Virus record (IMG/VR): IMGVR_UViG_3300003471_000084
Span: 1 to 62,083 of that record
Origin: a virus
Taxonomy: Duplodnaviria > Caudoviricetes
DNA length: 62,083 bases
Reading direction: 5' to 3' (one strand)
The notes under the pieces were generated by a model. The model saw only the letters and a program-made list of their open reading frames with translations. It was not told where the DNA came from and did no database searches. Positions within the stretch are counted from its first letter, which is position 1, and each line of letters begins with the position of its first letter. The translations under genes and the position numbers were made by a program. Shown one piece after another: positions 1 to 62,083 of the stretch.

Positions 1-388
1 CTATATTTCCACTGCCGGGTTGTCAGTCAGGAACCCATTGACCAGAGTTAAACATTCCGGCAGCTTTTCTTTCATCCATTTAAGCTGCATTGCCAGAAGA
101 TCGCCGGCAGTCTTTCCCACATCGCCTCCAAGGAACTCTATGAAATTACGGATCTCATCAGAATATCGGCAGCCTCCATCCTTAGGTCTTGTGCATTGGT
201 GGCATATATGACAGCTTCCCGCAGACAGACCGATACTTCCTGGGTATTCCTTTTCCAAGGCCTGTATTTTTTTTGACAGAACATCCTTTTCCTTTAAGCA
301 CACTTGATTCATATATTCTTCTATTTCTTTTTTCTCTTTTACTCCGACTCCAGCGGTTTGTTCAAAGATAATCTTTGTTCCTATAATA
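1..388 (-). pseudogene. 3' part of host DUF2284-like metal-binding protein gene interrupted by the prophage
   Basis: Minus strand from the att core reads I-I-G-T-K-I-I-F-E-Q...Y-M-N-Q-V into ORF 1..312 (AGSCHICHQC...CRY motif); stop at 1-3. Confidence 0.85.
381..388. other. att core (left junction) CTATAATA
   Basis: Identical to 61897-61904; crossover restores the host reading frame. Confidence 0.9.
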
Positions 389-494
389 GAAACACATTCT
401 GGTGTCTATATGCAGGAAATCCAGTAAAATAGCCATTTTCAGAAGTGGTTAGGAGTGGTTAAATGTAGAGAAATGTATGTAACTCATATATTAT

Positions 495-530
495 TCCTAC
501 ACCACTCCTACACTTCTATTCCTACACATA
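495..530. repeat. Three TCCTACAC repeats, putative integrase arm-type sites
   Basis: TCCTACAC at 495, 506, 520; also at 61850, inverted at 61820, and as a palindrome at 1823-1849. Confidence 0.7.
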
Positions 531-537
531 TTACACC

Positions 538-1776
538 TTATCTTATTTTTTCAATTTCTTCTTTGAGCCATTTTAACTCTCGATCGGTATAGATCTTTTC
601 GGTAATATCCGATATTTTATGGCCTACTATATATTTGATCGCGTACTCATCAACCTCATATCTTTTAGCAGTCGTTACGAAATGTTTACGCCCATCATGA
701 GGTCTATGTTCCGGATTCAAGTTCAACTCATCGCGAATCCGATCAAATACATTTTTATATCGGCTATAAGTCAACTTGGTATTCTTTCGATTGCTATTTT
801 CATCAACATAATTTAGTAAGTATTTGCTTCCCAACTCCTGGGCCTCTTTATATTTTCTCTCCACAAGAGATTTAATACGAGAATGAATTGGAACAACTCT
901 ATCGGTTCCAGCGTCGGTTTTTATACCTCCGCTAAATGTTTCTTTTTCCAAATCAACATTAGCGAGTTCGATTAAACCGAGTTCTTGAGGTCTCCATCCA
1001 GAATAGCATTGAATAAGCACATCGTCAATAAAACGCTTATCATTTACATGCTGCCAAAGCAGTTCCATTTCTGCATCACTGAATGGTATATGCTCCTTCT
1101 TGACCGTCTGAATTTCTTTAATCGTTTCATCGGACAGAGTAAAGGTTCTGGAGTAGTTCCGATCTACGAGTTCATATTCCACGGCATAATCGAGCATTTG
1201 GTTAAACAGTGTTTTGATCTTGTTTTTCATAGAGGCATTTGGAGTTTGCTCTTTACCTTTAACTACGGCTTTACCTTCTTCCATACATCCCTTTATGTGC
1301 CGGGCTCTAATATCGACAACTCTCATATTGTAAATAGCCGTACAATATCTCCAAGCATCTTCAGTTCCTCGTTGACTGGATTCCCCAATTGTCTTGAAGT
1401 ATTCTACAGTCCATTTGTCGTAGAGCTCCTGAGCTGTAATCGACGGATTCAAATCATACGGATTCTTGTTATATTCGACCAAGGCTGTATATGCGTCATT
1501 ATATGTCGGAAAGTAGGATTCCGGTTTAAGAGGCTTGCAAATCGGCTTCCCTTTATCTGTTTTCCCAACCGTAACCATTGCCCGAAAAGGGTTTCGAAGG
1601 TTGCGGTTTTTTATTTCACTAATTTGGCCAAATCCATTTGGCAGCCTTCTTCTCTTGTTGTTGGTTTTACGAGGTTTCCTTGAGGATGCGTTTTCCTGCA
1701 TAGGATAACCACAATGAGGACAAGACAAAGCCTTATCACTAACCTGTAATTCACATTCGAGGCATTTAATTAACAT
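538..1776 (-). CDS. int: Tyrosine integrase with N-terminal zinc ribbon
   Basis: Catalytic R (SGWRPQEL), HDGRKH, VGH, Y (KIYT); N-terminal CLEC...CPHC; adjacent to att. Confidence 0.95.
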   Translation of the reverse strand: MLIKCLECELQVSDKALSCPHCGYPMQENASSRKPRKTNNKRRRLPNGFGQISEIKNRNLRNPFRAMVTVGKTDKGKPICKPLKPESYFPTYNDAYTALVEYNKNPYDLNPSITAQELYDKWTVEYFKTIGESSQRGTEDAWRYCTAIYNMRVVDIRARHIKGCMEEGKAVVKGKEQTPNASMKNKIKTLFNQMLDYAVEYELVDRNYSRTFTLSDETIKEIQTVKKEHIPFSDAEMELLWQHVNDKRFIDDVLIQCYSGWRPQELGLIELANVDLEKETFSGGIKTDAGTDRVVPIHSRIKSLVERKYKEAQELGSKYLLNYVDENSNRKNTKLTYSRYKNVFDRIRDELNLNPEHRPHDGRKHFVTTAKRYEVDEYAIKYIVGHKISDITEKIYTDRELKWLKEEIEKIR

Positions 1777-1822
1777 GATTTTCCTCCTTTCCGTTGATTT
1801 ACCATTAGTAATAATATATCAT

Positions 1823-1849
1823 AGTGTAGGAATTGTCAACTCCTACACT
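1823..1849. promoter_or_regulatory. Palindrome AGTGTAGGA-N9-TCCTACACT between integrase and first early gene
   Basis: Perfect 9-bp inverted repeat built from the arm-site motif. Confidence 0.6.
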
Positions 1850-1866
1850 TAAATTTTTTTTTGGTA

Positions 1867-1883
1867 TTTTTAACCTAGAATAG
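1867..1883 (+). promoter_or_regulatory. 17-bp repeat TTTTTAACCTAGAATAG (copy 1)
   Basis: Identical copy at 2235-2251; inverted partial copy TTCTAGGTTA at 3402-3411; contains -10-like TAGAAT; both full copies precede genes. Confidence 0.6.
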
Positions 1884-1896
1884 ACGAGGCCGATAT

Positions 1897-2214
1897 ATGA
1901 TTAATAATGATGAATCAACCTGTCCCGTTTGTGGCGGGAACTTGAAGTATTACGACAAAGTTAAAAGAATTGTACGGACAAAAAATCAGGTCGTTAATTA
2001 TATCCAAATACGCAGGTTCCAATGTGAAAAGTGCTGCGCCGTACATAGAGAGATTCCAGAAGAGCTCCTTCCTTATAAGCAATACGAGGCCGAGATTATA
2101 TTTGGAGTAATCGAAGGTTTAATAACCTGTGAGACTCTCGGTTTTGAAGATTGCCCCTGTGAGATGACCATGAATCGATGGCGCTCTCAGAAAATTCGAC
2201 TCATTTCCACTTGA
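1897..2214 (+). CDS. Zinc-ribbon protein (DUF6431-like)
   Basis: CPVC...CEKC, LLPYKQY motif. Confidence 0.6.
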   Translation: MINNDESTCPVCGGNLKYYDKVKRIVRTKNQVVNYIQIRRFQCEKCCAVHREIPEELLPYKQYEAEIIFGVIEGLITCETLGFEDCPCEMTMNRWRSQKIRLIST

Positions 2215-2234
2215 GTTGTTTTAACAAACAGCAG

Positions 2235-2251
2235 TTTTTAACCTAGAATAG
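2235..2251 (+). promoter_or_regulatory. 17-bp repeat TTTTTAACCTAGAATAG (copy 2)
   Basis: Identical to 1867-1883; upstream of the RBS of 2275. Confidence 0.6.
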
Positions 2252-2274
2252 CCTCTAGAAGGAGGTGGAAGCAA

Positions 2275-2523
2275 ATGGATGTGGATTTTGCAAAAGGTTC
2301 GGTCCCAGTATGTGTCGCCGCCAGGATATATGGAAAAGACGCTTCTTGGGTTCGAGCCGGCATTATATCTGGATGGTTGCCAATTGGAAAAGCAACCAGA
2401 AACGGTAAACTTGTGACGAATGTTGATGACATGAACTCGAAGCTTGGACGGATTAACTTTTATATTTCCCCGAAATTGCTTTGGGAGGAAACAGGATACA
2501 TATGGAAAGGAGAGAAGCGCTAA
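2275..2523 (+). CDS. Small HTH-like DNA-binding protein, possible excisionase/regulator
   Basis: Strong RBS GGAGG; VCVAARIYGKDASWVR helix-turn-helix-like segment; near integrase. Confidence 0.5.
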   Translation: MDVDFAKGSVPVCVAARIYGKDASWVRAGIISGWLPIGKATRNGKLVTNVDDMNSKLGRINFYISPKLLWEETGYIWKGEKR

Positions 2524-2943
2524 ATGGGAACCGTAATACGCCCAGAATTGTCTGGTAAAAACAAGTATTTTATTGAGAAACACCGCTACTATGAGCTGAA
2601 ACATTTTTGCTTGCAGTATTCGATTTGGAAAAAAGCCTATGCTGCCTTAGACGGTTTGAGTAATCGCCCTTTCGATTTGGCGATTCTCTCCAGAACAAAT
2701 GTCATAAGCGACCCAACTGCTAAGTGTGCTGAAGCTAAGATGTTTTATTCTGAAAGAATTGAACTGATCGAGCGAGTTGCCGTCGAAGCTGCTGAGGACC
2801 TATCGAGTTATATTTTAAGAGGCGTTACCGAAGAGGCTTCGTACGACCACCTTAAAGCTAGATTAGATATTCCATGTTGCAGAGACGTCTACTACACCTT
2901 ATACAGAAGATTCTTTTGGTTGTTAAATAAGGAGAGAAAGTGA
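2524..2943 (+). CDS. Putative ArpU/RinA-like transcriptional regulator
   Basis: Size and C-terminal YYTLYRRFFWLL segment resemble phage activators. Confidence 0.45.
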   Translation: MGTVIRPELSGKNKYFIEKHRYYELKHFCLQYSIWKKAYAALDGLSNRPFDLAILSRTNVISDPTAKCAEAKMFYSERIELIERVAVEAAEDLSSYILRGVTEEASYDHLKARLDIPCCRDVYYTLYRRFFWLLNKERK

Positions 2944-2944
2944 G

Positions 2945-3151
2945 ATGAAGATATTAGGAAAAGCTGTTCGAAAACTGTATCGATTTAATTGTCCGAATTG
3001 CGGGAGCCGGTTAGAAGCCGAGTATCAAGAGATGGAGGATATCGGCGGTAAGATTAATAAGTTCTTCTGCCCCATCTGCCGTAAAGACCGTTTTATCAAT
3101 TGGTCATCTCTAAGTAAGAAAATCGTCTATGAGGATGATGCTCCGCAATAA
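2945..3151 (+). CDS. Small zinc-finger protein
   Basis: CPNC...CPIC. Confidence 0.6.
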   Translation: MKILGKAVRKLYRFNCPNCGSRLEAEYQEMEDIGGKINKFFCPICRKDRFINWSSLSKKIVYEDDAPQ

Positions 3152-3171
3152 TTACACTCCCTATTATGAAA
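3144..3171 (+). promoter_or_regulatory. Phage-specific promoter-like motif CGC-N7-ACA-N4-CTWTWAYGRRR (first of 9 copies)
   Basis: Fixed-spacing copies start at 3144, 3725, 4216, 5053, 5260, 5514, 7692, 9723, 29932, each upstream of a gene or RNA. Confidence 0.75.
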
Positions 3172-3182
3172 GGAGTGGGATT

Positions 3183-3374
3183 ATGGATAAATTAATAGTA
3201 AAACAAGGTATCAGAATGATCGGAGGTCTTGCTATGTTATGCATTGGTGTCCGGCTTATTTATAAGTCTGGTTGTCAACAAGGCGTACTTATAAGCGAGA
3301 TGGTTGTCGAAAAATATGAACCAGAAGCATACGAACGTTTATGTAAAATCGTTACTAATTATAAAAAGGACTGA
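3183..3374 (+). CDS. Small hypothetical protein with one hydrophobic segment
   Basis: RBS AAAGGAG before ATG 3183; followed by hairpin terminator. Confidence 0.65.
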   Translation: MDKLIVKQGIRMIGGLAMLCIGVRLIYKSGCQQGVLISEMVVEKYEPEAYERLCKIVTNYKKD

Positions 3375-3403
3375 GCCCCTAACAAGGGCTCTTTCTTTTT
3401 TTT
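3373..3403 (+). terminator. Rho-independent terminator of the CCTAACAAGG family
   Basis: GAGCCCCT-AACA-AGGGCTC followed by T tract; related hairpins at 5229, 7891 and 10068. Confidence 0.75.
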
Positions 3404-3418
3404 CTAGGTTAGAATCCG

Positions 3419-3448
3419 TACGGAGGTAACAGAAAACTGTGTTATCTT
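3419..3448 (+). promoter_or_regulatory. Second promoter-like motif TAYGNAGGTWACRGAAA..TGnTAT (copy 1 of 3)
   Basis: Aligned gap-free copies at 28306-28335 and 56090-56119; ends in an extended -10-like element. Confidence 0.55.
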
Positions 3449-3510
3449 GATATATGGAAAAATCCCGGGTGGGAAAATTTGAGAAAACTTTTTAAAAAGG
3501 AGGTTGTGCT

Positions 3511-3735
3511 ATGGTGATTTTCATGATCGGAATGTTGACTGGGATGTTGGTTGGTTGTGTCTTGTGGACTCTTATATTAAGGCATAGATCAATTGGATCG
3601 CTACGAGTGGATACTTCAGACCCGGACGATGGTCCATATTTGTTCTTGGAACTATCAAAGAATATTGACGATGTTTATCGGAAGAAGTACATAACTCTAA
3701 AGGTTAATACTCAAAGCTATCTTCCGCATAAATAA
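3511..3735 (+). CDS. Small membrane-anchored hypothetical protein
   Basis: RBS AAGGAGG; N-terminal TM helix. Confidence 0.7.
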   Translation: MVIFMIGMLTGMLVGCVLWTLILRHRSIGSLRVDTSDPDDGPYLFLELSKNIDDVYRKKYITLKVNTQSYLPHK

Positions 3736-3778
3736 CAGCTCCTTTTATGGAACTGAATATTTTGAAAGGAGAACAACA

Positions 3779-4165
3779 ATGGAAGAAATCAAAAGTTTGT
3801 TAGAGGAGGAGATTAAGCTGGAAATTCAAAGCTTGGCCTCTCTTCAACCAGGAAGCGATGAAAAATCAACAGCCATTGACGACCTTGCTAAGCTCTATAA
3901 GCTGAATCTCGATCAGGCCAAAGCGCAATGGGAAATTAATGAGAAGTACGACTGCCGCGATAGCGAAGTACAACTCAAAAAGGACCAGTTAACCGAACAG
4001 GTCAAAGATCGATATTTTAGATTGGGGATTGAAGCAGCGGGAATCATACTACCGTTGATATTCTATGCTTGCTGGATGAGAAGAGGGTTCAAGTTTGAGG
4101 AAAACGGAACTTATACTTCCACGACATTCAGAGGATTGTTCAATCGTTTTAAACCTACGAAGTAA
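3779..4165 (+). CDS. Hypothetical protein with C-terminal TM segment
   Basis: RBS TTGAAAGGAGAA; preceded by promoter motif at 3725; followed by hairpin 4177-4215. Confidence 0.7.
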   Translation: MEEIKSLLEEEIKLEIQSLASLQPGSDEKSTAIDDLAKLYKLNLDQAKAQWEINEKYDCRDSEVQLKKDQLTEQVKDRYFRLGIEAAGIILPLIFYACWMRRGFKFEENGTYTSTTFRGLFNRFKPTK

Positions 4166-4266
4166 TCGTTTATAAACGAGGAGTCCGTGTAAATTACATA
4201 GGCTCTTCGTTTTTTCGCGTTAATAACATGGGCTTTTACGGAACGGAGTAAAAAGCTTTTTATCTC

Positions 4267-4296
4267 TTGACTTAATGCCGGGGAGTATCGTATAAT
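4267..4296 (+). promoter_or_regulatory. Sigma-A type promoter TTGACT-N18-TATAAT
   Basis: Near-consensus hexamers upstream of 4334. Confidence 0.7.
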
Positions 4297-4333
4297 ATAT
4301 GATTACTTTCCGAGTTAACAAGGAGGTAATGAT

Positions 4334-4627
4334 ATGGGCTTATTTAAGTTCGGTAAAAAGGAAGAGACAATTAACAACTCGATGGAGAATGGTTATAACG
4401 ACGTCCCTGATTACGCCGGATATAATCCCGATTGCCCTCAGTGTGGGGCGACTATGAGGTATAGTTATAATAAATCGGAATTTAGGTGTTTTGAATGTAA
4501 TCATGTAATGGACGAGGATGATTGGGACCATCAGAGCGAAGACTCGGGCGGTATGCCGTTTGTGTGCTCTACTTGCGGCGGGCCGTGGCCGAGCTGTCAA
4601 ACAAGTTGTAAAATGTTTGACGAGTAG
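4334..4627 (+). CDS. Cys-rich zinc-binding protein, moron-like
   Basis: CPQC, CFEC, CSTC, CQTSC; own host-type promoter and terminator hairpin 4645-4680. Confidence 0.7.
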   Translation: MGLFKFGKKEETINNSMENGYNDVPDYAGYNPDCPQCGATMRYSYNKSEFRCFECNHVMDEDDWDHQSEDSGGMPFVCSTCGGPWPSCQTSCKMFDE

Positions 4628-4691
4628 CAACATATTAAAAAAAGAAAGTCTATGTCTACATGGCATGGGCTTTTTTCTTTTGGAGAGAACT

Positions 4692-5051
4692 ATGCGATAT
4701 CACTATGAAAAGCCTGACATTTATGCCTCCATGTACGGAAAACTTTATATTTGTGAACATCCAGTTTATAGCGCCTGTACGCTATTTGAGATAGAAGATA
4801 AAGGCTTAGCAGTGATTCAGCAGCGTTTCGATTCCGATACAAAGAGTACATGGTGGTGCGAACTGGACCCTTGGTTGACGGATGACTTATACGTTCATCC
4901 CGGATTCAAGGAATATTTTGACCAACGTGCTAGAGAGTGTACGGACGGGTTATACCCTACCGTTACGGTCAGACAAATTATGTGGGCGTTAAAAATAAAA
5001 CCAATTCCTAAAGAACGGTGGGAGACAGTGTTTGATAGACGTGATATTTAA
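4692..5051 (+). CDS. Hypothetical phage protein
   Basis: RBS GGAG before ATG 4692 within ORF 4518..5051. Confidence 0.65.
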   Translation: MRYHYEKPDIYASMYGKLYICEHPVYSACTLFEIEDKGLAVIQQRFDSDTKSTWWCELDPWLTDDLYVHPGFKEYFDQRARECTDGLYPTVTVRQIMWALKIKPIPKERWETVFDRRDI

Positions 5052-5094
5052 GCGCAGATTTTACATTCCCTATTATGGAAGGATGGTGTATCTA

Positions 5095-5241
5095 ATGAAT
5101 AAGACGAAACTGATGTTAAAATGGCAAATGTTTATTGGTATGGCTAAGAAAAGAGGCGCTACCGAGGAGGAATTGTCCGTTTTAGTAAAAGCGGCTGATT
5201 TGATCAGAAAATATTGTCCCGAAATAAAAGAGGAGTCCTAA
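5095..5241 (+). CDS. Small hypothetical protein
   Basis: Between promoter motif 5053 and terminator 5229. Confidence 0.55.
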   Translation: MNKTKLMLKWQMFIGMAKKRGATEEELSVLVKAADLIRKYCPEIKEES

Positions 5242-5258
5242 CAAGGGCTCTTTCTTTT
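5229..5258 (+). terminator. Terminator, 27 bp identical to 7891-7917
   Basis: AGAGGAGTCCTAACAAGGGCTCTTTCT hairpin plus T tract. Confidence 0.75.
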
Positions 5259-5307
5259 ACGCTAAAATAACAACCTCTATTATGAAAACAATTTAGGAGG
5301 TAATGTT

Positions 5308-5484
5308 ATGAAAATCACCGATATGGTTATATCCGCTATTTTGAAGAAGGGTATTTTATACGAAGCTAGGAATGTAGACACAGATGTTGAAATTCCAATG
5401 GTTATAGAAAATCAGGAACGCAAAATTAAGATTAATATTAAATGTGAACACATGACACTGAGGATTGAAAAGGATGATAAGTAG
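5308..5484 (+). CDS. 58-aa hypothetical protein (MKITDMVISAILKKG...), not in ORF track
   Basis: RBS AGGAGG; between promoter motif 5260 and hairpin 5481-5506. Confidence 0.7.
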   Translation: MKITDMVISAILKKGILYEARNVDTDVEIPMVIENQERKIKINIKCEHMTLRIEKDDK

Positions 5485-5537
5485 GAGGCTTAGGCCTCTT
5501 ACTTTTGCATTTACGCGAAACTTACAAGGACTATTAT

Positions 5538-5616
5538 GAGAAACAGTTAGCTCAGTGGTAAGAGCGCAACACAACCGTTGAGGTCACGGGTTCGAATCCC
5601 GTACAGTTTCTCACCA
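5538..5616 (+). ncRNA. Atypical tRNA-like RNA (10-bp acceptor stem, 14-nt anticodon arm, encoded CCA)
   Basis: D arm GCTC-AGTGGTAA-GAGC; T arm ACGGG-TTCGAAT-CCCGT; 3' ACCA; anticodon arm CAAC-ACAACC-GTTG. Confidence 0.8.
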
Positions 5617-5666
5617 ACTTCTGGAGCTTACAAAGGCTCTTTAATTTTATGAAAGGAGACAGATAC

Positions 5667-6902
5667 ATGGAGAAGCTAATCGAAAAGCTTAACGCTGCAT
5701 CCAGAGCTTATTATAGCGGAACAGGCGAAATCATGTCAGACAAAGAGTTTGATACTCTATATGATGAGTTGAAAAAGCTGGAACATGAGACAGGAATAGT
5801 CTTACCAAATAGCCCGACACGAAATGTTGGGTATGAAGTTGTGTCTTCACTTTCAAAAACGCAACATGAGTATCCTTCCCTGTCTCTGGACAAGACCAAA
5901 GACCGGGATGACATGGTTCGTTGGCTTGGAGATCATCAAGGGGTTTTGTCTTGGAAATTAGATGGTTTAACTGTCATTCTGACTTACGATAACGGTAAGC
6001 TGGTAAAAGCTGCAACTCGTGGTGACGGAAATATTGGCGAGAACATCATCCACAATGCGCTATATTTCAAAGGCGTCCCCCATCGTATTGAGGATAAACG
6101 CCATATTGTTATTCGTGGCGAAGCTGTTATCCAACACGATACGTTTGAACGCATCAATGAATCCCTACCAGGCGATAAGCAATATAAGAATCCTCGAAGC
6201 ATGGTTTCGGGAGCAACAAGACTTCTTGATTCAAAGAAATCTTCCACATACGAAATAATCTTTATCCCCTTCGATTTGGTTAACGCTAGAGAGCTTGGGT
6301 TTGATTGTGTCGTAGAGAGTTTGATGCATATTTCCAGTATTGGAATGACACCTGTCGATTGGACGCCTGTCCGTGATAAGGATATTTCCGAGATTATTGA
6401 CCTCAAAGAACAAGAGGTGAAATTTTTTCCATATTCTACGGACGGCTTGGTTATAGTGTTCGATGATTTGTCTATCTGTGAAAAACTCGGAGCAACAGGT
6501 AAACATCCAAGATATGCAAAAGCTTTTAAATGGCCTGATACTCTTAAAACTACTGTTCTTCGAGGAGTTGATTGGTCAGTGGCAAAGAGCGGATTAATTA
6601 GCCCCGTTGCTATATTTGATCCGGTGGAACTTGAAGGAACTACTGTCAGAAGAGCCGGACTCCATAATCTTAGCATCATGCAAGAGCTAGGTCTCGGAAT
6701 CGGTGACCATATTAAAGTTTACAAAGCCAATATGATAATTCCTCAGATTTATGAGGATGTCGAGAAGACAACCAACATCCCTATTCCAACCGTATGCCCA
6801 GCGTGCGGTTCAGAGATAGAACGTCGAATTGGTGCAAATGGGAGGTCGGAATTCCTATATTGCATAAACAAGTCTTGCTCAGCGAAAGGAGAAAATAAAT
6901 GA
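5667..6902 (+). CDS. ligA: NAD-dependent DNA ligase, short form without HhH/BRCT
   Basis: AYY...SDKEFD (domain Ia), KLDG adenylation motif, TRGDG, OB fold, C-x2-C...C-x4-C zinc finger at the C-terminus. Confidence 0.9.
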   Translation: MEKLIEKLNAASRAYYSGTGEIMSDKEFDTLYDELKKLEHETGIVLPNSPTRNVGYEVVSSLSKTQHEYPSLSLDKTKDRDDMVRWLGDHQGVLSWKLDGLTVILTYDNGKLVKAATRGDGNIGENIIHNALYFKGVPHRIEDKRHIVIRGEAVIQHDTFERINESLPGDKQYKNPRSMVSGATRLLDSKKSSTYEIIFIPFDLVNARELGFDCVVESLMHISSIGMTPVDWTPVRDKDISEIIDLKEQEVKFFPYSTDGLVIVFDDLSICEKLGATGKHPRYAKAFKWPDTLKTTVLRGVDWSVAKSGLISPVAIFDPVELEGTTVRRAGLHNLSIMQELGLGIGDHIKVYKANMIIPQIYEDVEKTTNIPIPTVCPACGSEIERRIGANGRSEFLYCINKSCSAKGENK

Positions 6903-7684
6903 AAGGAATGCAAAAACTGTTCTACAGATCGACGCTATATTTTAAGCGTCATACTTCTACCATCCTAACCTGCATTGGTGCGGCCGGGGTGGTAGCAACT
7001 GCCGTAATGGCGGTAAAGGCGACTCCAAAGGCTATTCATCTTTTGGAGGAGGCTACAGACGAAAAAGGTGAAGAACTCACCAAACTGGAGGTTGTCTGTG
7101 TGGCAGGTCCGGTTTATATTCCGGCAGCCGCTGTTGGACTATCGACTATAGTCTGTATATTTGGGGCGAATGTCCTGAACCATCGGAATCAGGCAACATT
7201 GACAAGTGCCTATGCTATGTTGGACCAATCATTCAAACGATATCGAGAGGCTGCTAAGTCGGTCTACGGCGAAGATGCCGACTCTCGAATTAGGGCCGAA
7301 GTTGCTAAAAAGATTTCTGTTTATGACCCAGCATTCGGATATTCTGTCTTGAATGAGGATGCAGAGGAAAATGAAAGATTGTTCTATGACAGTTTCTCTC
7401 AGCGATATTTCTCATCGACGATGGCCTCGGTATTAAACGCTCAATACCATTTGAATCGAAACTTCGCTTTACGTGGTTGGGTTGATGTCAACGAGTTTTA
7501 TGAGTTTCTTGGACTCGAAGAGATCAATGGATGTGACGCCATTGGATGGTCGAGCGATGAGATGCTCGAAGGTGGGTTAATGCCTTGGGTTGATTTCAAC
7601 AATGAACTCGTCAAGATGGACGACGGGTTGGAGTGTTATATCGTATCGCCCTGTTGGGAACCGACCGTAATCGCCGTTGAATAA
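6899..7684 (+). CDS. DUF6353-like phage protein, paralog 1
   Basis: KRHTSTILTCIGAAGVVATAVMAVKATPK and NEFYEFLG motifs shared with 8949 and 10964. Confidence 0.75.
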   Translation: MKGMQKLFYRSTLYFKRHTSTILTCIGAAGVVATAVMAVKATPKAIHLLEEATDEKGEELTKLEVVCVAGPVYIPAAAVGLSTIVCIFGANVLNHRNQATLTSAYAMLDQSFKRYREAAKSVYGEDADSRIRAEVAKKISVYDPAFGYSVLNEDAEENERLFYDSFSQRYFSSTMASVLNAQYHLNRNFALRGWVDVNEFYEFLGLEEINGCDAIGWSSDEMLEGGLMPWVDFNNELVKMDDGLECYIVSPCWEPTVIAVE

Positions 7685-7735
7685 GCAAGTACGCATAAAT
7701 CACAAACACTATTATGAAAGGGAGGTGATTGCTTT

Positions 7736-7903
7736 ATGAACAGTAAATGGATTAAAGTTCTCGGAATTGTCGCAACTGCGATCGGAATGGGTGCAACACT
7801 CTTGACCGATTGGGTTAATGACAAGAAGACGGATGAAAAGATCGAAGAAAAAGTCAACGAAGCGCTTGCTAAACAGGCAAATAGAAATGGAGAGGAGTCC
7901 TAA
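7736..7903 (+). CDS. 55-aa small membrane protein (MNSKWIKVLGIVATAIGMG...), not in ORF track
   Basis: RBS GGGAGGTGA after promoter motif 7692; stop lies in terminator 7891-7917. Confidence 0.7.
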   Translation: MNSKWIKVLGIVATAIGMGATLLTDWVNDKKTDEKIEEKVNEALAKQANRNGEES

Positions 7904-8294
7904 CAAGGGCTCTTTCTATTTGCGCGAAAGGAGGGAGGCGGTCCGAATCCGTAACAATGAAATGTGTGACATAGCGATTTCTGTCATCAGCGAGTACATA
8001 AATAAACACTTTCCAGAAGATCCAGATCCAAAGTATCTGGAAGAATGCTTCGAAAATCAGAGCTATGCGAAGTGGGCGGCTTACGAATTGATCGATCGTC
8101 TTAACGCTGAAGCGGAAAGACTGCCTCCACATATCACAGAGTCATGGCGAGAACCTATACCACCGGTTGACATCATCGCAAGTTTCTTAGATGAAATCGA
8201 GTGCTGCATATACGAAGGATGCAATGAAAAACTCGAACACATCTTAACCATTGCCAAGGACGTTGGTGATGAGCTTATACTACTATTTTTGTAA
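7818..8294 (+). CDS. Hypothetical protein (true start probably near 7945-7962)
   Basis: ORF with strong RBS at 7929-7938; 5' part overlaps the upstream gene and terminator. Confidence 0.55.
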   Translation: MTRRRMKRSKKKSTKRLLNRQIEMERSPNKGSFYLRERREAVRIRNNEMCDIAISVISEYINKHFPEDPDPKYLEECFENQSYAKWAAYELIDRLNAEAERLPPHITESWREPIPPVDIIASFLDEIECCIYEGCNEKLEHILTIAKDVGDELILLFL

Positions 8295-8331
8295 CATCAA
8301 CTAAAGTTCTAAATTTGAAAGGAGAAAAATC

Positions 8332-8883
8332 ATGAAGGTATTAAGACAAAGAGAATTGGAAGTTAAGAATATTCGGGTTGGTGACCAGATCGTCATCCCG
8401 TTGGCTGAGCTTGGTGAATTTACCGCAACTGCGCAGAAAATCACAGACAAAGGACCGTTGTTCTTGTTTGACGAATGCATTGCAAAGCAGCCTATGAATA
8501 AGAAATGGACCAACAAAGGCGGTTATGAAAAATCGGATCTCCGAAAGTGGATCAACACGACGTTGCTGGATGCATTTCCGGAAGAATTGAAGAACAGGAT
8601 GAACAATCTTACCATTCCTACATACGGCCAGATATTCGGCCATGACGATTGGTATGATCGTGCTATAGAGCCTGACAGTGACGAGCAGTTTCCTCTCATG
8701 GTAATAAGAAAAAACCGTATTGCCGACTTCAACAACGACTACGAATGGTACTGGCTGGCAAACGCAACGAGAGAAGAAGTGTCTGCGTCTTCTTTCGCTC
8801 GTGTGTACCACGATGGCGGTACGTACTACGACGGCGCGTCGATCTCTCTTGGGGTTCGTCCGGCATTCGTGTTGGTTGACTAG
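8332..8883 (+). CDS. Remote DGR target: stand-alone DUF6273/C-type-lectin-like protein
   Basis: C-terminal VR matches TR; GGYEKSDL, IPTYGQIFG, QFPL, WYWL and GVRPAF motifs parallel those of 55076..56050. Confidence 0.88.
   Translation: MKVLRQRELEVKNIRVGDQIVIPLAELGEFTATAQKITDKGPLFLFDECIAKQPMNKKWTNKGGYEKSDLRKWINTTLLDAFPEELKNRMNNLTIPTYGQIFGHDDWYDRAIEPDSDEQFPLMVIRKNRIADFNNDYEWYWLANATREEVSASSFARVYHDGGTYYDGASISLGVRPAFVLVD
8780..8863 (+). repeat. DGR variable repeat VR2
   Basis: 84 bp colinear with TR 57119-57202; 15 mismatches, all at TR adenines. Confidence 0.95.
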
Positions 8884-8908
8884 ATCTCCGCCCCTCGTGG
8901 GCGGGATC
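8883..8908 (+). other. Post-VR2 GC-rich hairpin (DGR homing element)
   Basis: GATC-T-CCGCCC-CTCGT-GGGCGG-GATC; same position and loop type as the hairpin after VR1. Confidence 0.75.
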
Positions 8909-8948
8909 AACGAAGTACGAATAAATCAAGTAAAGAAGGAGAACAAAT

Positions 8949-9710
8949 ATGGGCAAATTTAACATATCAAACATTGCTAAAAGTGTACGGACGGCAATGA
9001 AAAAACATAGTCCGGAGATTCTTACTGGCATTGGGGTTGCTGGTATGATCACCACCGCTGTACTGGCGGTAAGAGCTACGCCAAAAGCCCTTATTCTCAT
9101 TGAAGAGAAAAAAGATGAGCTGGAAGTGGACGAGCTTACACCTGTCGAAACGGTCAAGGCTGCGTGGCCTTGTTATATTCCGGCGGCTATCACTGGCGTT
9201 CTATCAACAGCTTGCCTTATCGGTGCAAGCTCTGTAAATGTTCGACGAAACGCTGCGCTAGCAACTGCCTATACTCTTTCCGAGTCCGCTCTCAAGACCT
9301 ATCAGGAAAAGGTTATCGAAACGATCGGTGAGAAAAAGGAGCAGGATGTTAGGGACGCCGTAGCCAAGGATCATGTTACAAGAAATCCGGTTCGCAGCAA
9401 CGAAGTCATAATAACCGAGAGGGGTAATACGCTCTGCTTGGATGTTCTTTCTAAGCGATATTTCAGATCCGATATCGACAAATTGAAAAAGGCTGAGAAT
9501 GAACTTAACCGTCAGATGAGAAACGATATGTTTATATCACTCAATGAGTTCTATGACGAACTTGGGTTAGACCACATCGATATAGGTGACGATTTTGGAT
9601 GGGATATCGATAAGGGGTATATCGAGTTGGATTTCAGCTCGCAGCTTGCTTCTGATGGAACTCCGTGCCTTGTCATAGGACATAGTAATCGACCAGATTA
9701 TCGTCGCTGA
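8949..9710 (+). CDS. DUF6353-like phage protein, paralog 2
   Basis: KKHSPEILTGIGVAG...LNEFYDELG. Confidence 0.75.
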   Translation: MGKFNISNIAKSVRTAMKKHSPEILTGIGVAGMITTAVLAVRATPKALILIEEKKDELEVDELTPVETVKAAWPCYIPAAITGVLSTACLIGASSVNVRRNAALATAYTLSESALKTYQEKVIETIGEKKEQDVRDAVAKDHVTRNPVRSNEVIITERGNTLCLDVLSKRYFRSDIDKLKKAENELNRQMRNDMFISLNEFYDELGLDHIDIGDDFGWDIDKGYIELDFSSQLASDGTPCLVIGHSNRPDYRR

Positions 9711-9791
9711 GGTTCTTCTCTTCGCGAAAATAACACAGCCTTTAATGGAAGAACAAAGTAAACTTTTCTAAATTTGAAAGGAGAAATAACA

Positions 9792-10043
9792 ATGGAAACC
9801 AACGAAATCATGAACAATGAAGAGGTTATTGAAGTAACTGAGGGAATCGCAACTGCGAGTTCTGGTAAAGGTTTAAAGATTGCTGTCGGCATTGGTTTGG
9901 CTGTACTTGCGAGCGGACTCGCTTATCGGTACATCGTCAAGCCGATGGTGGCAAAAATCAAGACCGGTAAGGAAGAGCGGAAGATTTTCGTAGTGAACGA
10001 TGATCGATTCAACAATGACGAAGAGGAACCGGAGGAAAACTGA
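9792..10043 (+). CDS. Small membrane protein
   Basis: RBS TTGAAAGGAGAAA; TM segment; between promoter motif 9723 and terminator 10068-10102. Confidence 0.65.
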   Translation: METNEIMNNEEVIEVTEGIATASSGKGLKIAVGIGLAVLASGLAYRYIVKPMVAKIKTGKEERKIFVVNDDRFNNDEEEPEEN

Positions 10044-10126
10044 ATTAGAAAAACAGAGTTCGGATAAGGGAGAGTACCTATAACAAGGTGCTTTCCCTTT
10101 TTCGTTTCCTGGAGAGGAGGAAATCT

Positions 10127-10318
10127 ATGAATCGATATACATACGACGGACCGGTTATGGAGTTTGAGAATTGTATTTACGATCGTTGGAAAGCTTCTAC
10201 GTACGCCGTATCTGAAAGCAAAGCAAAGAGCAATCTTGCTTACCAATTCAAGAAAAATCACAATAGAGTACCTAACACAAAGATTACTCTGCCCGGGAAA
10301 CTTGTTTTGGTTCAGTGA
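10127..10318 (+). CDS. Hypothetical phage protein
   Basis: RBS GAGGAGG before ATG 10127. Confidence 0.65.
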   Translation: MNRYTYDGPVMEFENCIYDRWKASTYAVSESKAKSNLAYQFKKNHNRVPNTKITLPGKLVLVQ

Positions 10319-10333
10319 AAGGAGACTATATAG

Positions 10334-10948
10334 ATGCAAGAATACAAGGCAAATTCCCATAAATCCAAAGAAGAGCAGAGCGATCCTGTTCCTGAAAAGA
10401 AAGTGGAAAAGGTAATTGCTGGAACAGTCAAGTCCAAAAAGAAAGGCGAGCTTCAAAAATTTACTGACGTCTTTATTTCAGAAGATGTCGGCAAGGTAAA
10501 GTCTTATATTCTGATGGACGTACTGATTCCAGCATTGAAAAAAGCCATATCAGACATCGTAACAAACGGTATTGATATGATTCTTTATGGCGAAACCGGA
10601 AACACAAAGAAAAATACCCCCGGATCTAAGGTGTCCTATAGGAGCTATTACGACCGGGCCAATGATCGCAGAGACGATAGACGTGACAATGACAGGACAA
10701 GATCCGGCTACAACTACGACGATATCATTTTGGATAATCGTGGTGAAGCGGAGGATGTTCTTTCCAGCATGGATGAGCTGGTGTCTACTTACGGTTTGGT
10801 TAGCGTCGCAGATTTGTATGATTTGGTCGGTATCACCGGCAATTATACGGATAACAAGTACGGATGGACTAATCTACAGAGTGCCTCCGTGGTTCGAGTA
10901 AGAGAAGGCTACATGCTCAAACTCCCCAAAGCACTACCATTAAAATAA
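10334..10948 (+). CDS. Hypothetical phage protein
   Basis: RBS AAAGGAG; C-terminal SVADLYDLVG...YGW resembles the DUF6353 C-terminal motif. Confidence 0.7.
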   Translation: MQEYKANSHKSKEEQSDPVPEKKVEKVIAGTVKSKKKGELQKFTDVFISEDVGKVKSYILMDVLIPALKKAISDIVTNGIDMILYGETGNTKKNTPGSKVSYRSYYDRANDRRDDRRDNDRTRSGYNYDDIILDNRGEAEDVLSSMDELVSTYGLVSVADLYDLVGITGNYTDNKYGWTNLQSASVVRVREGYMLKLPKALPLK

Positions 10949-10963
10949 AAGGAGATTTTAACC

Positions 10964-11893
10964 ATGAAAACAGCAGGTATTATGAATAGCGTTAGCAAGA
11001 CCTTTAACAAGGTCGGCTTCCAGCTTAAAAAACATAGCCCGGAGATTTTAGTCATTGCGGGCGTTGTTGGTGTTGTTACCAGTGCCGTTATGGCTTGTAA
11101 GGCTACCACCAAGGTAAGCGAAATTCTGGACCAGACCAAGGAAGACGTCGATAAGATTCACGGAGTTCTGGCTGATGAATCCTTGAGCGAAGAGTACACC
11201 ATCGAAGATAGCAGAAAAGATTTAGCGGTTGTTTACGCCCAGACAGGTATCAAGCTGGTGAAGCTTTACGGTCCTTCGGTGCTGCTCGGTGCCCTATCGA
11301 TTACTGGAATTCTGGCATCCAACAATATTCTTCGCAAGAGGAATGTGGCTCTGGCGGCGGCATATGCAACCATTGACAAAGGTTTCAAAGAGTACAGAAG
11401 CCGCGTAGTCGAGCGTTTTGGTGAAGAAATTGACCGTGAGCTGAAATACAACATTAAAGCCAAGAAGATCGAGGAAATTGTCGTTGACGAAAACGGCAAG
11501 GAAAAGAAGGTCAAGAGCACTATCAACGTGGCTGACCCTAACACTTACAGCGACTACGCTCGTTTCTTTGACGATGGATGCAAGTATTGGGAGAAAAATT
11601 CAGAATCTAATCTGTTTTTCCTTAAATCAGAACAGAACTTCGCCAATGACCGCCTCAGAGCGAGGGGTTATTTGTTCTTGAACGAAGTCTACGAACGACT
11701 TGGTATTCCGACAACGAAGGCTGGTCAGATTGTCGGTTGGGTATATAATCCCGATCAGCCCAACGGTGATAACTACGTTGATTTCGGAATCTATGATATT
11801 TTCAAAGAGAAGGCTCGTGATTTTGTAAACGGTTACGAGCGGTCAATTCTTCTTGACTTCAACGTTGATGGTAACATCCTGGACTTGATGTAA
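10964..11893 (+). CDS. DUF6353-like phage protein, paralog 3
   Basis: KKHSPEILVIAGVVG...LNEVYERLG...VGW. Confidence 0.75.
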   Translation: MKTAGIMNSVSKTFNKVGFQLKKHSPEILVIAGVVGVVTSAVMACKATTKVSEILDQTKEDVDKIHGVLADESLSEEYTIEDSRKDLAVVYAQTGIKLVKLYGPSVLLGALSITGILASNNILRKRNVALAAAYATIDKGFKEYRSRVVERFGEEIDRELKYNIKAKKIEEIVVDENGKEKKVKSTINVADPNTYSDYARFFDDGCKYWEKNSESNLFFLKSEQNFANDRLRARGYLFLNEVYERLGIPTTKAGQIVGWVYNPDQPNGDNYVDFGIYDIFKEKARDFVNGYERSILLDFNVDGNILDLM

Positions 11894-11968
11894 ATGTCCA
11901 GATACTCTTGACTACCCTTGGGTCTTTCATATGGCCTGAGGGTAGTTCTTTATTTAAGGAGACTTTAC

Positions 11969-12484
11969 ATGCGAAGGACAATTCAAATACTCATCATCTC
12001 TTTGATGGTCGGTTTAGTATTCGCATCATGTGCGAAGCCTGAAACCCAGACAAATGAGATGGTACAAGAATCGGTGGTGATCGCAGAGCCTGTTAACTCG
12101 ATCATTCCTACTCACATTAGTCGTCCACAAGAAACGGTGATTCCAAAAGAGGAACCTTTTTCAGACGAAGAAGTTGAAGCTATATCAAAAACCTTAGCTG
12201 GAGAATGCTACGATGATAAATTGAACGATAAGCGAAAAGTCGTCGAGGTTATTCTTAACCGTGTTTCCGATGGTCGATTCGGAGATAGCGTTATCGAAGT
12301 AGTCACGGCGAAAGGTCAATTTAACGGCTATTGGAAACAAAGTCGTTCTGTCAGCGACAGTGATATTCGGATTGCCAAGGAAACTCTCCGTGATTGGTAT
12401 AGCAATGATTGTAAAAAGTTATCCGAATATCTATTCTTCTGCGCTGGATCAAACCGGGAAAACAAATTTCGAACGAAATATTAG
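11969..12484 (+). CDS. SleB-like cell wall hydrolase, putative lipoprotein
   Basis: Signal peptide with FASC lipobox-like motif; LAGE catalytic Glu, VILNRV, EVV..KGQF. Confidence 0.75.
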   Translation: MRRTIQILIISLMVGLVFASCAKPETQTNEMVQESVVIAEPVNSIIPTHISRPQETVIPKEEPFSDEEVEAISKTLAGECYDDKLNDKRKVVEVILNRVSDGRFGDSVIEVVTAKGQFNGYWKQSRSVSDSDIRIAKETLRDWYSNDCKKLSEYLFFCAGSNRENKFRTKY

Positions 12485-12500
12485 GAAGGAGCAAATAACA

Positions 12501-12617
12501 ATGACTAGAGGGTTAGCATTTATATCTTACATGTTATCGGCTATGGCCGGTATCTGTTTTGTCGGCGGTATCGCCGTATTATCTGGAGGAGGTAAAGTCA
12601 AGAATGGATGGGCTTGA
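12501..12617 (+). CDS. Small hydrophobic protein
   Basis: RBS AAGGAG; single TM. Confidence 0.55.
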   Translation: MTRGLAFISYMLSAMAGICFVGGIAVLSGGGKVKNGWA

Positions 12618-12762
12618 AAACCTCATAGCAACTTTCGACTACATACTGGATACCAAACGTAAAAGACATATTATGGGCGGTATCCTGTTGAGTGTTTCCT
12701 TCCTATTCGGAGGGTTGGCTCTTACAGTCATGACTATCAAAAAGGAGAATAACGATGAATAA
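12604..12762 (+). CDS. Small membrane protein
   Basis: RBS GGAGG; TM segment. Confidence 0.6.
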   Translation: MDGLENLIATFDYILDTKRKRHIMGGILLSVSFLFGGLALTVMTIKKENNDE

Positions 12763-13363
12763 ATTTGGAAGTTTTCTGATGTTTGTCATCGGTGCTGCTG
12801 TCGGCTCTGTTGCAACATGGCAAATCGTCAAGAAAAAATACGAGCAAATCGCTCAGGATGAGATCGACTCGGTCAAAGAGGTATTCTCTAACAAGAAAAC
12901 TAATGAAGCCGATAACGCCGATGTCCGCAATAAGGCTAATCAGGCGAAAGAAAAACCTGGGGTAGCCGAATACGCGGCAATGCTGAATAAGCAGGGGTAT
13001 ACCAACTATTCAAACAAGGAAGCGAATGTAAAAGACGCTTCTGTCAAAAAAGAGGAGGGTCAAGTGTCAATGGCAGCAGACAAACCTTATGTAATCGAGC
13101 CGGAAGAGTTTGGCGAAGCTGACGGTTATGAGCAAATCAGCCTCACCTACTACGCCGATCAGGTTCTGGCCGACGAGGACGATGACTTAGTCGAAGACGT
13201 TGAGAACGTCGTCGGATTCGAGTCTCTGGAAAGCTTTGGAAAGTTTGAGGACGATTCGGTATTTGTCAGGAATGACAGACTGAAATGCGATTTCGAGATT
13301 CTCCTTGACCAAAGAAATTATTCAGATGTCCGTAAGCTAAAGCCGCATCAGAGGGAGGATTAA
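12755..13363 (+). CDS. Hypothetical protein, N-terminal membrane anchor, acidic C-terminal domain
   Basis: RBS AAGGAG; overlaps upstream stop. Confidence 0.7.
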   Translation: MNKFGSFLMFVIGAAVGSVATWQIVKKKYEQIAQDEIDSVKEVFSNKKTNEADNADVRNKANQAKEKPGVAEYAAMLNKQGYTNYSNKEANVKDASVKKEEGQVSMAADKPYVIEPEEFGEADGYEQISLTYYADQVLADEDDDLVEDVENVVGFESLESFGKFEDDSVFVRNDRLKCDFEILLDQRNYSDVRKLKPHQRED

Positions 13364-13927
13364 ATGACCAGAGACGAGCTGAACAACGAATATTTCGATT
13401 GGATGTACCAGCTCGTATGCAATGAGAACTATTTTAAGGGCCTGTCCCATCGGAAGCTTTTAAGTTATTTGCATAGCGTGGATTTCACATACACGATTGC
13501 GATGGATGGTAATAGAGCTGAAGATGGGATAGACCTTAGATATCGATTTGGTTACGAGCGTGGTTACGCCGGGCCTATAATTGCGTCATATTTGGATGAT
13601 CGGGCTTGCAGTGTCTTAGAGATGCTGGTGGCTCTAACCATTCGATGTGAGGAACATATTATGGACGATCCCGATGTAGGCAATCGAACAGGACAATGGT
13701 TCTGGAACATGATCGTAAATCTTGGTTTAGGACGAATGAACGATATTCAGTTTTTAAAGACCTACGTGGATGGTGTCATATCGAAATTCCTTGACCGAGG
13801 ATACGAACGAAATGGTGCTGGCGGACTATTTGTTCTCAAGCACTGTAACCGCGACATGAGGTCTATCGAAATTTGGTACCAGATGTGTTGGTACTTGGAC
13901 GAAGTTTTGGGAAGCAGGAGGTGTTAA
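13364..13927 (+). CDS. Hypothetical phage protein
   Basis: RBS GGAGG; directly follows upstream stop. Confidence 0.7.
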   Translation: MTRDELNNEYFDWMYQLVCNENYFKGLSHRKLLSYLHSVDFTYTIAMDGNRAEDGIDLRYRFGYERGYAGPIIASYLDDRACSVLEMLVALTIRCEEHIMDDPDVGNRTGQWFWNMIVNLGLGRMNDIQFLKTYVDGVISKFLDRGYERNGAGGLFVLKHCNRDMRSIEIWYQMCWYLDEVLGSRRC

Positions 13928-13929
13928 TA

Positions 13930-14124
13930 ATGATCAGTTATATTTTAGGAAGCCTACAAGCTACTGAAAAAGCACTCAGGCGTCAAACGAGGATTACAGC
14001 CGTAGCCCTCTTAGTCGCAAATATCGGGTTTTGGGTTATGACGACCCGTTTGAAAGAAAAAGACAAACAAATTGAAAAGCTCAACAATGAACTTGAGGAG
14101 CTTAAGCGCGCCGAAGGAGAATAA
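13930..14124 (+). CDS. Small membrane/coiled-coil protein
   Basis: RBS AGGAGG before ATG 13930. Confidence 0.6.
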   Translation: MISYILGSLQATEKALRRQTRITAVALLVANIGFWVMTTRLKEKDKQIEKLNNELEELKRAEGE

Positions 14125-14130
14125 CATGCA

Positions 14131-17100
14131 ATGATAGACTTTCTATTGATTTCAACACGCAGTACCAAGCGTGGCGTCATTGAAATCTATCCAAAGTTCA
14201 TCATTAAAAAAAGCCACGATCTAATGATACGAGGAGGTGACTTCTACGCTATCTGGATCGAAGAACGTGGCTTATGGTCTACAGACGAGCAAGATGCCTT
14301 GCAGTTAATAGATCGCGAACTGGATAGATACGCAGAAGAAAACCGCCAGCGCTTCGACTCCGATATTCGAGTCCTTCACATGTGGGATGCGGAAACAGGC
14401 ATGATTGACACATGGCATAAGTATTGCCAAAGGCAGATGCGAGATTCCTTTCATATGCTGGATGAGAAACTTATATTCTCCAACACCAACACCAATAGGA
14501 AAGATTACGCCAGTAAAAAGCTGAGTTATCCGCTTGAAGCTGGCGATTTTTCTGCTTATAACAAGTTGATGTCTACTCTATACACTGAGGAGGAACGTCA
14601 CAAAATTGAATGGGCAGTTGGTTCAATTGTGTGCGGTGAGTCTAAGAAATTGCAGAAGTTTATGGTTCTGTATGGCGCTGCTGGAACTGGTAAATCCACC
14701 GTGCTGAATATTATCCAACAGCTATTCGAGGGATATTACTCTGTGTTCGATGCAAAAGCTCTTGGTTCTTCTAATAATTCATTTGCATTAGAGGCTTTCA
14801 AGAGCAACCCTCTTGTAGCGATTCAACATGACGGGGACCTTTCTAAAATTGAAGACAACACGCGGCTTAACAGCTTGGTTTCTCACGAGCTTATGACGGT
14901 GAACGAAAAGTTCAAGTCGGCATACTCTAATCGGTTTAAATGCTTTCTATTCATGGGCACCAACAAACCAGTCAAGATTACGGATGCAAAATCAGGTCTT
15001 ATCCGAAGATTGATTGACGTGTCCCCTTCTGGCAACAAATTGAGTGCCGGCGAGTACAAAAAAACCGTTAAGCAGGTCGATTTTGAAATCGGGGCTATCG
15101 CTTATCACTGCCAAGAGGTTTATTTGAGCGACCCCGGTAAGTACGACGACTATATTCCGATGGCGATGCTTGGCGCGTCGAATGATTTTTACAACTTTAT
15201 CATCGACTCATACCATGTGTTTAAAAAGGAAAACGGAACAACTCTAAAAGCCGCTTGGGAGATGTACAAGACATATTGTGATGACGCAAAGGTAACATTT
15301 CCATTTTCACAACGAATCTTTAAAGAGGAACTTAAAAACTATTTCCGGGACTACAAGGAGCGGTTCAACTTCGATGATGGTACTCGTGTTCGAAGCTATT
15401 ATGAAGGGTTCCGAACTGAAAAGTTTGAGGATCAAAAAGCCGATGGCGAAGTAAAAAAAAACGATATTTCGCTGATTCAATTCAGCAGTCAGAAATCCAT
15501 ATTTGACAAGGAGTGTGGGGATTGCTTCGCTCAGTACGCTACTGACAAGGAAATACCATCTAAAAAGTGGGAAAAGATCACTTCAAAACTGTCAGAACTA
15601 AATACGTCCAGGATTCACTATGTTCGAGTTCCTGAAAACCATATCGTCATTGATTTCGACATTACGGACGAAGCGGGTCAAAAATCCTTCGAAAAGAATG
15701 TCGAGGAAGCAAGCAAATGGCCGCCTACATATGCGGAACTTAGTAAAGGTGGTGCGGGTATTCATCTGCATTATATTTACACCGGGGATGTATCCAAGCT
15801 TAGCCGGGTTTATGACGACCATATAGAAGTTAAGGTGTTCGCTGGCAATAGTTCATTGAGGAGGAAACTTACAAAATGTAACAACTTGCCTATCGCGACG
15901 ATTAGCTCCGGATTACCACTAAAAGGAGAAAAAATGGTAAATTTCGAAGGGATCAAAAGCGAGAAAGGGCTTAGAACATCGATTAAAAAGAATCTCAACA
16001 AGGAGGTTCATCCGGGTACTAAGCCCAGTATCGATTTCATTTACAAGATTCTCGAAGATGCATACGCTAGTGAACTGAAATACGATATCACAGACATGCG
16101 AAATGCTGTCTTAGCGTTTGCAGCGAGCAGCACAAATCAAGCTGACTACTGTATTAAACTCGTTAACAAGATGCAGTTTAAATCGGCTGACATTTCTGCT
16201 GGAGTAAAAAACGAAGACGCAAAGCTGGTGTTCTACGACATTGAGGTCTTCCCTAATCTATTCTTGGTGAACTGGAAGATTGAAGGCGAAGGAAAGCCGA
16301 TTGTGCGTATGATTAACCCCTCTCCATCCGAGGTTGAAGATCTGATGAGGTTCAGACTGGTCGGATTCAACTGCCGCCGGTACGATAATCATATTCTGTA
16401 CGCAAGGCTGATGGGTTACACAAACGAACAGCTCTATAACCTTTCACAGAGAATCATCTCGGGTAGCGCAAATTGCTTCTTTGGTGAAGCCTATAACGTT
16501 TCTTATACGGACGTTTATGATTTCGCATCTGCTGGTAATAAGATGAGTCTTAAAAAATGGGAGATTAAACTTTGTATTCATCACCAAGAACTTGGTCTTC
16601 CGTGGGATCAGCCGGTTGCTGAGGATTTGTGGGTTAAGGTTGCTGAGTATTGCGACAACGATGTCATAGCAACTGAAGCGGTGTTTAATCATTTGTCTGG
16701 GGATTGGACAGCAAGACAGATTCTGGCCGATTTGGCTGGTATGACAGTTAATGACACCACTAACACTCTGACAACGAGAATTATATTTGGAACCAATAGA
16801 AAACCACAAGAACAGTTTAACTACCGGGATCTGTCACAGCCAGTTTATCATCTTGATTCGGATGTAAAAAAATTCTTGGAAGAAGCAAAACCCGAGATGA
16901 TGGCCCAGACTCATGGAGAGGCTCAAAGTCTACTTCCGTATTTTCCGGGCTACAAATATGAGCGTGGAAAGTCTACTTATCGTGGTATTGAAGTTGGAGA
17001 AGGCGGATGTGTTCGAGCCAAGCCGGGTATGTATGGGAATGTGGCGCTCCTTGATGTGGGATCGCAACACCCAAACAGCGCCATTTGTGAAGTCCTTTTT

Positions 17101-18111
17101 GGGGTTGGGTTCACTAAGCGGTTTAAGGAGATTGTGGACGGACGCGTTAACATCAAGCATGAAGCGTGGGAGATCGTTAATAAAATGCTGGATGGAAAGT
17201 TAACTCCTTATATTCAAAAGGTTCTCAATGGCGAAATGACCTCAAAACAGTTGGCAGATGCTTTAAAAACAGCCATCAACTCGGTATACGGCTTAACTGC
17301 GGCATCGTTTGAAAATGCGTTTAGAGATCCTCGCAACAAGGATAATATAGTGGCTAAACGTGGTGCGTTATTCATGATTGATTTAGAACACGCCGTCAAA
17401 GAGCAGGGGTTCGAGGTGGCTCACATCAAGACAGACTCTATTAAGATTCCTGATGCAACGCCGGAGATTATTCAGTTTGTCATGGATTTTGGGAAGCGGT
17501 ACGGTTACGACTTTGAACACGAGGCTACATATGACAAAATGTGTCTTGTAAACGATGCAGTCTATATTGCTAAGACTGCGTCAAAGGAAAAGTGTGAAGA
17601 ACTGTATGGTTATGTCCCAGGGGATAATAAAAAAAAACCCGAAAAATGGACTGCGACCGGAACACAATTTGCTGTACCCTACGTGTTTAAGAAGCTGTTT
17701 AGCAAAGAAGATATTGTCTTCGAAGATCTCTGTGAAACCAAATCTGTAAGCTCCGCTTTATATTTGGATATGAATGAAAGCCTTTCGGTTGATGATCACA
17801 ACTACATCTTTATCGGAAAGGTTGGTCAGTTCTGTCCGATTAAGGAGGGCTGCGGTGGGGGTCTACTCATGCGACAGACCACTTCTAAGACTGGAGAAAT
17901 CAGCTATGCCGCTGCTACAGGCTCAAAGGGTCATCGGTGGCTGGAGTCCGAGATGGTTAAGGTTCTTGAAAAAGAATCAGATATTGATCGCTCTTACTAC
18001 GACAAAATGGTAGATGATTCTGTCAAAACCATTGACAACTGGGGTGATTTTGAATGGTTTGCCTCTGACCAGCCTTATGATCGGTATAACAACGAAATAC
18101 TACCATTCTAA
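14131..18111 (+). CDS. SF3 helicase / AEP primase / 3'-5' exonuclease / family B DNA polymerase fusion
   Basis: Walker A GAAGTGKS; AEP motifs VIDFD and ELSKGGAGIHLHY; Exo YDIE, GFNCRRYD, YCDND; PolB LDVGSQHPN, KTAINSVYG, HIKTDS. Confidence 0.85.
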   Translation: MIDFLLISTRSTKRGVIEIYPKFIIKKSHDLMIRGGDFYAIWIEERGLWSTDEQDALQLIDRELDRYAEENRQRFDSDIRVLHMWDAETGMIDTWHKYCQRQMRDSFHMLDEKLIFSNTNTNRKDYASKKLSYPLEAGDFSAYNKLMSTLYTEEERHKIEWAVGSIVCGESKKLQKFMVLYGAAGTGKSTVLNIIQQLFEGYYSVFDAKALGSSNNSFALEAFKSNPLVAIQHDGDLSKIEDNTRLNSLVSHELMTVNEKFKSAYSNRFKCFLFMGTNKPVKITDAKSGLIRRLIDVSPSGNKLSAGEYKKTVKQVDFEIGAIAYHCQEVYLSDPGKYDDYIPMAMLGASNDFYNFIIDSYHVFKKENGTTLKAAWEMYKTYCDDAKVTFPFSQRIFKEELKNYFRDYKERFNFDDGTRVRSYYEGFRTEKFEDQKADGEVKKNDISLIQFSSQKSIFDKECGDCFAQYATDKEIPSKKWEKITSKLSELNTSRIHYVRVPENHIVIDFDITDEAGQKSFEKNVEEASKWPPTYAELSKGGAGIHLHYIYTGDVSKLSRVYDDHIEVKVFAGNSSLRRKLTKCNNLPIATISSGLPLKGEKMVNFEGIKSEKGLRTSIKKNLNKEVHPGTKPSIDFIYKILEDAYASELKYDITDMRNAVLAFAASSTNQADYCIKLVNKMQFKSADISAGVKNEDAKLVFYDIEVFPNLFLVNWKIEGEGKPIVRMINPSPSEVEDLMRFRLVGFNCRRYDNHILYARLMGYTNEQLYNLSQRIISGSANCFFGEAYNVSYTDVYDFASAGNKMSLKKWEIKLCIHHQELGLPWDQPVAEDLWVKVAEYCDNDVIATEAVFNHLSGDWTARQILADLAGMTVNDTTNTLTTRIIFGTNRKPQEQFNYRDLSQPVYHLDSDVKKFLEEAKPEMMAQTHGEAQSLLPYFPGYKYERGKSTYRGIEVGEGGCVRAKPGMYGNVALLDVGSQHPNSAICEVLFGVGFTKRFKEIVDGRVNIKHEAWEIVNKMLDGKLTPYIQKVLNGEMTSKQLADALKTAINSVYGLTAASFENAFRDPRNKDNIVAKRGALFMIDLEHAVKEQGFEVAHIKTDSIKIPDATPEIIQFVMDFGKRYGYDFEHEATYDKMCLVNDAVYIAKTASKEKCEELYGYVPGDNKKKPEKWTATGTQFAVPYVFKKLFSKEDIVFEDLCETKSVSSALYLDMNESLSVDDHNYIFIGKVGQFCPIKEGCGGGLLMRQTTSKTGEISYAAATGSKGHRWLESEMVKVLEKESDIDRSYYDKMVDDSVKTIDNWGDFEWFASDQPYDRYNNEILPF

Positions 18112-18132
18112 TAAAAGAAAAGGAGAATTATC

Positions 18133-18975
18133 ATGGCACAAAAAGTAAACGAAAAGGATCTGGAGAATGTCCAGTCCGTCGAGGTGTTAAATACTAACTT
18201 TAACATGTACGGAACCATCGACAATCCTTTATTCTTGGCGATTGATGTCGCCGAACTTATTGAGTATTCGGCCGACAAGGTCGGTCAGATGCTCGAACAG
18301 GTCGACGATGACGAAAAGCTGACCGATACAATATATCGGGCAGGTCAAAAGCGTGAGATGTGGTTTTTGACTGAGAACGGTTTGTATGAGCTTCTCATGC
18401 AGTCTCGCAAGCCACTCGCAAAGAGGTTCAAACTCGAAATCAAGAAGATCCTTAGACAGATTCGCATGGGAAAGATTCAGCAGCGTCATCGCGTTATTTC
18501 TGATAAGGGCGGTAACTTAATGATCGAGAATGCTCGAATTATCTTCCGCAACTTTTCTGGAAAGGAAACGAAGTTCAACCGCGAGGGTGACCGCAACTTC
18601 TGTGTTATCATCGATGATGCGGAGCAAGCACAGATGCTAATTAACGATGGTTGGAATGTGAAAATTCTTAAACCTCGTGACGAAGGTGATGAAGTAAAGC
18701 ATTCCATTCAGGTTGCGGTCCGATTCGATAATTTTCCGCCCAAGGTGGTTATGGTCACTCGCAAGACCCAGACCGTCTTGGATGAGGAGTCTGTCGGGAC
18801 TTTGGACTTTGCGGAAATTAAAAGTGTCGATTTGACTATTAACCCGTCCAAGTGGGAGGTCAATGGTAAGACTGGATTAAAAGCTTACCTGAAGAACATG
18901 TATGTCACAATCGATGAGGACGTGTTCGCGGCTAAGTACGCTGACATGGAAGAGGACGACCTTCCATGGCAATAG
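18133..18975 (+). CDS. BRO-N domain fused to putative single-stranded DNA-binding protein
   Basis: PLFLAIDVA...[17 protein letters not shown] (BRO-N); beta-rich C-domain with acidic tail EEDDLPW. Confidence 0.65.
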
Positions 18976-19017
18976 TTCGTTGATGAGGAACTTATTTAAG
19001 AGAACCAATACAACTTA

Positions 19018-19056
19018 GGAGCGCTGGTTAGAGATGGCTGGCGCTCCATTTCTTTT
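19018..19056 (+). terminator. Rho-independent terminator
   Basis: GGAGCGC...GCGCTCC followed by T-rich tract. Confidence 0.65.
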
Positions 19057-19071
19057 GAAAGGAGAAAGACA

Positions 19072-19980
19072 TTGTCGTTTTGGAAAGATTTCTTTGGAAA
19101 TTCTAAAGTAAGGCAGCGGAGGGCACAATCACAAGCAACCATGTCCCACACATCAAAGCCGATTTTGTCGCCAGAACCTGATCCAGACATTCAAGGAAGA
19201 CCGAAGCCAGAGCCTAAACCCGATATTCCTAAACGTGAACCGAAACTTGTTCCTAAAAGGCGAAGCGAAGCCATTCATGATCATGAAAAGGAGTTCTTGC
19301 AGATATTTAAGCAGCTTACCTATCAGCATAGATCGTGGGATGTCTGGAAGGACTTTGTCGTTATGGCTGCCTGCGCTTTGTCCAACCCAGTTGACTCATC
19401 TCATTATGATGAGCGAGAAGCTATTTACATGCAAATAATCAAGACATACAAAAAGTCTGAACAGGAACTTTTTCCTCAACTACTCGCCGAGGTCGTTATG
19501 GCTCTGGAGAAAAATCCTGAGCAGGACTTCTTAGGTCATATTTTCATGGGACTTGACCTTGGCAGTGATTCGAAAAAACAGATCTTCACACCATACCATG
19601 TTTGTCAGCTTATGGCTGAGGTAACAATGGGCGACTTTGTCCAGGAAGTTAAAGATAAAGGCTACATCACAATTTGCGATCCGTGCTGCGGAGCTGGAGC
19701 AACTTTGATCGCCAGTCTTAATGTGGCGAAAGAGAAGTTAGGAAAAGAAAGACTTAACTTCCAGAACCACGTTCTCTTTGCTGCTCAAGACATCGACCAG
19801 ACGGCGGCGCTTATGTGCTATATTCAGCTATCGCTTCTTGGAGTGGCGGCTTACATAAAAATTGGTAATACGCTGACAGATCCGATGGTATCTGGCGATT
19901 CGCTTGAAAACTATTGGTTTACACCGATGTACTTTTCTGACGTGTGGGTTATGCGTCGGCTTATTAGAGGGTCGAAGTGA
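19072..19980 (+). CDS. N6-methyltransferase-like SAM-binding protein lacking motif IV
   Basis: QIFTPYHV, DPCCGAGATL and AQDID motifs; no NPPY/F before the stop. Confidence 0.7.
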   Translation: MSFWKDFFGNSKVRQRRAQSQATMSHTSKPILSPEPDPDIQGRPKPEPKPDIPKREPKLVPKRRSEAIHDHEKEFLQIFKQLTYQHRSWDVWKDFVVMAACALSNPVDSSHYDEREAIYMQIIKTYKKSEQELFPQLLAEVVMALEKNPEQDFLGHIFMGLDLGSDSKKQIFTPYHVCQLMAEVTMGDFVQEVKDKGYITICDPCCGAGATLIASLNVAKEKLGKERLNFQNHVLFAAQDIDQTAALMCYIQLSLLGVAAYIKIGNTLTDPMVSGDSLENYWFTPMYFSDVWVMRRLIRGSK

Positions 19981-20021
19981 CGCTACGTTTACCCTCCCCT
20001 ATTCATTAGAAAGGAGAAAAA

Positions 20022-20147
20022 ATGGATAAAAACAAACTTAATGAATTCGGATACAAAGTTGGTTATATCTTGGCTACCGTTATAGCTATTTGTTTAATGG
20101 TAGCGGCTATTGCTCTAACGGTTAAATTTCTGTTTTGGTTATTCTGA
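20022..20147 (+). CDS. 41-aa membrane peptide, not in ORF track
   Basis: RBS GAAAGGAG; hydrophobic. Confidence 0.6.
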   Translation: MDKNKLNEFGYKVGYILATVIAICLMVAAIALTVKFLFWLF

Positions 20148-20169
20148 AACCATAAAAAGATGAAAAAAG

Positions 20170-21462
20170 GTGGTGAAAACCATAGCGAGACTAGAGTTAT
20201 TTGATTACCAAATCAAGGCTGTCAATCAGATGAAGAACGGATCGATATTATGTGGAGGTGTCGGTTCGGGAAAAAGCTTAACGGCTTTAGCATATTACTA
20301 CCTCCAAAACGGCGGCAATCCGGATACTTTGACTGGTGGCGACTATATTCCTATGGGTGATCCACCTCAAGACCTCTATATTATCACAACGGCTCAAAAG
20401 CGGGATAAGTTAGAATGGGAGGGCGAGCTTATACCCTTCCTTCTTTCTACTCATAAAGAATTTAATCTATACCATAACAAAGTGGTTGTAGATTCGTGGA
20501 ATAACATCAAGAAGTATAAGGACATTACGAACGCCTTCTTCATATTTGATGAGCAGCGTGTTGTCGGTTCTGGTGTTTGGGTTAAGTCTTTCCTGAAAAT
20601 CGCAAAAAACAACCAATGGGTGCTGCTGTCGGCTACCCCTGGGGATACATGGCAAGATTATATCCCAGTATTCATTGCTAATGAATTCTACAAAAATCGA
20701 ACTGAGTTTCTAAGAGAGCATGTTATCTACAGCAGATTCAGTAAGTTTCCAAAGATAGATCGCTATATTAACACCGGGCGATTGATAAGGCTGCGTGACC
20801 GCATTTTAGTCCATATGGACTTTGATCGGAAAACAGTATCGCACCATGATGATGTTTACGTTCAATACGATATCTCAACTTATAAGGACGTTTCGAGAAA
20901 CCGTTGGAATCCGTACAAAAACGAGCCAATCGTTAATGCCGGTGAGCTTTGTTATTTATGGAGAAAGATCGTTAACTCGGACCAGTCAAGACAAATTGCT
21001 TTGTTGGAGCTCTTTGAAAAACATCCTAAAATGATCGTCTTTTACAACTTTGACTATGAGCTTGATATTCTTAAGAGCTTGTATTATGGCGAAGATGTGG
21101 AAGTTGCGGAGTGGAATGGTCATAAGCATCAGCCTTTACCAGATGGAGAACGGTGGGTGTATTTAGTTCAGTATACCGCAGGATGCGAGGGATGGAACTG
21201 TATCAAGACGGACACAATTGTCTTCTACTCGCAGAACTACTCTTACAAGGTGATGACACAGGCAGCGGGGAGAACCGATAGACTCAATACGCCTTATACC
21301 GACTTACATTATTATCATCTGAAAACTAGATCCGGAATTGATTTGGCGATCAGCCGATCTTTGAAGAACAAAAAGGATTTCAATGAAACGAGATATGTTA
21401 AAAGTAGTTCTAACTTGTCGGTTATTAAAAATAACCCATCTATTCTACCGAAAGCAGCATAG
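20170..21462 (+). CDS. SF2 (SNF2-like) helicase
   Basis: Q motif FDYQ, GVGSGKS, FDE, LSATP, EGWN, QAAGRTDR. Confidence 0.88.
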   Translation: MVKTIARLELFDYQIKAVNQMKNGSILCGGVGSGKSLTALAYYYLQNGGNPDTLTGGDYIPMGDPPQDLYIITTAQKRDKLEWEGELIPFLLSTHKEFNLYHNKVVVDSWNNIKKYKDITNAFFIFDEQRVVGSGVWVKSFLKIAKNNQWVLLSATPGDTWQDYIPVFIANEFYKNRTEFLREHVIYSRFSKFPKIDRYINTGRLIRLRDRILVHMDFDRKTVSHHDDVYVQYDISTYKDVSRNRWNPYKNEPIVNAGELCYLWRKIVNSDQSRQIALLELFEKHPKMIVFYNFDYELDILKSLYYGEDVEVAEWNGHKHQPLPDGERWVYLVQYTAGCEGWNCIKTDTIVFYSQNYSYKVMTQAAGRTDRLNTPYTDLHYYHLKTRSGIDLAISRSLKNKKDFNETRYVKSSSNLSVIKNNPSILPKAA

Positions 21463-21479
21463 CGGAGAAAGGAGAAAAC

Positions 21480-21656
21480 ATGCGTGTAAATGAAAGTGTC
21501 ATAGTCGGCGTTGATTTTACGAAGGGTGAAGATGTCGGGGTTTTGATTGTCGGACGTCAACAGAACGGAAAAGTCGATATCATAAATGCGTTTCAAGGAA
21601 AAGAGGCTTTGGACCTTTACCTGAAGCTAACGACGGTTAAAAAGAAGGAGGAGTAA
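21480..21656 (+). CDS. 58-aa hypothetical protein, not in ORF track
   Basis: RBS GAAAGGAG; MRVNESVIVGVDF... Confidence 0.65.
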   Translation: MRVNESVIVGVDFTKGEDVGVLIVGRQQNGKVDIINAFQGKEALDLYLKLTTVKKKEE

Positions 21657-21657
21657 T

Positions 21658-21918
21658 ATGGCTACGAATGATTGGGCGAAGCTTCTTAATACTATGACCG
21701 ATGCTTGGAAACAGATTTCAGAACAAATAAAAGAGTTAGTGGATGCATTGGTAAAAGTTTTCGGCTCTTTAAGACAAGCAAGGGATCGGTCCTATAAGAA
21801 TCCAAACACCTATTACAACCCTCATAAGAACAAACACCTTAGGGGTAAAATGCTCCCATTATATAAGGTATATATAAAACCTCAAAAGCATCTCCCATAT
21901 CAGCGACGAGCTTATTGA
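21658..21918 (+). CDS. Hypothetical protein
   Basis: RBS GGAGGAG. Confidence 0.6.
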   Translation: MATNDWAKLLNTMTDAWKQISEQIKELVDALVKVFGSLRQARDRSYKNPNTYYNPHKNKHLRGKMLPLYKVYIKPQKHLPYQRRAY

Positions 21919-21958
21919 TCGTTTCTGAATGGGGTTTCTATTTTGAAAGGAGAAAATC

Positions 21959-22417
21959 ATGAACATTGTAGGAACTATATCTTTTGGCAAAAGAATTCTC
22001 GATGTATATTCTTCCGTCGACGAGCCTTTGTTCCGGGCTTCCGATGTAGCTAATATTGTCGAGTACAGTCCGGGTAATACGTGGTCGATGTTGAGGATGT
22101 GCGAAGAAGACGAAAAGCTGAACCTACCAATGGTAGTTGCAGGTCAGAGACGATCTGTAAGCTTTATCACCGAATCGGGTCTGTATAACATATTGGCCCA
22201 GAGCCGCACTCCTATTGCCCGCGGATGGAGAAGAATCATTCACGATGAGCTTATCCGACTAAGACATTCTCGAGGTAAGAATATTATCGAGCAGTTCGAA
22301 GATTGGGATCACGAGCTGGATACGATATTTATTGATCCAGAAACCGGCATAATGATGCAATCTGTCACTGTCCAAGGTGGGGACGTCATTCAAGTGCCTT
22401 ATAAAAAGGAGGCGTGA
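21959..22417 (+). CDS. BRO-N family protein (antirepressor-like)
   Basis: PLFRASDVA...FITESGLYNILAQSRTP. Confidence 0.8.
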   Translation: MNIVGTISFGKRILDVYSSVDEPLFRASDVANIVEYSPGNTWSMLRMCEEDEKLNLPMVVAGQRRSVSFITESGLYNILAQSRTPIARGWRRIIHDELIRLRHSRGKNIIEQFEDWDHELDTIFIDPETGIMMQSVTVQGGDVIQVPYKKEA

Positions 22418-22418
22418 C

Positions 22419-22571
22419 ATGGAAAACGATTATAAGGAAGTCTACTTCCACGAGTATTGCAAAACATGCAAGTACGAGAAAACGCCAGAAAATAAGGAAC
22501 CTTGTAATGAGTGTTTGGACGATCCGGTTAATCTGAATTCTCACAAACCCGTGAAGTGGGAAGAGAAATAG
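22419..22571 (+). CDS. Small Cys-rich protein
   Basis: CKTC...CNEC; RBS AAGGAGG. Confidence 0.65.
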   Translation: MENDYKEVYFHEYCKTCKYEKTPENKEPCNECLDDPVNLNSHKPVKWEEK

Positions 22572-22596
22572 TTTTTCTTTTGAAAGGAGAAATAGC

Positions 22597-23127
22597 ATGA
22601 GTTATCAATATGACCAATACCTTGCTCGACATAAAGAAAATGTGAAAAAAGGGTTTGATTGGATTCATCAACATCTTCCAGATTTGGTTAAAGAGGCCGA
22701 TAATGCGGAATGGTTGACAGGGTTTGCTCACGATCAGTCCAAGTCGGAACCGGATGAGTACGACGCTTATGATAAATATTTTTATGGAGGAAATCGTTCC
22801 TTCGCTGTTGTCCAGGCTTTCAATAAGGCCTGGCTTTTTCACATTCATCGTAACCCTCATCACTGGCAATATTGGGTTCTTATCCACGATGACCCCAACG
22901 AGCCCGAAGAATGCATTGAAATGCCGTACAACTATATTATCGAAATGATTTGCGACTGGTGGGCATTCAGTTGGGCCAAAGGAGATCTGACTGAAATATT
23001 TAAGTGGTGGGATGAGCACAAGGAATATATCAAGTTACATCCCAATAGTCGCAGAATGGTGGAGAATATCCTTAACCAAATCGATAAGAGACTGATCGAA
23101 AAGGAGAATAATAATGGTCAAGCTTGA
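22597..23127 (+). CDS. DUF5662-like HD-fold phosphohydrolase
   Basis: H...HDQSK...HIHRNPHHW...EMICDW. Confidence 0.7.
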   Translation: MSYQYDQYLARHKENVKKGFDWIHQHLPDLVKEADNAEWLTGFAHDQSKSEPDEYDAYDKYFYGGNRSFAVVQAFNKAWLFHIHRNPHHWQYWVLIHDDPNEPEECIEMPYNYIIEMICDWWAFSWAKGDLTEIFKWWDEHKEYIKLHPNSRRMVENILNQIDKRLIEKENNNGQA

Positions 23128-23479
23128 TTTTAATACAGTTGGAGCAACTTGCAACAGTCTTAACGCCCTTGAAGGTAGATATCGATTTTTGGAGTCTGAC
23201 CAGGGTACGTCCTCAATTCTTCACAATGCTCAGGAACTTATTTGGTTGTTATGGGCTGCTCTTGAAGAATCTAAAGGTGTTCCAATATGCCATCAAATGA
23301 AAGAGATACTAAATAGATGTGACTATATTCATTCCGGGAAGCCGATAGGTGTTGTGTTGCATAGGGATGACGCCATCACAGTTCAATTAACAGACGAGGC
23401 AAAACATGACCCCCAAATAATGGAGTTGTTCGGATTTAATCGAGTCACATCTATGAGTTTTGAAGTAAAAGGAGAATAA
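23114..23479 (+). CDS. Hypothetical protein
   Basis: RBS AAGGAG. Confidence 0.6.
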   Translation: MVKLDFNTVGATCNSLNALEGRYRFLESDQGTSSILHNAQELIWLLWAALEESKGVPICHQMKEILNRCDYIHSGKPIGVVLHRDDAITVQLTDEAKHDPQIMELFGFNRVTSMSFEVKGE

Positions 23480-23481
23480 CA

Positions 23482-24486
23482 ATGATTCTAATTGAAAAAA
23501 CCGAAGTTATTGGATTAGAGCAAACCATCCGTGGTATGCGAAACCCAATGAATAGCTGGGAAAAATCCGACAGTGGTATTTGTAAGGGTGGTGATGATGG
23601 GATTGGTTGTCCAAACTGTGCCCACTATGACTGCGAGCATACATACGATCACTCTTTCCAAATCGGTAAGAATGACTATGAGCTGATGATGAAGCTTGTT
23701 AAAGGTGGTCCGGTTCACGCCAAGTTTCGCAGGATGATTGCGGTGTATGTGGATATTACGGCGCCTTTGTATTGGTGGAAAGAGTTCGATACTTATAAAG
23801 TTGGTACGGTCGCCAACTCCTGCTCCACCATGCACAAAATTCAAGCAAAAGAATTCGAATACGGAGACTTTAGCTGTGAGCATTTAATAGGCGATTGGTG
23901 CGGGGATAACTGCGAGTCATTCATATACTACCCTACCGATGCCGATCCTATGAGCCCGCAAAACGGACTCGAAGTAATTGTAGGCCTTCTTAACGCAAAT
24001 CGCGAAGCGTTCCTTAAAACTGGTGATAAGAAATATTGGTGGCAGATGATTCAGCTTCTCCCCTCTTCTTACAACCAGAAGCGCACGGTCATGCTGAACT
24101 ATGAGGTTCTGGCCGGCATGTATTTGCATAGATGCAAGATCCGACATAAACTTGACGAATGGCACGAGGTAGGTTCTTGGATCGAGGGGCTGCCGTATAG
24201 TGAAGTGATTATCGGCGAAAAAGATCAATGCAAAACCTTTAATGAAATTCGAGCTGAACATGGGCTTCCACCAATTACGAAAGCCGAGCGCGTATTCAGA
24301 ATAGACACATTTATTCTTGAGCTAAAGAAGCACATTAAACTTCTTCCTTATCAAGAAGAAATAGTTCGAGAAATGCTTTTAAACAAAAACGAGATAAGAA
24401 TTGTTTTTGGGCGTCAAAACGGAATAACACATTTACGTAATATGTACAAAAATATTATGGAAGGAGTTGAACCTAATGCTGATTGA
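23482..24486 (+). CDS. Divergent ThyX-like protein
   Basis: HAKFRRM, APLYWWKEFDTY, NSCSTMH, LLPSSY, LNYE...HKLDEW layout; lies in the nucleotide metabolism cluster. Confidence 0.55.
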   Translation: MILIEKTEVIGLEQTIRGMRNPMNSWEKSDSGICKGGDDGIGCPNCAHYDCEHTYDHSFQIGKNDYELMMKLVKGGPVHAKFRRMIAVYVDITAPLYWWKEFDTYKVGTVANSCSTMHKIQAKEFEYGDFSCEHLIGDWCGDNCESFIYYPTDADPMSPQNGLEVIVGLLNANREAFLKTGDKKYWWQMIQLLPSSYNQKRTVMLNYEVLAGMYLHRCKIRHKLDEWHEVGSWIEGLPYSEVIIGEKDQCKTFNEIRAEHGLPPITKAERVFRIDTFILELKKHIKLLPYQEEIVREMLLNKNEIRIVFGRQNGITHLRNMYKNIMEGVEPNAD

Positions 24487-24718
24487 AAAAAGGCCCTACA
24501 ACGAAAGACTTGTTGAACAAGTCAAAGCTCTTGGTCAGGATGTAATTGACAGGGCTGAAGATTTAGTCGGAAGTGGCGATCTAATTACAGATTTTGATAT
24601 TTGGCTTCGGTTTCCACAAGATGGTTTTCCTACTATTGAGATGACTCGTTCTCACGCGAGTCGTAGATACCTAGATATTCTAAACAAGAAGGAGGATTCC
24701 AGTGAAGCGAATCTCTAA
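24476..24718 (+). CDS. Hypothetical protein
   Basis: RBS AAGGAG before ATG 24476. Confidence 0.6.
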   Translation: MLIEKRPYNERLVEQVKALGQDVIDRAEDLVGSGDLITDFDIWLRFPQDGFPTIEMTRSHASRRYLDILNKKEDSSEANL

Positions 24719-25130
24719 AACTGAATACTACCTTGGCATCGCGGAAGCAGTCTCTAAACGCAGCACTTGTCTTCGCAGGCAGTACGGTGCCATTATCGTT
24801 AAGAATGATGAGATAATTGCAACTGGATATAATGGTTCTCCTCGAGGTACTGACAACTGTTGTGATGTAGGTTATTGCTGGCGAGAAGAAAATAATATCC
24901 CTCATGGTGAGCAGTATGAAGCCTGCCTTGCCGTACACGCTGAGCAGAATGCTATCATATCGGCATCCAGACGTGATGTCATTGGTTCTATCTTATATTT
25001 GGTAGGGTTCGAAAACGAAAAGCGAATACCTTCCGAGCAGGTTAAACCATGCAAAATCTGCGAAAAGATGATCATCAACTCCGGAATTAGACTAGTCGTG
25101 ACAGAATCACGGAAAGGAGATTCTATATGA
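24702..25130 (+). CDS. dCMP deaminase
   Basis: RSTC, GYNG, HAEQNA, PCKIC. Confidence 0.92.
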   Translation: MKRISKTEYYLGIAEAVSKRSTCLRRQYGAIIVKNDEIIATGYNGSPRGTDNCCDVGYCWREENNIPHGEQYEACLAVHAEQNAIISASRRDVIGSILYLVGFENEKRIPSEQVKPCKICEKMIINSGIRLVVTESRKGDSI

Positions 25131-25774
25131 AAACTGAACAATTCAACACTATTATCGAGGATCAGCAGAAACACTGCACTGATATCCTCATTACCAAGGC
25201 CAAGGAATACGCCACGGCAGATCGCCTGCATAATTTCAAAGTGGCAGCCGAACTTCAAATGACAACGCCTATCAACGCTTTGGCAGGTATGCTGGCTAAA
25301 CACACGGTAAGCATCTATGACATGTGTCGCTCAGGTAATAACTACCCTCAGAAGATACGGGATGAAAAGATCACAGACCACATCAACTACCTTCTTCTGC
25401 TTAAAGCCCTTACCGTTGAGGAAGCAGAAAAGAACACAACGTCTTGTATGGTGACAATCAGGCGTTTCACCTCTCAAATGAAGGAGGACGCAATGTGGAA
25501 GCGCGAATTGCTGAAGAATAAAATTTATTCGTTTCTCTTCATTTTATTAGGTGCTCTGAGTGTTCTTATTGAATACGACGGCACCTTTTTTGTTTTAACT
25601 TTGATGTTTGGTATTCCTATGTTCTTCTCAAAAGAAAACTGGATTGTAGAAGGAGGTAACGATAATGCGGATAGCAGGAACTACGTCTTGTTCTCTCGTC
25701 AACGGTCTCGGCGTCCGCTACGTCGTGTTCTGCCAGGGATGCGCACATCAATGCGTCGGATGTCAAAACCCTGA
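25127..25774 (+). CDS. Hypothetical protein with in-frame internal start for a membrane domain
   Basis: KAKEYA...DRLHNFK...DHINYL domain; internal RBS AAGGAGG and ATG 25493. Confidence 0.55.
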   Translation: MKTEQFNTIIEDQQKHCTDILITKAKEYATADRLHNFKVAAELQMTTPINALAGMLAKHTVSIYDMCRSGNNYPQKIRDEKITDHINYLLLLKALTVEEAEKNTTSCMVTIRRFTSQMKEDAMWKRELLKNKIYSFLFILLGALSVLIEYDGTFFVLTLMFGIPMFFSKENWIVEGGNDNADSRNYVLFSRQRSRRPLRRVLPGMRTSMRRMSKP

Positions 25775-26102
25775 AACATGGGACTTCGACGGTGGAAAAG
25801 AAGTTACCCCAGAAGAGCTGGCGCAAGATATTAAGAAACATAGATACATAGACGGGGTTACCTTATCAGGAGGTGACCCTTTCTTTCAACAAGAAGAATG
25901 TGTAGCTCTTTTGAAGCTTCTTCCTAGATATTTCAATATCTGGATTTACACAGGCTTCCGTTATGACGAGATCAAAAACACGCAGCTCGCACAGATGGCG
26001 GACTATATTGTTGATGGTAAATTTGAGATAGACAAGATTGTCCAAGGCCAGATGTACGGAAGCAGTAACCAACAGATTATCAACGTAAAAAGGAGCATTT
26101 AA
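25665..26102 (+). CDS. nrdG: Anaerobic ribonucleotide reductase activase
   Basis: GCAHQCVGCQN radical SAM motif, SGGDP, YTG, DGKF, GSSNQ. Confidence 0.92.
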   Translation: MRIAGTTSCSLVNGLGVRYVVFCQGCAHQCVGCQNPETWDFDGGKEVTPEELAQDIKKHRYIDGVTLSGGDPFFQQEECVALLKLLPRYFNIWIYTGFRYDEIKNTQLAQMADYIVDGKFEIDKIVQGQMYGSSNQQIINVKRSI

Positions 26103-26105
26103 TTT

Positions 26106-28103
26106 ATGGACAATGTTTTAAACTTTCAAGAACTGATTGATGGCTATGTACAGCTTAACGACTGGCGGGTTAAAGAGAATTCTACAGTGAGCTACTCAGT
26201 AGGCGGCCTTATTCTCTCAAACTCTGGCGCAGTCACCGCTAACTATTGGCTGTCGAACGTTTATGATAAAGAAATTGCGGACGCGCATCGAAACGCTGCA
26301 CTTCATTTGCATGACCTGTCCATGTTGACTGGTTATTGCGCCGGTTGGAGTTTGAAGCAGCTTATTCAGGAGGGTCTTGGCGGTGTCGCAAGTAAAATCT
26401 CGTCAACTCCGGCAAGTCATCTGTCTACGCTCTGCAATCAAATGGTTAACTTCATCGGCATTTTGCAGAATGAATGGGCTGGAGCACAAGCTTTCTCTTC
26501 CTTTGACACTTATCTTTCACCTTTTGTCAAGATTGATAAGCTTACTCAAAAGGAGATTAAGCAGTGCATCCAGTCTTTTGTCTTCGGTATCAACACCCCA
26601 TCACGCTGGGGAACTCAGGCTCCTTTCTGTAACATCACTTTGGATTGGACGGTCCCGAATGACTTGAAGCATCTCCCAGCTATCGTTGGCGGACGAGAGA
26701 TGGACTTTACTTATGGCGATTGCCAGAATGAAATGGACATGGTCAACAAAGCCTTCATAGAGATTATGATTGAGGGTGACGCCAACGGCCGGGGTTTTCA
26801 ATATCCTATTCCCACTTACTCCATTACTAAAGACTTTGACTGGGGTGAAACCGAGAACAACAAACTCCTTTTTGAAATGACAGCGAAATATGGCACTCCC
26901 TATTTCTCCAACTACGTCAATTCTGATATGGAACCGAGCGATGTTCGCTCCATGTGCTGCCGCCTGAGACTCGACTTGCGTGAACTTCGCAAAAAATCCG
27001 GTGGATTCTTCGGCTCAGGCGAGTCTACTGGTTCTGTTGGAGTGGTCACTATCAACTTGCCGAGAATCGCATATTTGGCTAAGAACGAACATGACTTCTA
27101 TGCGAAGTTGAACGAGTTGATGGATGTTGCGGCTCGCTCCCTCAAGGTGAAACGTACATTTATAACGCAGCTTCTTGAAGCTGGTCTATATCCTTACACT
27201 CGGCAGTACCTCGGCACGTTCAACAACCACTTCTCCACTATCGGTCTGGTTGGTATGAATGAGACCGGGCTCAACGCTAACTGGCTGCGTAAGGATTTGT
27301 CCACTCCAGAGGTTCGGAAGTTTGCTAAGGATGTTCTCAATCACATGAGGGAACGCCTAAGCGACTATCAAGAGCAGTATGGTGACCTTTACAACCTGGA
27401 GGCGACACCGGCCGAGTCTACAGCCTATCGCTTTGCAAAGTCGGATAAGAAACAATACCCGGACATCATCACTGCGAATGAAGACGGTACTCCTTACTAT
27501 ACCAACTCCAGCCATCTCCCTGTCGGGTATACGGACGATATATTTGCAGCCCTCGATATTCAGGACGGTCTTCAGACTTTATACACCTCTGGGACCGTAT
27601 TTCATGCTTTCCTTGGTGAGCAACTTTCTGATTGGAGGCAGGCTGCCCACTTAGTTCGCAAGATTGCTGAGAATTATAAGTTGCCGTATTACACCCTGTC
27701 TCCCACCTACTCCATCTGTAAGCATCACGGCTATCTGAATGGTAAAGCTTCGAATTGTCCGGTTTGTGGCGAGAAAACCGAAATCTACAGCCGTATCACT
27801 GGTTATTATCGTCCGGTTCAGAATTGGAATGACGGTAAGGTGCAGGAATTTGAGGATCGACAGACATATACGGCAACTCAGACGCTTATGTTAATCGGAA
27901 CTAACACCTGTCCAAAGTGTAAGCAAGCGGAGAAGATTTTAAACGATGCTGGAATTACCTTTACAAAACTTTTAGCCGAAGATAATGCCGAGCTCGTATC
28001 TAGGCTTGGAATCAGACAGGCGCCTACTTTAGTAGACGAAAAAAACAAATATATAGGACTTAGTGAAATTTATAACTTTGTTTCGGAGGTGAATGAAAAA
28101 TGA
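26106..28103 (+). CDS. nrdD: Anaerobic ribonucleoside-triphosphate reductase with C-terminal glutaredoxin-like domain
   Basis: HLHDL, SMCCRL, EATPAES, YTNS, CPVC, YSRITGYY glycyl loop; C-terminal TCPKC...IRQAPTL. Confidence 0.95.
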   Translation: MDNVLNFQELIDGYVQLNDWRVKENSTVSYSVGGLILSNSGAVTANYWLSNVYDKEIADAHRNAALHLHDLSMLTGYCAGWSLKQLIQEGLGGVASKISSTPASHLSTLCNQMVNFIGILQNEWAGAQAFSSFDTYLSPFVKIDKLTQKEIKQCIQSFVFGINTPSRWGTQAPFCNITLDWTVPNDLKHLPAIVGGREMDFTYGDCQNEMDMVNKAFIEIMIEGDANGRGFQYPIPTYSITKDFDWGETENNKLLFEMTAKYGTPYFSNYVNSDMEPSDVRSMCCRLRLDLRELRKKSGGFFGSGESTGSVGVVTINLPRIAYLAKNEHDFYAKLNELMDVAARSLKVKRTFITQLLEAGLYPYTRQYLGTFNNHFSTIGLVGMNETGLNANWLRKDLSTPEVRKFAKDVLNHMRERLSDYQEQYGDLYNLEATPAESTAYRFAKSDKKQYPDIITANEDGTPYYTNSSHLPVGYTDDIFAALDIQDGLQTLYTSGTVFHAFLGEQLSDWRQAAHLVRKIAENYKLPYYTLSPTYSICKHHGYLNGKASNCPVCGEKTEIYSRITGYYRPVQNWNDGKVQEFEDRQTYTATQTLMLIGTNTCPKCKQAEKILNDAGITFTKLLAEDNAELVSRLGIRQAPTLVDEKNKYIGLSEIYNFVSEVNEK

Positions 28104-28300
28104 GTTGTAGAGATCCTAGAAAAAATGCTTCAGGTTGTTTTGATCCTACAGCTTATGAAGCAATCAAAAACCTTGAGAAAGAAGATGAGACATTTCACAA
28201 ACTTCTACATACAATCTTCAATATCTGTGAGCTTTCGGGTTTTCAAATAGAAGGTCGTATCGTTTTGATCGACAAGCATTCTGGTAAAGTTTGGCGATGA
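28100..28300 (+). CDS. Hypothetical phage protein
   Basis: RBS GGAGGTG; DPTAYEA motif. Confidence 0.65.
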   Translation: MSCRDPRKNASGCFDPTAYEAIKNLEKEDETFHKLLHTIFNICELSGFQIEGRIVLIDKHSGKVWR

Positions 28301-28367
28301 CAAAGTATGTAGGTTACAGAAAGGTGTGATATATTGATTGTGTGACTATAAAGTAGAGCTTGGGTAA

Positions 28368-28396
28368 TTGAAATGGTAATCATTGGGTAGTATAAT
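28368..28396 (+). promoter_or_regulatory. Sigma-A promoter TTGAAA-N17-TATAAT
   Basis: Near-consensus with optimal spacing. Confidence 0.75.
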
Positions 28397-28417
28397 CTCT
28401 GTGGAAGGAGTGATAAT

Positions 28418-28540
28418 TTGAGCAGAGGAAATAAGAAGCGTAGCACGCTTGGCATTCTACTGGACGTTATTCTGACGCTGTGTACCGGCGGGCTATGGCT
28501 CCTTTGGATATTGATTCGGTATCTAAGGAATAATAGCTAA
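28418..28540 (+). CDS. 40-aa membrane peptide (TTG start), moron-like, not in ORF track
   Basis: RBS AAGGAG; MSRGNKKRSTLGILLDVILTLCTGGLWLLWILIRYLRNNS; own promoter and terminator. Confidence 0.7.
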   Translation: MSRGNKKRSTLGILLDVILTLCTGGLWLLWILIRYLRNNS

Positions 28541-28560
28541 TGATGAAAAGCGCATATTAG

Positions 28561-28601
28561 TAGCCCGAGTTTTGTCTATTGGATAAGATTCGGGCTATTT
28601 T
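28561..28601 (+). terminator. Rho-independent terminator
   Basis: TAGCCCGAGT...ATTCGGGCTA followed by T tract. Confidence 0.7.
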
Positions 28602-28603
28602 AT

Positions 28604-28934
28604 GCCCACTTTTTGAAAATAGGAAGTTGGTCTTTTTGGAATTTGGACCGATTTTGGCAAAGTATACGGACGAAAAACGCCTTTACTTTTCATTTTTGCC
28701 CACTTTGTATGGGTTTTTACCCATCTTTGAGAGATGAAAGTGGGCTTGAAAATTTGGACCCATTTTCTGAAAACGGGGGTTTTGTGGATCTTTTTTGTGA
28801 AAAAAGGCTGATTTGCGCAAATTTATTTTGAAGAAGAATGAAAAAGCCCACTTGCCCACTTTTATTTCTATTTAATTGTGATAAAAAGATTAAAGATATT
28901 AAAGAGTTTGGTCAATAAAAGTGGGTAAATGGGC
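28604..28934. other. Candidate replication origin with GCCCACTT iterons
   Basis: GCCCACTT at 28604, 28698, 28846, 28854; inverted copies at 28738, 28919, 28927 (the last two imperfect); AT-rich core 28862-28916. Confidence 0.6.
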
Positions 28935-29077
28935 AGAAGGTATTTTGAGGGTTCTGGGAGCTCATATCACGAATAATAGAAAAAGTCAATAGTCTTTCAA
29001 AAATGGTTTCTTTTTCATGCAGTTTATGGTATACTGTTAGCTAAATATGATTTCACATCACGGAGGATTGAAAATAA

Positions 29078-29866
29078 ATGAAACGAAAAATTTTAGCGAT
29101 GCTAGTCGCTTTGACATTCGTAATATCGTTAGTTGGATGTAGTGGGTCGGCTCTATCCGATGATCAAATTAATATGCCCTCTTCGTCTAAGAAGATGAAG
29201 GGTGTTAACTACCAAGAAGTTATCGCTCAACTGCAAGAAGCTGGTTTTACAAATGTTGAAACAGAAGTTTTAAACGATTTGGTTCTTGGATTGACGACCA
29301 AAGATGGCGAAGTCGAGAAAGTAGCTGTAGATGGTGATACTCTCTTTAGCACCGATGATAAGTTTTCCAAGGATGCGAATATTATAGTGACTTATCATAC
29401 ATTCCCTGCTAAAGAGGAAAATACAAATAAGGAATCGGAAGCAACTCAACAACCTACAGAAAAACTCGAAACTAAAGACGAACATCTTACTGTTGACAAT
29501 AGTGATGATCTCTCTGCTCTCTTACAGCTCAAAGATCCAACGGATTCAAGTGTAGAAGAGTTTGCCGATAAACATTATGGACAAACAGTAGAATTTAATG
29601 GTCGTATCGATTACATCACAAATCACGGTGATTATAAAACTCGATGGGATCTTTTAGTGTCTTCTGGAGATTACGACGAGAACACTCAAACAGGCCCTAC
29701 TTTTAAATTTAACGATGTTGGATTACAACAGTTAGGGATTAAGGATTTGTTCCTTCCGGACTTTGTTAAAGTCGGAACCAACATCAGCATAGTTGCAAAG
29801 ATTGGTAAATATGACCCAACGTCTGGAATTTTCATTCTTAACCCAATATCGATAACAGAAAGATAA
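29078..29866 (+). CDS. Lipoprotein (DUF4839-like), moron
   Basis: Signal peptide with LVGC lipobox; upstream TGGTATACT extended -10; terminator 29881-29917. Confidence 0.75.
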   Translation: MKRKILAMLVALTFVISLVGCSGSALSDDQINMPSSSKKMKGVNYQEVIAQLQEAGFTNVETEVLNDLVLGLTTKDGEVEKVAVDGDTLFSTDDKFSKDANIIVTYHTFPAKEENTNKESEATQQPTEKLETKDEHLTVDNSDDLSALLQLKDPTDSSVEEFADKHYGQTVEFNGRIDYITNHGDYKTRWDLLVSSGDYDENTQTGPTFKFNDVGLQQLGIKDLFLPDFVKVGTNISIVAKIGKYDPTSGIFILNPISITER

Positions 29867-30035
29867 ATCAATCAATTTATAAAGCCTGTGCCTTAACCGG
29901 TATGGGCTTTTTCTTTTGTCATTTTTAGTCACGCGAAAAAAACATACCCTTTTATGAAGAGAGAAGGATAAAATGCGACCTGCATTTACTTTCTCTTTTC
30001 TTTTGTTCAAAAAATTGAAAGGAGGCTCAAGAAAA

Positions 30036-30353
30036 ATGTTAGAAAACAGATTTAAAACAAAATTGATTCGGGAACTAAAAAAAATGTTCCCAGGGTGTAT
30101 GGTAATCCATACTGATCCAAATGAAATTCAAGGTATACCCGATTTGATCGTGTTATATGAGGACACGTGGGCCGCCTTAGAAGGTAAAAAAAGTGAAGAC
30201 GCACCATGTCAACCAAATCAGCCTTACTATGTTGATTTAATGAACAAAATGTCATTTGCAGATTTTATTTATCCAGAAAATAAAGAGGAGGTGCTGTATG
30301 AACTTCAACAAACATTTGAATCTAGAAGGGCAACACGCTTTTCTCGGTGCTAG
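30036..30353 (+). CDS. VRR-NUC-like PD-(D/E)xK nuclease / resolvase
   Basis: LE...QGIPDL...LEGK...Q motifs. Confidence 0.75.
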   Translation: MLENRFKTKLIRELKKMFPGCMVIHTDPNEIQGIPDLIVLYEDTWAALEGKKSEDAPCQPNQPYYVDLMNKMSFADFIYPENKEEVLYELQQTFESRRATRFSRC

Positions 30354-30855
30354 CAAGTATCATTGGATAAACTACAGTCCTGAAAAAGTTGCCGAGTCCT
30401 ATTCGAAATTCTTGGCTACCCAAAAAGGAACCATACTTCACGAGTTTGCTGAACAGTGTATCAGGCTCGGGCAGAAATTACCTAAGTCTCAGAAGACACT
30501 TAATATGTACGTAAATGATGCCATTGGTTTCAAAATGATTACTGAGCAAACTCTATTCTATTCTGAAAATTGCTTCGGAACAGCAGATGCTATCTCGTTC
30601 AGGAATGGGCGTCTGAGAATTCACGATTTGAAGACTGGCGTAACCCCGGCACATATGGAGCAGCTTTTGGTTTATGTAGCCCTTTTCTGTTTGGAGTATA
30701 AGGTTAAACCATCAGAAATTGATATTGAATTACGATTATATCAAAACGATCAAATTTTGTATCTCGAACCAACAGCCGAAGAAATCGTCCCAATTATGGA
30801 CAAGATTATCACTTTTGACAAGGTGATTTCAAAAATTAAAGCAGAGGAGGAATAA
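30298..30855 (+). CDS. DUF2800-like PD-(D/E)xK nuclease
   Basis: GTILHE, FGTADAI, IHDLKTG, QLLVY. Confidence 0.75.
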   Translation: MNFNKHLNLEGQHAFLGASKYHWINYSPEKVAESYSKFLATQKGTILHEFAEQCIRLGQKLPKSQKTLNMYVNDAIGFKMITEQTLFYSENCFGTADAISFRNGRLRIHDLKTGVTPAHMEQLLVYVALFCLEYKVKPSEIDIELRLYQNDQILYLEPTAEEIVPIMDKIITFDKVISKIKAEEE

Positions 30856-30858
30856 GCC

Positions 30859-33543
30859 ATGAATCCCATAGCGGAAGACATTTTAAAGCATTATGGAACG
30901 CCAAAACGTTCTGGTCGCTATCCTTGGGGTTCGGGCGACAATCCTTACCAACACAGCGGAGACTTTCTTAGTCGAGTTGAAGAGCTTAAAAAGAAAGGAT
31001 TGACCGAAAAGCAGATAGCGGAAACTTTTGGTCTTACCACCTCCCAACTAAGAACTCAGCGATCTTTAGCAAAAGATGAACGACGTGCTCTTGATGTTGC
31101 TACAGCCAGAGGTCTTCGCGAAAAAGGATATAGTCTAAACGAGATTGCGGAAAAGATGGGTTACAACAATGACTCGTCTGTGCGTTCTCTTCTCGATGAG
31201 GGTTCCGAAGCTCGTATGAATCAGGCGAAGAAAACTGCTGACTTTCTGAGAAAGCAGATCGATGAAAAAGGGATGATCGATGTTGGCGTTGGTGTTGAGA
31301 GGGAATTAGGTATTTCTAAAGAGAAACTTAGTCAAGCTCTGTACATATTGGAAATGGAAGGCTATCCCGTTTATGGTGGCGGCGTTCCACAGGTTACCAA
31401 TGCCGGAAAGCAAACCAACATCAAAGTTATCTGTCCTCCGGGAACAGAACACAAAGAAATATATCAGTTTGATAAGATCAATTCTGTCACTGATTATGTG
31501 TCTCACGATGGAGGCGATACTTTCGACACTTTTGTCTATCCAAAAAGCATGGATTCTAAACGTGTTCAGATTCGTTATAAGGAAGAAGGCGGCGCAGACA
31601 AAGACGGAGTTATCGAACTTCGCAGAGGTGTCGACGATCTGGCCTTAGGTGATTCTCATTATGCTCAAGTTCGAATTCTGGTAGATGGAAAGAAGTATAT
31701 CAAAGGAATGGCTATCTATTCAGATGATCTTCCGGATGGTGTTGATGTAATGTTTAACACAAATAAGAAAGTTGGAACTCCGAAAGGCGATGTTCTTAAA
31801 AACATTACTGCGGACCCTGACAATCCGTTCGGTTCTCTAATCAAAGCCGGTGGACAAAGTTATTACATCGACAAAAATGGAGAACGCCAGCTTTCCCTAA
31901 TTAATAAGAGAGCAGAAGAAGGCGATTGGGGTGAATGGGCGGACAAGTTACCATCTCAGTTTCTATCAAAACAGAGTATGACTCTGATAAAGAAACAGCT
32001 TGGTTTGGCGGCTGCCGACAAAATAGCTGAATTTGATGAGATTTGTTCTCTTACGAATCCTACTGTTAAAAAGGCTCTCTTGAAATCTTTTGCTGATGAT
32101 TGTGATTCGGCTGCCGTGCATCTACAGGCTGCTGCTTTACCACGACAGAAGTATCAGGTTATCCTCCCGATCACATCGATGAAAGATACTGAGGTCTATG
32201 CTCCGAATTACGAAAACGGAGAGAAAGTAGCATTGGTAAGATTTCCTCATGGTGGAACGTTTGAGATTCCTGTATTGACCGTGAACAACAAGCAGTCCGA
32301 TGCTCGACGAATTCTTGGAAATGCTCTCGATGCGGTTGGTATCAATAGTAAAGTTGCAGAGCGTTTGTCCGGCGCTGATTTTGATGGTGATACAGTCATG
32401 GTCATTCCTATGAGCGGTAAAGTCAAGATCACTTCTACAAAACCGCTTGAAGGTCTTGAAGGATTCGATTCTAAAATGACTTATGGTCCTGGATCGTATA
32501 AAGAAGGTAGTATCAGGTTGATGAAAAACACCCAGACAGAAATGGGAAAAATCTCAAACCTGATTACTGACATGACTTTGAAAGGCGCCACAGATAAAGA
32601 ACTCGCAAGAGCCGTCCGCCATAGTATGGTTGTCATTGATGCCGAGAAACACAAACTCAATTATAAACAAAGCGAGATAGATAACGGAATCTCTTCTCTT
32701 AAGAAAAAGTATCAAGGAACTGTCGATGAAGATGGTAAATACCATGAAGGCGCCGCTACTCTAATTTCGAGAGCTAAGTCTGAGACTACTGTTCTTAAAA
32801 GAAAAGGAAGCCCAATCATCGATAAAGAAACCGGTGAACAAAGTTACAAAGAAGTCCGTGAGGAGTACATCGATAAGAAGACGGGTAAGGTGAAAATCAG
32901 AACTCAAGGCAGCACAAAGATGGCAGAAACAAGAGATGCTTATACCCTATCTTCAGGAACACCCCAGGAAGAAGCCTATGCTGACTACGCCAATCGAATG
33001 AAGGCCCTTGCCAACCAAGCTCGCAAAGAAATGATGAATACTGGTAAGATTGCCTATTCTTCTTCGGCTAAGGCGACCTATCAAAGGGAAGTAGACTCCC
33101 TAACAGCCCAACTCAATATAGCTTTAAAGAATGCCCCACGTGAACGGCAGGCCCAGGTTTCTGCAAATGCAACCGTTGATGCGAAAAAGCAAGCCAATCC
33201 CGACATGACAAATAGCGAGATAAAGAAAGCTAAACAACAAGAGCTAACAAAAGCTCGTGCTGCTGTTGGTGCTAGGCGTGAACCGATTAAGGTCTCCGAT
33301 CGCGAATGGGAAGCTATTCAAGCAGGCGCAATAAGTGAGAACAAGTTGAATCAGATCATCAACAATGTTGACATTGATAGTCTTCGTCAGCGAGCAACTC
33401 CTCGTGCCACGACAAAGCTTAGCTCGGCTAAGGTGAATAAGATTTCGTCGATGAGTGCTTCTGGTTACAACACCGCCGAGATAGCGAAAGCTCTAGGTGT
33501 GTCCCCATCTACTGTGTCCAACTACCTAAAAGGAAAGGAGTGA
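30859..33543 (+). CDS. Putative single-chain two-barrel (YonO/RdRP-like) RNA polymerase with terminal HTH domains
   Basis: KDGVI, QVR...KG, VRFP, SGADFDGD (32371-32391), MGKISN, VIDAEK in the order seen in cellular RdRP-like enzymes. Confidence 0.78.
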   Translation: MNPIAEDILKHYGTPKRSGRYPWGSGDNPYQHSGDFLSRVEELKKKGLTEKQIAETFGLTTSQLRTQRSLAKDERRALDVATARGLREKGYSLNEIAEKMGYNNDSSVRSLLDEGSEARMNQAKKTADFLRKQIDEKGMIDVGVGVERELGISKEKLSQALYILEMEGYPVYGGGVPQVTNAGKQTNIKVICPPGTEHKEIYQFDKINSVTDYVSHDGGDTFDTFVYPKSMDSKRVQIRYKEEGGADKDGVIELRRGVDDLALGDSHYAQVRILVDGKKYIKGMAIYSDDLPDGVDVMFNTNKKVGTPKGDVLKNITADPDNPFGSLIKAGGQSYYIDKNGERQLSLINKRAEEGDWGEWADKLPSQFLSKQSMTLIKKQLGLAAADKIAEFDEICSLTNPTVKKALLKSFADDCDSAAVHLQAAALPRQKYQVILPITSMKDTEVYAPNYENGEKVALVRFPHGGTFEIPVLTVNNKQSDARRILGNALDAVGINSKVAERLSGADFDGDTVMVIPMSGKVKITSTKPLEGLEGFDSKMTYGPGSYKEGSIRLMKNTQTEMGKISNLITDMTLKGATDKELARAVRHSMVVIDAEKHKLNYKQSEIDNGISSLKKKYQGTVDEDGKYHEGAATLISRAKSETTVLKRKGSPIIDKETGEQSYKEVREEYIDKKTGKVKIRTQGSTKMAETRDAYTLSSGTPQEEAYADYANRMKALANQARKEMMNTGKIAYSSSAKATYQREVDSLTAQLNIALKNAPRERQAQVSANATVDAKKQANPDMTNSEIKKAKQQELTKARAAVGARREPIKVSDREWEAIQAGAISENKLNQIINNVDIDSLRQRATPRATTKLSSAKVNKISSMSASGYNTAEIAKALGVSPSTVSNYLKGKE

Positions 33544-33550
33544 ACTAACC

Positions 33551-33802
33551 ATGCAAAACACATGCATGTTAACTACGTTTGACAATCCTTTCAATCCGTT
33601 CGAACAGTTCACTTCTTGGCTTTTGTTCGACATGGAAAAAGGATACAACTCTTGTGCTTACTTGGCAAGAATTGCTCGAACTTCTGATCAGCTTTCGGAA
33701 GAAGAAAACAATTTGGAAGTTGAAAGAGCGATTGATGAGATAGTCAAGCATGACTTCCGTAATATCTACAAGAAAGTAAAACAACAAGTTACAAGTGCTT
33801 AA
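33551..33802 (+). CDS. Hypothetical phage protein
   Basis: RBS AAAGGAG; LTTFDNPFNPF motif. Confidence 0.7.
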   Translation: MQNTCMLTTFDNPFNPFEQFTSWLLFDMEKGYNSCAYLARIARTSDQLSEEENNLEVERAIDEIVKHDFRNIYKKVKQQVTSA

Positions 33803-33883
33803 ACGGATTGTTTACTTGTTTCGAAAAGTGTTTAGTTTATTTCTTTATTAGAATTTACTACAACATCCAACTACTGATAACTA

Positions 33884-33952
33884 TGGGGAGGGGTCCGTAA
33901 AAAGCACACCCCCCTCCGTCATCGCGGCCCTCCTCAAAAATTCCCCGGAGGA
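33884..33952. other. Candidate genome-end/packaging (cos-like) region
   Basis: GC-rich non-coding G- and C-tracts upstream of the terminase/HNH module. Confidence 0.4.
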
Positions 33953-33972
33953 CATATTTGAGAGGGGTTTTC

Positions 33973-34107
33973 GGTTTCTGTATAGCATTTAAAAGAGCTC
34001 GCAAGGTTTGTCAATGGTCAAAAACCATTTTTTTCAATCCTCCTTTTCTCCTTTCAAGTTTTGTTTAGGATGAACCTTGTGAGTTCTTTTAAATGCTATG
34101 CAAAACC
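33973..34107 (+). ncRNA. Long hairpin RNA with anti-Shine-Dalgarno loop
   Basis: 33-bp stem 33980-34012 / 34069-34101 in which all 5 non-Watson-Crick pairs are G-U on the + strand; loop contains TCCTCCTTTTCTCCTTTCAA. Confidence 0.7.
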
Positions 34108-34182
34108 AATACTAAAGTCCTCCAAAGCCAAACAGGACTACTACCAAAGTCCACGATATTTCACAGAGAGGAGGTAGTAAGG

Positions 34183-34524
34183 ATGAGGAAAGCTAAAGTC
34201 GTTAGCTCTTCTTCGGAACCTTCGCGAATGATGAGACCGGCTTTATCTCCTGAAGCTAGGGAAAACCAATTGGTATCCTTGGCTGTCGACCTTGCTGAAC
34301 AACAATTGAGAGACGGAACAGCCTCCTCTCAGGTTATTACACACTACCTAAAGATAGGGTCAACGAAAGAAAAGGTCGAAAAGGAGATTCTTGAAAAGCA
34401 GAAAGAATTGATGGAAGCAAAGACACAAGCCATTAAATCTCAACAAAGAAGCGAAGAGTTATTTTCAGAAGCTATCAGAGCCTTCGGCGTTTACAGTGGA
34501 CGTGGTGATTCCCATGATGATTAA
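34183..34524 (+). CDS. Putative terminase small subunit
   Basis: Position upstream of HNH and terL; size; RBS GGAGG. Confidence 0.5.
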   Translation: MRKAKVVSSSSEPSRMMRPALSPEARENQLVSLAVDLAEQQLRDGTASSQVITHYLKIGSTKEKVEKEILEKQKELMEAKTQAIKSQQRSEELFSEAIRAFGVYSGRGDSHDD

Positions 34525-34930
34525 AACATATTCGGAATTATCCAGACTGCAAACTTTTGAAGAACGGTACAAATACTTACGGCTTCGCGGATCTGTCGGA
34601 GAAGAAACATTCGGTTTCGATAGATTCATCAATCAAAACTTCTATAAATCTCGAGAGTGGCAATCCATCCGAGATTTTGTAATCGTTAGAGACAACGGAT
34701 GTGATCTTGGTGTCGAGGGTTATGAGATTTATGGAACAATATTGATTCATCACATGAATCCACTTTTGACAAAAGACATCCTCGATAAAAGCGAATTTTT
34801 GTTGAACCCAGAGTATCTGATATCAACAATTCTTACAACTCACAATGCAATTCACTATGGTGATGAAGGTCTTCTAATAAAAGCACCCATTCAAAGAACC
34901 AAAAACGATATGTGTCCATGGAGGCACTAA
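34514..34930 (+). CDS. HNH endonuclease (packaging associated)
   Basis: FYKSREW...RDNGC...IHHMNP...N...THNAIH. Confidence 0.8.
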   Translation: MMIKTYSELSRLQTFEERYKYLRLRGSVGEETFGFDRFINQNFYKSREWQSIRDFVIVRDNGCDLGVEGYEIYGTILIHHMNPLLTKDILDKSEFLLNPEYLISTILTTHNAIHYGDEGLLIKAPIQRTKNDMCPWRH

Positions 34931-34948
34931 TAAAAGGAGGAACAGTAA

Positions 34949-35248
34949 ATGTATCAGGAAAATTCCACTAGAGAAACCGGTTCGGTTGTTGAGCAACAGA
35001 CTGAGCTGGAAGTCAGCAGGAATGAGTTCGAGGAATTCAATGACATCCTGCTTGGCATCGTAACTGGATGTGAGAAACTCAATGTACGTAAAGAGCCTAG
35101 CTCGACGGCCGCCATTATCTGCGAGATTGAGAATCGAACCGAAGTCATGATCGAAGAGGTGGAGTCCACAGAAGACTTCTACAAAGTCTGCACTGCTTCT
35201 GGGATCGATGGTTTCTGCATGAGGAAGTTTATCGAGATTCAGTCATAA
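34949..35248 (+). CDS. SH3b-domain protein
   Basis: LNVRKEPS...FYKV...GFC motif. Confidence 0.7.
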   Translation: MYQENSTRETGSVVEQQTELEVSRNEFEEFNDILLGIVTGCEKLNVRKEPSSTAAIICEIENRTEVMIEEVESTEDFYKVCTASGIDGFCMRKFIEIQS

Positions 35249-35260
35249 AGGAGGAACATT

Positions 35261-35629
35261 ATGGAGAGTATCCTGACTTCAATTAAGAAGTTACTCGGAA
35301 TTGCAGAAGAGTACACACATTTCGATGCGGATCTCATTATGCACATCAATTCTGCGTTCTCAATTCTGACTCAGATTGGTGTAGGTCCGACCGAAGGATT
35401 CTCCATTCAGGATGAAGATGCCAAGTGGACAGACTTTATACCCAAGACTCCGAAGTTGGAAATGATAAAGTCATACATACATCAGAAAGTTAAGCTTCTC
35501 TTTGATCCTCCTACCAGTTCCGCAGTAATCGAGGCCACGAATCGGATGACGAGCGAGCTTGAGTGGAGAATTCAGGTTGCAGTCGATCCGATTAAATCTG
35601 AGAGTAAGGAGGAAATTCAAAATGAGTAA
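35261..35629 (+). CDS. Head-tail connector protein
   Basis: SILTSIKKLLG...FDADL...ELEWRI; position. Confidence 0.65.
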   Translation: MESILTSIKKLLGIAEEYTHFDADLIMHINSAFSILTQIGVGPTEGFSIQDEDAKWTDFIPKTPKLEMIKSYIHQKVKLLFDPPTSSAVIEATNRMTSELEWRIQVAVDPIKSESKEEIQNE

Positions 35630-35990
35630 TAACTTTATAGCTCACCACGGCATCCTCGGAATGAAATGGGGAGTCCGAAGAACCCAAGCTCAGCTCACAA
35701 GATCCAGAGGACGTTCTTCAACCGAAGAATCGCATGAGGATTACAAGAAATCCCATACATCGAAGAGCGTTAAATCTATGAGTGATACTGAGCTTCGTAG
35801 TAGGCTCAATCGTATCCAGATGGAGCGACAGTATTCTCAGTTGTCCGAAGCAAATGTTAGCCAGGGAAAAGCATTTGCACAAAAATTCCTTAAAGGTGCT
35901 ACTACTGTCGCTACCGTCACAACAACTGCTATCACGCTCTACAACAATTACGAGAAAATCAAGGGAATTCTTGAGAAGATCAAGAATTAG
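35622..35990 (+). CDS. HHGILGMKWG-motif (DUF7211-like) protein 1
   Basis: N-terminal IAHHGILGMKWGVRR. Confidence 0.75.
   Translation: MSNNFIAHHGILGMKWGVRRTQAQLTRSRGRSSTEESHEDYKKSHTSKSVKSMSDTELRSRLNRIQMERQYSQLSEANVSQGKAFAQKFLKGATTVATVTTTAITLYNNYEKIKGILEKIKN
35641..35696 (+). repeat. 56-bp perfect direct repeat, copy 1
   Basis: Identical to 37780-37835. Confidence 0.9.
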
Positions 35991-36000
35991 GTGAACAATC

Positions 36001-37746
36001 ATGGCGTTATCGAACACTGCCGTACCAAAATATTACGGCATGTTTCGAGATGCCGTAATTCGAGGAGAGATACCGGTATGTAAGGAAATCTCTATGGAGA
36101 TGAATCGTATCGACGATCTCATAGCCAATCCAGGTGTTTTCTACGATGATCAAGCTGTCGAGGGATTTATCGAGTATTGTGAGAATGAACTGACTTTGAC
36201 AGATGGCGCAGACCTCACTCTTCTCGACACTTTCAAAGTATGGGCTGAGCAAATCTTCGGATGGTATTATTTCGAAGAACGAAGTGTCTATGAGCCGTAT
36301 CCAGATGGGCACGGTGGCCGCTACGTCAACAAGACTATCAAGCGTAGGCTCATCAACAAACAATATCTGATCGTTGCCAGAGGTGCAGCGAAGTCGATGT
36401 ATGGGTCCTGTATTCAGAACTACGGTTTGAACGTGGACACAGCAACAACGCATCAGATAACCACTGCTCCAACAATGAAGCTGGCCGAAGAGGTTTTGTC
36501 TCCAATACGAACTGCTATCGTGCGATCGCGTGGTCCACTTTACAAGTTTCTAACCGATGGCTCATTGCAGAATACCACGGGATCAAAAGCGAATCGAGTG
36601 AAGCTTGCCGCCACAAAAAAGGGTGTTGAGAATTTTCTAACTGGTTCTTTGCTAGAAATCCGACCAATGAGTATCAATAAGCTTCAAGGTCTAAGGTCTA
36701 AGTACAACACGGTAGATGAATGGCTTTCGGGCGACATTCGAGAGGATGTTGTTGGCGCTATCGAACAAGGAGCATCCAAGGTTGACGACTACCTCATCGT
36801 TGCAATGAGTTCCGAAGGTACGGTCCGTAATGGAGCCGGCGATACAATCAAAATGGAGTTGATGGAAATCCTTAAGGGCGACTACATAGCCCCTAATGTG
36901 TCCATTTGGTACTATAAGCTCGATTCTATCGACGAGGTATCTGATCCTGATATGTGGCCGAAAGCCAATCCAAATATCGGAAAGACTGTCAGCTACGAGA
37001 CTTATCAGCGTGACGTCGAAAGAGCGGAAAAAGCTCCAGCAGCACGGAACGACATTTTAGCAAAGCGCTTCGGTATTCCCATGGAAGGCTACACTTATTA
37101 TTTTACATATGAGGAGACCCTTCCACACAAGAGACGGAAATACTGGCAAATGCCTTGTTCGCTCGGTGCGGATCTTTCGCAGGGTGACGACTTCTGTGCG
37201 TTTACATTTCTATTTCCTCTACCAAGAGGTGCTTTCGGGATAAAAACTCGAAACTACATTTCTTCATTAACCCTGATGAAACTCCCAGCCGCGATGCGAA
37301 TTAAATATGATAAATTCATGGCTGAGGGCAGTCTCGTTGTTCTTGAGGGAACAGTGTTAGACATGATGCAGGTTTATGAAGACTTGGATAATCATATAAC
37401 CGAATGTAATTACGATGTTCGATGTTTTGGATTTGACCCCTACAACGCCAAAGAGTTCGTTGAAAGGTGGCAATCCGAAAACGGTCCATTCGGTATCGAG
37501 AAAGTTATACAGGGAGCCAAAACAGAATCCGTTCCTTTGGGTGAGTTAAAGAAACTTTCCGAGGAGCGGATGCTTTTATTTGACGAGGATTTAATGACCT
37601 TCGCCATGGGCAACTGTATAACTCTTGAGGACACGAATGGAAATCGAAAACTGCTTAAAAAGCGATATGATCAGAAAATCGATGCGGTTGCCGCTATGAT
37701 GGATGCTTATATCGCTTACAAGCTTAACAAAGATGCTTTTGAGTAA
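36001..37746 (+). CDS. terL: Terminase large subunit
   Basis: ARGAAKS Walker A, VDEW Walker B, GADLS nuclease motif, FDPYN, KIDAVAA. Confidence 0.92.
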   Translation: MALSNTAVPKYYGMFRDAVIRGEIPVCKEISMEMNRIDDLIANPGVFYDDQAVEGFIEYCENELTLTDGADLTLLDTFKVWAEQIFGWYYFEERSVYEPYPDGHGGRYVNKTIKRRLINKQYLIVARGAAKSMYGSCIQNYGLNVDTATTHQITTAPTMKLAEEVLSPIRTAIVRSRGPLYKFLTDGSLQNTTGSKANRVKLAATKKGVENFLTGSLLEIRPMSINKLQGLRSKYNTVDEWLSGDIREDVVGAIEQGASKVDDYLIVAMSSEGTVRNGAGDTIKMELMEILKGDYIAPNVSIWYYKLDSIDEVSDPDMWPKANPNIGKTVSYETYQRDVERAEKAPAARNDILAKRFGIPMEGYTYYFTYEETLPHKRRKYWQMPCSLGADLSQGDDFCAFTFLFPLPRGAFGIKTRNYISSLTLMKLPAAMRIKYDKFMAEGSLVVLEGTVLDMMQVYEDLDNHITECNYDVRCFGFDPYNAKEFVERWQSENGPFGIEKVIQGAKTESVPLGELKKLSEERMLLFDEDLMTFAMGNCITLEDTNGNRKLLKKRYDQKIDAVAAMMDAYIAYKLNKDAFE

Positions 37747-37763
37747 AGGAGGTGGTGATTAAG

Positions 37764-38231
37764 ATGGATAATGCTTTGACTCACCACGGCATCCTCGGAA
37801 TGAAATGGGGAGTCCGAAGAACCCAAGCTCAGCTCGGTGGTCTTAGTAAAAAGGATAACCGATGGGTAAATCGCAACAGCGACAAGATAACCGATAAAGC
37901 TAAAAGAAAGTCTTCCACAGAGTTGGATAAGTATGCTAGCGAGCTTTTAAAAGATCCAAATGCCATAAACAAATCTGGAAAGCTCAGTGCTGCAACTATT
38001 AATTCTTATAATCGGAAGATGGCTTCGCTAATGAGCGAGAAGGTTTCCGGATTGACATCGCCTTCTGGAAAAGTGGTGCAATTCGTAGCTAAACGAGGAG
38101 AAGTCGGTGTCTTTATGGCGCTTGCCGATCAAGGCTACAACATGAATCAACTTCGAAATGGCATCTACGATTCGGGTAAAGTTGCCTACAAGAAAACCCT
38201 TATCGATAAAGTTGAAACCAGAAGGAGGTGA
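37764..38231 (+). CDS. HHGILGMKWG-motif (DUF7211-like) protein 2
   Basis: N-terminal LTHHGILGMKWGVRR. Confidence 0.75.
   Translation: MDNALTHHGILGMKWGVRRTQAQLGGLSKKDNRWVNRNSDKITDKAKRKSSTELDKYASELLKDPNAINKSGKLSAATINSYNRKMASLMSEKVSGLTSPSGKVVQFVAKRGEVGVFMALADQGYNMNQLRNGIYDSGKVAYKKTLIDKVETRRR
37780..37835 (+). repeat. 56-bp perfect direct repeat, copy 2
   Basis: Identical to 35641-35696. Confidence 0.9.
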
Positions 38232-38240
38232 TGATTCAAA

Positions 38241-40181
38241 ATGGAAATGCCGATTAGTTCCAGGCTGAAACATGCTTGGAACATTTTTATCAACAAAGAG
38301 CCTCCGAATTATCATCAGGATTCGGGAGCTGGCTACTACTCGAGACCGGATAGACCTAGACTTACTAGAGGTAACGAACAATCTATTGTAACTGCTGTCT
38401 ATAACCGTATCGCATTAGATGCCTCCTCAATAAATATCCGACACGTTCGGTTGGACGAAAACGGTCGCTACATATCCGGCATCAACTCTGGATTAAACGG
38501 CTGTCTCTCTTTGGAAGCAAACATGGATCAGACAGGTCGTTCTTTTATTCAAGACGTAGTAATGTCAATGCTGGACGAAGGAAGTGTCGCTATTGTTCCG
38601 ATCGATACAACTTTCAACCCGACGCTCACCAGTGCTTACGACATCAATTCGATGCGAACTGGTAAAATCTTGGAATGGTATCCAAAACATATCAAGGTTA
38701 GGCTCTATAATGACACAACAGGGTTGAAAGAAGACAAGCTGGTTCCGAAAAGTATAGCGGCGATTATAGAGAATCCCCTATATGCGGTTATCAACGAATC
38801 AAATTCTACAATGAAGCGCTTGGTTCGAAAACTGAATCTTTTGGATTTGATCGATGAGCAGAGCGGTTCTGGTAAATTAGATTTGATTATCCAGCTACCC
38901 TATGTTATCAAGACCGAAGCAAGGCGTCAACAAGCCGATAATCGGCGTAAAGATATCGAAGATCAGTTGTCTGGTTCGAAGTATGGTATTGCTTATACCG
39001 ATGGTACAGAGCGTATCACACAGTTGAATCGTCCCGTCGAGAACAATCTAATGAAGCAGATTGAATACCTAACGAGTATGCTATATAGCCAGTTAGGAAT
39101 CACTCAGAGCATCTTGGATGGTACTGCTGACGATAAAACGATGCTCAACTACTATAACCGAACGATTGAGCCTATTCTTTCGGCTATTGTTGATGAAATG
39201 AAGCGAAAGTTTCTAACAAAAACAGCTCGGTCACAATTCCAATCGATTTCCTTCTTTAGAGACCCGTTCAAACTTGTTCCTGTCTCGGAAATTTCTGAAA
39301 TCGCCGACAAGTTTACAAGAAACGAGATCATGTCTTCCAATGAAATCCGACAGATTATCGGTCTAAAACCGTCTGACGATCCAAAAGCCGATGAACTCAG
39401 AAATAAGAATCTGAACCAATCTGCGGAGACTCTGGCGGAAGAGGAAACCAAAGGGGGAGAAATCGACGAAGATCAAGGAATGACAAGAGAAGAATACGAA
39501 GCGGCCATTTCGGATTTGGACGATTTGGATGCACAACTGGATGAAATCGAACAGGAGCTTGATGACGATGAAAAAGATCTAAAACACTATGCGAGCCCGT
39601 ACTACGATCCTGTAAAAGCTCATGAATATTATCTGAAAAACCGGGAATTGACAGGTCGGAAATCCACCGCCAAACTTAACGACGCTGGAAAAAATGCAGC
39701 TCAATATGTTAAGGAGAGGCTTACGACCGAACGGAAAAGCCGAGTTCAATCCCATAAAGATCAGACGGATTCTCAAATTGAGCGTCTACGAGATCAAAAA
39801 CAGGCCAACGTAGAATCTCATCGTAACGCCATGCAAGGTAAGATTGATGATTTGAGAAATTTTCTTAAAGGTATGAGCAAAGAGCAAAGAGCTCAGAACA
39901 AGGAGAAAATTTACAATGTCATTGCTTCCCTTCGCGAGGACAACAAGCGAGAGCGTATTCGCTTACAGGCGGAGTTCAAAGCTTCTAGCAATTCTTTGCG
40001 TTCTGATCACAAAACCGAGCGAACTCGTTTGAAAGATGAGTACGACGAAAAGTACATCCAGGAGTTGGACAAGATTCGTTCGGACTCAAGCTTTAAAAAA
40101 GCTTCGAAGAAAAGCGGAAAGTCCAAAGATCCCAAATCGAAGTTGGCTAAATACATGATAAAAGGAGGAAATTCAAAATGA
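38241..40181 (+). CDS. Portal protein with ~250-aa C-terminal extension
   Basis: HK97-like portal ending SSNEIRQIIGLKP; acidic linker, then LKHYASPYYDP and a basic coiled coil. Confidence 0.85.
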   Translation: MEMPISSRLKHAWNIFINKEPPNYHQDSGAGYYSRPDRPRLTRGNEQSIVTAVYNRIALDASSINIRHVRLDENGRYISGINSGLNGCLSLEANMDQTGRSFIQDVVMSMLDEGSVAIVPIDTTFNPTLTSAYDINSMRTGKILEWYPKHIKVRLYNDTTGLKEDKLVPKSIAAIIENPLYAVINESNSTMKRLVRKLNLLDLIDEQSGSGKLDLIIQLPYVIKTEARRQQADNRRKDIEDQLSGSKYGIAYTDGTERITQLNRPVENNLMKQIEYLTSMLYSQLGITQSILDGTADDKTMLNYYNRTIEPILSAIVDEMKRKFLTKTARSQFQSISFFRDPFKLVPVSEISEIADKFTRNEIMSSNEIRQIIGLKPSDDPKADELRNKNLNQSAETLAEEETKGGEIDEDQGMTREEYEAAISDLDDLDAQLDEIEQELDDDEKDLKHYASPYYDPVKAHEYYLKNRELTGRKSTAKLNDAGKNAAQYVKERLTTERKSRVQSHKDQTDSQIERLRDQKQANVESHRNAMQGKIDDLRNFLKGMSKEQRAQNKEKIYNVIASLREDNKRERIRLQAEFKASSNSLRSDHKTERTRLKDEYDEKYIQELDKIRSDSSFKKASKKSGKSKDPKSKLAKYMIKGGNSK

Positions 40182-41980
40182 AGAAATTCGATTTCAGTGG
40201 CTGGGCTACTCGAAATAATCTTAAATGCTCAGATGGGCGAACCATCATGAAAGATGCATTTAAGCATCTTGACGGGAAGACGGTTCCTATTGTGTGGAAC
40301 CACCAGCACAACGACCCTCTTAACGTTCTTGGGCACGCTTTACTCGAGAATCGCGACGAGGGTGTTTATACTTACGGCACGTTTAATGACACAGAATCCG
40401 GAAGAAATGCAAAGCTTTTGGTCGAGCATGGGGACGTAACCGCGCTTTCCATTTGGGCAAACCAACTAAAACAGCAAGGGGCGAACGTGCTTCACGGGGA
40501 AATTCGTGAACTGAGCCTTGTTCTGGCCGGGGCAAACCCCGGGGCATTCATCGATTCTGTGATGGCTCATGGAGAGGAATCTGAAGAGGAAGCTATCATC
40601 TACACAGGTGAGAATATTTCTCTGTTCCATGCCGAAGAGCAAAAAGCTCCTCCTTCTGAGGAGAAGAAAGAACCTGAAAAGCAGGAAAAGAAGCCTGAGG
40701 GCGAAAAAACAGTCGCCGATGTATTCAACACGCTCAATGAAGAGCAAAAGACCGTTGTTTATGCAATGATCGGACAAGCCCTTGAGAGTGATAACAATGA
40801 AGAATCTAAAGGAGGAAACGAAACTATGAAACACAATCTCTTTGATAAGGACACTCAGACGGACAAAAACGTGCTGAGCCATTCTGACCAGCAGGACATC
40901 ATTACCTTGGCCAAGTCTAACAGCGTGGGAAGTTTTAGCCGTGCTATGGACATTTATGTCGAGAACAATAAGGAAACCATGGCACATGGGATCGACAGCA
41001 TCGAAACTTTGTTCCCGGATTTCAAGGATGTTCGTCCTGGCGCTCCGGAAATGCTTACCACCGACCAGGGCTGGATTGCCAGAGTTATGGCCAAGGTTCA
41101 CAAGAGCCCTATCTCTCGTATCCGTACTCGTCAAGCTGACGTTCGTGACATCACAAACCTTCGTGCGAAGGGTTACGTGAAGAGCGCTGAAAAGAAGTAC
41201 GCCGGCAACATCAAACTGGTGTCTCGTACTACTGATCCGCAGACCGTCTATGTTAAGTCGAAACTGGATCGCGATGATATCATCGACATTGTTGATTTCG
41301 ACGTTGTTCAGTATATGTACGGCATTGATCGTATGAATATGAACGAGGAACTTGCTCGTGCCATTATGCTTGGCGATGGGCGTGAAGACGGTGAAGACGG
41401 AAAGATTAGTGCGGATCATATTCGTCCGGTCTGGACCGATGACGAACTTTACACGATCCACGCCGATGTTGATGTTGCGAAGATGCGCACTGAGCTTCAG
41501 GGCACGAGTACCGCGGCTAACTTCGGTGACAACTACATCTATGCCGAAACCATCATCCAGACCTTGCTCTATGCCCGCGAGAAGTATAAGGGCTCTGGCT
41601 CTCCCGACTTCTACTGCACACCGCACCTTCTGAACGTGATGCTGCTTGCGAGAGACCTGAACGGCCGTCGCATTTACGACAATGTCAATGAGCTGAAGGC
41701 TGCGCTGAATGTCGGCGAAATCATCACTGCTGAGCAGTTTGAAGGTCAGATTCGTACTACGGCTGACAATAAGAAAAAGAAGCTGCTCGGTATCATGTAC
41801 AACCTGGCAGATTACTCTCTTGGCGCGACAAAGGGTGGCGAGATCACACATTTCACTGATTTTGATATCGACTTCAACCAGCAGAAGAGTCTTCTGGAAA
41901 CCCGTTGTTCCGGCGCCAACACTCGCGTCCTCTCTGCCATCGCTCTTGAAGAGGACGTTACAGGCGGAGCCCAAGGTTAA
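40178..41980 (+). CDS. Prohead protease - major capsid protein fusion
   Basis: WNHQH, ALSI, ELSLVLAGANPGA protease motifs; capsid-like C-terminal part; in-frame internal RBS and ATG at 40826. Confidence 0.88.
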   Translation: MKKFDFSGWATRNNLKCSDGRTIMKDAFKHLDGKTVPIVWNHQHNDPLNVLGHALLENRDEGVYTYGTFNDTESGRNAKLLVEHGDVTALSIWANQLKQQGANVLHGEIRELSLVLAGANPGAFIDSVMAHGEESEEEAIIYTGENISLFHAEEQKAPPSEEKKEPEKQEKKPEGEKTVADVFNTLNEEQKTVVYAMIGQALESDNNEESKGGNETMKHNLFDKDTQTDKNVLSHSDQQDIITLAKSNSVGSFSRAMDIYVENNKETMAHGIDSIETLFPDFKDVRPGAPEMLTTDQGWIARVMAKVHKSPISRIRTRQADVRDITNLRAKGYVKSAEKKYAGNIKLVSRTTDPQTVYVKSKLDRDDIIDIVDFDVVQYMYGIDRMNMNEELARAIMLGDGREDGEDGKISADHIRPVWTDDELYTIHADVDVAKMRTELQGTSTAANFGDNYIYAETIIQTLLYAREKYKGSGSPDFYCTPHLLNVMLLARDLNGRRIYDNVNELKAALNVGEIITAEQFEGQIRTTADNKKKKLLGIMYNLADYSLGATKGGEITHFTDFDIDFNQQKSLLETRCSGANTRVLSAIALEEDVTGGAQG

Positions 41981-41999
41981 ACAGTAAAGGAGATTCAAA

Positions 42000-42317
42000 A
42001 TGGCGAAATGGTATGGAGTAATCGGCTTCAATGAAATGGTCGAGACTGTTCCTGGCGTGTATGAAGGACAAATCACCGAGCATCCGTACTATGGTGATTT
42101 GATTCGAAACGCAAGAAAGCTTCAGTCTTCCGATCAACTCAACGACAACATCAATGTTGCGAATGATATTAGCATTGTGGCCGATCCATTCGCCAATCAG
42201 AACTTCCATTCAATGTTGTACGTTGAGTTTATGGGTGCTAAATGGAAAATAACCAACGTTGAAGTTCAGTATCCAAGACTTATTCTCAGTATTGGGGGTG
42301 TTTATAATGGCGGATAG
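42000..42317 (+). CDS. Head closure / head-tail adaptor
   Basis: Position, size, WKITNVE beta-rich motif. Confidence 0.6.
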   Translation: MAKWYGVIGFNEMVETVPGVYEGQITEHPYYGDLIRNARKLQSSDQLNDNINVANDISIVADPFANQNFHSMLYVEFMGAKWKITNVEVQYPRLILSIGGVYNGG

Positions 42318-42612
42318 ACTTCAACTTCATGAGGTCTTGTGCGGAATTCTTAGTACAAGAAACGCCTATTTTCAACCCCCAGCATCAGTTCAGATGAAAT
42401 ACCCCGCCATCGTTTACGGTCTTGATGATATCAAGAACACGTTCGCGAATGACGGGGTTTATTCGTCTTTAAGGAGATATTCGGTTACGGTCATTGACAA
42501 AAATCCGGATAGTCCTATTGTTGGTCGAGTTGCTGCTCTTCCGACTTGCCGTTTTAATCGGCATTACGAAAAAGACAATCTAAATCATGATGTCTTTACC
42601 ATCTACTTTTAA
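42307..42612 (+). CDS. Tail terminator-like protein
   Basis: YFQPP...YPAIVY motif; position. Confidence 0.6.
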   Translation: MADRLQLHEVLCGILSTRNAYFQPPASVQMKYPAIVYGLDDIKNTFANDGVYSSLRRYSVTVIDKNPDSPIVGRVAALPTCRFNRHYEKDNLNHDVFTIYF

Positions 42613-42626
42613 AGGAGGAACTAAAA

Positions 42627-43286
42627 ATGGCAAAACTTATTTGGGATGAAATCAGTAAGCGTTTTTACGAAACTGGTGTTAGCCAAGGCGTTCTTTACCC
42701 GACTAAGACCGGGGGAACATATGACAAGGGTGTGGTTTGGAACGGTTTGATTTCCGTTACCGAGAGCCCCACTGGCGCGGAGCCGACTAAGCTTTACGCG
42801 AGCAATATCAACTATTTGACGATGGTGTCGGCGGAAGAACTCGGCGTTACCATCGAGGCATACACATATCCCGACGAATTCATGGCGTGTGATGGTTCCG
42901 CAGAAATTGCTCTCGGTGTTACGATTGGACAGCAGAATCGCAAAACTTTTGGTCTGTCCTATAAGACGCTCCTTGGCAACGATACTGAGGGGAACGAATA
43001 CGGCTACAAGCTGCATCTTCTTTATGGCGGTTTGGCTTCTCCTTCCGAAAAGGGTTATTCCAGTATCAACGATAGCCCCGAAGCTATCACCTTCTCTTGG
43101 GAAGTCGCAACCACCCCGGTTCCTGTAACTGGATTCAAACCTACCGCTCTCTTGACGATCGATTCCACGAAAGTTGAAGCTGTGAAGTTGAAAGCTATCG
43201 AAGACGTTCTCTATGGTAGCGAGAGCGAAGAGCCGAAACTTCTGCTGCCCGACGAAATTATCACTATGCTTGGAGCAGCGGGCTAA
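42627..43286 (+). CDS. Major tail protein
   Basis: YETGV...WNGL...EAYTYP...FGLSY...GYKLHL; followed by terminator 43317-43360. Confidence 0.85.
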   Translation: MAKLIWDEISKRFYETGVSQGVLYPTKTGGTYDKGVVWNGLISVTESPTGAEPTKLYASNINYLTMVSAEELGVTIEAYTYPDEFMACDGSAEIALGVTIGQQNRKTFGLSYKTLLGNDTEGNEYGYKLHLLYGGLASPSEKGYSSINDSPEAITFSWEVATTPVPVTGFKPTALLTIDSTKVEAVKLKAIEDVLYGSESEEPKLLLPDEIITMLGAAG

Positions 43287-43377
43287 TATCAAAATTCTAA
43301 TATTCAAAACCATCATGGGAGTCGTATTCAGTTTGGCTGGCGGCTCCCTCTTTTTTATTTTAAAGGAGAAATTTACC

Positions 43378-43770
43378 ATGTTGAAAAAAACTATTACCTA
43401 CCCCGATTACAACGGTGTCGAGAGGACCGAAGACTTTTACTTCAATCTTTCCGAGGCTGAGGTCATGGAGATGGAGATGAGCACCAGCGGTGGAGTCACC
43501 GAAATGCTCAATAGGATTGTTGCGGCACAAGATCAGCCTTCGCTCATTAAATTCTTCAAAGAGTTTATCCTCAAGACCTACGGCGAGAAGAGTCCTGATG
43601 GCAAGAGGTTCGTCAAGTCTGACGAGATTTCTGCGGCATTTTCTCAGACAGAGGCGTATTCTCAACTCTTTATGGAGTTGGCCTCAAGTGTAGAGGCCGC
43701 CTCAAATTTTGCAAATGGCGTCCTTCCTCAAGGAAAAGCCGCCAAACCGACGCTACTTCCGACCACTTAA
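43378..43770 (+). CDS. Tail assembly chaperone
   Basis: Position after major tail protein; YGEKSPDGKRF motif. Confidence 0.65.
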   Translation: MLKKTITYPDYNGVERTEDFYFNLSEAEVMEMEMSTSGGVTEMLNRIVAAQDQPSLIKFFKEFILKTYGEKSPDGKRFVKSDEISAAFSQTEAYSQLFMELASSVEAASNFANGVLPQGKAAKPTLLPTT

Positions 43771-43797
43771 TCAGAACAATGACAGGAGGTTTGAGAG

Positions 43798-44340
43798 ATG
43801 CTTCAACTCACGATATCAGCCGTCGAACAATGGGACGAACAAAAGCAAGAGTTCGTCCACTCAAAAGGGCAGACGTTGCAATTGGAGCATTCTCTCGTCT
43901 CCCTTTCAAAATGGGAATCCAAATGGTGCAAAGCGTTTCTCTCCAAAAAGGAAAAATCGTTCGAAGAAACCCTGGATTACATTAAAAGCATGACAATCAC
44001 ACAGAACGTCGATCCAGAGGTGTACCAATACCTCACAAACGCAAACATCGACCAAGTGAACAAATACATCGAAGCTCCAATGACTGCTACTTATTTCTTA
44101 GAGGATAAGAGCGGCCGGTCCAGTAATGAGCAGGTCACAGCGGAGCTTATTTATTATTGGATGATCGCATTGAACATCCCATTTGAGTGCCAGAAATGGC
44201 ATCTTAACCGTCTTCTTACTCTTATTAGGGTTTGCAATCTTAAAAACAAGACCCCCAAAAAAATGAGTAAGAAAGAAATTATGAACCGCAATACAGCTTT
44301 GAATGCGGCTCGTAGACAGCAATTAAATACGAAAGGGTGA
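43798..44340 (+). CDS. Second tail assembly chaperone-like protein
   Basis: LEHSLVSLSKWE...WHLNRLLTLI; position. Confidence 0.55.
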   Translation: MLQLTISAVEQWDEQKQEFVHSKGQTLQLEHSLVSLSKWESKWCKAFLSKKEKSFEETLDYIKSMTITQNVDPEVYQYLTNANIDQVNKYIEAPMTATYFLEDKSGRSSNEQVTAELIYYWMIALNIPFECQKWHLNRLLTLIRVCNLKNKTPKKMSKKEIMNRNTALNAARRQQLNTKG

Positions 44341-44522
44341 TAACTATGAAACTCAATTATCGTTACCACAACGGCGAAATTGACGACGATTTGCCATATG
44401 TGGGCGAATTAAAATTGGATACAGAAAGTGGAAAAGTTTATGACGAAGATGGTGACGTATTGGACGCTGAAACTTTTCTAAGCTTCTGCGCAGGCGGAGA
44501 TGGGAGGGATAAAGATGAGTAA
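44337..44522 (+). CDS. Small acidic hypothetical protein
   Basis: Coupled between neighbours. Confidence 0.5.
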   Translation: MITMKLNYRYHNGEIDDDLPYVGELKLDTESGKVYDEDGDVLDAETFLSFCAGGDGRDKDE

Positions 44523-45291
44523 TAGTCCCTTAGTGGCATACACAAAGATATCCGCATTTAAGAGTACGCCACGCAACAAGACAATAACAAAAATCACTCC
44601 GCACCATGTTGCCGGCAATCTCACAGTCGAATCGACGGGGCAGGTATTCCAAACCCCCGGACGAAATGCCTCCTCGAATTATGGCATCGGCTCGGATGGG
44701 CGAATTGGAATGTACGTAGAAGAGAAAGATCGCTCTTGGTGCAGCAGCAGTGCAGCGAATGATAATGCCGCCTTGACGATTGAGGTGGCTAATAATAGCG
44801 GAAGTCCTAACTGGACCGTATCAGACGCAGCTTGGGAAGCCCTGGTAAAACTATGCGTCGATATGTGTAAAAGAAATCCCGGTATCAAGCAAAAGGACGG
44901 CCGGCCCGGTATTTATTGCGATGACACACCAAATGCTTCGCTTACCTTTCATCGATATTTTTCAGCCACTGGTTGTGCGCAACCGTATATCTGGAATAAA
45001 CGCCAGCAACTATGCGAGGAAGTCAATAAGCGGCTCGGTGCAACTGGCTCGTCTGCTCCACCTACTTCTCCAGTCGAAAACAATAAAATTATTCCATATC
45101 TCGTTAACGTAACTGCAAACGTCCTTAACATTCGAAAAGGGCCAGGAACAAACTACGGTCTTACTGGAAGTATCAAGGATAAAGGAACCTATACCATTGT
45201 CGAGGAAAGCAATGGTCCCGGGGCTAAGAAGTGGGGGAAACTCAAAAGCGGCGCCGGCTGGATCAGCCTTGATTATTGTCAGCGCAGATAA
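44515..45291 (+). CDS. N-acetylmuramoyl-L-alanine amidase (Amidase_2) with C-terminal SH3b
   Basis: ITPHH, SSNYGIG, RSWCS, TIEV, HR...TGC; LNIRKGPGT...GWISL. Confidence 0.85.
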   Translation: MSNSPLVAYTKISAFKSTPRNKTITKITPHHVAGNLTVESTGQVFQTPGRNASSNYGIGSDGRIGMYVEEKDRSWCSSSAANDNAALTIEVANNSGSPNWTVSDAAWEALVKLCVDMCKRNPGIKQKDGRPGIYCDDTPNASLTFHRYFSATGCAQPYIWNKRQQLCEEVNKRLGATGSSAPPTSPVENNKIIPYLVNVTANVLNIRKGPGTNYGLTGSIKDKGTYTIVEESNGPGAKKWGKLKSGAGWISLDYCQRR

Positions 45292-45303
45292 GGAGAATTC
45301 AAC

Positions 45304-45681
45304 ATGATAAGTTTCAGACAAAAAGGCGACTTTTCCAAACTGACCAGTTTCTTAGAGAAAGCCAAAGGGGCTGTACGTCTCGGAGATCTCGACAAGTACG
45401 GTCGGGAGGGAGTGGCCGCCCTTGCGTCTGCAACACCTGTTGACTCCGGACAAACAGCAAATTCGTGGTATTACAAGATTGTAAACCGAAATGGAATGGC
45501 GACAATTACCTTTTATAACTCAAACATTCAAAATGGAGTTCCAATAGCCATTATTCTACAGTATGGACATGGAACCGGAACCGGAGGCTGGGTACAGGGG
45601 CGAGATTACATCAATCCTGCTATCCAGCCTATTTTTGATCAAATTGCAAATAACGCATGGAAGGAGGTTACTAAGCTATGA
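45304..45681 (+). CDS. HK97 gp10-like tail completion protein
   Basis: TPVDSG...LQYGHGT...G.DYINPA. Confidence 0.7.
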   Translation: MISFRQKGDFSKLTSFLEKAKGAVRLGDLDKYGREGVAALASATPVDSGQTANSWYYKIVNRNGMATITFYNSNIQNGVPIAIILQYGHGTGTGGWVQGRDYINPAIQPIFDQIANNAWKEVTKL

Positions 45682-48600
45682 GTACAACCGTCGACCAAAG
45701 AGTTGTAGAAATGCGTTTTGACAACAAACAATTCGAAAGCAATATTCAGACCAGTTTATCTACGATTGATAAACTAAAAAAGGGGTTAAATCTTGAAGGC
45801 GCATCCAAAGGTTTTGAGAACGTAAGTAAAGCCGCTCAAAACGTCAACATGTCCGGTATACAAGGAGCAGTCGAAACGGTTCGTTTGAAGTTTTCGGCTC
45901 TCGAGGTCATGGCAGTAACCGCCCTCGCTAACATAACAAACTCAGCACTGAACGCTGGTAAAAAGATTGTTTCAGCCCTTACTATCGACCCGATTAAGAC
46001 CGGTTTTCAGGAGTATGAAACTCAAATCAACGCTATTCAGACTGTTCTTGCAAATACTTCTTCAAAAGGAACAACTTTAAAGGATGTCAATGAAGCTCTG
46101 AACGAGTTGAATACCTATGCTGATAAGACTATCTATAACTTTACGGAAATGACTCGTAACATTGGTACTTTTACGGCTGCTGGTATTGATCTGGACACCT
46201 CAGTATCCGCGATAAAAGGTATCGCGAACCTCGCTGCTGTATCCGGCTCAACCTCACAGCAGGCTAGCACGGCGATGTATCAGCTTTCTCAGGCTCTTGC
46301 TTCTGGCACTGTAAAACTAATGGACTGGAACTCGGTTGTTAATGCCGGCATGGGCGGTCAAGTGTTCCAAGATGCTCTAAAAGAGACTGCAAAGGTACAC
46401 GGAATTGCCATTGATGAGATGATTAAAGACGAAGGCAGCTTCCGTGAATCGTTGAAAAATGGATGGCTTACTTCCGAGGTCTTAACGGAGACATTGGCGA
46501 AGTTCACAGGTGACCTTAACGAGCAGCAGCTAAAAACGATGGGTTACACCGATGAGCAGATCAAATCTATAATTAAAATGGGTCAAACTGCGAATGATGC
46601 AGCGACTAAAGTTAAGACGTTCTCGCAGTTGTGGGATACTCTTAAGGAGGCCGCTCAGTCCGGTTGGACTCAGAGCTGGATGATCATCGTCGGCGACTTT
46701 GAAGAGGCTAAAGAGCTTCTAACCGAAGTCAGTAATATCTTCGGCGATATAATTAACAATGCTTCTTCGGCAAGAAATGAGATGCTTCAAGGGTGGAAAG
46801 ATCTTGGTGGGCGGAAAGCTCTTATTGATTCTTTCAGAAATGCCTTTGAGGGCATCATGTCGATAGTAAAGCCAATTAGTGAAGCTTTTCGAGAGATATT
46901 TCCCCCAATAACGGCTAAGCAGTTGGTGGCGTTCACCGAAGGTCTTAGGGATTTAACAGCTAAACTCAAACTGAGCGATACAACTTCTGCGAATCTTAAA
47001 TCGACTTTCAAAGGGTTGTTTGCTGTTCTGGATATCATCAAACAAGCTTTTACTGCCGTCTGGAACGCTATTAGTCCCCTATTTGGCGGTCTTGGAACTC
47101 TTGGAGGAGGAATTCTTGGTGTAACCGCATCTTGGGGTGACTGGCTTGTAAAACTTAACGAAACGATTAAGACAAGCGATATATTCAACAAAGCCTTACA
47201 AGGAATCATCGGTTTTGTAAAGCTGGCGGCTACCGAAGTTAAAAACTTCTTCCTTGCGGTGAAAGAAAAGTTCAACTTCCCTGGGTTAGAAGTCTTCCAT
47301 TCATTCCTCGAAAGAGTTCACGAAAGAATGGGACAAGTCGGAGAAGCTGCCGGAAGTATGAAGTCTGGCGTTGTCACGGCTATTCAGCTCATGGGTGAAG
47401 CAATAGCTAATAGTCATTTTTATCAAGCACTACAAGCTTTATGGAAAGGTGTAGAAACCATCTGTGGAGGTATTGTCAAAGCGCTTGGAGAGATGATGAA
47501 CTGGATTGTCGATAAAGTTGGTAAAGCCGACTTTAAAGGCATCTTCGACTTCATTAACACTGCTTCTCTAGGAGCTATCGCTTTCGGAATCACCAAGTTC
47601 CTTAAGAGTCTGAGTCAACCACTTGAGGGTTTCAAAGGAATTCTCGATGGTGTAACAGGTATTCTTGACGGAGTCAGAGGCTGTTTCGAAGCCTACCAGA
47701 CCCAGCTAAAAGCAGGTACACTACTTAAAATCGCAACCGCAATCGGTATTCTCGCCGCATCTATCTTGGTTATTTCCTTGATCGATAGTGAAAAACTTTC
47801 TGCTTCTCTTGGCGCTATTACGGTACTATTTGCTGATTTGATGGGATCTATGGCCCTGTTTGGTAAAATCAGTGGGAACTTAACTGGTGTTACCAAAACC
47901 TGTGCTGCTATGATTAGCATTTCGGTTGCTGTCCTTATTCTGGCTTCGGCTTTGAAGAAGATCGGTGAACTTGATTTCGATGAAATGGTGATCGGGTTAG
48001 TCGGCGTCGTAGGTCTGACTGCAACCATGATAGCGGCAGCCAAAGTCATGGGTAGTGGTGGTCCGACAATGATCAAAGGCGCAACCCAAATGGTTATATT
48101 TGCAGCAGCTATCAAAATTTTAGCCTCTGCTTGTGAAGACCTGGCTCAATTAAGTTGGAACGAACTTGCTAAGGGTTTGGTTGGCGTTGGGGTGTTGATG
48201 GCAGAGATTTCTCTGTTTTTAAACACGGCAAAGTTCAGCGGTAAATCCATCACAACCGCAACAGGTATCGTTATTCTGGCGGCGGCAATGAAGATTCTTG
48301 CTTCCGCTTGTGAAGACTTTGCTCAAATGAAGTGGAGTGAAATAGCAAAAGGACTTACTGCTATCGGTGTGCTTCTTGCCGAAATCGCCATATTTACAAA
48401 TGTCACAGGTAACGCAAAACATGTTATCTCGACAGGTATAGCGTTAATTGCTATTGGCACGGCTATGAAGATATTTGCGTCCGCTGTTCAAGATATGGCA
48501 GCGATGAGTTGGGGGGAACTTGCGAAGGGCCTTACGGGTATGGCTGGGGCATTACTTGCTGTGACCGTAGCTGTTAACTTCATGCCTAAAAACATGATTG

Positions 48601-51600
48601 GTATCGGCGTAGGTCTTATAGCAGTCTCTACCGCACTTGTTATCTTGGCGAATGCTCTGGAAAAGATGGGCGGAATGAGTTGGGAGGAAATTGCAAAGGG
48701 TCTTGTCGCTTTAGGTGGCTCTATTGCTATTTTGGCTATTGGTCTGAATGCTATGAACGGCACTCTTGCTGGATCAGCAGCAATGCTCGTAGCCGTTGTG
48801 GCTTTGGCAGCCTTAACTCCGATACTCAGCGTTCTTGGGGCAATGAGTTGGGAGTCCATTGCAAAAGGCCTCATCACCATTGCAGGAGCATTTGCTGTAA
48901 TCGGTGTAGCTGGTGCTGTGCTTACCCCTCTAGTACCTACAATATTGGCACTAGCAGGGGCATTTGCTCTTATTGGTCTTGGTGTTCTGGGGATCGGTGT
49001 TGGTCTTCTTGCCGCTGGTGCTGGTTTATCGGCTTTGGCTATCGGTATCACCGCTGTAGCCGCAGCAGGAATTGCTGGAGCAACAGCTCTTGTGGCTTCT
49101 TTGACGGTGATCATTACAGGCGTCGCAGCTCTTATTCCCGCCATCATCGAAAAGATTGGCGAAGGTATCATTGCGTTTTGTAATGTCATCGCTGAAGGAG
49201 CACCGGCTATCGGTAAGGCTGTGAAAGCGGTTGTCTTAACACTTATTGATGTGTTGGTAGAATGTGTTCCGGCAATCGCTAAAGGCGCTTTAGAACTTAT
49301 TGCTGGAGTGTTAAAAGCGCTCGTTGAGTATACTCCACAGATCGTAGATTCCTTACTACAATTCGTAATTGAAGTTCTCAAAGGAATAGCAAGAAACCTT
49401 CCCACCCTTATCCAAGCCGCTGTTGATGTTATCATGGCATTCTTCTCTGGTATTGTGGACGCTCTAAGTGGTATCGATACTAAAGTATTACTCAAAGGTA
49501 TCGTAGGTATAGGTCTGCTGTCAGCTATCATGGTGGCTCTAGCGGCAGTAGCTGCATTGGTTCCTGGTGCTATGGTCGGCGTTCTTGGAATGGGCGTTGT
49601 CATAGCTGAGCTCGCGCTTGTGTTAGCCGCCATTGGAGCTTTGGCACAAATTCCAGGTTTGAAATGGCTTATCAATGAGGGCGCCCAGTTGATGGAGGGA
49701 ATCGGAAATGCAATAGGTTCATTTATCGGCGGTATCGTAGGCGGATTTATGAGCGGTATCTCTGGTCAATTCCCTCAAATTGGTTCAGATCTATCAGCTT
49801 TCATGACCAATGTTCAACCGTTCATTGAAGGCGCAAAAATGGTAGACAAGTCTGCTATGGATGGTGTCAAAGCTCTGGCTGAGACTATCCTTATTCTCAC
49901 AGCAGCAAACATTCTCGATGGTCTAACCTCATGGTTCACCGGAAGTTCCTCTATGACTAAGTTCGGTAAGGAACTCGCCGAATTTGCCCCTCATTTCAAG
50001 GCCTACTATGAATCCATAAAGGGTATTGATGGTTCTGTCATCGAAGCATCTGCCAACGCGGCAAAATCTCTTGCTGAGATGGCAAACAATCTCCCGAATC
50101 AGGGTGGGGTTGTTGGTTGGTTTATGGGTGAAAACAGCCTTTCGGCGTTTGCTGATGAACTTTCCGAATTCGGTCCTAAGCTTAAAGCATATGCGGACAG
50201 CGTAAAGGGCCTGGATGCAAGCGTAGTAATCAACTCTGCTAATGCGGCTAAGGCTCTTGCCGAAATGGCCTCCAATCTGCCTAACCAAGGCGGGGTTGTT
50301 GGTTGGTTTATGGGCGAGAACAGCCTATCCGTATTTGCTGATGAACTCGCTGAATTCGGTCCTGTGTTGAAAACCTACGCCGACAGTGTCAGAGGGTTAG
50401 ACCCCAATGTAATACTCAACTCTGCGAATGCTGCGAAAGCTTTGGCCGAGATGAGTAACAACCTTCCGAATCAAGGCGGGGCTGTAAGTTGGTTTACCGG
50501 TGATAACACACTTTCTGTATTTGGAAAGGAGCTACAAACATTTGGACCAATGCTTAAGGCGTATGCCGATAGTGTAAGAGGTCTTGATGCCAACGTGGTT
50601 ACGAACTCGGCGAACGCCGCAAGAGCTCTCTCAGAGCTTGCGACAAATCTACCTAATAGTGGCGGTATTGTAAGCTGGTTTACTGGCGATAACGATATTG
50701 CTACATTTGGGACAAAGTTGGTTTCTTTCGGACAGTCGTTTGCCTCGTATTATGCGAGTGTAAGCACCGTTAATACAACCCTTTTGTCTGGCGTTATTGC
50801 TGAGTTCAAGAAGCTTGTAGACCTTGCAAAGGGAATAAGCAGTGTAGACACAAGTGGAATGTCAAGATTTAGTAACGATTTAACGTCTCTCGGTAAAACC
50901 GGAATTGACGGGTTTATTAAAGCATTCACAGATTCGAATTCCAGAGTGACAACTGCTGCTACAACCATGTTGACCACGTTTATTAATGCGGCCAATGCTA
51001 AAAAGACAACGCTGACCACAACGTTTACGGCACTTGTTCAAGCTGTCTTAACTGCAATTAATGCGAAACAATATGAGTTCCAAACTGCTGGAAATAACCT
51101 GATGATTAAATTTATTGCCGGGGTTAAATCCCAAGACAATAATGCGAGAATGACATTTGTTAACATCTTAAGCGGATGTTTGACGGCGATCAAAAATAAG
51201 TATTACGAATTCGAGAACGCTGGACAAGAGTGCATGATCAAATTTATTGCTGGGATAAAATCCAAAGAAGCCGCCGTCAAAGAGGCTTTTCTATCGAGTC
51301 TTTCTGGAGTTGTAAATGCGATTAGAGGTTACTACGATCAATTTTATGCAGCCGGTAGGTATCTTGTAGAAGGTTTTGCGGCAGGAATTTCGGCGTACAC
51401 CTACCTTGCGGAAGCCCGAGCCAGAGCCATGGCCGCGGCGGCTGCAAGAGCAGCGGAAAGAGAACTTGATGAACATTCACCTTCTAGGGTTGGGTATAGA
51501 ATTGGAGATTATTTTGGTTTGGCTTTTGTAAATGCAATTGGTGATTATGAAGCTAGGGCATATAAGGCTGGTTCTAACATGGCCGAATCTGCGAAAATCG

Positions 51601-51935
51601 GTTTGACTAACGCTGTTTCGAAAATTGCAGATTTTATCAATAGTGATATCGACACCCAACCTGTAATCAAACCGGTACTTGATCTATCAAATGTGGAATC
51701 CGGAACAACTAGACTTAGTGCTTTATTCAGTAGAACACAAGCAATGTCTATTAGTACCGGAATGGATCGTCAAGTTGACGATGTGGAAATTCAAAATGGA
51801 GATAGTTCTCTGAAGAATGGAAGCACATTCAGCTTCACACAAAACAACTATTCGCCTAAAGCACTGTCGAGAGTTGATATTTATCGACAGACAAAGAATC
51901 AATTCTCGGCGATGGAAAGGATGGTGACAACGTGA
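45678..51935 (+). CDS. Tape measure protein
   Basis: 2085 aa, Ala/Gly-rich helical repeats, AMYQLSQAL tape-measure domain. Confidence 0.93.
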   Translation: MSTTVDQRVVEMRFDNKQFESNIQTSLSTIDKLKKGLNLEGASKGFENVSKAAQNVNMSGIQGAVETVRLKFSALEVMAVTALANITNSALNAGKKIVSALTIDPIKTGFQEYETQINAIQTVLANTSSKGTTLKDVNEALNELNTYADKTIYNFTEMTRNIGTFTAAGIDLDTSVSAIKGIANLAAVSGSTSQQASTAMYQLSQALASGTVKLMDWNSVVNAGMGGQVFQDALKETAKVHGIAIDEMIKDEGSFRESLKNGWLTSEVLTETLAKFTGDLNEQQLKTMGYTDEQIKSIIKMGQTANDAATKVKTFSQLWDTLKEAAQSGWTQSWMIIVGDFEEAKELLTEVSNIFGDIINNASSARNEMLQGWKDLGGRKALIDSFRNAFEGIMSIVKPISEAFREIFPPITAKQLVAFTEGLRDLTAKLKLSDTTSANLKSTFKGLFAVLDIIKQAFTAVWNAISPLFGGLGTLGGGILGVTASWGDWLVKLNETIKTSDIFNKALQGIIGFVKLAATEVKNFFLAVKEKFNFPGLEVFHSFLERVHERMGQVGEAAGSMKSGVVTAIQLMGEAIANSHFYQALQALWKGVETICGGIVKALGEMMNWIVDKVGKADFKGIFDFINTASLGAIAFGITKFLKSLSQPLEGFKGILDGVTGILDGVRGCFEAYQTQLKAGTLLKIATAIGILAASILVISLIDSEKLSASLGAITVLFADLMGSMALFGKISGNLTGVTKTCAAMISISVAVLILASALKKIGELDFDEMVIGLVGVVGLTATMIAAAKVMGSGGPTMIKGATQMVIFAAAIKILASACEDLAQLSWNELAKGLVGVGVLMAEISLFLNTAKFSGKSITTATGIVILAAAMKILASACEDFAQMKWSEIAKGLTAIGVLLAEIAIFTNVTGNAKHVISTGIALIAIGTAMKIFASAVQDMAAMSWGELAKGLTGMAGALLAVTVAVNFMPKNMIGIGVGLIAVSTALVILANALEKMGGMSWEEIAKGLVALGGSIAILAIGLNAMNGTLAGSAAMLVAVVALAALTPILSVLGAMSWESIAKGLITIAGAFAVIGVAGAVLTPLVPTILALAGAFALIGLGVLGIGVGLLAAGAGLSALAIGITAVAAAGIAGATALVASLTVIITGVAALIPAIIEKIGEGIIAFCNVIAEGAPAIGKAVKAVVLTLIDVLVECVPAIAKGALELIAGVLKALVEYTPQIVDSLLQFVIEVLKGIARNLPTLIQAAVDVIMAFFSGIVDALSGIDTKVLLKGIVGIGLLSAIMVALAAVAALVPGAMVGVLGMGVVIAELALVLAAIGALAQIPGLKWLINEGAQLMEGIGNAIGSFIGGIVGGFMSGISGQFPQIGSDLSAFMTNVQPFIEGAKMVDKSAMDGVKALAETILILTAANILDGLTSWFTGSSSMTKFGKELAEFAPHFKAYYESIKGIDGSVIEASANAAKSLAEMANNLPNQGGVVGWFMGENSLSAFADELSEFGPKLKAYADSVKGLDASVVINSANAAKALAEMASNLPNQGGVVGWFMGENSLSVFADELAEFGPVLKTYADSVRGLDPNVILNSANAAKALAEMSNNLPNQGGAVSWFTGDNTLSVFGKELQTFGPMLKAYADSVRGLDANVVTNSANAARALSELATNLPNSGGIVSWFTGDNDIATFGTKLVSFGQSFASYYASVSTVNTTLLSGVIAEFKKLVDLAKGISSVDTSGMSRFSNDLTSLGKTGIDGFIKAFTDSNSRVTTAATTMLTTFINAANAKKTTLTTTFTALVQAVLTAINAKQYEFQTAGNNLMIKFIAGVKSQDNNARMTFVNILSGCLTAIKNKYYEFENAGQECMIKFIAGIKSKEAAVKEAFLSSLSGVVNAIRGYYDQFYAAGRYLVEGFAAGISAYTYLAEARARAMAAAAARAAERELDEHSPSRVGYRIGDYFGLAFVNAIGDYEARAYKAGSNMAESAKIGLTNAVSKIADFINSDIDTQPVIKPVLDLSNVESGTTRLSALFSRTQAMSISTGMDRQVDDVEIQNGDSSLKNGSTFSFTQNNYSPKALSRVDIYRQTKNQFSAMERMVTT

Positions 51936-52846
51936 TTAAATCAATCACCGTGACAAACTATCTTGGCGATAGTATCAAGCTGGACTTAGCGAGGCCGGAG
52001 GAATCTGGCTTCGTGGTTCAGTCTGTTAAAGGTTTGGGGCCGGGAGAAGCGAATATAAATACCACCGAAGTATCAACAAATGATGGTTCATTATTCAACT
52101 CTTCCCGGCTTCCAAGCCGCAACATAGTCATAGGATTAAAGTTCCTATGGAAAAAGTCAATCGAAGATGTTCGTCAATTGTCTTATAAACATTTTCCAAT
52201 CAAGAAAAAACTTACTTTATTTATTGAGACGGATAACAGGCAAGCTGAGATTGACGGATATGTTGAATCTAACGACCCGAATATTTTCAGCCGAGATGAG
52301 GGTTCGGACATTTCGATAATTTGTCCGAATCCCTTCTTTTATTCTGCTGGAAAAAATGGAACAAACACAACCATCTTCTATGGCGTTGAGCCGATGTTCG
52401 AATTCCCTTTCAGTAATGAGTCTTTGTTTGAGTGTTTACTGGAGATGGGCGCTATTCAGAATCAGACGGAAAAGGTTATTACTTACGATGGTGATTCGGA
52501 AGTTGGCGTAACTATCACAATTCATGCTGTAGGCGAAGCAAATAAAATCGCTATCTACAATACGGGAACTCGTGAAATCATGAGAATTGACACCGATAAA
52601 CTGGCCGCATTTACTGGATCAGGAATCATATCGGGTGACGACATCATCATTTGCACGGTGAAAGGTAACAAGTCTATAAGTCTACAACGAGCAGGTAAGT
52701 TAATCAATATTCTTAACTGTTTGGAGAAAAATGCAGATTGGTTTCAACTTACTAAAGGAGACAACATCTTCGCTTACACAGCAGAAACTGGAAGTAGTAA
52801 TCTGCAATTCAAAATTGAAAATCGGATCGTTTACGAGGGGGTATAA
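51932..52846 (+). CDS. Distal tail protein (Dit)
   Basis: Directly after TMP; ICPNPFFY, LTKGDN. Confidence 0.75.
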   Translation: MIKSITVTNYLGDSIKLDLARPEESGFVVQSVKGLGPGEANINTTEVSTNDGSLFNSSRLPSRNIVIGLKFLWKKSIEDVRQLSYKHFPIKKKLTLFIETDNRQAEIDGYVESNDPNIFSRDEGSDISIICPNPFFYSAGKNGTNTTIFYGVEPMFEFPFSNESLFECLLEMGAIQNQTEKVITYDGDSEVGVTITIHAVGEANKIAIYNTGTREIMRIDTDKLAAFTGSGIISGDDIIICTVKGNKSISLQRAGKLINILNCLEKNADWFQLTKGDNIFAYTAETGSSNLQFKIENRIVYEGV

Positions 52847-52849
52847 GCT

Positions 52850-53923
52850 ATGGATTTGACAGTTTTAAACACAAATCTGGATGCCATTGCCATGGTTGAT
52901 ACCTACGTATCGTTCATTTGGACCGATCGATATTATTCGAGTGGCGATTTCGAGTTGTATGCCGGTATGAGATATAACATTCTCAATCACATCATGCAAG
53001 ACTACTATTTGCAAAGTCGAGATTCCGAACATGTCATGATCATAGAGAAAATACTTATCAATTCCGACACAGAAAACGGTAATCACATAACTGTTACAGG
53101 TCGTTCGCTGGAATCCATCTTAGATAGGCGAATTGTTTGGGGGCAGAAAACAATTAGTGGTAATCTTCAAAATGGAATAAAAACATTGTTAGATGAGAAT
53201 GTCATATCTCCCTCTGATAGCAATCGAAGAATCTCCAATTTCATTTTTGAGACATCTACAGATCCTGCTATTACGGCTTTAAAAATTGAAGCTCAATATA
53301 CAGGAGATAATCTATATGATGTGATTCAGAAAATCTGTGAAGAGCGAAGTATCGGTTTCAAGATAACTCTCAATGATAACAAGCAGTTCGTCTTTAAGCT
53401 CTATGCTGGGACCGATAGGTCGTATGAACAGACAGCCGTTCCCTATGTCATTTTTTCCCCCAACTTTGAAAACATCATTAACAGTAGTTATGTTGAGTCT
53501 AAGTCTTCGTTGAAGAATATCACTCTTGTTGGTGGCGAAGGAGAAGGAGCGGCTCGGAAGTATACGACTGTTGGCGACGGTAATGGTTTAAACCGTAGAG
53601 AACTCTTTACCGATGCGAGAGATATTTCGTCAGATGTTGGCGACGATGTCATTTTAACAGATGCCGAGTATACCGCCCTATTGCAGCAGCGAGGGAAAGA
53701 GAAACTTTCAGAACACAAAGATGTAACTTCCTTTGAGGGTCAGGTGGAAACTACCATTATGTTCCGGTATGGGGAAGATTTTTTTAATGGTGACGTTGTC
53801 CAAATTGCCAACGAGTACGGACACGAAACAAAAGCCCGTATTTTGGAGATTGTTATGTCTGAAAACGAGGAAGGAACATCTGTGTATCCGACCTTTAAAA
53901 CAATAACTGAGGAAGGAGAGTAA
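52850..53923 (+). CDS. Baseplate hub / Gp37-like tail protein
   Basis: WTDRYYSSGDFEL, RRELFTDARD, YGEDFFNGD. Confidence 0.75.
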   Translation: MDLTVLNTNLDAIAMVDTYVSFIWTDRYYSSGDFELYAGMRYNILNHIMQDYYLQSRDSEHVMIIEKILINSDTENGNHITVTGRSLESILDRRIVWGQKTISGNLQNGIKTLLDENVISPSDSNRRISNFIFETSTDPAITALKIEAQYTGDNLYDVIQKICEERSIGFKITLNDNKQFVFKLYAGTDRSYEQTAVPYVIFSPNFENIINSSYVESKSSLKNITLVGGEGEGAARKYTTVGDGNGLNRRELFTDARDISSDVGDDVILTDAEYTALLQQRGKEKLSEHKDVTSFEGQVETTIMFRYGEDFFNGDVVQIANEYGHETKARILEIVMSENEEGTSVYPTFKTITEEGE

Positions 53924-53929
53924 AGTTAT

Positions 53930-55060
53930 ATGAGCGTAACGAGTGGATTTTTCAACTCGCTAAATGGTGATAGGCGCTACAATGCTGAACAGATGTCTTC
54001 TATCTTTGATGGAATAATTCGAGATGGTATCTTTGCGAATATTGGTACGGCGTTTGCTGTTAAAGCGGATGTTGGAAATACCGTAATCGTAGGGATTGGA
54101 CGAGCTTGGTTTAACAGCACATGGCTTCTGAATGATGCGCTTTTACCATTGGTAGCGAGCATTTCAGAGATACTTCTCGATCGTATTGATGCTGTCGTGA
54201 TTGAGATTGATCACAGAGATTCTGTCAGAGAAGGCAGTATCAAGATGATTAAAGGTACTCCATCCAGCAGTCCAAAACGACCCACGATGATACAAACGTC
54301 AGATGTAAACCAGTATCCGCTGGCTTATATTTATCGAAAAGCCAATTCCAACTCCATACTCCAAGCTGATATTACCAATATGATCGGCACATCAAGCACC
54401 CCATATATAACTGGTATATTGCAGGTGCAGAATATTGACAACATCGTCGCTCAATGGCAAAATCAATGGTCTGTTTTTTACAACAAAGAGACCGCCGACA
54501 TGGAAGCTACGAATGCTTTCTGGAAGCATCAGTGGACTACTTGGTTTAATTCGCAAACGGCTGAAATTCAAGCGGCATATTTGTTCTGGGAATCTCAATG
54601 GAATAGCTGGTTTGGATCTCAAACGGCTGACATGGAAGCTACGAATGCTTTCTGGAAGCATCAGTGGGAAATGTGGTTCTACAATTACGTAAATAACAAT
54701 ACCGCTGAGATGGCTCAATGGAGAGCAGAAAATCAGGCCACATTTGACGATTGGTTTTCTCAACTCGACGTTACATTATCTGGTGACGTAGCCGCAAATT
54801 TAACCAACCAATTGTTGCAGCTAAAGAAACGAACAGATGTCCTCGAGAAATTTTCTGGAGATCTTACTACCGAGTTTGCGGTATATGACAAGCTCTTTGA
54901 CAATGGATATAGGACTTATGATGATTTGCTTGACTCCGCTGATGGGGTAATTATCGACAATAATGTTGAAGCAATAGTCGGACGTACATATTCCAGCGAG
55001 CTTGTTTTGGACAGTAATGGCGATGCAATCAATGCTAGAGTCATATTTGTAACGAAATAA
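53930..55060 (+). CDS. Minor tail / upper baseplate protein with Trp-rich repeats
   Basis: SGFFNS..GDRRY N-terminus; internal 39-bp exact repeat 54497-54535 / 54629-54667. Confidence 0.65.
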   Translation: MSVTSGFFNSLNGDRRYNAEQMSSIFDGIIRDGIFANIGTAFAVKADVGNTVIVGIGRAWFNSTWLLNDALLPLVASISEILLDRIDAVVIEIDHRDSVREGSIKMIKGTPSSSPKRPTMIQTSDVNQYPLAYIYRKANSNSILQADITNMIGTSSTPYITGILQVQNIDNIVAQWQNQWSVFYNKETADMEATNAFWKHQWTTWFNSQTAEIQAAYLFWESQWNSWFGSQTADMEATNAFWKHQWEMWFYNYVNNNTAEMAQWRAENQATFDDWFSQLDVTLSGDVAANLTNQLLQLKKRTDVLEKFSGDLTTEFAVYDKLFDNGYRTYDDLLDSADGVIIDNNVEAIVGRTYSSELVLDSNGDAINARVIFVTK

Positions 55061-55075
55061 GGAGGAACAACAATC

Positions 55076-56050
55076 ATGAAAATTACAGATTACGAAAAGG
55101 TCTCAAACCTCGCAATAAACAATGTGTTTTTGATTGACGGGGATAATGGTACCAAAACAATCATGGCTTCCGATCTTGCGAAAGCTTTGGTTAAGCTTCT
55201 AAGCTCTAAGGATTTTATTTCAGGGGTAAATCTTTCAGAGCTTGATCAGATCAATGCTCTGTCAGCAAGTGACAAGATTCTTATTGGAACGTCGGCCGGA
55301 AACAAGGCTATCGGAGCAAATGACGCGCTTTTTGCAATGCTTGATGCTTTCATTGCTCCGGAGCAGCGTCGTGTTACTTTCAGAGGAAAGAATTTAGGAT
55401 CAGTCTTTACCCCTGAGCAAAAGACAAACATTCAAAATGGAACATTCAAAGGGTTTTTCCTTGGTGACTATTGGGTTATCGGCGGCCACACCTGGCGTAT
55501 TGTAGACTTTAATTATTGGTATAATTGCGGGGATACTGCATTTACCAATAATCATCTTGTCATTATGCCTGACGTTGCTTTGTATAATGCACAAATGAAT
55601 GCTGAAAATGTAACAACTGGCGGCTATGTTGGATCGCTGATGTATACGACCAATCTTGCAAATGCTAAAACCATTATCAATTCAGCTTTCGGCAGTTCGG
55701 TGCTAACGCATAGAGATCTTCTCGTAAATGCCGTAGCGAATGGCGCTCCTTCAGGTCATGCATGGTACGATTCTTCGGTGGAACTCCCTAACGAAATTAT
55801 GATGTATGGAAGTTATATCTTTTCTCCGGCTGCAAATGGAACCACGATCCCGTATCTTTATACCATCAACAAAACACAATTGGCGCTGTTCCAGGTCGTA
55901 CCAAAATTCATTGTGAATAGATCATACAATCAATGGTTGAGGGATGTCGTGTCTGCGTCTTTTTTCGCTTTTGTGGGCAGCATTGGCCTTACGACCTACC
56001 ACTACGCGTCGAACTCTTTTGGGGTTCGTCCGGCATTCCCTATTGGTTAG
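55076..56050 (+). CDS. DGR target 1: putative receptor-binding tail protein with C-terminal lectin-like domain
   Basis: End of tail module; C-terminal VR; ends GVRPAFPIG. Confidence 0.88.
   Translation: MKITDYEKVSNLAINNVFLIDGDNGTKTIMASDLAKALVKLLSSKDFISGVNLSELDQINALSASDKILIGTSAGNKAIGANDALFAMLDAFIAPEQRRVTFRGKNLGSVFTPEQKTNIQNGTFKGFFLGDYWVIGGHTWRIVDFNYWYNCGDTAFTNNHLVIMPDVALYNAQMNAENVTTGGYVGSLMYTTNLANAKTIINSAFGSSVLTHRDLLVNAVANGAPSGHAWYDSSVELPNEIMMYGSYIFSPAANGTTIPYLYTINKTQLALFQVVPKFIVNRSYNQWLRDVVSASFFAFVGSIGLTTYHYASNSFGVRPAFPIG
55950..56033 (+). repeat. DGR variable repeat VR1
   Basis: 84 bp colinear with TR; 14 mismatches, all at TR adenines. Confidence 0.95.
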
Positions 56051-56052
56051 CT

Positions 56053-56077
56053 AATCTAGGGGCCTTGTGCCCCGATT
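56053..56077 (+). other. Post-VR1 GC-rich hairpin (DGR homing element)
   Basis: AATC-TA-GGGGC-CTTGT-GCCCC-GATT. Confidence 0.75.
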
Positions 56078-56151
56078 TTTTATTTCCAGTACGCAGGTTA
56101 CGGAAATTCATGTTATAACTAAGAAAAACAATGAAAGGAATGGGATTTATA

Positions 56152-56463
56152 ATGGAAGAAAAAATCTATAAAATTACTTTAGCTGACGGTTCGATCATCG
56201 ACAACTTGAAGCTAAACGGCAACAATTTCATTTCCCAAGAAAGCGTTGATCCGGAGATTTTTAATGGGAATTGCTCCCCTGTAATAATCAGCGACGGTTC
56301 TAACGACGAGCTTCATGATCATATGGACCTTGTGCAGATTACTAAGGGTTCTGCTGAGGACTATTGGTTCGTTCTCCGTGATATCTCCATCGAGGAACTT
56401 ACACGGATGAAGATGCAGTCAGACATCGAATACGTAGCAATGATGGCTGGCGTAACACTTTAA
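56152..56463 (+). CDS. Hypothetical tail-associated protein (XkdW-like position)
   Basis: Ends DIEYVAMMAGV; precedes XkdX-like gene. Confidence 0.6.
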   Translation: MEEKIYKITLADGSIIDNLKLNGNNFISQESVDPEIFNGNCSPVIISDGSNDELHDHMDLVQITKGSAEDYWFVLRDISIEELTRMKMQSDIEYVAMMAGVTL

Positions 56464-56478
56464 GAGAGGAGGATCACC

Positions 56479-56619
56479 ATGGAACATAGCAAGAATTACG
56501 GTAAGGTAAAGAGTTGGTACGACCTGAAGATGTGGCCCGAGTCTCGTGTGCGCGATGCTGTTGTAATGAACTGGATTACCGAAGACGAGTTCACTGAAAT
56601 CACCGGTAAGGCGTATTAA
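56479..56619 (+). CDS. XkdX-like small protein, not in ORF track
   Basis: KVKSWY...W...V..AV...WITEDEFTEITG.Y; RBS GGAGG. Confidence 0.75.
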   Translation: MEHSKNYGKVKSWYDLKMWPESRVRDAVVMNWITEDEFTEITGKAY

Positions 56620-57110
56620 TGAGTGTTCTCGTAAGTGACCGAAAAGAGTCCAAATTCGAGGCAATAACTTACTCGGTCGAGTTGAGAAATCTAATCATTG
56701 AACTTATGCAACGGGGATTCGGTATCAAAGATTTGAATGCTGTCGCTCGTCAACGGTATATATTTGGAAAAGACAATATAGAGAATCCAGCGAAATACGT
56801 TTATTTGATACAGACTTTTAAAGAGCGAATCCATTTGACGGCTTCTTTAGTAACGAGTAACGTAAGGGCTGCTAACTCTATTTATCCGACCTCTCTTGCA
56901 GAATACGAACAGAGACGAGGTTATCAGAATATCGCCATAGCCAACTGTGAACAGCTTATTTCTGAGCTACAGCAAATTGTCGAGGTCTTCGACGTTGATA
57001 TCAATATCTATGGCAAATACATCCAAGCTATCGACCGAGAAATCGGTTTGATAAAGAAATGGCGTCAACGCGACAACAAGATTAAGTCACATCTACAGGG
57101 TAACATCTAA
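56619..57110 (+). CDS. avd: DGR accessory variability determinant (Avd-like four-helix bundle)
   Basis: Immediately upstream of TR and RT; helical, ends IGLIKKWRQRD. Confidence 0.75.
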   Translation: MSVLVSDRKESKFEAITYSVELRNLIIELMQRGFGIKDLNAVARQRYIFGKDNIENPAKYVYLIQTFKERIHLTASLVTSNVRAANSIYPTSLAEYEQRRGYQNIAIANCEQLISELQQIVEVFDVDINIYGKYIQAIDREIGLIKKWRQRDNKIKSHLQGNI

Positions 57111-57118
57111 ATCTGCGC

Positions 57119-57202
57119 TGTCTGCGTCTTATTTCGCTAATGTGAACAACAATGGCAATACGAACTACAACAACGCGTCGAACTCTAATGGGGTTCGTCC
57201 GG
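57119..57202 (+). ncRNA. DGR template repeat (TR)
   Basis: Intergenic between avd and RT; ten AAY triplets and 23 adenines; differs from VR1 and VR2 only at A. Confidence 0.95.
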
Positions 57203-57312
57203 ATTCTCTGACTAACCAACAGAGAAGGAGATGTTGTCCTTTCCTACAAGGAGAAATAACAAAGCCGGACGCAATTTACTACGGTAAGTATTGCTATAAC
57301 GGTGAATAATTT

Positions 57313-58509
57313 ATGACTTATGAGGAAATCGCTTGCGATGCCAACAACTTGTATGGGGCTTACAAGGCTTCTGTGAAAGGTAGCAAATGGAAAGAAACTA
57401 CTCAGAAGTTCATGATGAATTTCTTGAGGTACATCTTTTCTATTCAAGAGGACCTTATCAATCGCACTCTTCAAAATAGTGCGACAGATGAGTTTTCGCT
57501 ATCTGAACGAGGCCGAGTAAGACCCATTACAAGTATTCCAACAAGAGATCGCATAATCAGACACGTGCTATGTGACGAAGTTTTACTTCCAGAAGTCCGG
57601 AAGCACATCATATACGATAACGGAGCCTCGATTAAAGGGAGAGGAATCTCTCATTCAAGAAATCGATTCGAGGTTCATCTAAGAAAGTATTATAAGGCAC
57701 ACGGTAGCGAAGGTTATATTCTGTTTGGCGATTTCAGTAAGTTTTACGATAATATTATTCACGAAATTGCCAAGAGGGAGCTTTTGAAGCTGCTCGGAGA
57801 CGACGAGTTCGTAGATTGGTTACTTACTCTGATATTTGACGAATTTAGAATTGACGTTTCTTATATGTCAGATGAAGAGTACACAACTTGTATGACCGAC
57901 ACCTTCAACAAACTTGAATATAGGTTAATCCCTAAAGATCTTCTCACCGGCGAGAAATGGATGGATAAGTCTGTTAACATTGGCGATCAGTTGAGCCAGA
58001 TTATCGGTATCTACTATCCGCATCGAATGGACAATTACGTTAAATACGTAAGAAGCCAGAAGTTCTATGGAAGATATATGGATGACTGGTATATTATGAG
58101 CCCAAGCAAAGAAGAATTGCAGGATTTGCTTGAAAATATTCGAGTAATAACCAGCGAACTTGGCATTCATATCAACGAAAAGAAAACTCATATCGCAAAG
58201 ATTAACAGCACCTACAAATATTTGCAGGTTAAATACTCACTTACGAGTACCGGTAAAATCATCAAGCGAATGAACCCAACACGAGTTACCGCCATGCGTA
58301 GAAAACTTAAGAAGCTGGCCGTTAAAGTTCGAAACGGTGAAATCATCTACGATCATGTCGAGAATATGTTTCGTAGTTGGATGGGAAGTTTCTACAAGCT
58401 GTTATCAAAGCAACAACGACTCAACTTAATATCGCTCTATGAGGACCTCTTCGATAAAAAGATTAAGGTCGTCAACAAAAAACTTATCGTAGAGGAGGTT
58501 CACACATAA
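57313..58509 (+). CDS. DGR reverse transcriptase
   Basis: RDRIIRH, GDFSKFYDNI, IGDQLSQ, YGRYMDD, INEKKT; adjacent to TR. Confidence 0.95.
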   Translation: MTYEEIACDANNLYGAYKASVKGSKWKETTQKFMMNFLRYIFSIQEDLINRTLQNSATDEFSLSERGRVRPITSIPTRDRIIRHVLCDEVLLPEVRKHIIYDNGASIKGRGISHSRNRFEVHLRKYYKAHGSEGYILFGDFSKFYDNIIHEIAKRELLKLLGDDEFVDWLLTLIFDEFRIDVSYMSDEEYTTCMTDTFNKLEYRLIPKDLLTGEKWMDKSVNIGDQLSQIIGIYYPHRMDNYVKYVRSQKFYGRYMDDWYIMSPSKEELQDLLENIRVITSELGIHINEKKTHIAKINSTYKYLQVKYSLTSTGKIIKRMNPTRVTAMRRKLKKLAVKVRNGEIIYDHVENMFRSWMGSFYKLLSKQQRLNLISLYEDLFDKKIKVVNKKLIVEEVHT

Positions 58510-58536
58510 TGGAACCATCGATTCGAACTATATGCA

Positions 58537-58568
58537 GGAGAGGGTCTAAACAGCCCTCTCCCTTTTTT
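58537..58568 (+). terminator. Terminator closing the DGR cassette
   Basis: GGAGAGGG...CCCTCTCC then T tract. Confidence 0.75.
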
Positions 58569-58585
58569 ATTTGGAGGTGGAATGA

Positions 58586-58927
58586 ATGGATCAAACACAA
58601 ATGTTAGCTCTTATCTTGGGAGGGGTGTTCTCAGGTGCATTTCTTTCCAGCCTCGTACAATTGATTATTTGGAAGTGGAATCGCAAAGCTGCCAAAGACG
58701 ATAGGGCTTGTGACGGAGACAAGCATATCAAAAACGCCCTGAGAATCCTAATGTATGATCGTATAAAACATCTCGGTAAGTGCTATATCGAGAAAAAATC
58801 TGTTACAGCCGATGAACTCGAGGATCTTGTTGCGATGCATAAATGCTATCACGATGATTTGGATGGTAACGGTTTTCTAGATACTCTAATGGCACAAGTT
58901 AAGGCTTTGCCGATTCATCAAAAATAG
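58586..58927 (+). CDS. Holin-like membrane protein
   Basis: N-terminal TM; YHDDLDGNG motif; start of lysis module. Confidence 0.55.
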   Translation: MDQTQMLALILGGVFSGAFLSSLVQLIIWKWNRKAAKDDRACDGDKHIKNALRILMYDRIKHLGKCYIEKKSVTADELEDLVAMHKCYHDDLDGNGFLDTLMAQVKALPIHQK

Positions 58928-58939
58928 GAGGTGTTACAT

Positions 58940-59671
58940 ATGCCAAAGATTCAAGCAAAACAGCTCGTTGAATGTTTTCGCCGTTATTGTGCTGAGCACT
59001 GGGGCTACGTATGGGGTTTGAACGGCGAGCTGTATACGCAGGCAAAGGCTAATGAATATAAAGCTACTCAACGTAGCACTTCAAAATGGAGAAATCCTCG
59101 AACATATTGGACCGAGGATTGTAAACGTTGGATTGGGCGAATGGCTGCTGATTGTTCTGGTGGTATTGTATCTGCCATTCGAGAATTTGACAAGAAATAC
59201 AGTGATCGAAACGCCAACACGTTTTACAACCAATGCTCCGAGAAGGGACCAATTAAGACAATTCCTGAAATTCCTGGTTTGTGCGTTTGGAGAGATGGAC
59301 ATATCGGTATTTATGAAGGCGCTGGCTTTGTAATAGAGTTTCGCGGGACGGAATATGGATGTGTCCGTACAAAACTTTCTGAACGCAACTTCACAAATTG
59401 GGGAAAATTGCGAGATGTCGATTATTCAGATATTCCGCAAAAAGAGACACCAAAGACTGCTACATATAAGGTTGATGATATTGTCTTGTTTACCTCCGGC
59501 GCCGTGTTCAGCTCATCCAATGCAGTTACTCCAGCACATAATCGTGGTAAATCTAGATGCAAGGTCACAAAGACCTATAATGGTAAGCATCCATACCATC
59601 TGATCAGTGAAGATGGTGGACGAGTCTATGGGTGGGTCAACGCAAGCGACATTGCCTCGTATGAGCAGTGA
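58940..59671 (+). CDS. Endolysin, NlpC/P60-like peptidase with C-terminal binding domain
   Basis: YVWG, DCSG, GHIGIY; C-terminal HPYHL...VYGWV. Confidence 0.8.
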   Translation: MPKIQAKQLVECFRRYCAEHWGYVWGLNGELYTQAKANEYKATQRSTSKWRNPRTYWTEDCKRWIGRMAADCSGGIVSAIREFDKKYSDRNANTFYNQCSEKGPIKTIPEIPGLCVWRDGHIGIYEGAGFVIEFRGTEYGCVRTKLSERNFTNWGKLRDVDYSDIPQKETPKTATYKVDDIVLFTSGAVFSSSNAVTPAHNRGKSRCKVTKTYNGKHPYHLISEDGGRVYGWVNASDIASYEQ

Positions 59672-59684
59672 GAAGGAGGTTATT

Positions 59685-60035
59685 ATGAGAAAGAAATACG
59701 AAGACCTTCTCGAACGCTCAAAATTTGAAGAGGTCCCAAAAGAAATTCTCCCAAAAGAAGATCCAGTTACGAATGAATCTGAAGACCCGTATCAAAAAGA
59801 ACGAAAGCGGCGCAACAAAGCGGCAAACATATTCGTATCGATCAGCCTTGCGATGTGTATCATTATCACCTTGGTTGTTTTGTATGATTATCATCGTCTT
59901 GACCTGGTTCTTGGATCTGGTGAGATAACGGCTCTAATGGCCTTATGGGGCGGAGAACTACTCATTATCGCTCTTAGACAAATATTTGGGAGCGACGTGA
60001 TAAAAAAACGAAAAGAGGAGGATGAAGATCAATGA
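59685..60035 (+). CDS. Two-TM membrane protein (lysis module)
   Basis: RBS AAGGAGG; two hydrophobic segments. Confidence 0.6.
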   Translation: MRKKYEDLLERSKFEEVPKEILPKEDPVTNESEDPYQKERKRRNKAANIFVSISLAMCIIITLVVLYDYHRLDLVLGSGEITALMALWGGELLIIALRQIFGSDVIKKRKEEDEDQ

Positions 60036-60358
60036 AAATCGTTGAATTTCTATTGGTAAACTGGGATAGCGTAGCTATCGTCGTTCTTATGTTGGGGGTC
60101 ATAACTTTTTTAATCATTAAGAAGCAATGGGGTATCCTCGACAAGATGTTATTTGCATTGGTGACGTGGGCCGAGCGTGAGTACGGCGGCGGAACTGGCA
60201 ATCTCAAGTTGGCTGCGGTTATCGAAAAAGTTTACCCACATATTCCGGCTATTATCCGGCTGTTCTTGTCTACTGGGGCACTCGAAAAGATGATCGAAAA
60301 AGCCTTGGAAGAAGCAAAGAAACGGTGGGAGCAGAACCCCGTATTACTCTCAGTTTGA
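60032..60358 (+). CDS. Holin-like protein
   Basis: N-terminal TM, AEREYGGGTGNLK, IEKAL. Confidence 0.6.
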   Translation: MKIVEFLLVNWDSVAIVVLMLGVITFLIIKKQWGILDKMLFALVTWAEREYGGGTGNLKLAAVIEKVYPHIPAIIRLFLSTGALEKMIEKALEEAKKRWEQNPVLLSV

Positions 60359-60370
60359 AGGAGGTAGATT

Positions 60371-60703
60371 ATGAGCTATAGTGTTTCTGGAACAACTATA
60401 ACCCTTACGAGAGGAGATACATTTATGGCTCTTATCTCGATTACCGATTCGGAAAGTGTTCCGTACGTACCAGTCGAGGGCGATTCTGTGCGATTTGCTA
60501 TGAAGGCTACATATGGAGACACCGAGCCACTCTTGGTAAAAGATATTCCGATCGATACCTTGAAACTGGTCATTGATCCAGAAGATACCAAAAGGCTTCC
60601 ATTTGGCAACTACGTGTACGATATTCAGTTGACAAAGGCCAGCGGAGAGGTGGATACATTCATTCCAACTGCAAAACTAAAATTAACAGAAGAGGTGTAC
60701 TGA
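60371..60703 (+). CDS. BppU-like / Ig-fold structural protein
   Basis: ITLTRGDT...PEDT..L..G.YVYDIQL. Confidence 0.55.
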   Translation: MSYSVSGTTITLTRGDTFMALISITDSESVPYVPVEGDSVRFAMKATYGDTEPLLVKDIPIDTLKLVIDPEDTKRLPFGNYVYDIQLTKASGEVDTFIPTAKLKLTEEVY

Positions 60704-60704
60704 T

Positions 60705-60992
60705 ATGAGCGGAATTCAGGCTTTGGAGTCTTTAACCGGCTCAATTTCATCAGAAAGCACCTTATTTGGAAAGCTATCTTGTAACAGCGGCTTAAAGGGA
60801 AAGCTTTCGATTATGAAAGAGTACGATAAGTATGACGGAGATTACAAAGTTATTCCTCGTGCTTTTATCGAACAGTCCCTCCAAACCGCCAACAAGGTAC
60901 TTAGCGAGGATGTGGTCGTTAAGGAAGTCCCATATTGGGAAACGAGCAACACCTCAAATGGAAAAACCGCTTATATAGCAAAGGAGGTGTAG
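60705..60992 (+). CDS. Hypothetical structural protein
   Basis: C-terminal VPYWETSNTSNGKT resembles the C-terminus of 60994. Confidence 0.55.
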   Translation: MSGIQALESLTGSISSESTLFGKLSCNSGLKGKLSIMKEYDKYDGDYKVIPRAFIEQSLQTANKVLSEDVVVKEVPYWETSNTSNGKTAYIAKEV

Positions 60993-60993
60993 C

Positions 60994-61569
60994 ATGGCAA
61001 TAAATAAAGTGATTTATGGTGGTCAAACGCTGATCGATCTGACTTCGGATTCCGTCATACCTAGCAAACTCCTTGTCGGTGAGACAGCGCACGATAAGAG
61101 CGGCGAAGTCATCATTGGTACTTGTCCTTTTGATGTTGATTCTAAGGACGCTACGGCGGCAGCATCTGAGATCCTAAAGGATAAGACTGCTTATGCTCGA
61201 GGAGCAAAAGTCGTTGGCTCCATGGTCAATAACGGGGCAGTCAATGGCACCATTGCGAATAAGAACTCCGCTTTTACGATTCCCATTGGTTACCACGATG
61301 GGTCTGGAAATGTTACTTTAGATGTTACGGAGAAAGCCAAACTCATCGCGGCAAACATCAAATCGGGAATCAGTCTTCTTGGAGTTACGGGTTCTTATAG
61401 CGGAGAGGCTATCAAAGCCCAGAGTAAATCGTTAACTCCAGGCACAGAAGCTAAGACCGTTTTGCCTGATGCTGGATTTGATTATTTGTCTCAAGTAACG
61501 GTTGAAGCAATTCCATACGTAGAAACAAGTAATGCTGCCGGAGGAACGACGGTAACGATTGCGGGGTGA
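60994..61569 (+). CDS. Tail-fibre/decoration-like protein
   Basis: LIDLT, IPIGYHDGSG, NIKSGISLLGVTG motifs. Confidence 0.55.
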   Translation: MAINKVIYGGQTLIDLTSDSVIPSKLLVGETAHDKSGEVIIGTCPFDVDSKDATAAASEILKDKTAYARGAKVVGSMVNNGAVNGTIANKNSAFTIPIGYHDGSGNVTLDVTEKAKLIAANIKSGISLLGVTGSYSGEAIKAQSKSLTPGTEAKTVLPDAGFDYLSQVTVEAIPYVETSNAAGGTTVTIAG

Positions 61570-61573
61570 TTAA

Positions 61574-61825
61574 ATGGCTATAAACAAAATCGTTTATAAC
61601 CGACAGACGCTGATTGACCTGACAAACGATACCGTTAAAGCAGAAAATTTGCTAAAAGGCTGTACTGCACATCAGGCTGATGGTACACTTATTACTGGAA
61701 CATTATTTGAAGGGTACCCTGCCATGTATTATGTTTATGAGTCCCTACAAGATTCACTTGGACGTAATATTATGGACGGAGCCGGTAACGTAATACAAGG
61801 CAGAATGGCGTATAAAAAAGTGTAG
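61574..61825 (+). CDS. Short paralog of the 60994 N-terminus
   Basis: MAINKIVYNRQTLIDLT vs MAINKVIYGGQTLIDLT. Confidence 0.6.
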   Translation: MAINKIVYNRQTLIDLTNDTVKAENLLKGCTAHQADGTLITGTLFEGYPAMYYVYESLQDSLGRNIMDGAGNVIQGRMAYKKV

Positions 61826-61860
61826 GAAAGTCGTTTAGTTGTTGATTATTCCTACACATA
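61820..61860. repeat. Inverted pair GTGTAGGA / TCCTACAC, putative arm-type sites
   Basis: TATTCCTACACATA at 61847-61860 is identical to 517-530. Confidence 0.7.
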
Positions 61861-61896
61861 GCCATAAAAACGCTGATTTTACGGGGTTTTATGTTT

Positions 61897-61904
61897 CTAT
61901 AATA
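61897..61904. other. att core (right junction) CTATAATA
   Basis: Identical to 381-388. Confidence 0.9.
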
Positions 61905-62083
61905 TAAAAATATTTATATTTCTTCCCATAATCCGCCGGATTGAGGTCATAGAGAGGACAGGACCAGATCTGACCATTGCCCGTGTATCTCCTGCAGTAT
62001 TCCAAAAAGCCTTCCCCATTCATATAATTTCTCTGATAATCCTTCATTGTAGTCCTGTTTTTGATTTTTTCAGTTCTATACAT
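61897..62083 (-). pseudogene. 5' part of the same host DUF2284-like gene
   Basis: MYRTEK...FLEYC...WSCPLYD...KYFYII, then runs into phage DNA and stops (ET*); joins the left fragment in frame at the core. Confidence 0.85.

What the first reader, a model, noticed from the sequence alone, without database searches (positions are those of the whole stretch)
5538..5616. tRNA mimic with +3 bp acceptor stem and -3 nt anticodon arm
Seen: canonical D arm, variable loop AGGTC, T arm and encoded CCA. The acceptor stem is 10 bp (GAGAAACAGT/ACAGTTTCTC, one A-A mismatch). The anticodon arm is a 4-bp stem with a 6-nt loop ACAACC lacking U33. It has its own promoter motif and a downstream hairpin (5623-5648) and is not at the att site. 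Inference: not a decoding tRNA but a maintained structural mimic, perhaps a decoy for tRNA-targeting defence nucleases or a ligand for T-box, RelA or synthetase-like factors.
Basis: partly seen in the sequence, partly recalled or inferred. Interest (0 to 1): 0.72.

Follow-up and report, generated by a model that had tools for sequence, protein, structure and literature searches.

The report
Phage tRNA-shaped RNA without an anticodon
This temperate phage carries a tRNA-shaped RNA gene that has no usable anticodon loop and a lengthened end helix; it belongs to a large, apparently undescribed family that sits at the head of an early operon in hundreds of related phages, so it is a maintained non-decoding tRNA look-alike rather than a broken tRNA.

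Summary
Window 5538-5616 folds as a cloverleaf with a 10-bp end helix (one A-A mismatch), normal D and T arms, variable loop AGGTC and a 14-nt anticodon arm (CAAC/ACAACC/GTTG). ARAGORN calls it tRNA-??? with a two-base anticodon; Rfam tRNA scores 49.8 bits.

It is not a one-off deletion. In 80 related phage loci picked by a neighbouring protein, 69 carry a homologous RNA at the same place. Of these, 44 have a 14-nt arm and only 5 a 17-nt arm. All four helices covary. The three extra base pairs (-1:73, -2:74, -3:75) are paired in 41 of 41 distinct sequences. The tertiary 15:48 pair covaries.

The CCA after the long helix is unique to this window (1 of 87 loci) and is probably chance.

Every copy follows a conserved phage promoter motif and is followed by a U-run or hairpin, then a ribosome-binding site.

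Best reading: a non-decoding tRNA-body mimic made first from an early promoter, acting through its tRNA shape on a host tRNA-recognising factor (inferred, untested). Main rival: a cis-acting leader or terminator module.

No expression data, no partner and no published description were found.

The parts
5479..5504 (+). Terminator-like hairpin ending the upstream small gene (5308-5484)
   Evidence: 11 pairs, loop 4, T-rich tail. An equivalent hairpin precedes the RNA cassette in relatives.
5510..5538 (+). Conserved phage promoter/operator-like motif (TTTACGCGAAAC...TATTATG) that abuts the RNA
   Evidence: TTTACG-16-TATTAT. The same motif precedes every family member. It recurs in the window at 5256-5284 and 29932-29956 in front of protein genes. 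Function as a promoter is inferred, not shown.
5538..5547 (+). 5' strand of the 10-bp end helix: 3-nt extension GAG plus acceptor positions 1-7
   Evidence: Family pair counts are: -3:75, -2:74 and -1:73 are paired in 41 of 41 distinct RNAs.
5550..5565 (+). D arm (GCTC / AGTGGTAA / GAGC) with G18 G19
   Evidence: D stem 98-99% paired in the family.
5567..5580 (+). Shortened anticodon arm: CAAC / ACAACC / GTTG (4 bp + 6 nt, or 5 bp with an A.C pair + tetraloop CAAC)
   Evidence: The 14-nt geometry occurs in 44 of 69 family RNAs. The stem covaries. It is not predicted by single-sequence folding.
5581..5585 (+). Variable loop AGGTC; C5585 (position 48) pairs with G5555 (position 15)
   Evidence: 15:48 is complementary in 34 of 42 distinct RNAs: T:A 16, G:C 12, A:T 6.
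5586..5602 (+). T arm ACGGG / TTCGAAT / CCCGT
   Evidence: T stem 98-100% paired, with double changes in 4-5 of 5 pairs.
5603..5612 (+). 3' strand of the end helix (ACAGTTT + CTC)
5613..5616 (+). ACCA after the long helix; probably a chance occurrence
   Evidence: Present. 1 of 87 parsed family loci has CCA here.
5623..5650 (+). Terminator-like hairpin and T-run after the RNA, directly followed by the ribosome-binding site of the next gene
   Evidence: 7 pairs, 5623-5640. 53 of 69 relatives instead have a T-run directly after the end helix. 69 of 69 have an SD plus start codon 21-117 nt after the helix.
5667..6902 (+). Downstream gene: short NAD-dependent DNA ligase (adenylation, OB and Zn-finger domains only); context, not shown to be functionally linked
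   Evidence: Present after the RNA in only some relatives.

Best explanation
The locus encodes a non-decoding, tRNA-shaped small RNA. It belongs to a large family that sits directly behind a conserved phage promoter motif at the head of an early, accessory-gene operon in a big group of temperate tailed phages.

Shown here:
- The RNA keeps the full tRNA body: acceptor and T stack, D arm, and elbow contacts including the 15:48 pair.
- Both working ends are altered. The anticodon loop is replaced by a short hairpin cap. The acceptor helix is lengthened by three base pairs that bury position 1 and the discriminator.

Inferred:
- The RNA is transcribed from the G(s) right after TATTAT, so it starts at the foot of the helix.
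- It is released by termination at the helix plus U-run, or here at the hairpin 5623-5640.
- It is neither charged nor used on the ribosome.
- It works in trans by shape mimicry. It occupies a host factor that recognises the tRNA body, most plausibly a tRNA-targeting defence enzyme or a tRNA-processing enzyme, as soon as transcription begins and before any phage protein is made.
- The short arm would tune which factor is bound.
For: - Identity as a tRNA-shaped RNA: ARAGORN tRNA-??? with a two-base anticodon; Rfam tRNA 49.8 bits.
- Family and fixed position: homologues lie between the same gene clusters in 76 loci. In a sample of 80 loci picked by the neighbouring protein c2 (527 relatives found, best 80 kept), my covariance model hits 69, all on the same strand downstream of c2.
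- Selection on structure: 93.0% of cells are paired against 80.4% in shuffles, and 17 of 24 pairs show double changes, on 41 distinct RNAs. In the other set the T stem is 100% paired with 5 of 5 covarying pairs. 15:48 is complementary in 34 of 42.
- Non-decoding: 44 of 69 arms are 14 nt, 5 of 69 are 17 nt, and the rest are 15-34 nt.
- ARAGORN on 42 representatives gives 16 two-base and 1 four-base 'anticodons', 14 no call, and 11 ordinary calls. The ordinary calls include Stop(tta) x3 and SeC(tca). The Stop(tta) phage shows no stop-codon recoding.
- Near-identical RNAs differ in the middle of the loop: ttc/tac, tta/tca, aat/tat.
- Extension: -1:73, -2:74 and -3:75 are paired in 41 of 41.
- Independent cassette: in L203 the RNA has its own promoter and terminator, and a second promoter motif serves the next gene.
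- Context: the neighbours are small early or accessory genes (DUF6353, DUF6273, acidic and zinc-ribbon proteins) in a phage with integrase, terminase and portal.
- Each of five related phage records holds only this one tRNA-family match; one of them holds a second.
Against: - No expression evidence. RNA-library contigs laid on the window cover 5240-5453 and 5814-5959 but not the RNA.
- No binding partner was identified, and no defence system is linked to it.
- The transcription start is inferred only from motif position.
- Every one of 69 copies is followed within 21-117 nt by an SD and start codon, mostly with no room for a promoter. This fits a cis-acting leader as well.
- One relative (L310) keeps only promoter, end helix and U-run. 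Four near-identical loci (L298-L300, L304) keep the helix design around a non-tRNA interior. So the tRNA body is dispensable in some lineages.
- A few members have canonical loops (Thr-tgt, Glu-ttc, Val-tac) and may still decode.
- The alignment used was fitted to the model, which favours the modelled pairs.
- This window's arm is a singleton, and single-sequence folding does not predict its stem.
Confidence: 0.42

Rival explanations
1. Cis-acting leader module. The tRNA-shaped fold at the very 5' end of the early transcript works in cis. Its end helix plus U-run would be an attenuator or terminator, and/or a 5'-terminal structure or RNase P/Z processing signal (like plant mitochondrial t-elements or mascRNA). 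Either would set the level, ends or stability of the downstream mRNA. The small RNA itself would be a by-product.
For: - 53 of 69 copies have the U-run directly after the end helix, and 69 of 69 have an SD and start codon 21-117 nt further on.
- The element sits at one fixed place right behind the promoter motif in 69 of 80 sampled relatives.
- L310 keeps only promoter, helix and U-run. L298-L300 and L304 keep the helix around another interior.
- Host tRNA genes in likely host clades also end in a T-run without CCA, with position -1 pairing to 73 in the 3 I looked at.
- Only acceptor, T and D features, which are what RNase P and Z read (textbook knowledge), are strongly conserved.
Against: - A plain hairpin would do the job, yet the elbow contacts and the 15:48 pair are kept by covariation across the family.
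- In L203 the RNA has its own terminator and the next gene its own promoter motif.
- One short arm sequence (CCAC-ACTTCC-GTGG, 20 of 69) is conserved across subfamilies whose acceptor and T stems differ. A pure processing signal would not require that.
- A 3-bp paired leader is expected to hinder RNase P and Z (recalled knowledge, not tested).
Confidence: 0.3
2. Leader-encoded antisense regulator. As with C4 RNA of P1/P7 or CI RNA of P4, a small RNA cut from the leader of an early operon would pair through its variable loop with a target in the same operon or in a competing phage. This would set immunity or heteroimmunity.
For: - Same architecture: regulated-looking promoter, structured small RNA, then early genes.
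- The loop and arm differ between otherwise close relatives.
- The promoter motif contains a palindrome (TTTCGCGAAA) in several relatives, suggesting a repressor site.
- CI and C4 are RNase P substrates made from leaders (passage read in PMC5499578).
Against: - A search for the complement of the loop plus 2 stem bases on each side (10 nt, up to 2 mismatches) within 1.7 kb downstream and 0.7 kb upstream found no target that covaries with the loop. There was none at all for the window. The recurrent site at about +605 in one subfamily mismatches the commonest loop.
- No Rfam C4 match appeared at E up to 10.
- CI and C4 lack a T loop, whereas this family keeps it.
- A 6-nt loop gives too little signal for the search to be conclusive.
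Confidence: 0.08
3. Decaying tRNA gene. A once-functional phage tRNA (Ile, Thr or similar) would have lost three bases of its anticodon arm in this phage and be on its way out.
For: - The nearest relatives by flank (L126; contig in run X1) have a 17-nt arm read as tRNA-Ile(tat).
- This copy has singleton features: arm sequence, extra A in the D loop, A-A mismatch, CCA.
- Some lineages have clearly degenerate versions (L003/L305, L336, L314, L323, L298 group).
Against: - The 14-nt geometry is the family norm (44 of 69) and its stem covaries.
- The window's stems are all intact Watson-Crick except one mismatch.
- Rfam scores 49.8 bits.
- The change relative to the 17-nt relatives is a clustered replacement, not a 3-nt deletion.
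Confidence: 0.06
4. Unusual decoder. The scaffold would carry 2-, 3- or 4-base 'anticodons' (6-, 7-, 8-nt loops) and act on the ribosome as a frameshift-promoting, missense or suppressor tRNA that gates translation of particular phage genes.
For: - ARAGORN reads two-base (16 of 42), four-base (1 of 42), Stop(tta) (3) and SeC(tca) (1) anticodons on one scaffold.
- Doublet decoding by tRNAs is documented (titles and abstracts seen for PMC12202706 and PMC6920855).
Against: - The stem is also one pair short, or the loop is only a tetraloop. U33 is missing in the window and in most short loops.
- One acceptor stem with C73 serves all 'anticodons'.
- There is no sign of stop-codon recoding in the window or in the Stop(tta) phage. 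Frames of at least 150 codons cover 0.92 and 0.93 of the DNA under the standard code.
- No split genes were noticed in the ORF list, but this was not tested systematically.
Confidence: 0.04

Closest known systems
Canonical tRNA (Rfam RF00005), including phage-encoded tRNAs used to replace host tRNAs cut by defence nucleases (PARIS, retron-Eco7; abstracts seen for PMC11464382, PMC11555353, PMC10264068)
   Same: Cloverleaf, D and T arms, elbow nucleotides, 15:48 pair, a single gene in a phage, and an Rfam score above threshold.
   Different: 14-nt anticodon arm with no U33 and no 7-nt loop. The acceptor helix is extended by 3 conserved pairs. The discriminator is C and is paired. There is no conserved CCA. 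One scaffold carries many loop contents. Those published phage tRNAs keep a working anticodon.
C4 RNA of phages P1/P7 and CI RNA of P4 (leader-encoded small RNAs, RNase P substrates)
   Same: A small structured RNA encoded right after an early promoter, upstream of the genes of the same operon.
   Different: Those RNAs are hairpin-like and lack a T-loop equivalent (passage in PMC5499578). Their action by antisense pairing is recalled knowledge. No Rfam match and no covarying target were found here.
tRNA-like processing elements: plant mitochondrial t-elements (abstract of PMC1920247) and mascRNA of MALAT1 (recalled)
   Same: A tRNA-shaped fold without decoding function next to an mRNA. The anticodon arm is reduced and the acceptor, T and D features are kept.
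   Different: Those are eukaryotic or organellar and act as RNase P/Z cleavage signals. Here the 5' leader is only about 3 nt and is paired, and processing has not been tested.
Bacterial Y RNA (YrlA) tRNA-like module (recalled from Chen et al. 2014 and Wang et al. 2018; not read here)
   Same: A non-decoding RNA that mimics the tRNA body, also known from some phages.
   Different: As I recall, in YrlA the 5'/3' helix takes the place of the anticodon stem and binds Ro/Rsr. Here the 5'/3' helix is the acceptor stem, stacked on the T arm. No Rfam family other than tRNA reached threshold. I did not search for an Rsr gene.
Streptococcus sRNA SpF41 (Rfam RF02435)
   Same: The Rfam consensus shows a long end helix, a T arm with GGUUCGAAUCC and a terminator. 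This was the second-best match.
   Different: 25.2 bits against a gathering score of 52, so it is not a member. The function of SpF41 is unknown to me.

Membership tests
tRNA (RF00005), decoding | Covariance-model score above the curated threshold | tested here: met
   49.8 bits against 29.
tRNA (RF00005), decoding | 5-bp anticodon stem and 7-nt loop with U33, a 3-base anticodon and purine 37 | tested here: not met
   4 bp + 6 nt (ACAACC) with no U33. ARAGORN gives a two-base anticodon. 44 of 69 relatives have the same geometry.
tRNA (RF00005), decoding | 7-bp acceptor stem with a free discriminator and a 3' CCA (encoded or added) | tested here: inconclusive
   The helix continues for 3 more conserved pairs (41 of 41). 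The encoded CCA is unique to the window. Mature ends are unknown.
tRNA (RF00005), decoding | Aminoacylation and use on the ribosome | not testable with these tools
   Needs charging assays and polysome or ribosome association.
Suppressor tRNA of a recoded phage | Stop-reading anticodon together with in-frame stops in phage genes | tested here: not met
   The window has no 3-base anticodon. Frames of at least 150 codons cover 0.92 of the window and 0.93 of the Stop(tta) relative under the standard code.
C4 / CI leader-encoded antisense RNA | Match to the Rfam model; loop complementary to a target in the same operon | tested here: not met
   No match at E up to 10 in 5470-5670. No covarying complement within 1.7 kb. 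That test is weak for a 6-nt loop.
C4 / CI leader-encoded antisense RNA | Encoded in the leader of an early operon behind a regulated promoter | tested here: met
   Promoter motif abuts the RNA, with an SD and start 21-117 nt after it in 69 of 69. Regulation is inferred from the palindrome only.
tmRNA | tRNA-like domain plus tag reading frame | tested here: not met
   ARAGORN reports no tmRNA. The Rfam permuted-tmRNA hit is 8.1 bits against 47.
SpF41 sRNA (RF02435) | Score above the gathering threshold | tested here: not met
   25.2 bits against 52.
Y RNA / YrlA | End helix in place of the anticodon stem; Ro/Rsr partner gene | tested here: inconclusive
   Here the topology is tRNA-like, with the end helix adjoining the T arm. 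No Rfam Y-RNA family matched. Rsr was not searched for in the window.
t-element / mascRNA type processing signal | Cleavage by RNase P and RNase Z that defines neighbouring RNA ends | not testable with these tools
   Needs end mapping or in-vitro cleavage.

The most novel reading that the evidence does not exclude
The family would be an RNA-only immune antagonist: a tRNA body with both working ends blunted (capped anticodon arm, buried acceptor end). It would be made as the very first product of the early promoter. It would jam host enzymes that recognise tRNA shape, such as anticodon nucleases or acceptor-end-modifying toxins, without needing translation. The short, diversifying arm would be the specificity dial in an arms race.
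Probability: 0.25. Interest if true: 0.85.

Novelty: new variant of a known kind. Interest (0 to 1): 0.68.

Why it matters
Phage tRNAs are currently discussed as codon supplements or as replacements for host tRNAs destroyed by defence nucleases. This would be a different case.

It is a widespread, strongly conserved tRNA-shaped RNA that cannot decode. It is found in at least 69 of 80 sampled relatives, in a phage group with more than 500 hits in the viral collection. It always sits as the first transcribed element of an early operon.

If it acts in trans, it would be a bacterial-virus counterpart of eukaryotic and viral tRNA mimics, and possibly an RNA-based anti-defence factor. If it acts in cis, it would be a new kind of tRNA-derived leader or terminator in phage gene control.

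Either way, gene finders report it as an undetermined or mis-typed tRNA (Stop, SeC, Ile, His and others). That pollutes tRNA and recoding surveys of phage genomes.

Tried and rejected
- Relatives through the ligase gene in viral contigs: ARAGORN and Rfam found no tRNA in 10 loci. Reading L003 by eye showed a degenerate homologue at the same place.
- Exact 24-nt arm pattern in viral contigs: 0 hits.
- D-arm pattern: mostly ordinary tRNA-Met-like genes of unrelated phages.
- GenBank phage records: no match to the window cassette or to a common-type cassette.
- 401 genomes sampled from the class of a likely host relative: pattern found in 0 of 401, so no host was identified.
- My covariance model R1 is not specific. 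It hits every ordinary tRNA in five bacterial genomes, tRNA-Phe best, so I used it only inside syntenic phage loci.
- Sequencing runs: no run holds more than about 0.3 of the sampled words. RNA-library contigs do not cover the RNA, which says nothing about expression.
- Antisense-target search: no covarying target.
- Idea that the loop pairs with the downstream ribosome-binding site: checked by eye on three subfamilies, with no covariation.
- Idea that loop triplets are codon mimics for G34/Q34 tRNAs: dropped after the wider sample added loops that do not fit.
- Stop-codon recoding in the Stop(tta) relative: no signal.
- Standard sigma-70 reading of TATTAT as a -10 box with a start 7 nt downstream: rejected, because it would remove helix positions that covary. 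The same motif is also followed at once by an SD in front of protein genes. Host tRNA genes use ordinary TTGACA-17-TATAAT promoters with leaders of about 20-40 nt.
- Literature searches found no description of this family. Supplements were not available, and subscription journals are not covered.

Full report
**What is there**

The window is one complete viral record of 62,083 bp, classed as a provirus. It carries an integrase, a large terminase, a portal and an anaerobic ribonucleotide reductase, so it is a temperate tailed phage.

- a 10-bp end helix, GAGAAACAGT / ACAGTTTCTC, with one A-A mismatch
- linker TA
- a normal D arm
- a 14-nt anticodon arm (CAAC, loop ACAACC, GTTG)
- variable loop AGGTC
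- a normal T arm
- A, then CCA

ARAGORN reports it as the only tRNA-type gene in the window, tRNA-??? with a two-base anticodon. Rfam gives tRNA at 49.8 bits as the only family above threshold. A wider Rfam scan of 5470-5670 adds only sub-threshold matches. The best of these is the Streptococcus sRNA SpF41, at 25.2 bits against 52.

The cassette has three flanking elements:
- an upstream terminator-like hairpin (5479-5504)
- a promoter-like motif that abuts the RNA (5510-5538)
- a downstream terminator-like hairpin (5623-5640)

The ribosome-binding site of a short NAD-dependent ligase gene follows directly.

The single sequence folds better than all 200 shuffles (z -3.06). The program predicts the end helix, D stem and T stem but not the CAAC/GTTG stem.

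**It is one member of a large family**

Homologous RNAs lie at the same place in relatives found in three ways:
- through the ligase gene
- through two sequence motifs scanned over the viral collection, giving 64 and 58 stretches
- through the conserved neighbouring protein c2, which does not depend on the RNA sequence (570 stretches matched, 527 confirmed relatives, best 80 kept)

In 76 loci the gene order around the RNA is the same. Upstream lie small zinc-ribbon and unknown genes. Downstream lie an acidic small protein, DUF6353 paralogues and DUF6273.

In the c2-based sample, a covariance model built from 33 family members hits 69 of 80 loci. All hits are on the coding strand downstream of c2, and they comprise 41 distinct sequences.

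The 11 loci without a hit break down as follows:
- Two are cut off soon after c2 (L313, L361), and L341 is also shorter downstream.
- One keeps only promoter, a simple hairpin made of the two end-helix strands, and the U-run (L310).
- Four near-identical loci keep the same helix design around a different interior (L298-L300, L304).
- One has neither promoter nor RNA (L315).
- Two I did not resolve (L322, L332).

**The structure is under selection**

On the c2-based alignment of 41 distinct rows:
- 93.0% of cells form standard pairs, against 80.4% in shuffles.
- 17 of 24 pairs show changes on both sides.
- Slid controls give 42-54% pairing.
- The short anticodon stem is 91.9% paired, with double changes in all 4 pairs.
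- The T stem is 98% paired.

This alignment was fitted to the model, which favours the modelled pairs. The independent MAFFT alignment of the motif-based set gives the same picture for the end helix, D stem and T stem: 94.7% paired, and the T stem 100% paired with 5 of 5 covarying pairs.

The three extra pairs at the foot of the acceptor stem are paired in every distinct sequence:
- -3:75: G-C 29, G-U 9, A-U 3
- -2:74: A-U 41
- -1:73: G-C 40, A-U 1

A fourth pair (-4:76) is unpaired in 21 of 41.

Inside the canonical stem, 2:71 covaries (A-U 17, G-C 14, G-U 9). Positions 3:70 and 5:68 are often mismatched.

The tertiary 15:48 pair is complementary in 34 of 42 distinct RNAs (T:A 16, G:C 12, A:T 6). 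The T loop is TTCGART or TTCAAAT in nearly all. The L-shaped tRNA fold therefore appears to be kept, not merely a set of hairpins.

**The anticodon arm does not look like a decoder**

In the c2-based sample the arm lengths are as follows (I corrected one 17-nt arm that was cut short in parsing):

| Arm length | RNAs (of 69) |
|---|---|
| 14 nt | 44 |
| 15 nt | 1 |
| 16 nt | 4 |
| 17 nt | 5 |
| 18 nt | 1 |
| 19 nt | 10 |
| longer | 3 |
| unclassifiable | 1 |

The commonest arm, CCAC-ACTTCC-GTGG (20 of 69), recurs in subfamilies whose acceptor and T stems differ. The 14-nt arm can also be read as 5 bp (last pair A-U, G-U or A.C) plus a tetraloop.

ARAGORN on 42 representatives gives:
- 16 two-base 'anticodons'
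- 1 four-base 'anticodon'
- 14 no call
- 11 ordinary calls: Ile-tat, Thr-tgt x2, Stop-tta x3, SeC-tca, His-atg, Glu-ttc, Val-tac, Gly-tcc

Near-identical RNAs differ in the middle of the loop: ttc/tac, tta/tca, aat/tat. A working tRNA would not tolerate that on one unchanged acceptor stem with a C discriminator.

The phage with the Stop(tta) call shows no stop-codon recoding, and neither does the window. A few members with fully canonical loops (Thr-tgt, Glu-ttc, Val-tac) may still decode.

**Is the window's copy a recent deletion?**

Its closest relatives by flanking DNA have a 17-nt arm that ARAGORN reads as tRNA-Ile(tat). These are L126 and a contig in DNA run X1 that is about 96-97% identical in the flanks.

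The difference is 13 substitutions plus small indels clustered at 5561-5594. It is not a 3-nt deletion.

The window's loop ACAACC resembles the loops AAAACC and AAAACCA, which sit on quite different stems in L206 and in a 16-locus subfamily.

The window's exact arm, its D loop with an extra A, and the CCA are singletons. The CCA occurs in 1 of 87 parsed loci, so I treat it as chance.

**Transcription context**

The motif upstream (T-rich, CGCRAAA, about 10 nt, TATTATG) precedes every family member. It recurs in the window before two protein genes, at 5256-5284 and 29932-29956, where a ribosome-binding site follows at once. L203 shows the same arrangement. In several relatives it contains the palindrome TTTCGCGAAA.

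Helix positions -3 to +2 covary, and the SD in the protein-gene versions starts 2-10 nt after TATTATG. So transcription probably starts at the G(s) right after TATTAT. This is an inference. It does not fit a standard -10 box. Host tRNA genes in likely host clades use ordinary TTGACA-17-TATAAT promoters with leaders of about 20-40 nt.

After the RNA, 53 of 69 copies have a U-run directly behind the end helix, and most of the rest have a separate hairpin as here. All 69 have an SD and start codon 21-117 nt further on. Host tRNA genes that I inspected also lack CCA and end in a T-run.

**Host and occurrence**

The ligase's nearest cellular relatives are Clostridia, at 47-64% identity. The RNA motif was not found in 401 sampled genomes of that class or in GenBank phage records.

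Runs holding related DNA are labelled anaerobic digester, wastewater and marine metagenomes. None holds more than about 0.3 of the sampled words.

RNA-library contigs cover neighbouring genes but not the RNA. That is uninformative for a small structured RNA.

**How it most likely works**

Shown:
- a conserved tRNA body
- a non-canonical, variable anticodon arm
- a conserved 3-bp extension of the acceptor helix
- a fixed position as the first element behind an early promoter motif

Inferred:
- The RNA starts at the foot of the helix.
- It is released at the U-run or hairpin.
- It is not charged or used for decoding.
- It acts through its shape.

I put about 0.42 on a trans-acting mimic of the tRNA body. 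It would occupy a host tRNA-recognising factor, with a tRNA-targeting defence enzyme the most attractive target. An RNA works without translation, and the neighbours look like early accessory genes.

I put about 0.30 on a cis-acting leader, terminator or processing module. The universal downstream SD, the hairpin-only variant L310 and the helix-only conservation in the L298 group favour this reading.

Smaller weights go to three other readings:
- a C4/CI-like antisense regulator (no covarying target found; C4 and CI lack a T loop)
- a decaying tRNA
- an unusual decoder

**Novelty**

Six literature searches returned nothing on such a family. I saw listings and abstract starts only, except for passages of PMC5499578. 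Rfam 15 has no model for it beyond tRNA.

I file it as a new variant of a known kind, the tRNA-like non-coding RNAs. It is not a member of the decoding tRNAs, because the anticodon-loop criterion was tested and not met.

Noticed in passing
window 5256-5284, 5510-5538, 29932-29956: A repeated promoter/operator-like motif (T-run, ACGCGAAA or ACGCTAAA, about 10 nt, T(A/T)TTATG). It is followed at once by a purine-rich start region or an SD. In relatives it contains the palindrome TTTCGCGAAA. It does not fit the ordinary TTGACA-17-TATAAT promoters of the host tRNA genes I looked at.
   Followed up: partly
L344, L328, L343 (about 3197-3272) and L354 (3197-3272): Family members with a 19-nt arm that ARAGORN calls tRNA-Stop(tta) and tRNA-SeC(tca). 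They differ by one base in the loop. The Stop(tta) phage record shows no stop-codon recoding. Such calls could mislead recoding surveys.
   Followed up: partly
L352 3805-3882 and L371 3787-3864: Two close relatives with fully canonical 7-nt loops. They differ only in the middle anticodon base (Glu-ttc versus Val-tac) on the same acceptor stem.
   Followed up: no
L310 about 3416-3500: The same promoter is followed only by a simple hairpin made of the two end-helix strands plus a U-run, then the SD. The tRNA body is gone.
   Followed up: partly
L298-L300, L304 (about 2940-3060); L003/L305 2845-2941; L336 3474-3557: Other structured RNAs sit in the same slot with the same purine/pyrimidine end helix. 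They have degenerate or replaced interiors: an altered T loop and long inserts in place of the anticodon arm. No Rfam family matched the L003 version.
   Followed up: partly
window 5667-6902: NAD-dependent DNA ligase of only about 411 aa (adenylation, OB and zinc-finger domains; no HhH or BRCT part). It lies next to the RNA in this phage and some relatives and is absent from most. Cellular relatives are 47-64% identical.
   Followed up: partly
window 6899-7684, 8949-9710, 10964-11893: Three paralogous DUF6353 proteins with an N-terminal membrane-like segment lie in the early region, interleaved with small acidic proteins and a DUF6273 protein. The same set occurs in nearly all relatives.
   Followed up: no
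window 5561-5594 versus the contig in DNA run X1: A near-identical phage in digester metagenomes differs from the window almost only inside the D loop, anticodon arm and T stem of this RNA (13 substitutions and 3 indels). The surrounding roughly 600 bases carry scattered single changes. This suggests arm replacement or fast divergence.
   Followed up: partly
window 26106-28103: Anaerobic ribonucleotide reductase (NrdD) with a weak C-terminal glutaredoxin-like match, encoded by the phage.
   Followed up: no
L208 8-86 and 604-682: One viral contig carries two copies of the Ile(tat)-type RNA about 600 bp apart, each with its own promoter motif and terminator.
   Followed up: no

Follow-up and report, generated by a model that had tools for sequence, protein, structure and literature searches.

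A two-target diversity-generating retroelement in a phage genome and its small DUF6273 target encoded in the early/replication region

The 62,083-nt stretch of phage DNA analysed here (the window) almost certainly carries a working diversity-generating retroelement (DGR) with two targets, a tail-region protein encoded beside the DGR cassette (target 1) and a small DUF6273 protein encoded far from it (target 2). The gapless 84-nt alignment of the template repeat (TR) with the remote variable repeat (VR2) has all 15 mismatches at TR adenines, and the 14 mismatches between TR and the cassette-adjacent repeat (VR1) are likewise confined to adenines; with 23 A in 84 nt the chance of such adenine-only patterns is 3.3e-11 for VR2 and 2.6e-10 for VR1. 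The two VRs have the same codon phase and agree at just 5 of the 23 adenine sites (4 unchanged adenines and 1 identical substitution), bearing out the original prediction that a single TR serves two independently mutagenised targets. The sequences flanking these matches are unrelated on both sides, and self-BLAST of the whole window recovered TR/VR1 and TR/VR2 as the only A-biased repeat pairs. [quoted passage not shown] As the cDNA acts in trans, the distance between TR and VR2 would be irrelevant.

Table 1. Features of the two-target DGR in the window
Feature	Coordinates	Strand	Description or basis
Target 2, 183-aa soluble single-domain DUF6273 protein, predicted C-type-lectin fold	8332..8883	+	Pfam, PHROG, AF2 model
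VR2, remote variable repeat	8780..8863	+	encodes residues ~150-177 of 183; 15/15 mismatches at TR A
GC-rich 3' end of VR2 (GGGGTTCGTCCGG), candidate IMH core	8851..8863	+	common to TR, VR1 and VR2
GC-rich hairpin downstream of VR2, candidate target-recognition element	8883..8908	+	core stem-loop 8888-8904; DNA fold dG -12.4 kcal/mol, z -4.15
Target 1, 324-aa tail-region protein	55076..56050	+	C-terminal ~170 aa in the domain family of target 2; N-terminal ~155 aa extra
VR1, cassette-adjacent variable repeat	55950..56033	+	14/14 mismatches at TR A
Hairpin downstream of VR1	56059..56073	+	GGGGC-CTTGT-GCCCC, then T-run; z -2.0; conserved in relatives
110-aa ORF between target 1 and Avd	56131..56463	+	66% identical ORF at the same place in relative G001
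Avd accessory protein	56619..57110	+	phrog_3206 'Avd protein of DGR', E 2.9e-10
Template repeat (TR)	57119..57202	+	23 adenines, 10 in-frame AAY codons
DGR reverse transcriptase (RT)	57313..58509	+	Pfam RVT_1 E 2e-17; phrog_1423 E 1.8e-59

The cassette resembles the BPP-1 and Treponema TvpA DGRs in its AAY-rich TR and its combination of Avd and RT, and differs from that of BPP-1, which has a single, adjacent target. Target 1 is preceded by genes for Dit (51932), a Gp37-like protein (52850) and a phrog_1220 protein (53930). The 110-aa ORF downstream of it matched neither Pfam nor PHROG, and Avd had no Pfam match. The RT gene starts 111 nt past the end of the TR, and its product is 80-84% identical to the RTs of the relatives G006-G009. 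TR, VR1 and VR2 diverge immediately after the shared GC-rich 13-mer, which is unchanged in the VR2s of all 7 DGR-positive genomes and has synonymous changes in 4/6 DGR-less relatives. The original prediction had distinguished IMH from IMH* by a one-base indel (CATTC in the VRs, ATTC in the TR); this fits the window, but the relatives show merely an end of homology with differing flanks, constant after the TR and variable after the VRs. A GC-rich hairpin or cruciform downstream of the VR is a feature of DGRs described for BPP-1, and candidate elements of this type are present at both VRs of the window. The one downstream of VR2 is not followed by a T-run and is absent from terminator-like sites. 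In G006-G009 a hairpin with a CTTGT loop follows 9/9 VRs, both VR1s and remote VRs, and in G001 the copy after VR2 is imperfect.

Several lines of comparison indicate that VR2 is a live target: 1) The TR of G001 departs from that of the window at positions other than A, and the two VRs of G001 track their own TR, with 12/12 and 18/18 mismatches at A. 2) The same holds, measured against their own TRs, for G006 (16/17 and 20/21 mismatches at A), G007 (14/14, 18/18 and 19/19), G008 (13/15 and 14/14) and G009 (15/16 and 16/16), and the VR2 of every DGR-positive relative reproduces the non-A changes of its TR. 3) Of the 12 columns that vary most among 49 family members, 11 are AAY/TAT codons of the TR. 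4) All 61 non-A positions of VR2 are identical to the TR, against ~76% DNA identity to G001 in the remainder of the gene. 5) In a 97%-alike contig from another sample, 13 of the 40 listed differences fall within the 84 nt of VR2, 11 of them at TR-A sites, so that close strains, as represented by assembled contigs from other samples, carry different VR2 alleles. 6) The homologous VR2 of the Roseburia phage Shimadzu has been diversified experimentally (Cornuault et al., bioRxiv 10.1101/575076). The co-variation of TR and VRs, the variability of AAY codons and the strain alleles together support what appears to be ongoing mutagenic homing into VR2. The original prediction would have treated VR2 as a frozen relic had A-specific variation been missing from relatives; such variation is present. 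That VR2 was diversified once, its likeness to the TR being a leftover in a gene that receives no present homing, is therefore already disfavoured and to our minds scarcely credible, even though the gene looks frameshifted in G001, where the hairpin is imperfect, and can evidently persist without homing, as 6 of the 11 larger metagenomic relatives keep it in the absence of both RT and TR.

To characterize target 2 we combined profile searches with structure prediction. It belongs to Pfam DUF6273 (PF19789; E 5e-12, 46.4 bits against a gathering cut-off of 23.5) and to phrog_21980 (E 1e-77), and its family comprises 778 representative clusters. An AF2 model built from a diverse 77-sequence alignment reached a pLDDT of 96.7 and a pTM of 0.91, whereas 49 close homologues alone gave a pLDDT of 42. 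In VIA-align comparisons, the model matched the DUF6273 NTD of 9qa6 (Z 15.4, rmsd 2.0 Å over 154 residues), TvpA (2y3c; Z 8.2) and the BPP-1 protein Mtd (1yu0; Z 5.5). Many C-type lectin domains scored Z 6-7, and C-type lectin-like domains make up nearly all 50 chains among the matches listed. On this model target 2 adopts the CLec fold, as had been anticipated from its sequence, and carries its VR at the domain's C-terminal end as in DGR variable proteins, including Mtd and TvpA. Residues 10-183 of the model align to one DUF6273 domain, and Pfam detected no further domain. Mtd forms a trimer at the tip of the tail fibre, and its N-terminal part consists of beta-prism and beta-sandwich domains (cited in PMC10743442); these trimerising/attachment domains are absent from target 2. 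Nor does it have the architecture of the tentaclins, in which an N-terminal DUF6273 domain with a 5'-proximal VR precedes Ig-like/Fn3 domains (Baykov et al. 2023, PMC10743442): its VR is 3' and Pfam finds no Ig or Fn3 domain. The predicted lack of a signal or TM segment is upheld by a hydropathy scan (maximal 19-residue Kyte-Doolittle mean 0.83). Target 2 had also been described as a stand-alone copy of the domain at the tip of the tail protein. Its residues 38-181 do align with residues 157-323 of target 1 in hhalign (probability 98.6%, 137 columns), placing both in one domain family, but it is not a recent copy, since their identity is only ~28-29% even with the templated VR included.

PDB sequence searches with the family profile of target 2 and with a DUF6353 paralog returned nothing significant. 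We also considered whether family members of 306-308 aa are fusions with the upstream neighbour (7818-8294), and rejected this (BLASTP E 1.9); their N-terminal part has no Pfam domain. An antisense ORF of 189 aa (8341-8910) is taken as a chance occurrence because it is open at full length in only 7/47 relatives.

The gene for target 2 lies between those for an NAD-ligase (5649-6902) and a DNA polymerase-primase (14131-18111) on the same strand, a position that agrees with its predicted siting among early genes. Most of its immediate neighbours encode membrane-anchored proteins, TM proteins of unassigned family, and a gene for a cell-wall hydrolase (Hydrolase_2, carrying an export signal) is also among them. 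The lineages examined agree in encoding the small target in the early/replication region and not in the structural module. Its homologue lies with DNA polymerase I and a helicase in Fontainebleau, between methyltransferases and Erf in Shimadzu, with a methyltransferase and a rep protein in Dulem virus 34, with a DNA polymerase, a helicase-primase and a nearby methyltransferase in L006, with thymidylate synthase in L052, and with a repressor and a helicase in L055. Shimadzu and Dulem virus 34 also encode a cell-wall hydrolase close to the homologue, and Hydrolase_2 was detected in 2/5 distant records, in only 1 of them above the cut-off. An obligate partnership of the small target with DUF6353 was considered and rejected: PF19880 occurs in 1/5 distant records, at least ~13 kb from the target. 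An atlas look-up of DUF6353 gave DUF6353 clusters only, without function, and our literature search found no paper mentioning it. A promoter scan of 5000-14500 gave 20 sites against 17.8 expected, no better than chance.

The original prediction placed this gene ~48 kb from the TR, which is correct for the linear provirus record. In syntenic relatives, however, VR2 lies 9.1-9.7 kb downstream of the TR, across the RT-integrase junction, and the separation in the window would be 13.7 kb via the circular junction, provided that the prophage begins and ends where the window does. The 48-kb distance is an effect of prophage linearisation and holds for the integrated form only. The proposed survey of related phages for the same remote target found a tail-side VR together with a VR in a small early-region DUF6273 gene in three named phages (Shimadzu, Fontainebleau and Dulem virus 34) and in 5/11 larger metagenomic relatives. 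The frameshifted appearance of the gene in G001 means that it is dispensable at least there, or that the assembly is in error. A tblastn search with the target 2 protein at E 1e-5 recovered only Fontainebleau and Shimadzu and no Toutatis-group record, and megablast of 5600-12500 against named phages gave no match.

Remote small DUF6273 second targets have already been published, in Shimadzu, in Toutatisvirus and in Faecalibacterium prophages. Shimadzu carries one TR and two VRs, VR1 in a tail gene and VR2 in orf43 (bioRxiv 10.1101/575076), whose product is a homologue of target 2 (28.5% identity); we re-found the A-only mismatches (15/15). Both VRs were diversified in experiment, in 2% of virion reads with 10-15 changes per VR, and the accessible text of that paper is silent on the gene context and fold of orf43 (bioRxiv 10.1101/575076). 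The window phage differs from Shimadzu, a myovirus whose replication module is of another type and whose TR is longer (~111-129 nt). In Toutatisvirus and the Faecalibacterium phages Lelie and CP11, the gene with the second VR is described as coding for a small DUF6273 protein and lying 17.5 kb from the TR (bioRxiv 10.1101/2024.10.15.618418; PMC11792537). [quoted passage not shown] The Quimbyvirus ('Quimbyviridae') DGR is described as having a pair of C-type-lectin targets, the first encoded beside the tail genes and the second, termed 'non-structural', away from the structural module (Benler et al. 2021, Microbiome 9:78, PMC8008677). Target 2 shares this location outside the structural module. 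The likeness drawn here is one of layout. Quimbyvirus is a Bacteroides phage with, unlike the window, a frameshifted RT, and its second target lies on the opposite strand among genes for a nuclease, methyltransferases and a tRNA ligase. The idea that a non-structural target acts in phage-host conflict was also published for Quimbyvirus (PMC8008677). Hence, of the original prediction the two targets of one TR, the stand-alone lectin-fold domain without export signals, the non-structural region and the live status of VR2 stand, while its novelty was overstated and its 48-kb distance does not carry over to other forms of the genome.

As to the function of target 2, we tentatively favour, with confidence a little short of even, a soluble single-domain binder that does not join the virion, is produced together with the early/replication gene products and serves in phage-host conflict rather than adsorption, its ligand being a variable one of the host or of a competitor. 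The DGR would reprogram ~11 surface positions of the 183-aa protein, which would be made inside the infected or induced cell. This reading is supported by the position of the gene outside the structural module throughout the lineages examined, the absence from the protein of any signal or TM segment, its single domain without the anchoring part that target 1 possesses, and the retention of the gene in relatives without RT or TR, which, because they keep it, suggests that target 2 is useful even without ongoing diversification. On the other side, gene position is not the same as expression timing, the membrane proteins and the cell-wall hydrolase among its neighbours hint at the envelope rather than the cytoplasm, and the seemingly frameshifted G001 gene may be dispensable. 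Phage decoration and accessory binding proteins can, moreover, be encoded outside the structural cluster. Every characterised DUF6273 context is extracellular or virion-borne, the contexts being the tentaclins (PMC10743442), a secreted, wall-anchored IgA peptidase and giant proteins with 7-11 tandem DUF6273 stretches. In the accessible literature, authors mostly guess at receptor binding for small second targets.

The extracellular DUF6273 contexts also speak for a virion-borne accessory binder, possible though somewhat unlikely, which would attach non-covalently to the tail or capsid, as decoration or as a 'swappable tip', and whose second adsorption specificity the DGR would tune. Target 2 shares its fold with the phage receptor-binder Mtd and with TvpA and is homologous to the tail-region target 1, with the same TR in the same frame. 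Receptor binding is favoured by the nd4/nd12 authors (PMC10743442) and, for their small target, by those of Toutatisvirus (bioRxiv 10.1101/2024.10.15.618418; PMC11792537), and both VRs were mutated in 5/5 ultravirulent isolates of Shimadzu (bioRxiv 10.1101/575076). Against such a role, none of the lineages examined has the gene in the structural module, the protein has neither the N-terminal domains of Mtd nor an equivalent of the ~155-residue N-terminal part of target 1, and the available text of the literature on these systems reports no virion proteomics.

We consider it quite improbable that target 2 is a lysogenic-conversion or released lectin, produced from the prophage or freed at lysis or in vesicles, that binds glycans on other cells or surfaces to the benefit of the lysogen or of released phages. 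A DGR-diversified, Hoc-like DUF6273 protein of Mushuvirus is reported to be made in lysogens and to occur in the secretome and in vesicles (2026 preprint 10.64898/2026.05.08.723808), and the envelope-directed gene cluster around target 2, with its TM proteins and a Hydrolase_2 that carries an export signal, as well as the cell-wall hydrolases of Shimadzu and Dulem virus 34, would suit such a protein. Yet target 2 has no signal peptide, its gene in the window runs in the direction of the lytic-cycle replication genes that surround it and is not placed by the integrase/repressor region, the promoter scan was no better than chance and the DUF6353 neighbours are lineage-specific.

Taking the intracellular binder further, small stand-alone DUF6273 proteins might constitute a widespread class of early-expressed, DGR-programmable 'antibody-like' binders, retargeted through adenine mutagenesis so as to neutralise or hijack variable host factors such as defence proteins. 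Unrelated Firmicutes phages would keep them at one set position among their replication genes, and a DGR cassette on the tail side, gained and lost over time, would act on them in trans; in this general form we think the proposal rather unlikely. The target gene outlives the DGR, and the cis elements appear to begin drifting after DGR loss. The usual view of phage DGRs is that they alter host range through receptor-binding proteins. An early-region second target without a virion-anchoring domain would carry programmed hypermutation into a further stage of the phage life cycle. The idea of a non-structural target has been in print since 2021; the present case adds to it a large and easily recognised family, with Shimadzu/Roseburia intestinalis and Fontainebleau/Acutalibacter muris as tractable models.

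[quoted passage not shown] The 15 mismatches of VR2 and the 14 of VR1 fall exclusively at TR adenines (15/15 and 14/14), with chance probabilities of 3.3e-11 and 2.6e-10 respectively for 23 adenines in 84 positions. At the 23 adenine sites the two VRs coincide only five times, four of these being unchanged adenines, and hence each was mutagenized independently, as had been proposed. Because both share an identical codon phase, the ten AAY codons and one TAT codon of the TR are in frame in both targets. All three repeats end 3' in GGGGTTCGTCCGG, where homology stops. A proposed one-base indel separating IMH from IMH* is consistent with the window, but in relatives the flank past the repeat is variable on the VR side (CATTC, TCTTC, AGTTC) and constant on the TR side; hence, the IMH limits are only candidate boundaries. 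Self-BLAST of the entire 62-kb record recovered no further adenine-biased repeat pair.

Features of the 62,083-bp record, in order along the sequence
Feature	Position	Strand	Remarks
Integrase	538-1776	-	left end
NAD-ligase	from 5649	+	early/replication region
Three DUF6353 paralogs (PF19880, phrog_2152)	6899-7684, 8949-9710, 10964-11893		interleaved with other genes; each with N-terminal TM anchor
Two small TM proteins	within 6899-13363
One more N-terminally anchored protein	within 6899-13363
Target 2	8332-8883	+	between ligase and DNA polymerase, same strand as both
VR2	8780-8863		in target 2
Hydrolase_2 cell-wall hydrolase	11918-12484		N-terminus signal- or lipoprotein-like
DNA polymerase-primase	14131-18111	+	early/replication region
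Single-strand annealing protein, helicase, NrdD	after DNA polymerase-primase	+	early/replication region
Terminase	36001		structural region
Tape measure	45678-51935		structural region
Dit, Gp37-like protein, phrog_1220 protein	after tape measure		structural region
Target 1	55076-56050		DGR cassette
VR1	55950-56033		in target 1
110-aa ORF	between target 1 and Avd		DGR cassette
Avd	56619-57110		DGR cassette; phrog_3206
TR	57119-57202		84 nt, 23 A
RT	57313-58509		DGR cassette; after TR

Five lines of evidence, drawn from sequence comparison, indicate that VR2 is a live DGR target. In a 95% complete syntenic relative (G001) the TR has diverged from that of the window at several non-A positions, which are mirrored in both of its VRs, and the mismatches of these VRs lie at adenines in 12/12 and 18/18 cases; outside the VR its homologue of target 2 shows only ~76% DNA identity to that of the window. 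In four other relatives the adenine-site mismatches per VR are 16/17 and 20/21 (G006), 14/14, 18/18 and 19/19 (G007), 13/15 and 14/14 (G008), and 15/16 and 16/16 (G009). Of the 12 columns that vary most across 49 family members (64-77% identity), 11 are exactly the TR AAY/TAT codons. A comparison of strains 95-99% alike over a 2-kb stretch, made with contigs (not reads) from other samples, places 13 of the 40 differences listed, out of 97 rows, within the 84-nt VR2, 11 of them at TR-A sites and the remaining two where related TRs depart from that of the window. Further, 22-28 nt past each VR of the window and of G006-G009, be it tail-side or remote, lies a GC-rich hairpin whose loop is CTTGT; the copy after the G001 VR2 is imperfect, and that after the window VR2 (z -4.15) lacks a T-run and was not called a terminator. 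The 13-nt GC-rich end of VR2 is unchanged in all seven VR2s of DGR-positive genomes but has been altered synonymously in four of the six relatives that lack the DGR (simple hypergeometric 0.021, ignoring relatedness), which suggests that constraint on it relaxed after DGR loss and was counted toward a live VR2. Diversification of the homologous VR2 of phage Shimadzu was shown experimentally (bioRxiv 10.1101/575076).

The 183-aa product of target 2 matches Pfam DUF6273 with 46.4 bits (cut-off 23.5) and phrog_21980 with E 1e-77. An AlphaFold2 model built on a diverse 77-sequence alignment reached pLDDT 96.7 and pTM 0.91 (pLDDT 42 with close homologues only), and predicts a single domain throughout (residues 10-183). 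Exhaustive structural comparison gave as best match, at Z 15.4 (rmsd 2.0 A over 154 residues), the N-terminal DUF6273 domain of an IgA peptidase secreted by Thomasclavelia ramosa. Lower Z scores were obtained for the C-terminal domain of Legionella Lcl (8.7), TvpA, a variable protein of a DGR (8.2), a Bacteroides fimbrial tip protein (7.8), dozens of C-type lectin domains (6-7) and Mtd (5.5). As had been noted, there is no signal or TM segment, the maximum 19-residue Kyte-Doolittle mean being 0.83. Target 1 has ~155 additional N-terminal residues, and hhalign assigns its C-terminal ~170 to the same family (98.6%, 137 columns); at ~28% identity, target 2 is therefore a stand-alone version of the tail-side domain, as claimed, but to call it a copy goes too far. 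Column 59 of the family (W in the window), which lies outside the VR and has no TR template, varies to the same degree as the VR codons, with the fourth-highest entropy (3.17), and in the folded protein this residue may adjoin the VR face.

Target 2 had been placed among early genes, which holds in that it lies between ligase and DNA polymerase, but its closest neighbors (6899-13363) are mainly membrane-anchored proteins and not classical replication genes. The Atlas gives no function for DUF6353, and a literature search did not find the family name; another relative (G013) likewise has three paralogs. In three lineages the early region also encodes, apart from the lysis genes and within a few genes of the small DGR target, an enzyme that cleaves peptidoglycan (Hydrolase_2 or lytic transglycosylase): the window, Shimadzu (orf40) and Dulem virus 34 (32828-33745 of its record); Hydrolase_2 is present in 2 of 5 distant records. 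No more than 7 of 47 relatives keep the antisense ORF spanning target 2 (8341-8910, minus strand, 189 aa) open throughout, the median being 97 codons, and it is therefore probably due to chance. Elsewhere, an 894-aa protein (30859-33543), which has an HTH-like stretch at its C-terminus, gives a full-length match to phrog_4291 (E 0); the label of that family, "RNA-dependent RNA polymerase", is odd for a dsDNA siphovirus. The ~3.5 kb of small ORFs between RT and integrase (58931-62083 and 1-312) have no counterpart in G001, where the integrase follows the RT almost directly; they may be lysis genes, morons or partly host flank.

The original prediction had VR2 remote from the TR by ~48 kb. This is true of the linear record (48.3 kb), but measured across the circular junction the two are no more than 13.7 kb apart. 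In G001 the order is permuted (target 1, Avd, TR, RT, integrase on the minus strand, early genes, target 2), with VR2 9.1 kb downstream of the TR, and in G008 (100% complete, direct terminal repeats) it lies ~9.7 kb downstream; thus, the 48.3 kb reflect integrated-prophage geometry. As DGR cDNA works in trans, the distance has no effect on the mechanism, though "remote" loses some of its weight. The G001 small gene (10001-10529 of locus L005) itself looks frameshifted, with tblastn giving two segments in different frames and a premature stop behind a stretch rich in A, and is either a pseudogene or the product of misassembly; its VR2 still equals its TR at all non-A sites.

A word-indexed search recovered 1,080 family proteins at E<=1e-3, most of the 120 matches listed being exactly 183 aa long. 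Clustering at 50% identity gives 778 clusters for the family. Giant members with 7-11 tandem copies, namely P0140 (3,973 aa, 11 DUF6273-like stretches), P0204 (3,404 aa, 9) and P0266 (2,439 aa, 7), are presumably surface adhesins. Of 48 viral loci, 43 had a called target ORF, which in 36 of these 43 lies within four genes of a DUF6353 gene, a figure that reflects one syntenic phage clade. Seven loci have other contexts, e.g. near DNA polymerase and helicase-primase (L006), after thymidylate synthase (L052) or between repressor-like regulators and helicase (L055). DUF6353 as an obligate partner was rejected, since it occurs in one of five distant records, at least ~13 kb away. RT, TR, VR1 and VR2 are all present in 5 of 11 larger relatives; the other six, including the complete G003 (100%, terminal repeats), retain the small gene and lack both TR and RT, the latter by a search whose positive control works. 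One of the five, the 99%-complete provirus G007, carries a pair of small targets in its early region (~6380-6467 and ~8317-8404) besides the tail-side one, and thus three VRs for one TR. Our own TR/VR scan found the two-VR layout in three named phages: Acutalibacter phage Fontainebleau (small gene by DNA polymerase I and helicase; VR2 adenine mismatches 15/15), Roseburia phage Shimadzu (by methyltransferases and Erf; 15/15) and Dulem virus 34 (by adenine methyltransferase and rep protein; 15/16). The records of Fontainebleau (ON453893) and Dulem virus 34 (PP511788) have no annotated TR or VR, and the accessible text of the Fontainebleau paper yielded no mention of a DGR or RT.

The invariable early/replication-module address of the small gene across unrelated replication modules, its lack of anchoring domain and export signals, and its retention where the DGR is absent together lead us to favor, tentatively, an early role of target 2 off the virion. 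That it is instead a virion accessory is rather unlikely on this evidence, though every characterized DUF6273 context is extracellular, target 2 is homologous to the tail-region target 1 and shares its template, and published opinion leans to receptor binding for small second targets (PMC10743442; bioRxiv 10.1101/2024.10.15.618418). Expression in lysogens or release, to which the envelope-directed neighborhood lends some color, appears improbable. That VR2 is a relic is very hard to credit, given adenine-specific variation across relatives, with VRs tracking their own TRs in G001 and G006-G009, and among strain alleles.

The layout is of a known kind and its novelty modest. Small second DUF6273 targets are in print as distant from the cassette in Shimadzu (bioRxiv 10.1101/575076), Toutatisvirus (bioRxiv 10.1101/2024.10.15.618418), and Lelie and CP11 (PMC11792537), and within it in nd4 and nd12 (PMC10743442). 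The original observation is confirmed and its interpretation backed in part. The central idea has been in print since Benler et al. 2021, whose abstract already has a non-structural second target of Quimbyvirus in phage-host conflict (PMC8008677). What may be modestly new is the generalization that one recognizable family stays in the early module in siphovirus and myovirus lineages alike, a small target gene that outlives its DGR, and first signs of cis-element drift once the DGR is lost, none of which was found stated in the accessible text of papers on such targets. The main draw is the role of these small hypervariable proteins, a question that is now easily testable.

Follow-up and report, generated by a model that had tools for sequence, protein, structure and literature searches.

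Closest described systems

Interest in single-chain RNA polymerases (RNAPs) with two double-psi β barrels stems from their value as models of the ancestral enzyme of transcription. To our knowledge such RNAPs are rare, and only YonO, the crAss-like gp66 and the enzymes of Thermus phages have been studied. For YonO of SPβ, DNA-dependent RNA polymerase activity is proven, and its transcription is confined to the late operon (Forrest et al. 2017, PMC5467207). The non-virion RNAPs of Thermus phages (P23-45 gp64; P74 gp62, 8f5m; P32 gp64, 8f72) are single-chain two-barrel enzymes of about 590 residues, with a GC-rich promoter motif of their own, in whose assignment co-occurrence with the gene played a part (bioRxiv 2022.12.01.518664); the term "helix-turn-helix" (HTH) does not occur in that paper, and no HTH is reported there. 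The virion RNAPs phi14:2 gp66 (crAss-like, 6vr4) and P23-45 gp96 (8h2m, 8h2n) also have two barrels, are far larger or fused to a tape measure, and are delivered with the virion. The characterized phage single-chain relatives are DNA-dependent, namely YonO (PMC5467207) and P23-45 gp64 and gp96 (bioRxiv 2022.12.01.518664).

The family closest to the protein analyzed here has been described as HTH-flanked, RdRP/YonO-like putative RNA polymerases, with an HTH at both ends, DxDGD and an HHpred match to PF05183 (95.68% over 286 columns), which is exactly the architecture found here (Koert et al. 2021, bioRxiv 10.1101/842583). Among the orthologues shared across the supercluster, that study lists no DNA-binding protein other than the HTH protein, whose gene lies at the conserved end of the replication module. 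The words "promoter," "repeat," "intergenic," and "transcription" each occur zero times in the main text of that study, which does not mention the motif described below. Faecalibacterium phage FP_oengus, P092 (gp75), Mudcat (gp94) and Rima (gp86) carry members of this family, PHROG 4291, that give full-length HMM matches to our protein (39-54% identity over 99% of the length) and resemble it in their HTH ends, DxDGD and gene order. Unlike these relatives, the copy analyzed here belongs to a temperate phage of gut Clostridia that carries an integrase and a DGR. The polymerase family is thus already catalogued and described in print, and what is new here is a 29-bp motif.

The gene and its family

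The window, that is, the whole 62,083-nucleotide stretch of phage DNA analyzed, had been predicted from its letters to come from a temperate phage encoding a YonO- or RdRP-like single-chain RNAP with HTH domains. The predicted open reading frame is present on the plus strand (Table 1), preceded by a GAGGAGG ribosome-binding site, and the integrase gene bears out the temperate lifestyle. The phrog_4291 profile matches residues 4-893 of the 894-residue protein over positions 7-908 of 909 (E = 0, 1349.4 bits). Of 251 matching phage records, 249 align over 80% or more of the protein's length, identity being below 60% in each of the 251, and 1004 representative clusters match it at E ≤ 1e-30. The family comprises at least 7997 clusters at 90% identity and greatly outnumbers the single-chain two-barrel RNAPs studied so far. 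It occurs in prophages of common gut Clostridia, including the cultured hosts Hungatella hathewayi, [Ruminococcus] torques ATCC 27756, Clostridium leptum DSM 753 and Blautia faecis, and the related Faecalibacterium phage Oengus is reported from as many as 40% of virome samples of the human gut (PMC5883640). It had been anticipated that annotation could see only an HTH protein. This is so for 22 of the 40 phage records listed and for one NCBI MAG record, in which "helix-turn-helix" is the sole naming, whereas PHROG 4291 and 8 of the 40 listed records use "RNA-dependent RNA polymerase."

The Pfam RdRP family (PF05183) scores 15.7 bits against the protein, below its gathering cut-off of 23.8, with residues 498-604 on profile positions 426-539; the homologues of P092 and Mudcat reach 19.2 and 16.8 bits, and all these matches start at position 426 or later, in the DxDGD region. 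Given the HHpred match of Koert et al. (bioRxiv 10.1101/842583), remote homology to RdRPs is likely, yet membership by the Pfam rule fails. Searches of the PDB with phmmer and the family profile retrieved no polymerase chain at a significant E value, the nearest being P23-45 gp96 (8h2n_A), which the profile touches at the DxDGD loop with E 0.72; the Thermus-phage non-virion enzymes have no sequence similarity to the family. The likeness to YonO holds at the level of kind, both being phage-encoded single chains of about 840-890 residues that belong to the same superfamily by RxP and DxDGD, and does not extend to sequence or profile: when a profile of 80 members of the family was compared with YonO by hhalign, no alignment resulted (probability 0.2%). 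YonO matches phrog_8308 and not 4291, the best 25 of the 35 PHROG matches of our protein do not include 8308, and in YonO Pfam finds neither an HTH nor any other domain at E ≤ 0.01.

Table 1. Features of the locus and copies of the 29-bp motif (window coordinates).
Feature	Position	Strand	Evidence or remark
Motif copy	3143..3171	+	31.6 bits
Motif copy	3724..3752	+	23.4 bits
Motif copy, weaker	4215..4243	+	TTTTACG replaces TWTWATG; 22.5 bits, full PWM
Motif copy	5052..5080	+	30.0 bits
Motif copy	5259..5287	+	28.0 bits; terminator-like hairpin directly before
Motif copy	5513..5541	+	30.0 bits; abuts tRNA gene (5540-5612); terminator-like hairpin 5479-5504 just upstream
Motif copy	7691..7719	+	31.3 bits
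Motif copy	9722..9750	+	34.1 bits
Terminator-like hairpin	29881..29910	+	12-bp stem and T run, just before the 29931 motif copy
Motif copy ACGCGAAAAAAACATACCCTTTTATGAAG	29931..29959	+	0.9 kb upstream of polymerase gene; precedes endonuclease-exonuclease-polymerase block
Endonuclease gene	29973..30353	+	first after 29931 motif; phrog_93, E 9.8e-13
RecB-type exonuclease gene	30256..30855	+	start likely 30298; phrog_3953, E 4e-82
Polymerase-homologue gene, 894 aa	30859..33543	+	open ORF, ATG start; PHROG 4291 family, HTH-flanked, predicted two-barrel
Conserved linear motif, residues 9-31	30883..30951	+	L-x-HYG-x4-SGRYPWGSG-x2-P-x-Q; predicted disordered
N-terminal helical region, residues 36-137	30964..31269	+	model; HTH1 ~47-66, HTH2 ~90-112
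Predicted catalytic core with both barrels, residues 223-736	31525..33066	+	VIA-align and Foldseek on predicted model
R461-F-P463 (RxP)	32239..32247	+	R461 and P463 invariant in 150 sequences
G505-A-D-F-D-G-D511, putative metal-binding DxDGD loop	32371..32391	+	invariant in 150 sequences; weak Pfam RdRP match
C-terminal HTH, residues 852-891	33412..33531	+	HTH_38, HTH_23, Sigma70_r4_2, all above cut-offs
Conserved 83-aa protein gene	33551..33802	+	phrog_4303, E 1.3e-38; always after polymerase gene

Predicted fold and active site

The AlphaFold2 model of the protein (pLDDT 87.3, pTM 0.80) has its best structural matches in QDE-1 of Neurospora and RDR2 of plants, eukaryotic RNA-silencing RdRPs that, unlike our protein, have no HTH domains (Z 15.1-15.5, 11-16% identity). 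VIA-align gave Z scores of 15.5 for RDR2 (7w82), 15.2 for QDE-1 (7y7t_B) and 13.3 for P74 gp62 (8f5m_B), with 344-367 residues aligned at an rmsd of 4.4-4.6 and both barrels spanned; the aligned regions are residues 680-1187 of the QDE-1 chain and 393-981 of RDR2. The Thermus-phage RNAPs score 11.5-13.3 over about 345 residues, and Rpb1-type chains about 10-11 over residues 421-631 of the model. In the PDB, Foldseek retrieved QDE-1 (E 9.3e-10), P74 gp62 (1.5e-6), P32 gp64 (1.8e-6), RDR2 (2.9e-6) and P23-45 gp96 (2.2e-4), with phi14:2 gp66 at 1.3e-2; at E ≤ 1e-3 all named matches are two-barrel polymerases, with probability 1.00. Matches in BFVD are other phage RdRP/RNAP-like proteins, such as A7XX94 of Thermus virus P23-45. 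The predicted fold and the invariant catalytic residues support membership of the protein, as a single-chain nucleotide polymerase, in the two-barrel superfamily, in agreement with the original prediction.

The motifs on which that prediction was founded lie at the residues given for them: KDGVI (248-252), QVR (270-272), RFP (461-463), GADFDGD (505-511), MGKISN (562-567) and VIDAEK (592-597), as well as the HTH strings EKQIAETFGLT (50-60), LNEIAEKMGY (93-102) and TAEIAKALGVSPSTV (872-886). Chance is an unsuitable explanation for the catalytic strings, since many of their positions are invariant in an alignment of the protein with 149 representatives at 47-66% identity (150 sequences in all): G250, Q270, R272, K282, G283, R461, P463, S504-G505-A506-D507, D509-G510-D511, M562, G563, N567, D594 and K597, with D249 at least 90% conserved. 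The two-barrel superfamily is defined by one Asp and two basic residues in the β-like barrel and by RxP and DxDxD in the β'-like barrel, and PMC2919709 lists eight universal residues for QDE-1 (D709, R738, K743, R962, P964, D1007, D1009, D1011). Residues D249, R272, K282, R461, P463, D507, D509 and D511 have the order and spacing of these eight and fit the superfamily definition. The proposed active site thus comprises D249, R272 and K282 in the β-like barrel, placed there by order, spacing and fold alignment rather than by residue-by-residue superposition, and R461-x-P463 with D507-x-D509-G-D511 in the β'-like barrel.

HTH units and the N-terminal tag

Three HTH segments had been proposed. 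The C-terminal one passes the Pfam cut-offs, with HTH_38 at 40.8 bits (cut-off 27, E 1.8e-10), HTH_23 at E 2.2e-9 and Sigma70_r4_2 at E 3.5e-8. In this protein the N-terminal pair stays below them (HTH_7 at E 2.6e-4 and Sigma70_r4_2 at E 6.1e-4 being the best matches), yet both segments are modeled as HTHs with pLDDT about 84-86, within predicted helices 36-45, 50-56, 61-88, 93-100, 105-112 and 114-137. In the homologue of Arthrobacter phage Mudcat, the second N-terminal HTH (residues 79-112) is recognized by HTH_23 with 35.1 bits against a cut-off of 24.6. HTHs are thus found at both ends, as in the family of Koert et al., by Pfam at the C terminus and by the model and the Mudcat homologue at the N terminus. 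The epithet "sigma-like" is borne out in the generic HTH sense: at residues 868-890 Sigma70_r4_2 scores 33.4 bits against 25.7, and HTH_38, HTH_23 and the resolvase HTH_7 score equally well or better there, which makes the C-terminal unit a generic HTH. Sigma70_r2 is absent from the best 25 of the 49 Pfam families matching the protein.

Residues 1-33 have pLDDT below 50 and harbor a conserved linear motif, in which H11, G13, S18, G19, R20, Y21, G24, S25, G26 and Q31 are at least 90% conserved; the same residues are invariant in eight phages with hosts of three phyla or classes.

A phage-specific 29-bp motif

The motif, CGC-N7-ACA-N4-CTWTWATG-RAA, occurs in nine copies in the window, all intergenic, on the plus strand and 10-60 nt before a gene or tRNA. 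The full PWM finds these nine sites at 22.5 bits or more and none between 7 and 22.5 bits. The pattern ACANNNNCTWTWATG has eight matches in the window against 0.19 expected, a count that is circular because the pattern was derived from these same copies; elsewhere, it finds nine sites in Lactococcus phage P092 and four in Arthrobacter phage Mudcat. A PWM trained on the two other phages finds eight sites in the window and seven of seven in Mudcat, compared with 0.2-0.3 in shuffles, and it alone recovers the 4215 copy (13.1 bits); just one of the nine P092 sites scores, as the upstream CGC half differs in P092. Eight of the nine copies in the window head short units in the early/replication region, and the unit that starts at the 29931 copy holds the endonuclease, exonuclease, polymerase and 83-residue protein genes, with no strong terminator before the packaging and structural genes.

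Across 80 related prophage loci (1.456 Mb), 175 matches lie on the strand of the polymerase gene and one on the opposite strand, and 68 of the 70 loci with at least 2 kb of upstream sequence have a copy less than 2 kb upstream of the polymerase start. In five host genomes (22.7 Mb), a 25-nt pattern has 21 matches, against one for the reversed control; 18 of them lie 0.9-28 kb upstream of a polymerase gene on the same strand, and the other three, on another contig of a draft genome, are at no identifiable host locus. Copies near polymerase genes of relatives include those at L002:35497 in Mudcat and L085:19039 in Streptomyces phage Rima, one of whose two sites is just upstream of the endonuclease gene. 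The gut phage record MT835495 has just two copies, which both precede the polymerase gene; the other 49.8 kb hold none. In P092 no copy lies within 2.2 kb before the polymerase gene, the nearest being 5.8 kb upstream, and no copy was found on the gene strand upstream of yonK, where a YonO-dependent start has been mapped (PMC5467207). The motif thus exists, is strand-biased, conserved and phage-specific, and can serve as an annotation marker of early transcription units throughout this phage group.

What reads the motif

It is fairly probable, in our judgment, that the protein is a phage DNA-dependent RNA polymerase that initiates at its own 29-bp promoter, perhaps by means of its HTH domains. 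We infer that the enzyme is active on a DNA template, that the motif is a promoter, that the polymerase reads it and that the HTH domains give specificity. DNA is suggested as the template by the three HTH DNA-binding units and by the DNA dependence of the phage single-chain relatives. The conserved, phage-specific motif makes promoter recognition within the same chain more plausible and makes polymerase function directly testable, and no rival reader of the motif is evident. The core, with two HTH units on its N-terminal side and one on its C-terminal side, would start transcription at the motif copies; the eight in the early/replication region would drive short units, and the one at 29931, behind a terminator, would drive the endonuclease-exonuclease-polymerase-83-residue protein unit and continue into packaging and structural genes. 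As the polymerase gene is itself downstream of a motif copy, the first molecules would have to come from read-through, a host promoter or virion delivery. The literature searched contains no measurement of activity, template preference or transcription start site for a member of this family.

The link between motif and polymerase is one of co-occurrence, and a host RNAP with a phage activator would give the same pattern. MotA assists host RNAP in this way at T4 middle promoters. It is rather unlikely, though a serious contender, that the protein is a true polymerase and the motif not its promoter: host RNAP would read the TATAAT-like hexamer with a phage factor at the CGC and ACA boxes, and the polymerase would do something else or act at other promoters not seen so far. 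In P092 and Mudcat the hexamer matches TATAAT perfectly, a σ70 scan flags two of the nine window copies as weak sites (TTTACG-16-TATTAT, 9/12 matches each), and the position of the polymerase gene downstream of a copy is more easily accounted for with the host enzyme as the reader; moreover, YonO transcribes late genes only (PMC5467207), whereas eight of the nine copies here are in the early region. Nevertheless, the motif fits no σ70 geometry: TTACA and TATAAT are separated by 5 nt, a -35 element at 16-18 nt and a TG extension are both lacking, and CCC precedes the hexamer in P092. Position 2 of the hexamer is the critical -11A of σ70 promoters. It varies here (A, T or G), being T or G in most prophage copies, with TTTTAT the commonest form. 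Also against the host enzyme, no motif lies at an identifiable host locus outside prophages in the 22.7 Mb, and the whole 29-bp block is kept across hosts of different phyla with differing promoters. Nor was a separate conserved activator candidate found, either among the 20 other early ORFs, which have no sigma or HTH regulator domain by Pfam, or among the orthologues listed by Koert et al. (bioRxiv 10.1101/842583).

An RNA-dependent RNA polymerase that converts phage or host transcripts to double-stranded RNA, for instance in regulation or counter-defense, is quite improbable. The cellular RdRPs RDR2 and QDE-1 are the best structural matches (Z about 15), the Pfam RdRP match, although weak, exists, and PHROG and GenBank use the name. 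However, the name was carried over from a similarity at the level of fold, QDE-1 too accepts DNA templates (PMC9508822), the characterized phage single-chain two-barrel enzymes are all DNA-dependent (PMC5467207; bioRxiv 2022.12.01.518664), and three HTH units with a matching DNA motif point to DNA.

We consider it very improbable that the enzyme serves replication or recombination and not gene expression. The endonuclease-exonuclease-polymerase order shared by the window, Mudcat, Rima and P092, and the place of the gene at the conserved end of the replication module according to Koert et al. (bioRxiv 10.1101/842583), would suit such a role, but the phage already encodes its own 1326-residue primase-polymerase (phrog_4210 and primase families), and nine dispersed copies on one strand before genes or tRNA (175 against one in relatives) fit promoters and not an origin. 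That the core is dead and a mere scaffold, the protein acting solely as the HTH transcription factor named in many databases, is hardly credible, since the metal- and substrate-binding residues are conserved across 150 sequences that are about 50% identical overall.

For the phage DNA-dependent RNAP favored here, a stronger claim, toward which we remain somewhat skeptical, is that it is the first two-barrel RNAP to carry its promoter specificity within the same chain, by way of fused HTH domains that read a phage-only 29-bp promoter. If true, one 100-kDa protein and one short DNA element would together make up an entire transcription system independent of the host, the promoter would be conserved from phages of Actinobacteria to Lactococcus phages and prophages of gut Clostridia, and the family would amount to a natural experiment in fusing promoter recognition to a two-barrel core. 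If the enzyme alone reads the motif, it would offer a compact orthogonal transcription system. In a bolder extension, the invariant and predicted disordered N-terminal tag HYG-x4-SGRYPWGSG would resemble the DUF7211 tag of small head-module proteins and load the enzyme into the capsid, so that it would enter together with the DNA and start transcription from the early promoters.

The conserved downstream gene

The order endonuclease, exonuclease, polymerase, small conserved protein is followed by the genome end or by packaging genes. Homologues of the small, 83-residue protein (PHROG 4303) occupy the same position in Mudcat (gp95), Rima (gp87) and P092 (gp76). Over the 80 related loci, 76 tblastn matches yielded 42 distinct full-length ORFs, with 26 invariant columns.

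The polymerase gene and its conserved residues

The reading frame proposed for the polymerase is intact (see table), and the nine sequence strings named in the original prediction were all found at the residues assigned to them. In an alignment of the protein with 149 representatives, R461, P463 and the DxDGD loop S504-G-A-D-F-D-G-D511 are invariant, with F508 kept in at least 90% of the sequences. Q270, R272, K282, G283, M562, G563, N567, D594 and K597 are also invariant, and D249 is kept in at least 90%. Since the representatives are only 47-66% identical to the query, conservation of the named motifs is not a matter of chance. Pfam detects the C-terminal HTH at a significant level (HTH_38, E 1.8e-10, residues 852-891). 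Both N-terminal HTH-like segments of the window polymerase score below threshold; HTH2 is above the Pfam cut-off in the homologue from Arthrobacter phage Mudcat, and AlphaFold2 modelled HTH1 and HTH2 alike as HTH helices.

Predicted fold

An AlphaFold2 model was built from 80 of the 150 aligned sequences, each a single-stretch, full-length match (mean pLDDT 87.3, pTM 0.80), and its disorder is confined to residues 1-33. Foldseek returned 27 PDB matches at E<=1e-3, which among the matches listed are two-barrel polymerases throughout: QDE-1 (9.3e-10), Thermus phage P74 gp62 (1.5e-6) and P32 gp64 (1.8e-6), the cellular RNA-dependent RNA polymerase RDR2 (2.9e-6) and P23-45 gp96 (2.2e-4). Beyond that threshold came crAss-like gp66 (1.3e-2) and the largest subunits of cellular RNA polymerases (2-6e-2). 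A second structural aligner ranked maize RDR2 (Z 15.5, 353 residues, rmsd 4.6), QDE-1 (Z 15.2, 344 residues, rmsd 4.4; chain 680-1187, which comprises both barrels) and P74 gp62 (Z 13.3) ahead of Rpb1-type chains (Z about 10-11, model residues 421-631). The matches in a viral structure library, one of them a Thermus virus P23-45 protein, were other RdRP- or RNAP-like models from phages. Absence of the two barrels would have spoken against the polymerase reading; as far as a predicted model can show, this objection falls away.

Searches of the PDB by sequence gave no match at E<=10 (phmmer), and a profile of 80 sequences matched HTH proteins only, apart from P23-45 gp96 at E 0.72, with no significant polymerase. 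The predicted fold and the conserved residues together support the view that the protein is a phage single-chain, two-barrel RNA polymerase with HTH domains.

Distribution and earlier descriptions of the family

Annotation and one preprint had already recorded the polymerase family. The window protein matches phrog_4291, "RNA-dependent RNA polymerase", from end to end (E=0, 1349 bits). A tblastn search of 50,697 phage records found a relative in 251, covering at least 80% of the protein in 249 and always below 60% identity; by name, the hosts are Arthrobacter (95), Gordonia (55), Streptomyces (54), Lactococcus (13), Faecalibacterium (2) and others. The suspicion that automated annotation would label such proteins by their HTH domains was borne out, as 22 of 40 listed records carry an HTH or DNA-binding name, against 8 named RNA-dependent RNA polymerase, 8 hypothetical or gp, and 2 unnamed. 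In the preprint, the gene is described as a signature of an actinobacteriophage supercluster and of Lactococcus and Faecalibacterium phages, with HTH domains at both ends, a DxDGD motif and an HHpred match to PF05183 (95.68%, 286 columns), and RNA polymerase activity is raised as something that the protein "could potentially" have (Koert et al., 2021; bioRxiv 10.1101/842583). A protein of Lactococcus phage 1706 had been placed among five "YonO-like" families (Ruprich-Robert and Thuriaux, 2010; PMC2919709).

The family comprises at least 7997 clusters in a word-indexed search; an exhaustive one retrieved 2641 representatives at E<=1e-3, of which 1004 reach E<=1e-30. Relatives are encoded in 96 stretches of species-representative bacterial genomes; the 80 loci kept come mostly from Lachnospiraceae, Oscillospiraceae and Ruminococcus, including Hungatella hathewayi, [Ruminococcus] torques ATCC 27756, Clostridium leptum DSM 753 and Blautia faecis. 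The nearest relative in these bacterial genomes, at 90%, belongs to a Lachnoclostridium MAG.

The likeness to YonO, the RNA polymerase of SPbeta, stands in kind and fails in sequence: a profile of 80 family members gave no hhalign alignment with SPBc2 YonO (probability 0.2%), and YonO is assigned to phrog_8308 instead of phrog_4291. Unlike the window polymerase, YonO has no Pfam domain at E<=0.01 and therefore no HTH. No biochemical study of the polymerase family was found in the literature searched, subscription papers (e.g., those on phage 1706 and ReqiPepy6) and supplements being outside its scope. The abundance of the family in gut prophages and the lack of a bench study in that literature add to its interest.

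A conserved promoter-like motif

The new result of this analysis is a conserved promoter-like motif. A repeat search revealed a 30-nt family in the early region, the aligned copies of which read CGC-N7-ACA-N4-CTWTWATG-RAA. With a weight matrix built from 24 sites, the window's own among them, nine sites score at least 22.5 bits in the window, all on the plus strand, and none scores between 7 and 22.5 bits. Each lies between ORFs, either 10-60 nt ahead of a start codon or, in one copy, abutting a tRNA gene, and several are preceded by terminator-like hairpins. That tRNA gene, reported by ARAGORN as "tRNA-???" with anticodon "aa", begins in the last bases of the motif copy.

Similar repeats occur in other phages with the polymerase. 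Lactococcus phage P092 carries TTTTACATACCCTATAATGAAA nine times in its early region, twice ahead of tRNA genes, with a tenth copy at 44437, and Mudcat has seven copies of CGCGTAAATTACACGGGCTATAATGAGAA, the last directly ahead of the endonuclease-exonuclease-polymerase block. Matrices built from the other two phages recovered eight sites in the window and 7/7 in Mudcat (0.2-0.3 in shuffles), and only 1/9 in P092, whose copies differ in the upstream half of the motif. Two sites were found in the 23 kb examined of Streptomyces phage Rima (60% G+C), one just ahead of the endonuclease gene. P092 has no CGC box, and the recognition helix of its HTH2 differs (PGSVTNY vs ESSVRSL); a pairing of HTH2 with the CGC box was set aside, as a single case is no evidence.

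In the 80 related prophage loci (1.456 Mb), 175 matches lie on the polymerase strand vs 1 on the opposite strand, and of the 70 loci whose upstream sequence extends for 2 kb or more, 68 carry a match no more than 2 kb ahead of the polymerase start, mostly between -905 and -1100. Five of the related loci (L032, L033, L036, L040 and L046) have clusters of 3-5 copies downstream instead of upstream, 5-9.5 kb from the polymerase start, suggesting that the genomes of those phages are ordered differently or circularly permuted. In five host genomes of relatives (22.7 Mb), a 25-nt pattern gave 21 matches vs 1 for its reversed control. Eighteen of them lie 0.9-28 kb upstream of a polymerase gene on the same strand; the remaining three sit on a different contig of the R. 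torques draft, and two of these are letter-identical to H. hathewayi prophage copies. None of the matches in these genomes falls at an identifiable host locus. Gut phage record MT835495 carries just two copies, each ahead of the polymerase gene, and its remaining 49.8 kb are free of the motif, which counts against generality. A scan of SPbeta gave no site on the yonK strand. In the literature searched, within the bounds already given, the motif is undescribed.

Proposed recognition of the motif

An ordinary host promoter is an unlikely reading of the motif, which includes a TATAAT-like hexamer. The hexamer lacks a -35-like hexamer at the proper distance, TTACA being 5 nt away instead of 16-18; it is preceded in P092 by CCC instead of TGN, and its second position is A, T or G, the commonest prophage form being TTTTAT. 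A sigma-70 scan flagged two of the nine copies, at 9/12 matches, and its totals were not above those of shuffles. The motif is kept in phages of hosts from Actinobacteria to Clostridia and is missing from host DNA in the five genomes. As for other readers, Pfam detected no sigma factor and no HTH regulator among the 20 other early ORFs, and the preprint reports no other DNA-binding protein among group-wide orthologues (Koert et al., 2021). The simplest reading, based on co-occurrence, is that the HTH-bearing polymerase reads this putative promoter. Seven public RNA runs showed word shares of 0.05-0.09; all are kept as contigs, a form that cannot reveal transcript starts and has no bearing on expression. 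The gap in G+C content between Mudcat (45.1%) and its host (63.4%), as given in PMC5513430, would be easier to live with if the phage were independent of host promoters. A conserved motif confined to the phages offers a concrete template for a decisive experiment.

Proposed course of transcription and gene order

Eight copies of the motif would head short early units. The ninth, preceded by a terminator, would head a unit that runs through the endonuclease, exonuclease, polymerase and 83-aa protein genes. This unit could continue into the packaging and structural genes, because the next strong plus-strand terminators are the two marked as strong in the table (scan outside 36201-42099); such an extension would echo the late-gene role of YonO (PMC5467207). 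As the polymerase gene is itself downstream of one of these putative promoters, the first molecules would have to come from read-through, a host promoter or the virion.

Coordinates of features in the window
Feature	Position	Strand	Remarks
Tyrosine integrase	538-1776	minus	
DUF6431 ORF	1897-2214		near integrase
ORF	2221-2604	minus	no Pfam family
ORF	2524-2943		no Pfam family
Motif copy	5513-5541	plus	abuts tRNA gene
tRNA gene	5540-5612		
DGR target 2 ORF	8332-8883		early region
Variable repeat	8769-8868		
Sigma-70-like site	28368-28396		TTGAAA-17-TATAAT, 11/12
phrog_29396 gene	29078-29866		
Terminator	29881-29910		12-bp stem; precedes ninth motif copy
Ninth motif copy	29931-29959	plus	
Polymerase gene	30859-33543	plus	ATG start, GAGGAGG ahead; 894 aa
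Polymerase residues 9-31	30883-30951	plus	
83-aa protein gene	33551-33802		phrog_4303
Gap	33803-34092		290 nt; likely cos
DUF7211-tag ORF	35622-35990		tag HHGILGMKWGVRRTQAQL; Pfam E 1e-10
56-nt identical stretch	35641-35696		
DUF7211-tag ORF	37764-38231		tag HHGILGMKWGVRRTQAQL; Pfam E 7.5e-10
56-nt identical stretch	37780-37835		
DGR target 1 ORF	55076-56050		
Variable repeat	55939-56038		
Terminator	56059-56073	plus	strong
Template repeat	57108-57207		
Reverse transcriptase	57313-58509		
Terminator	58537-58561	plus	strong

The window is an entire virus record (62,083 bases). The neighbourhood of its integrase (1897-2943) showed no recognisable repressor of CI or Cro type. The integrase is followed by a replication module (NAD ligase, 1326-aa primase-polymerase, helicase, NrdD) and then, from left to right, by the endonuclease, the RecB-type exonuclease, the polymerase and the 83-aa protein; the order of these last four, at the right genome end, is common to Mudcat, Rima and P092. 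Beyond a gap lie genes for an HNH protein, the large terminase, portal, fused protease-capsid, tape measure and reverse transcriptase. The gap, which separates the 83-aa gene from the first gene on the packaging side, contains G/C-rich inverted blocks (GGGGAGGGG ... CCCCCCTCC ... CCCCGGAGG) and is likely the cos region because it matches in position the cohesive genome ends of lytic relatives.

The 83-aa protein, which has no Pfam family, shows 26 invariant columns in 43 sequences, and its gene always follows that of the polymerase by 8-20 nt, Mudcat, Rima and P092 included. It is a candidate cofactor of the polymerase; a predicted complex of the two scored 0.00 (mark 0.32; controls not folded), a result that speaks neither for nor against binding. 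In the ESM Atlas it gave chance-level eukaryotic clusters only (<=0.92, <=160 shared features).

The best sigma-70-like site of the region lies upstream of the phrog_29396 gene, which encodes a protein with a lipoprotein-type signal peptide, has a terminator at its end and looks like a separately expressed "moron" gene.

The N-terminal tag

Residues 9-31 of the polymerase (HYG-x4-SGRYPWGSG-x2-P-x-Q) hardly vary across a range that extends from Streptomyces phages to Clostridia prophages. A nearly invariant N-terminus predicted to be disordered suggests a docking motif for a partner. The idea that the polymerase may be carried in the virion draws on a resemblance of this N-terminal motif to the DUF7211 tag of two small proteins encoded on either side of the large terminase gene. 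The ORFs for these proteins share a 56-nt stretch that is 100% identical; related prophages have 2-4 DUF7211-tag genes each (91 distinct tags in the loci examined), and one PHROG match of the tag is named "virion structural protein". Pfam found no DUF7211 at E<=10 in polymerase residues 1-40, and hhalign of the N-terminus with DUF7211 alignments covered 11 columns only (L-x-H-[HY]-G; P 9.3e-4, probability 22%); that "GPPYPLGGGD" variants look like "SGRYPWGSGD" was judged by eye. The resemblance between the two tags is thus a lead only; virion proteomics of relatives may exist in subscription papers or supplements.

Diversity-generating retroelement

The window also harbors a diversity-generating retroelement (DGR) with two targets, each at the C-terminus of an ORF matching phrog_21980. 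Target 1 adjoins the element and target 2 is 48 kb distant. The variable repeats differ from the template repeat by 21 and 22 mismatches, of which 15 and 16 fall at template adenines and the rest at the repeat ends.
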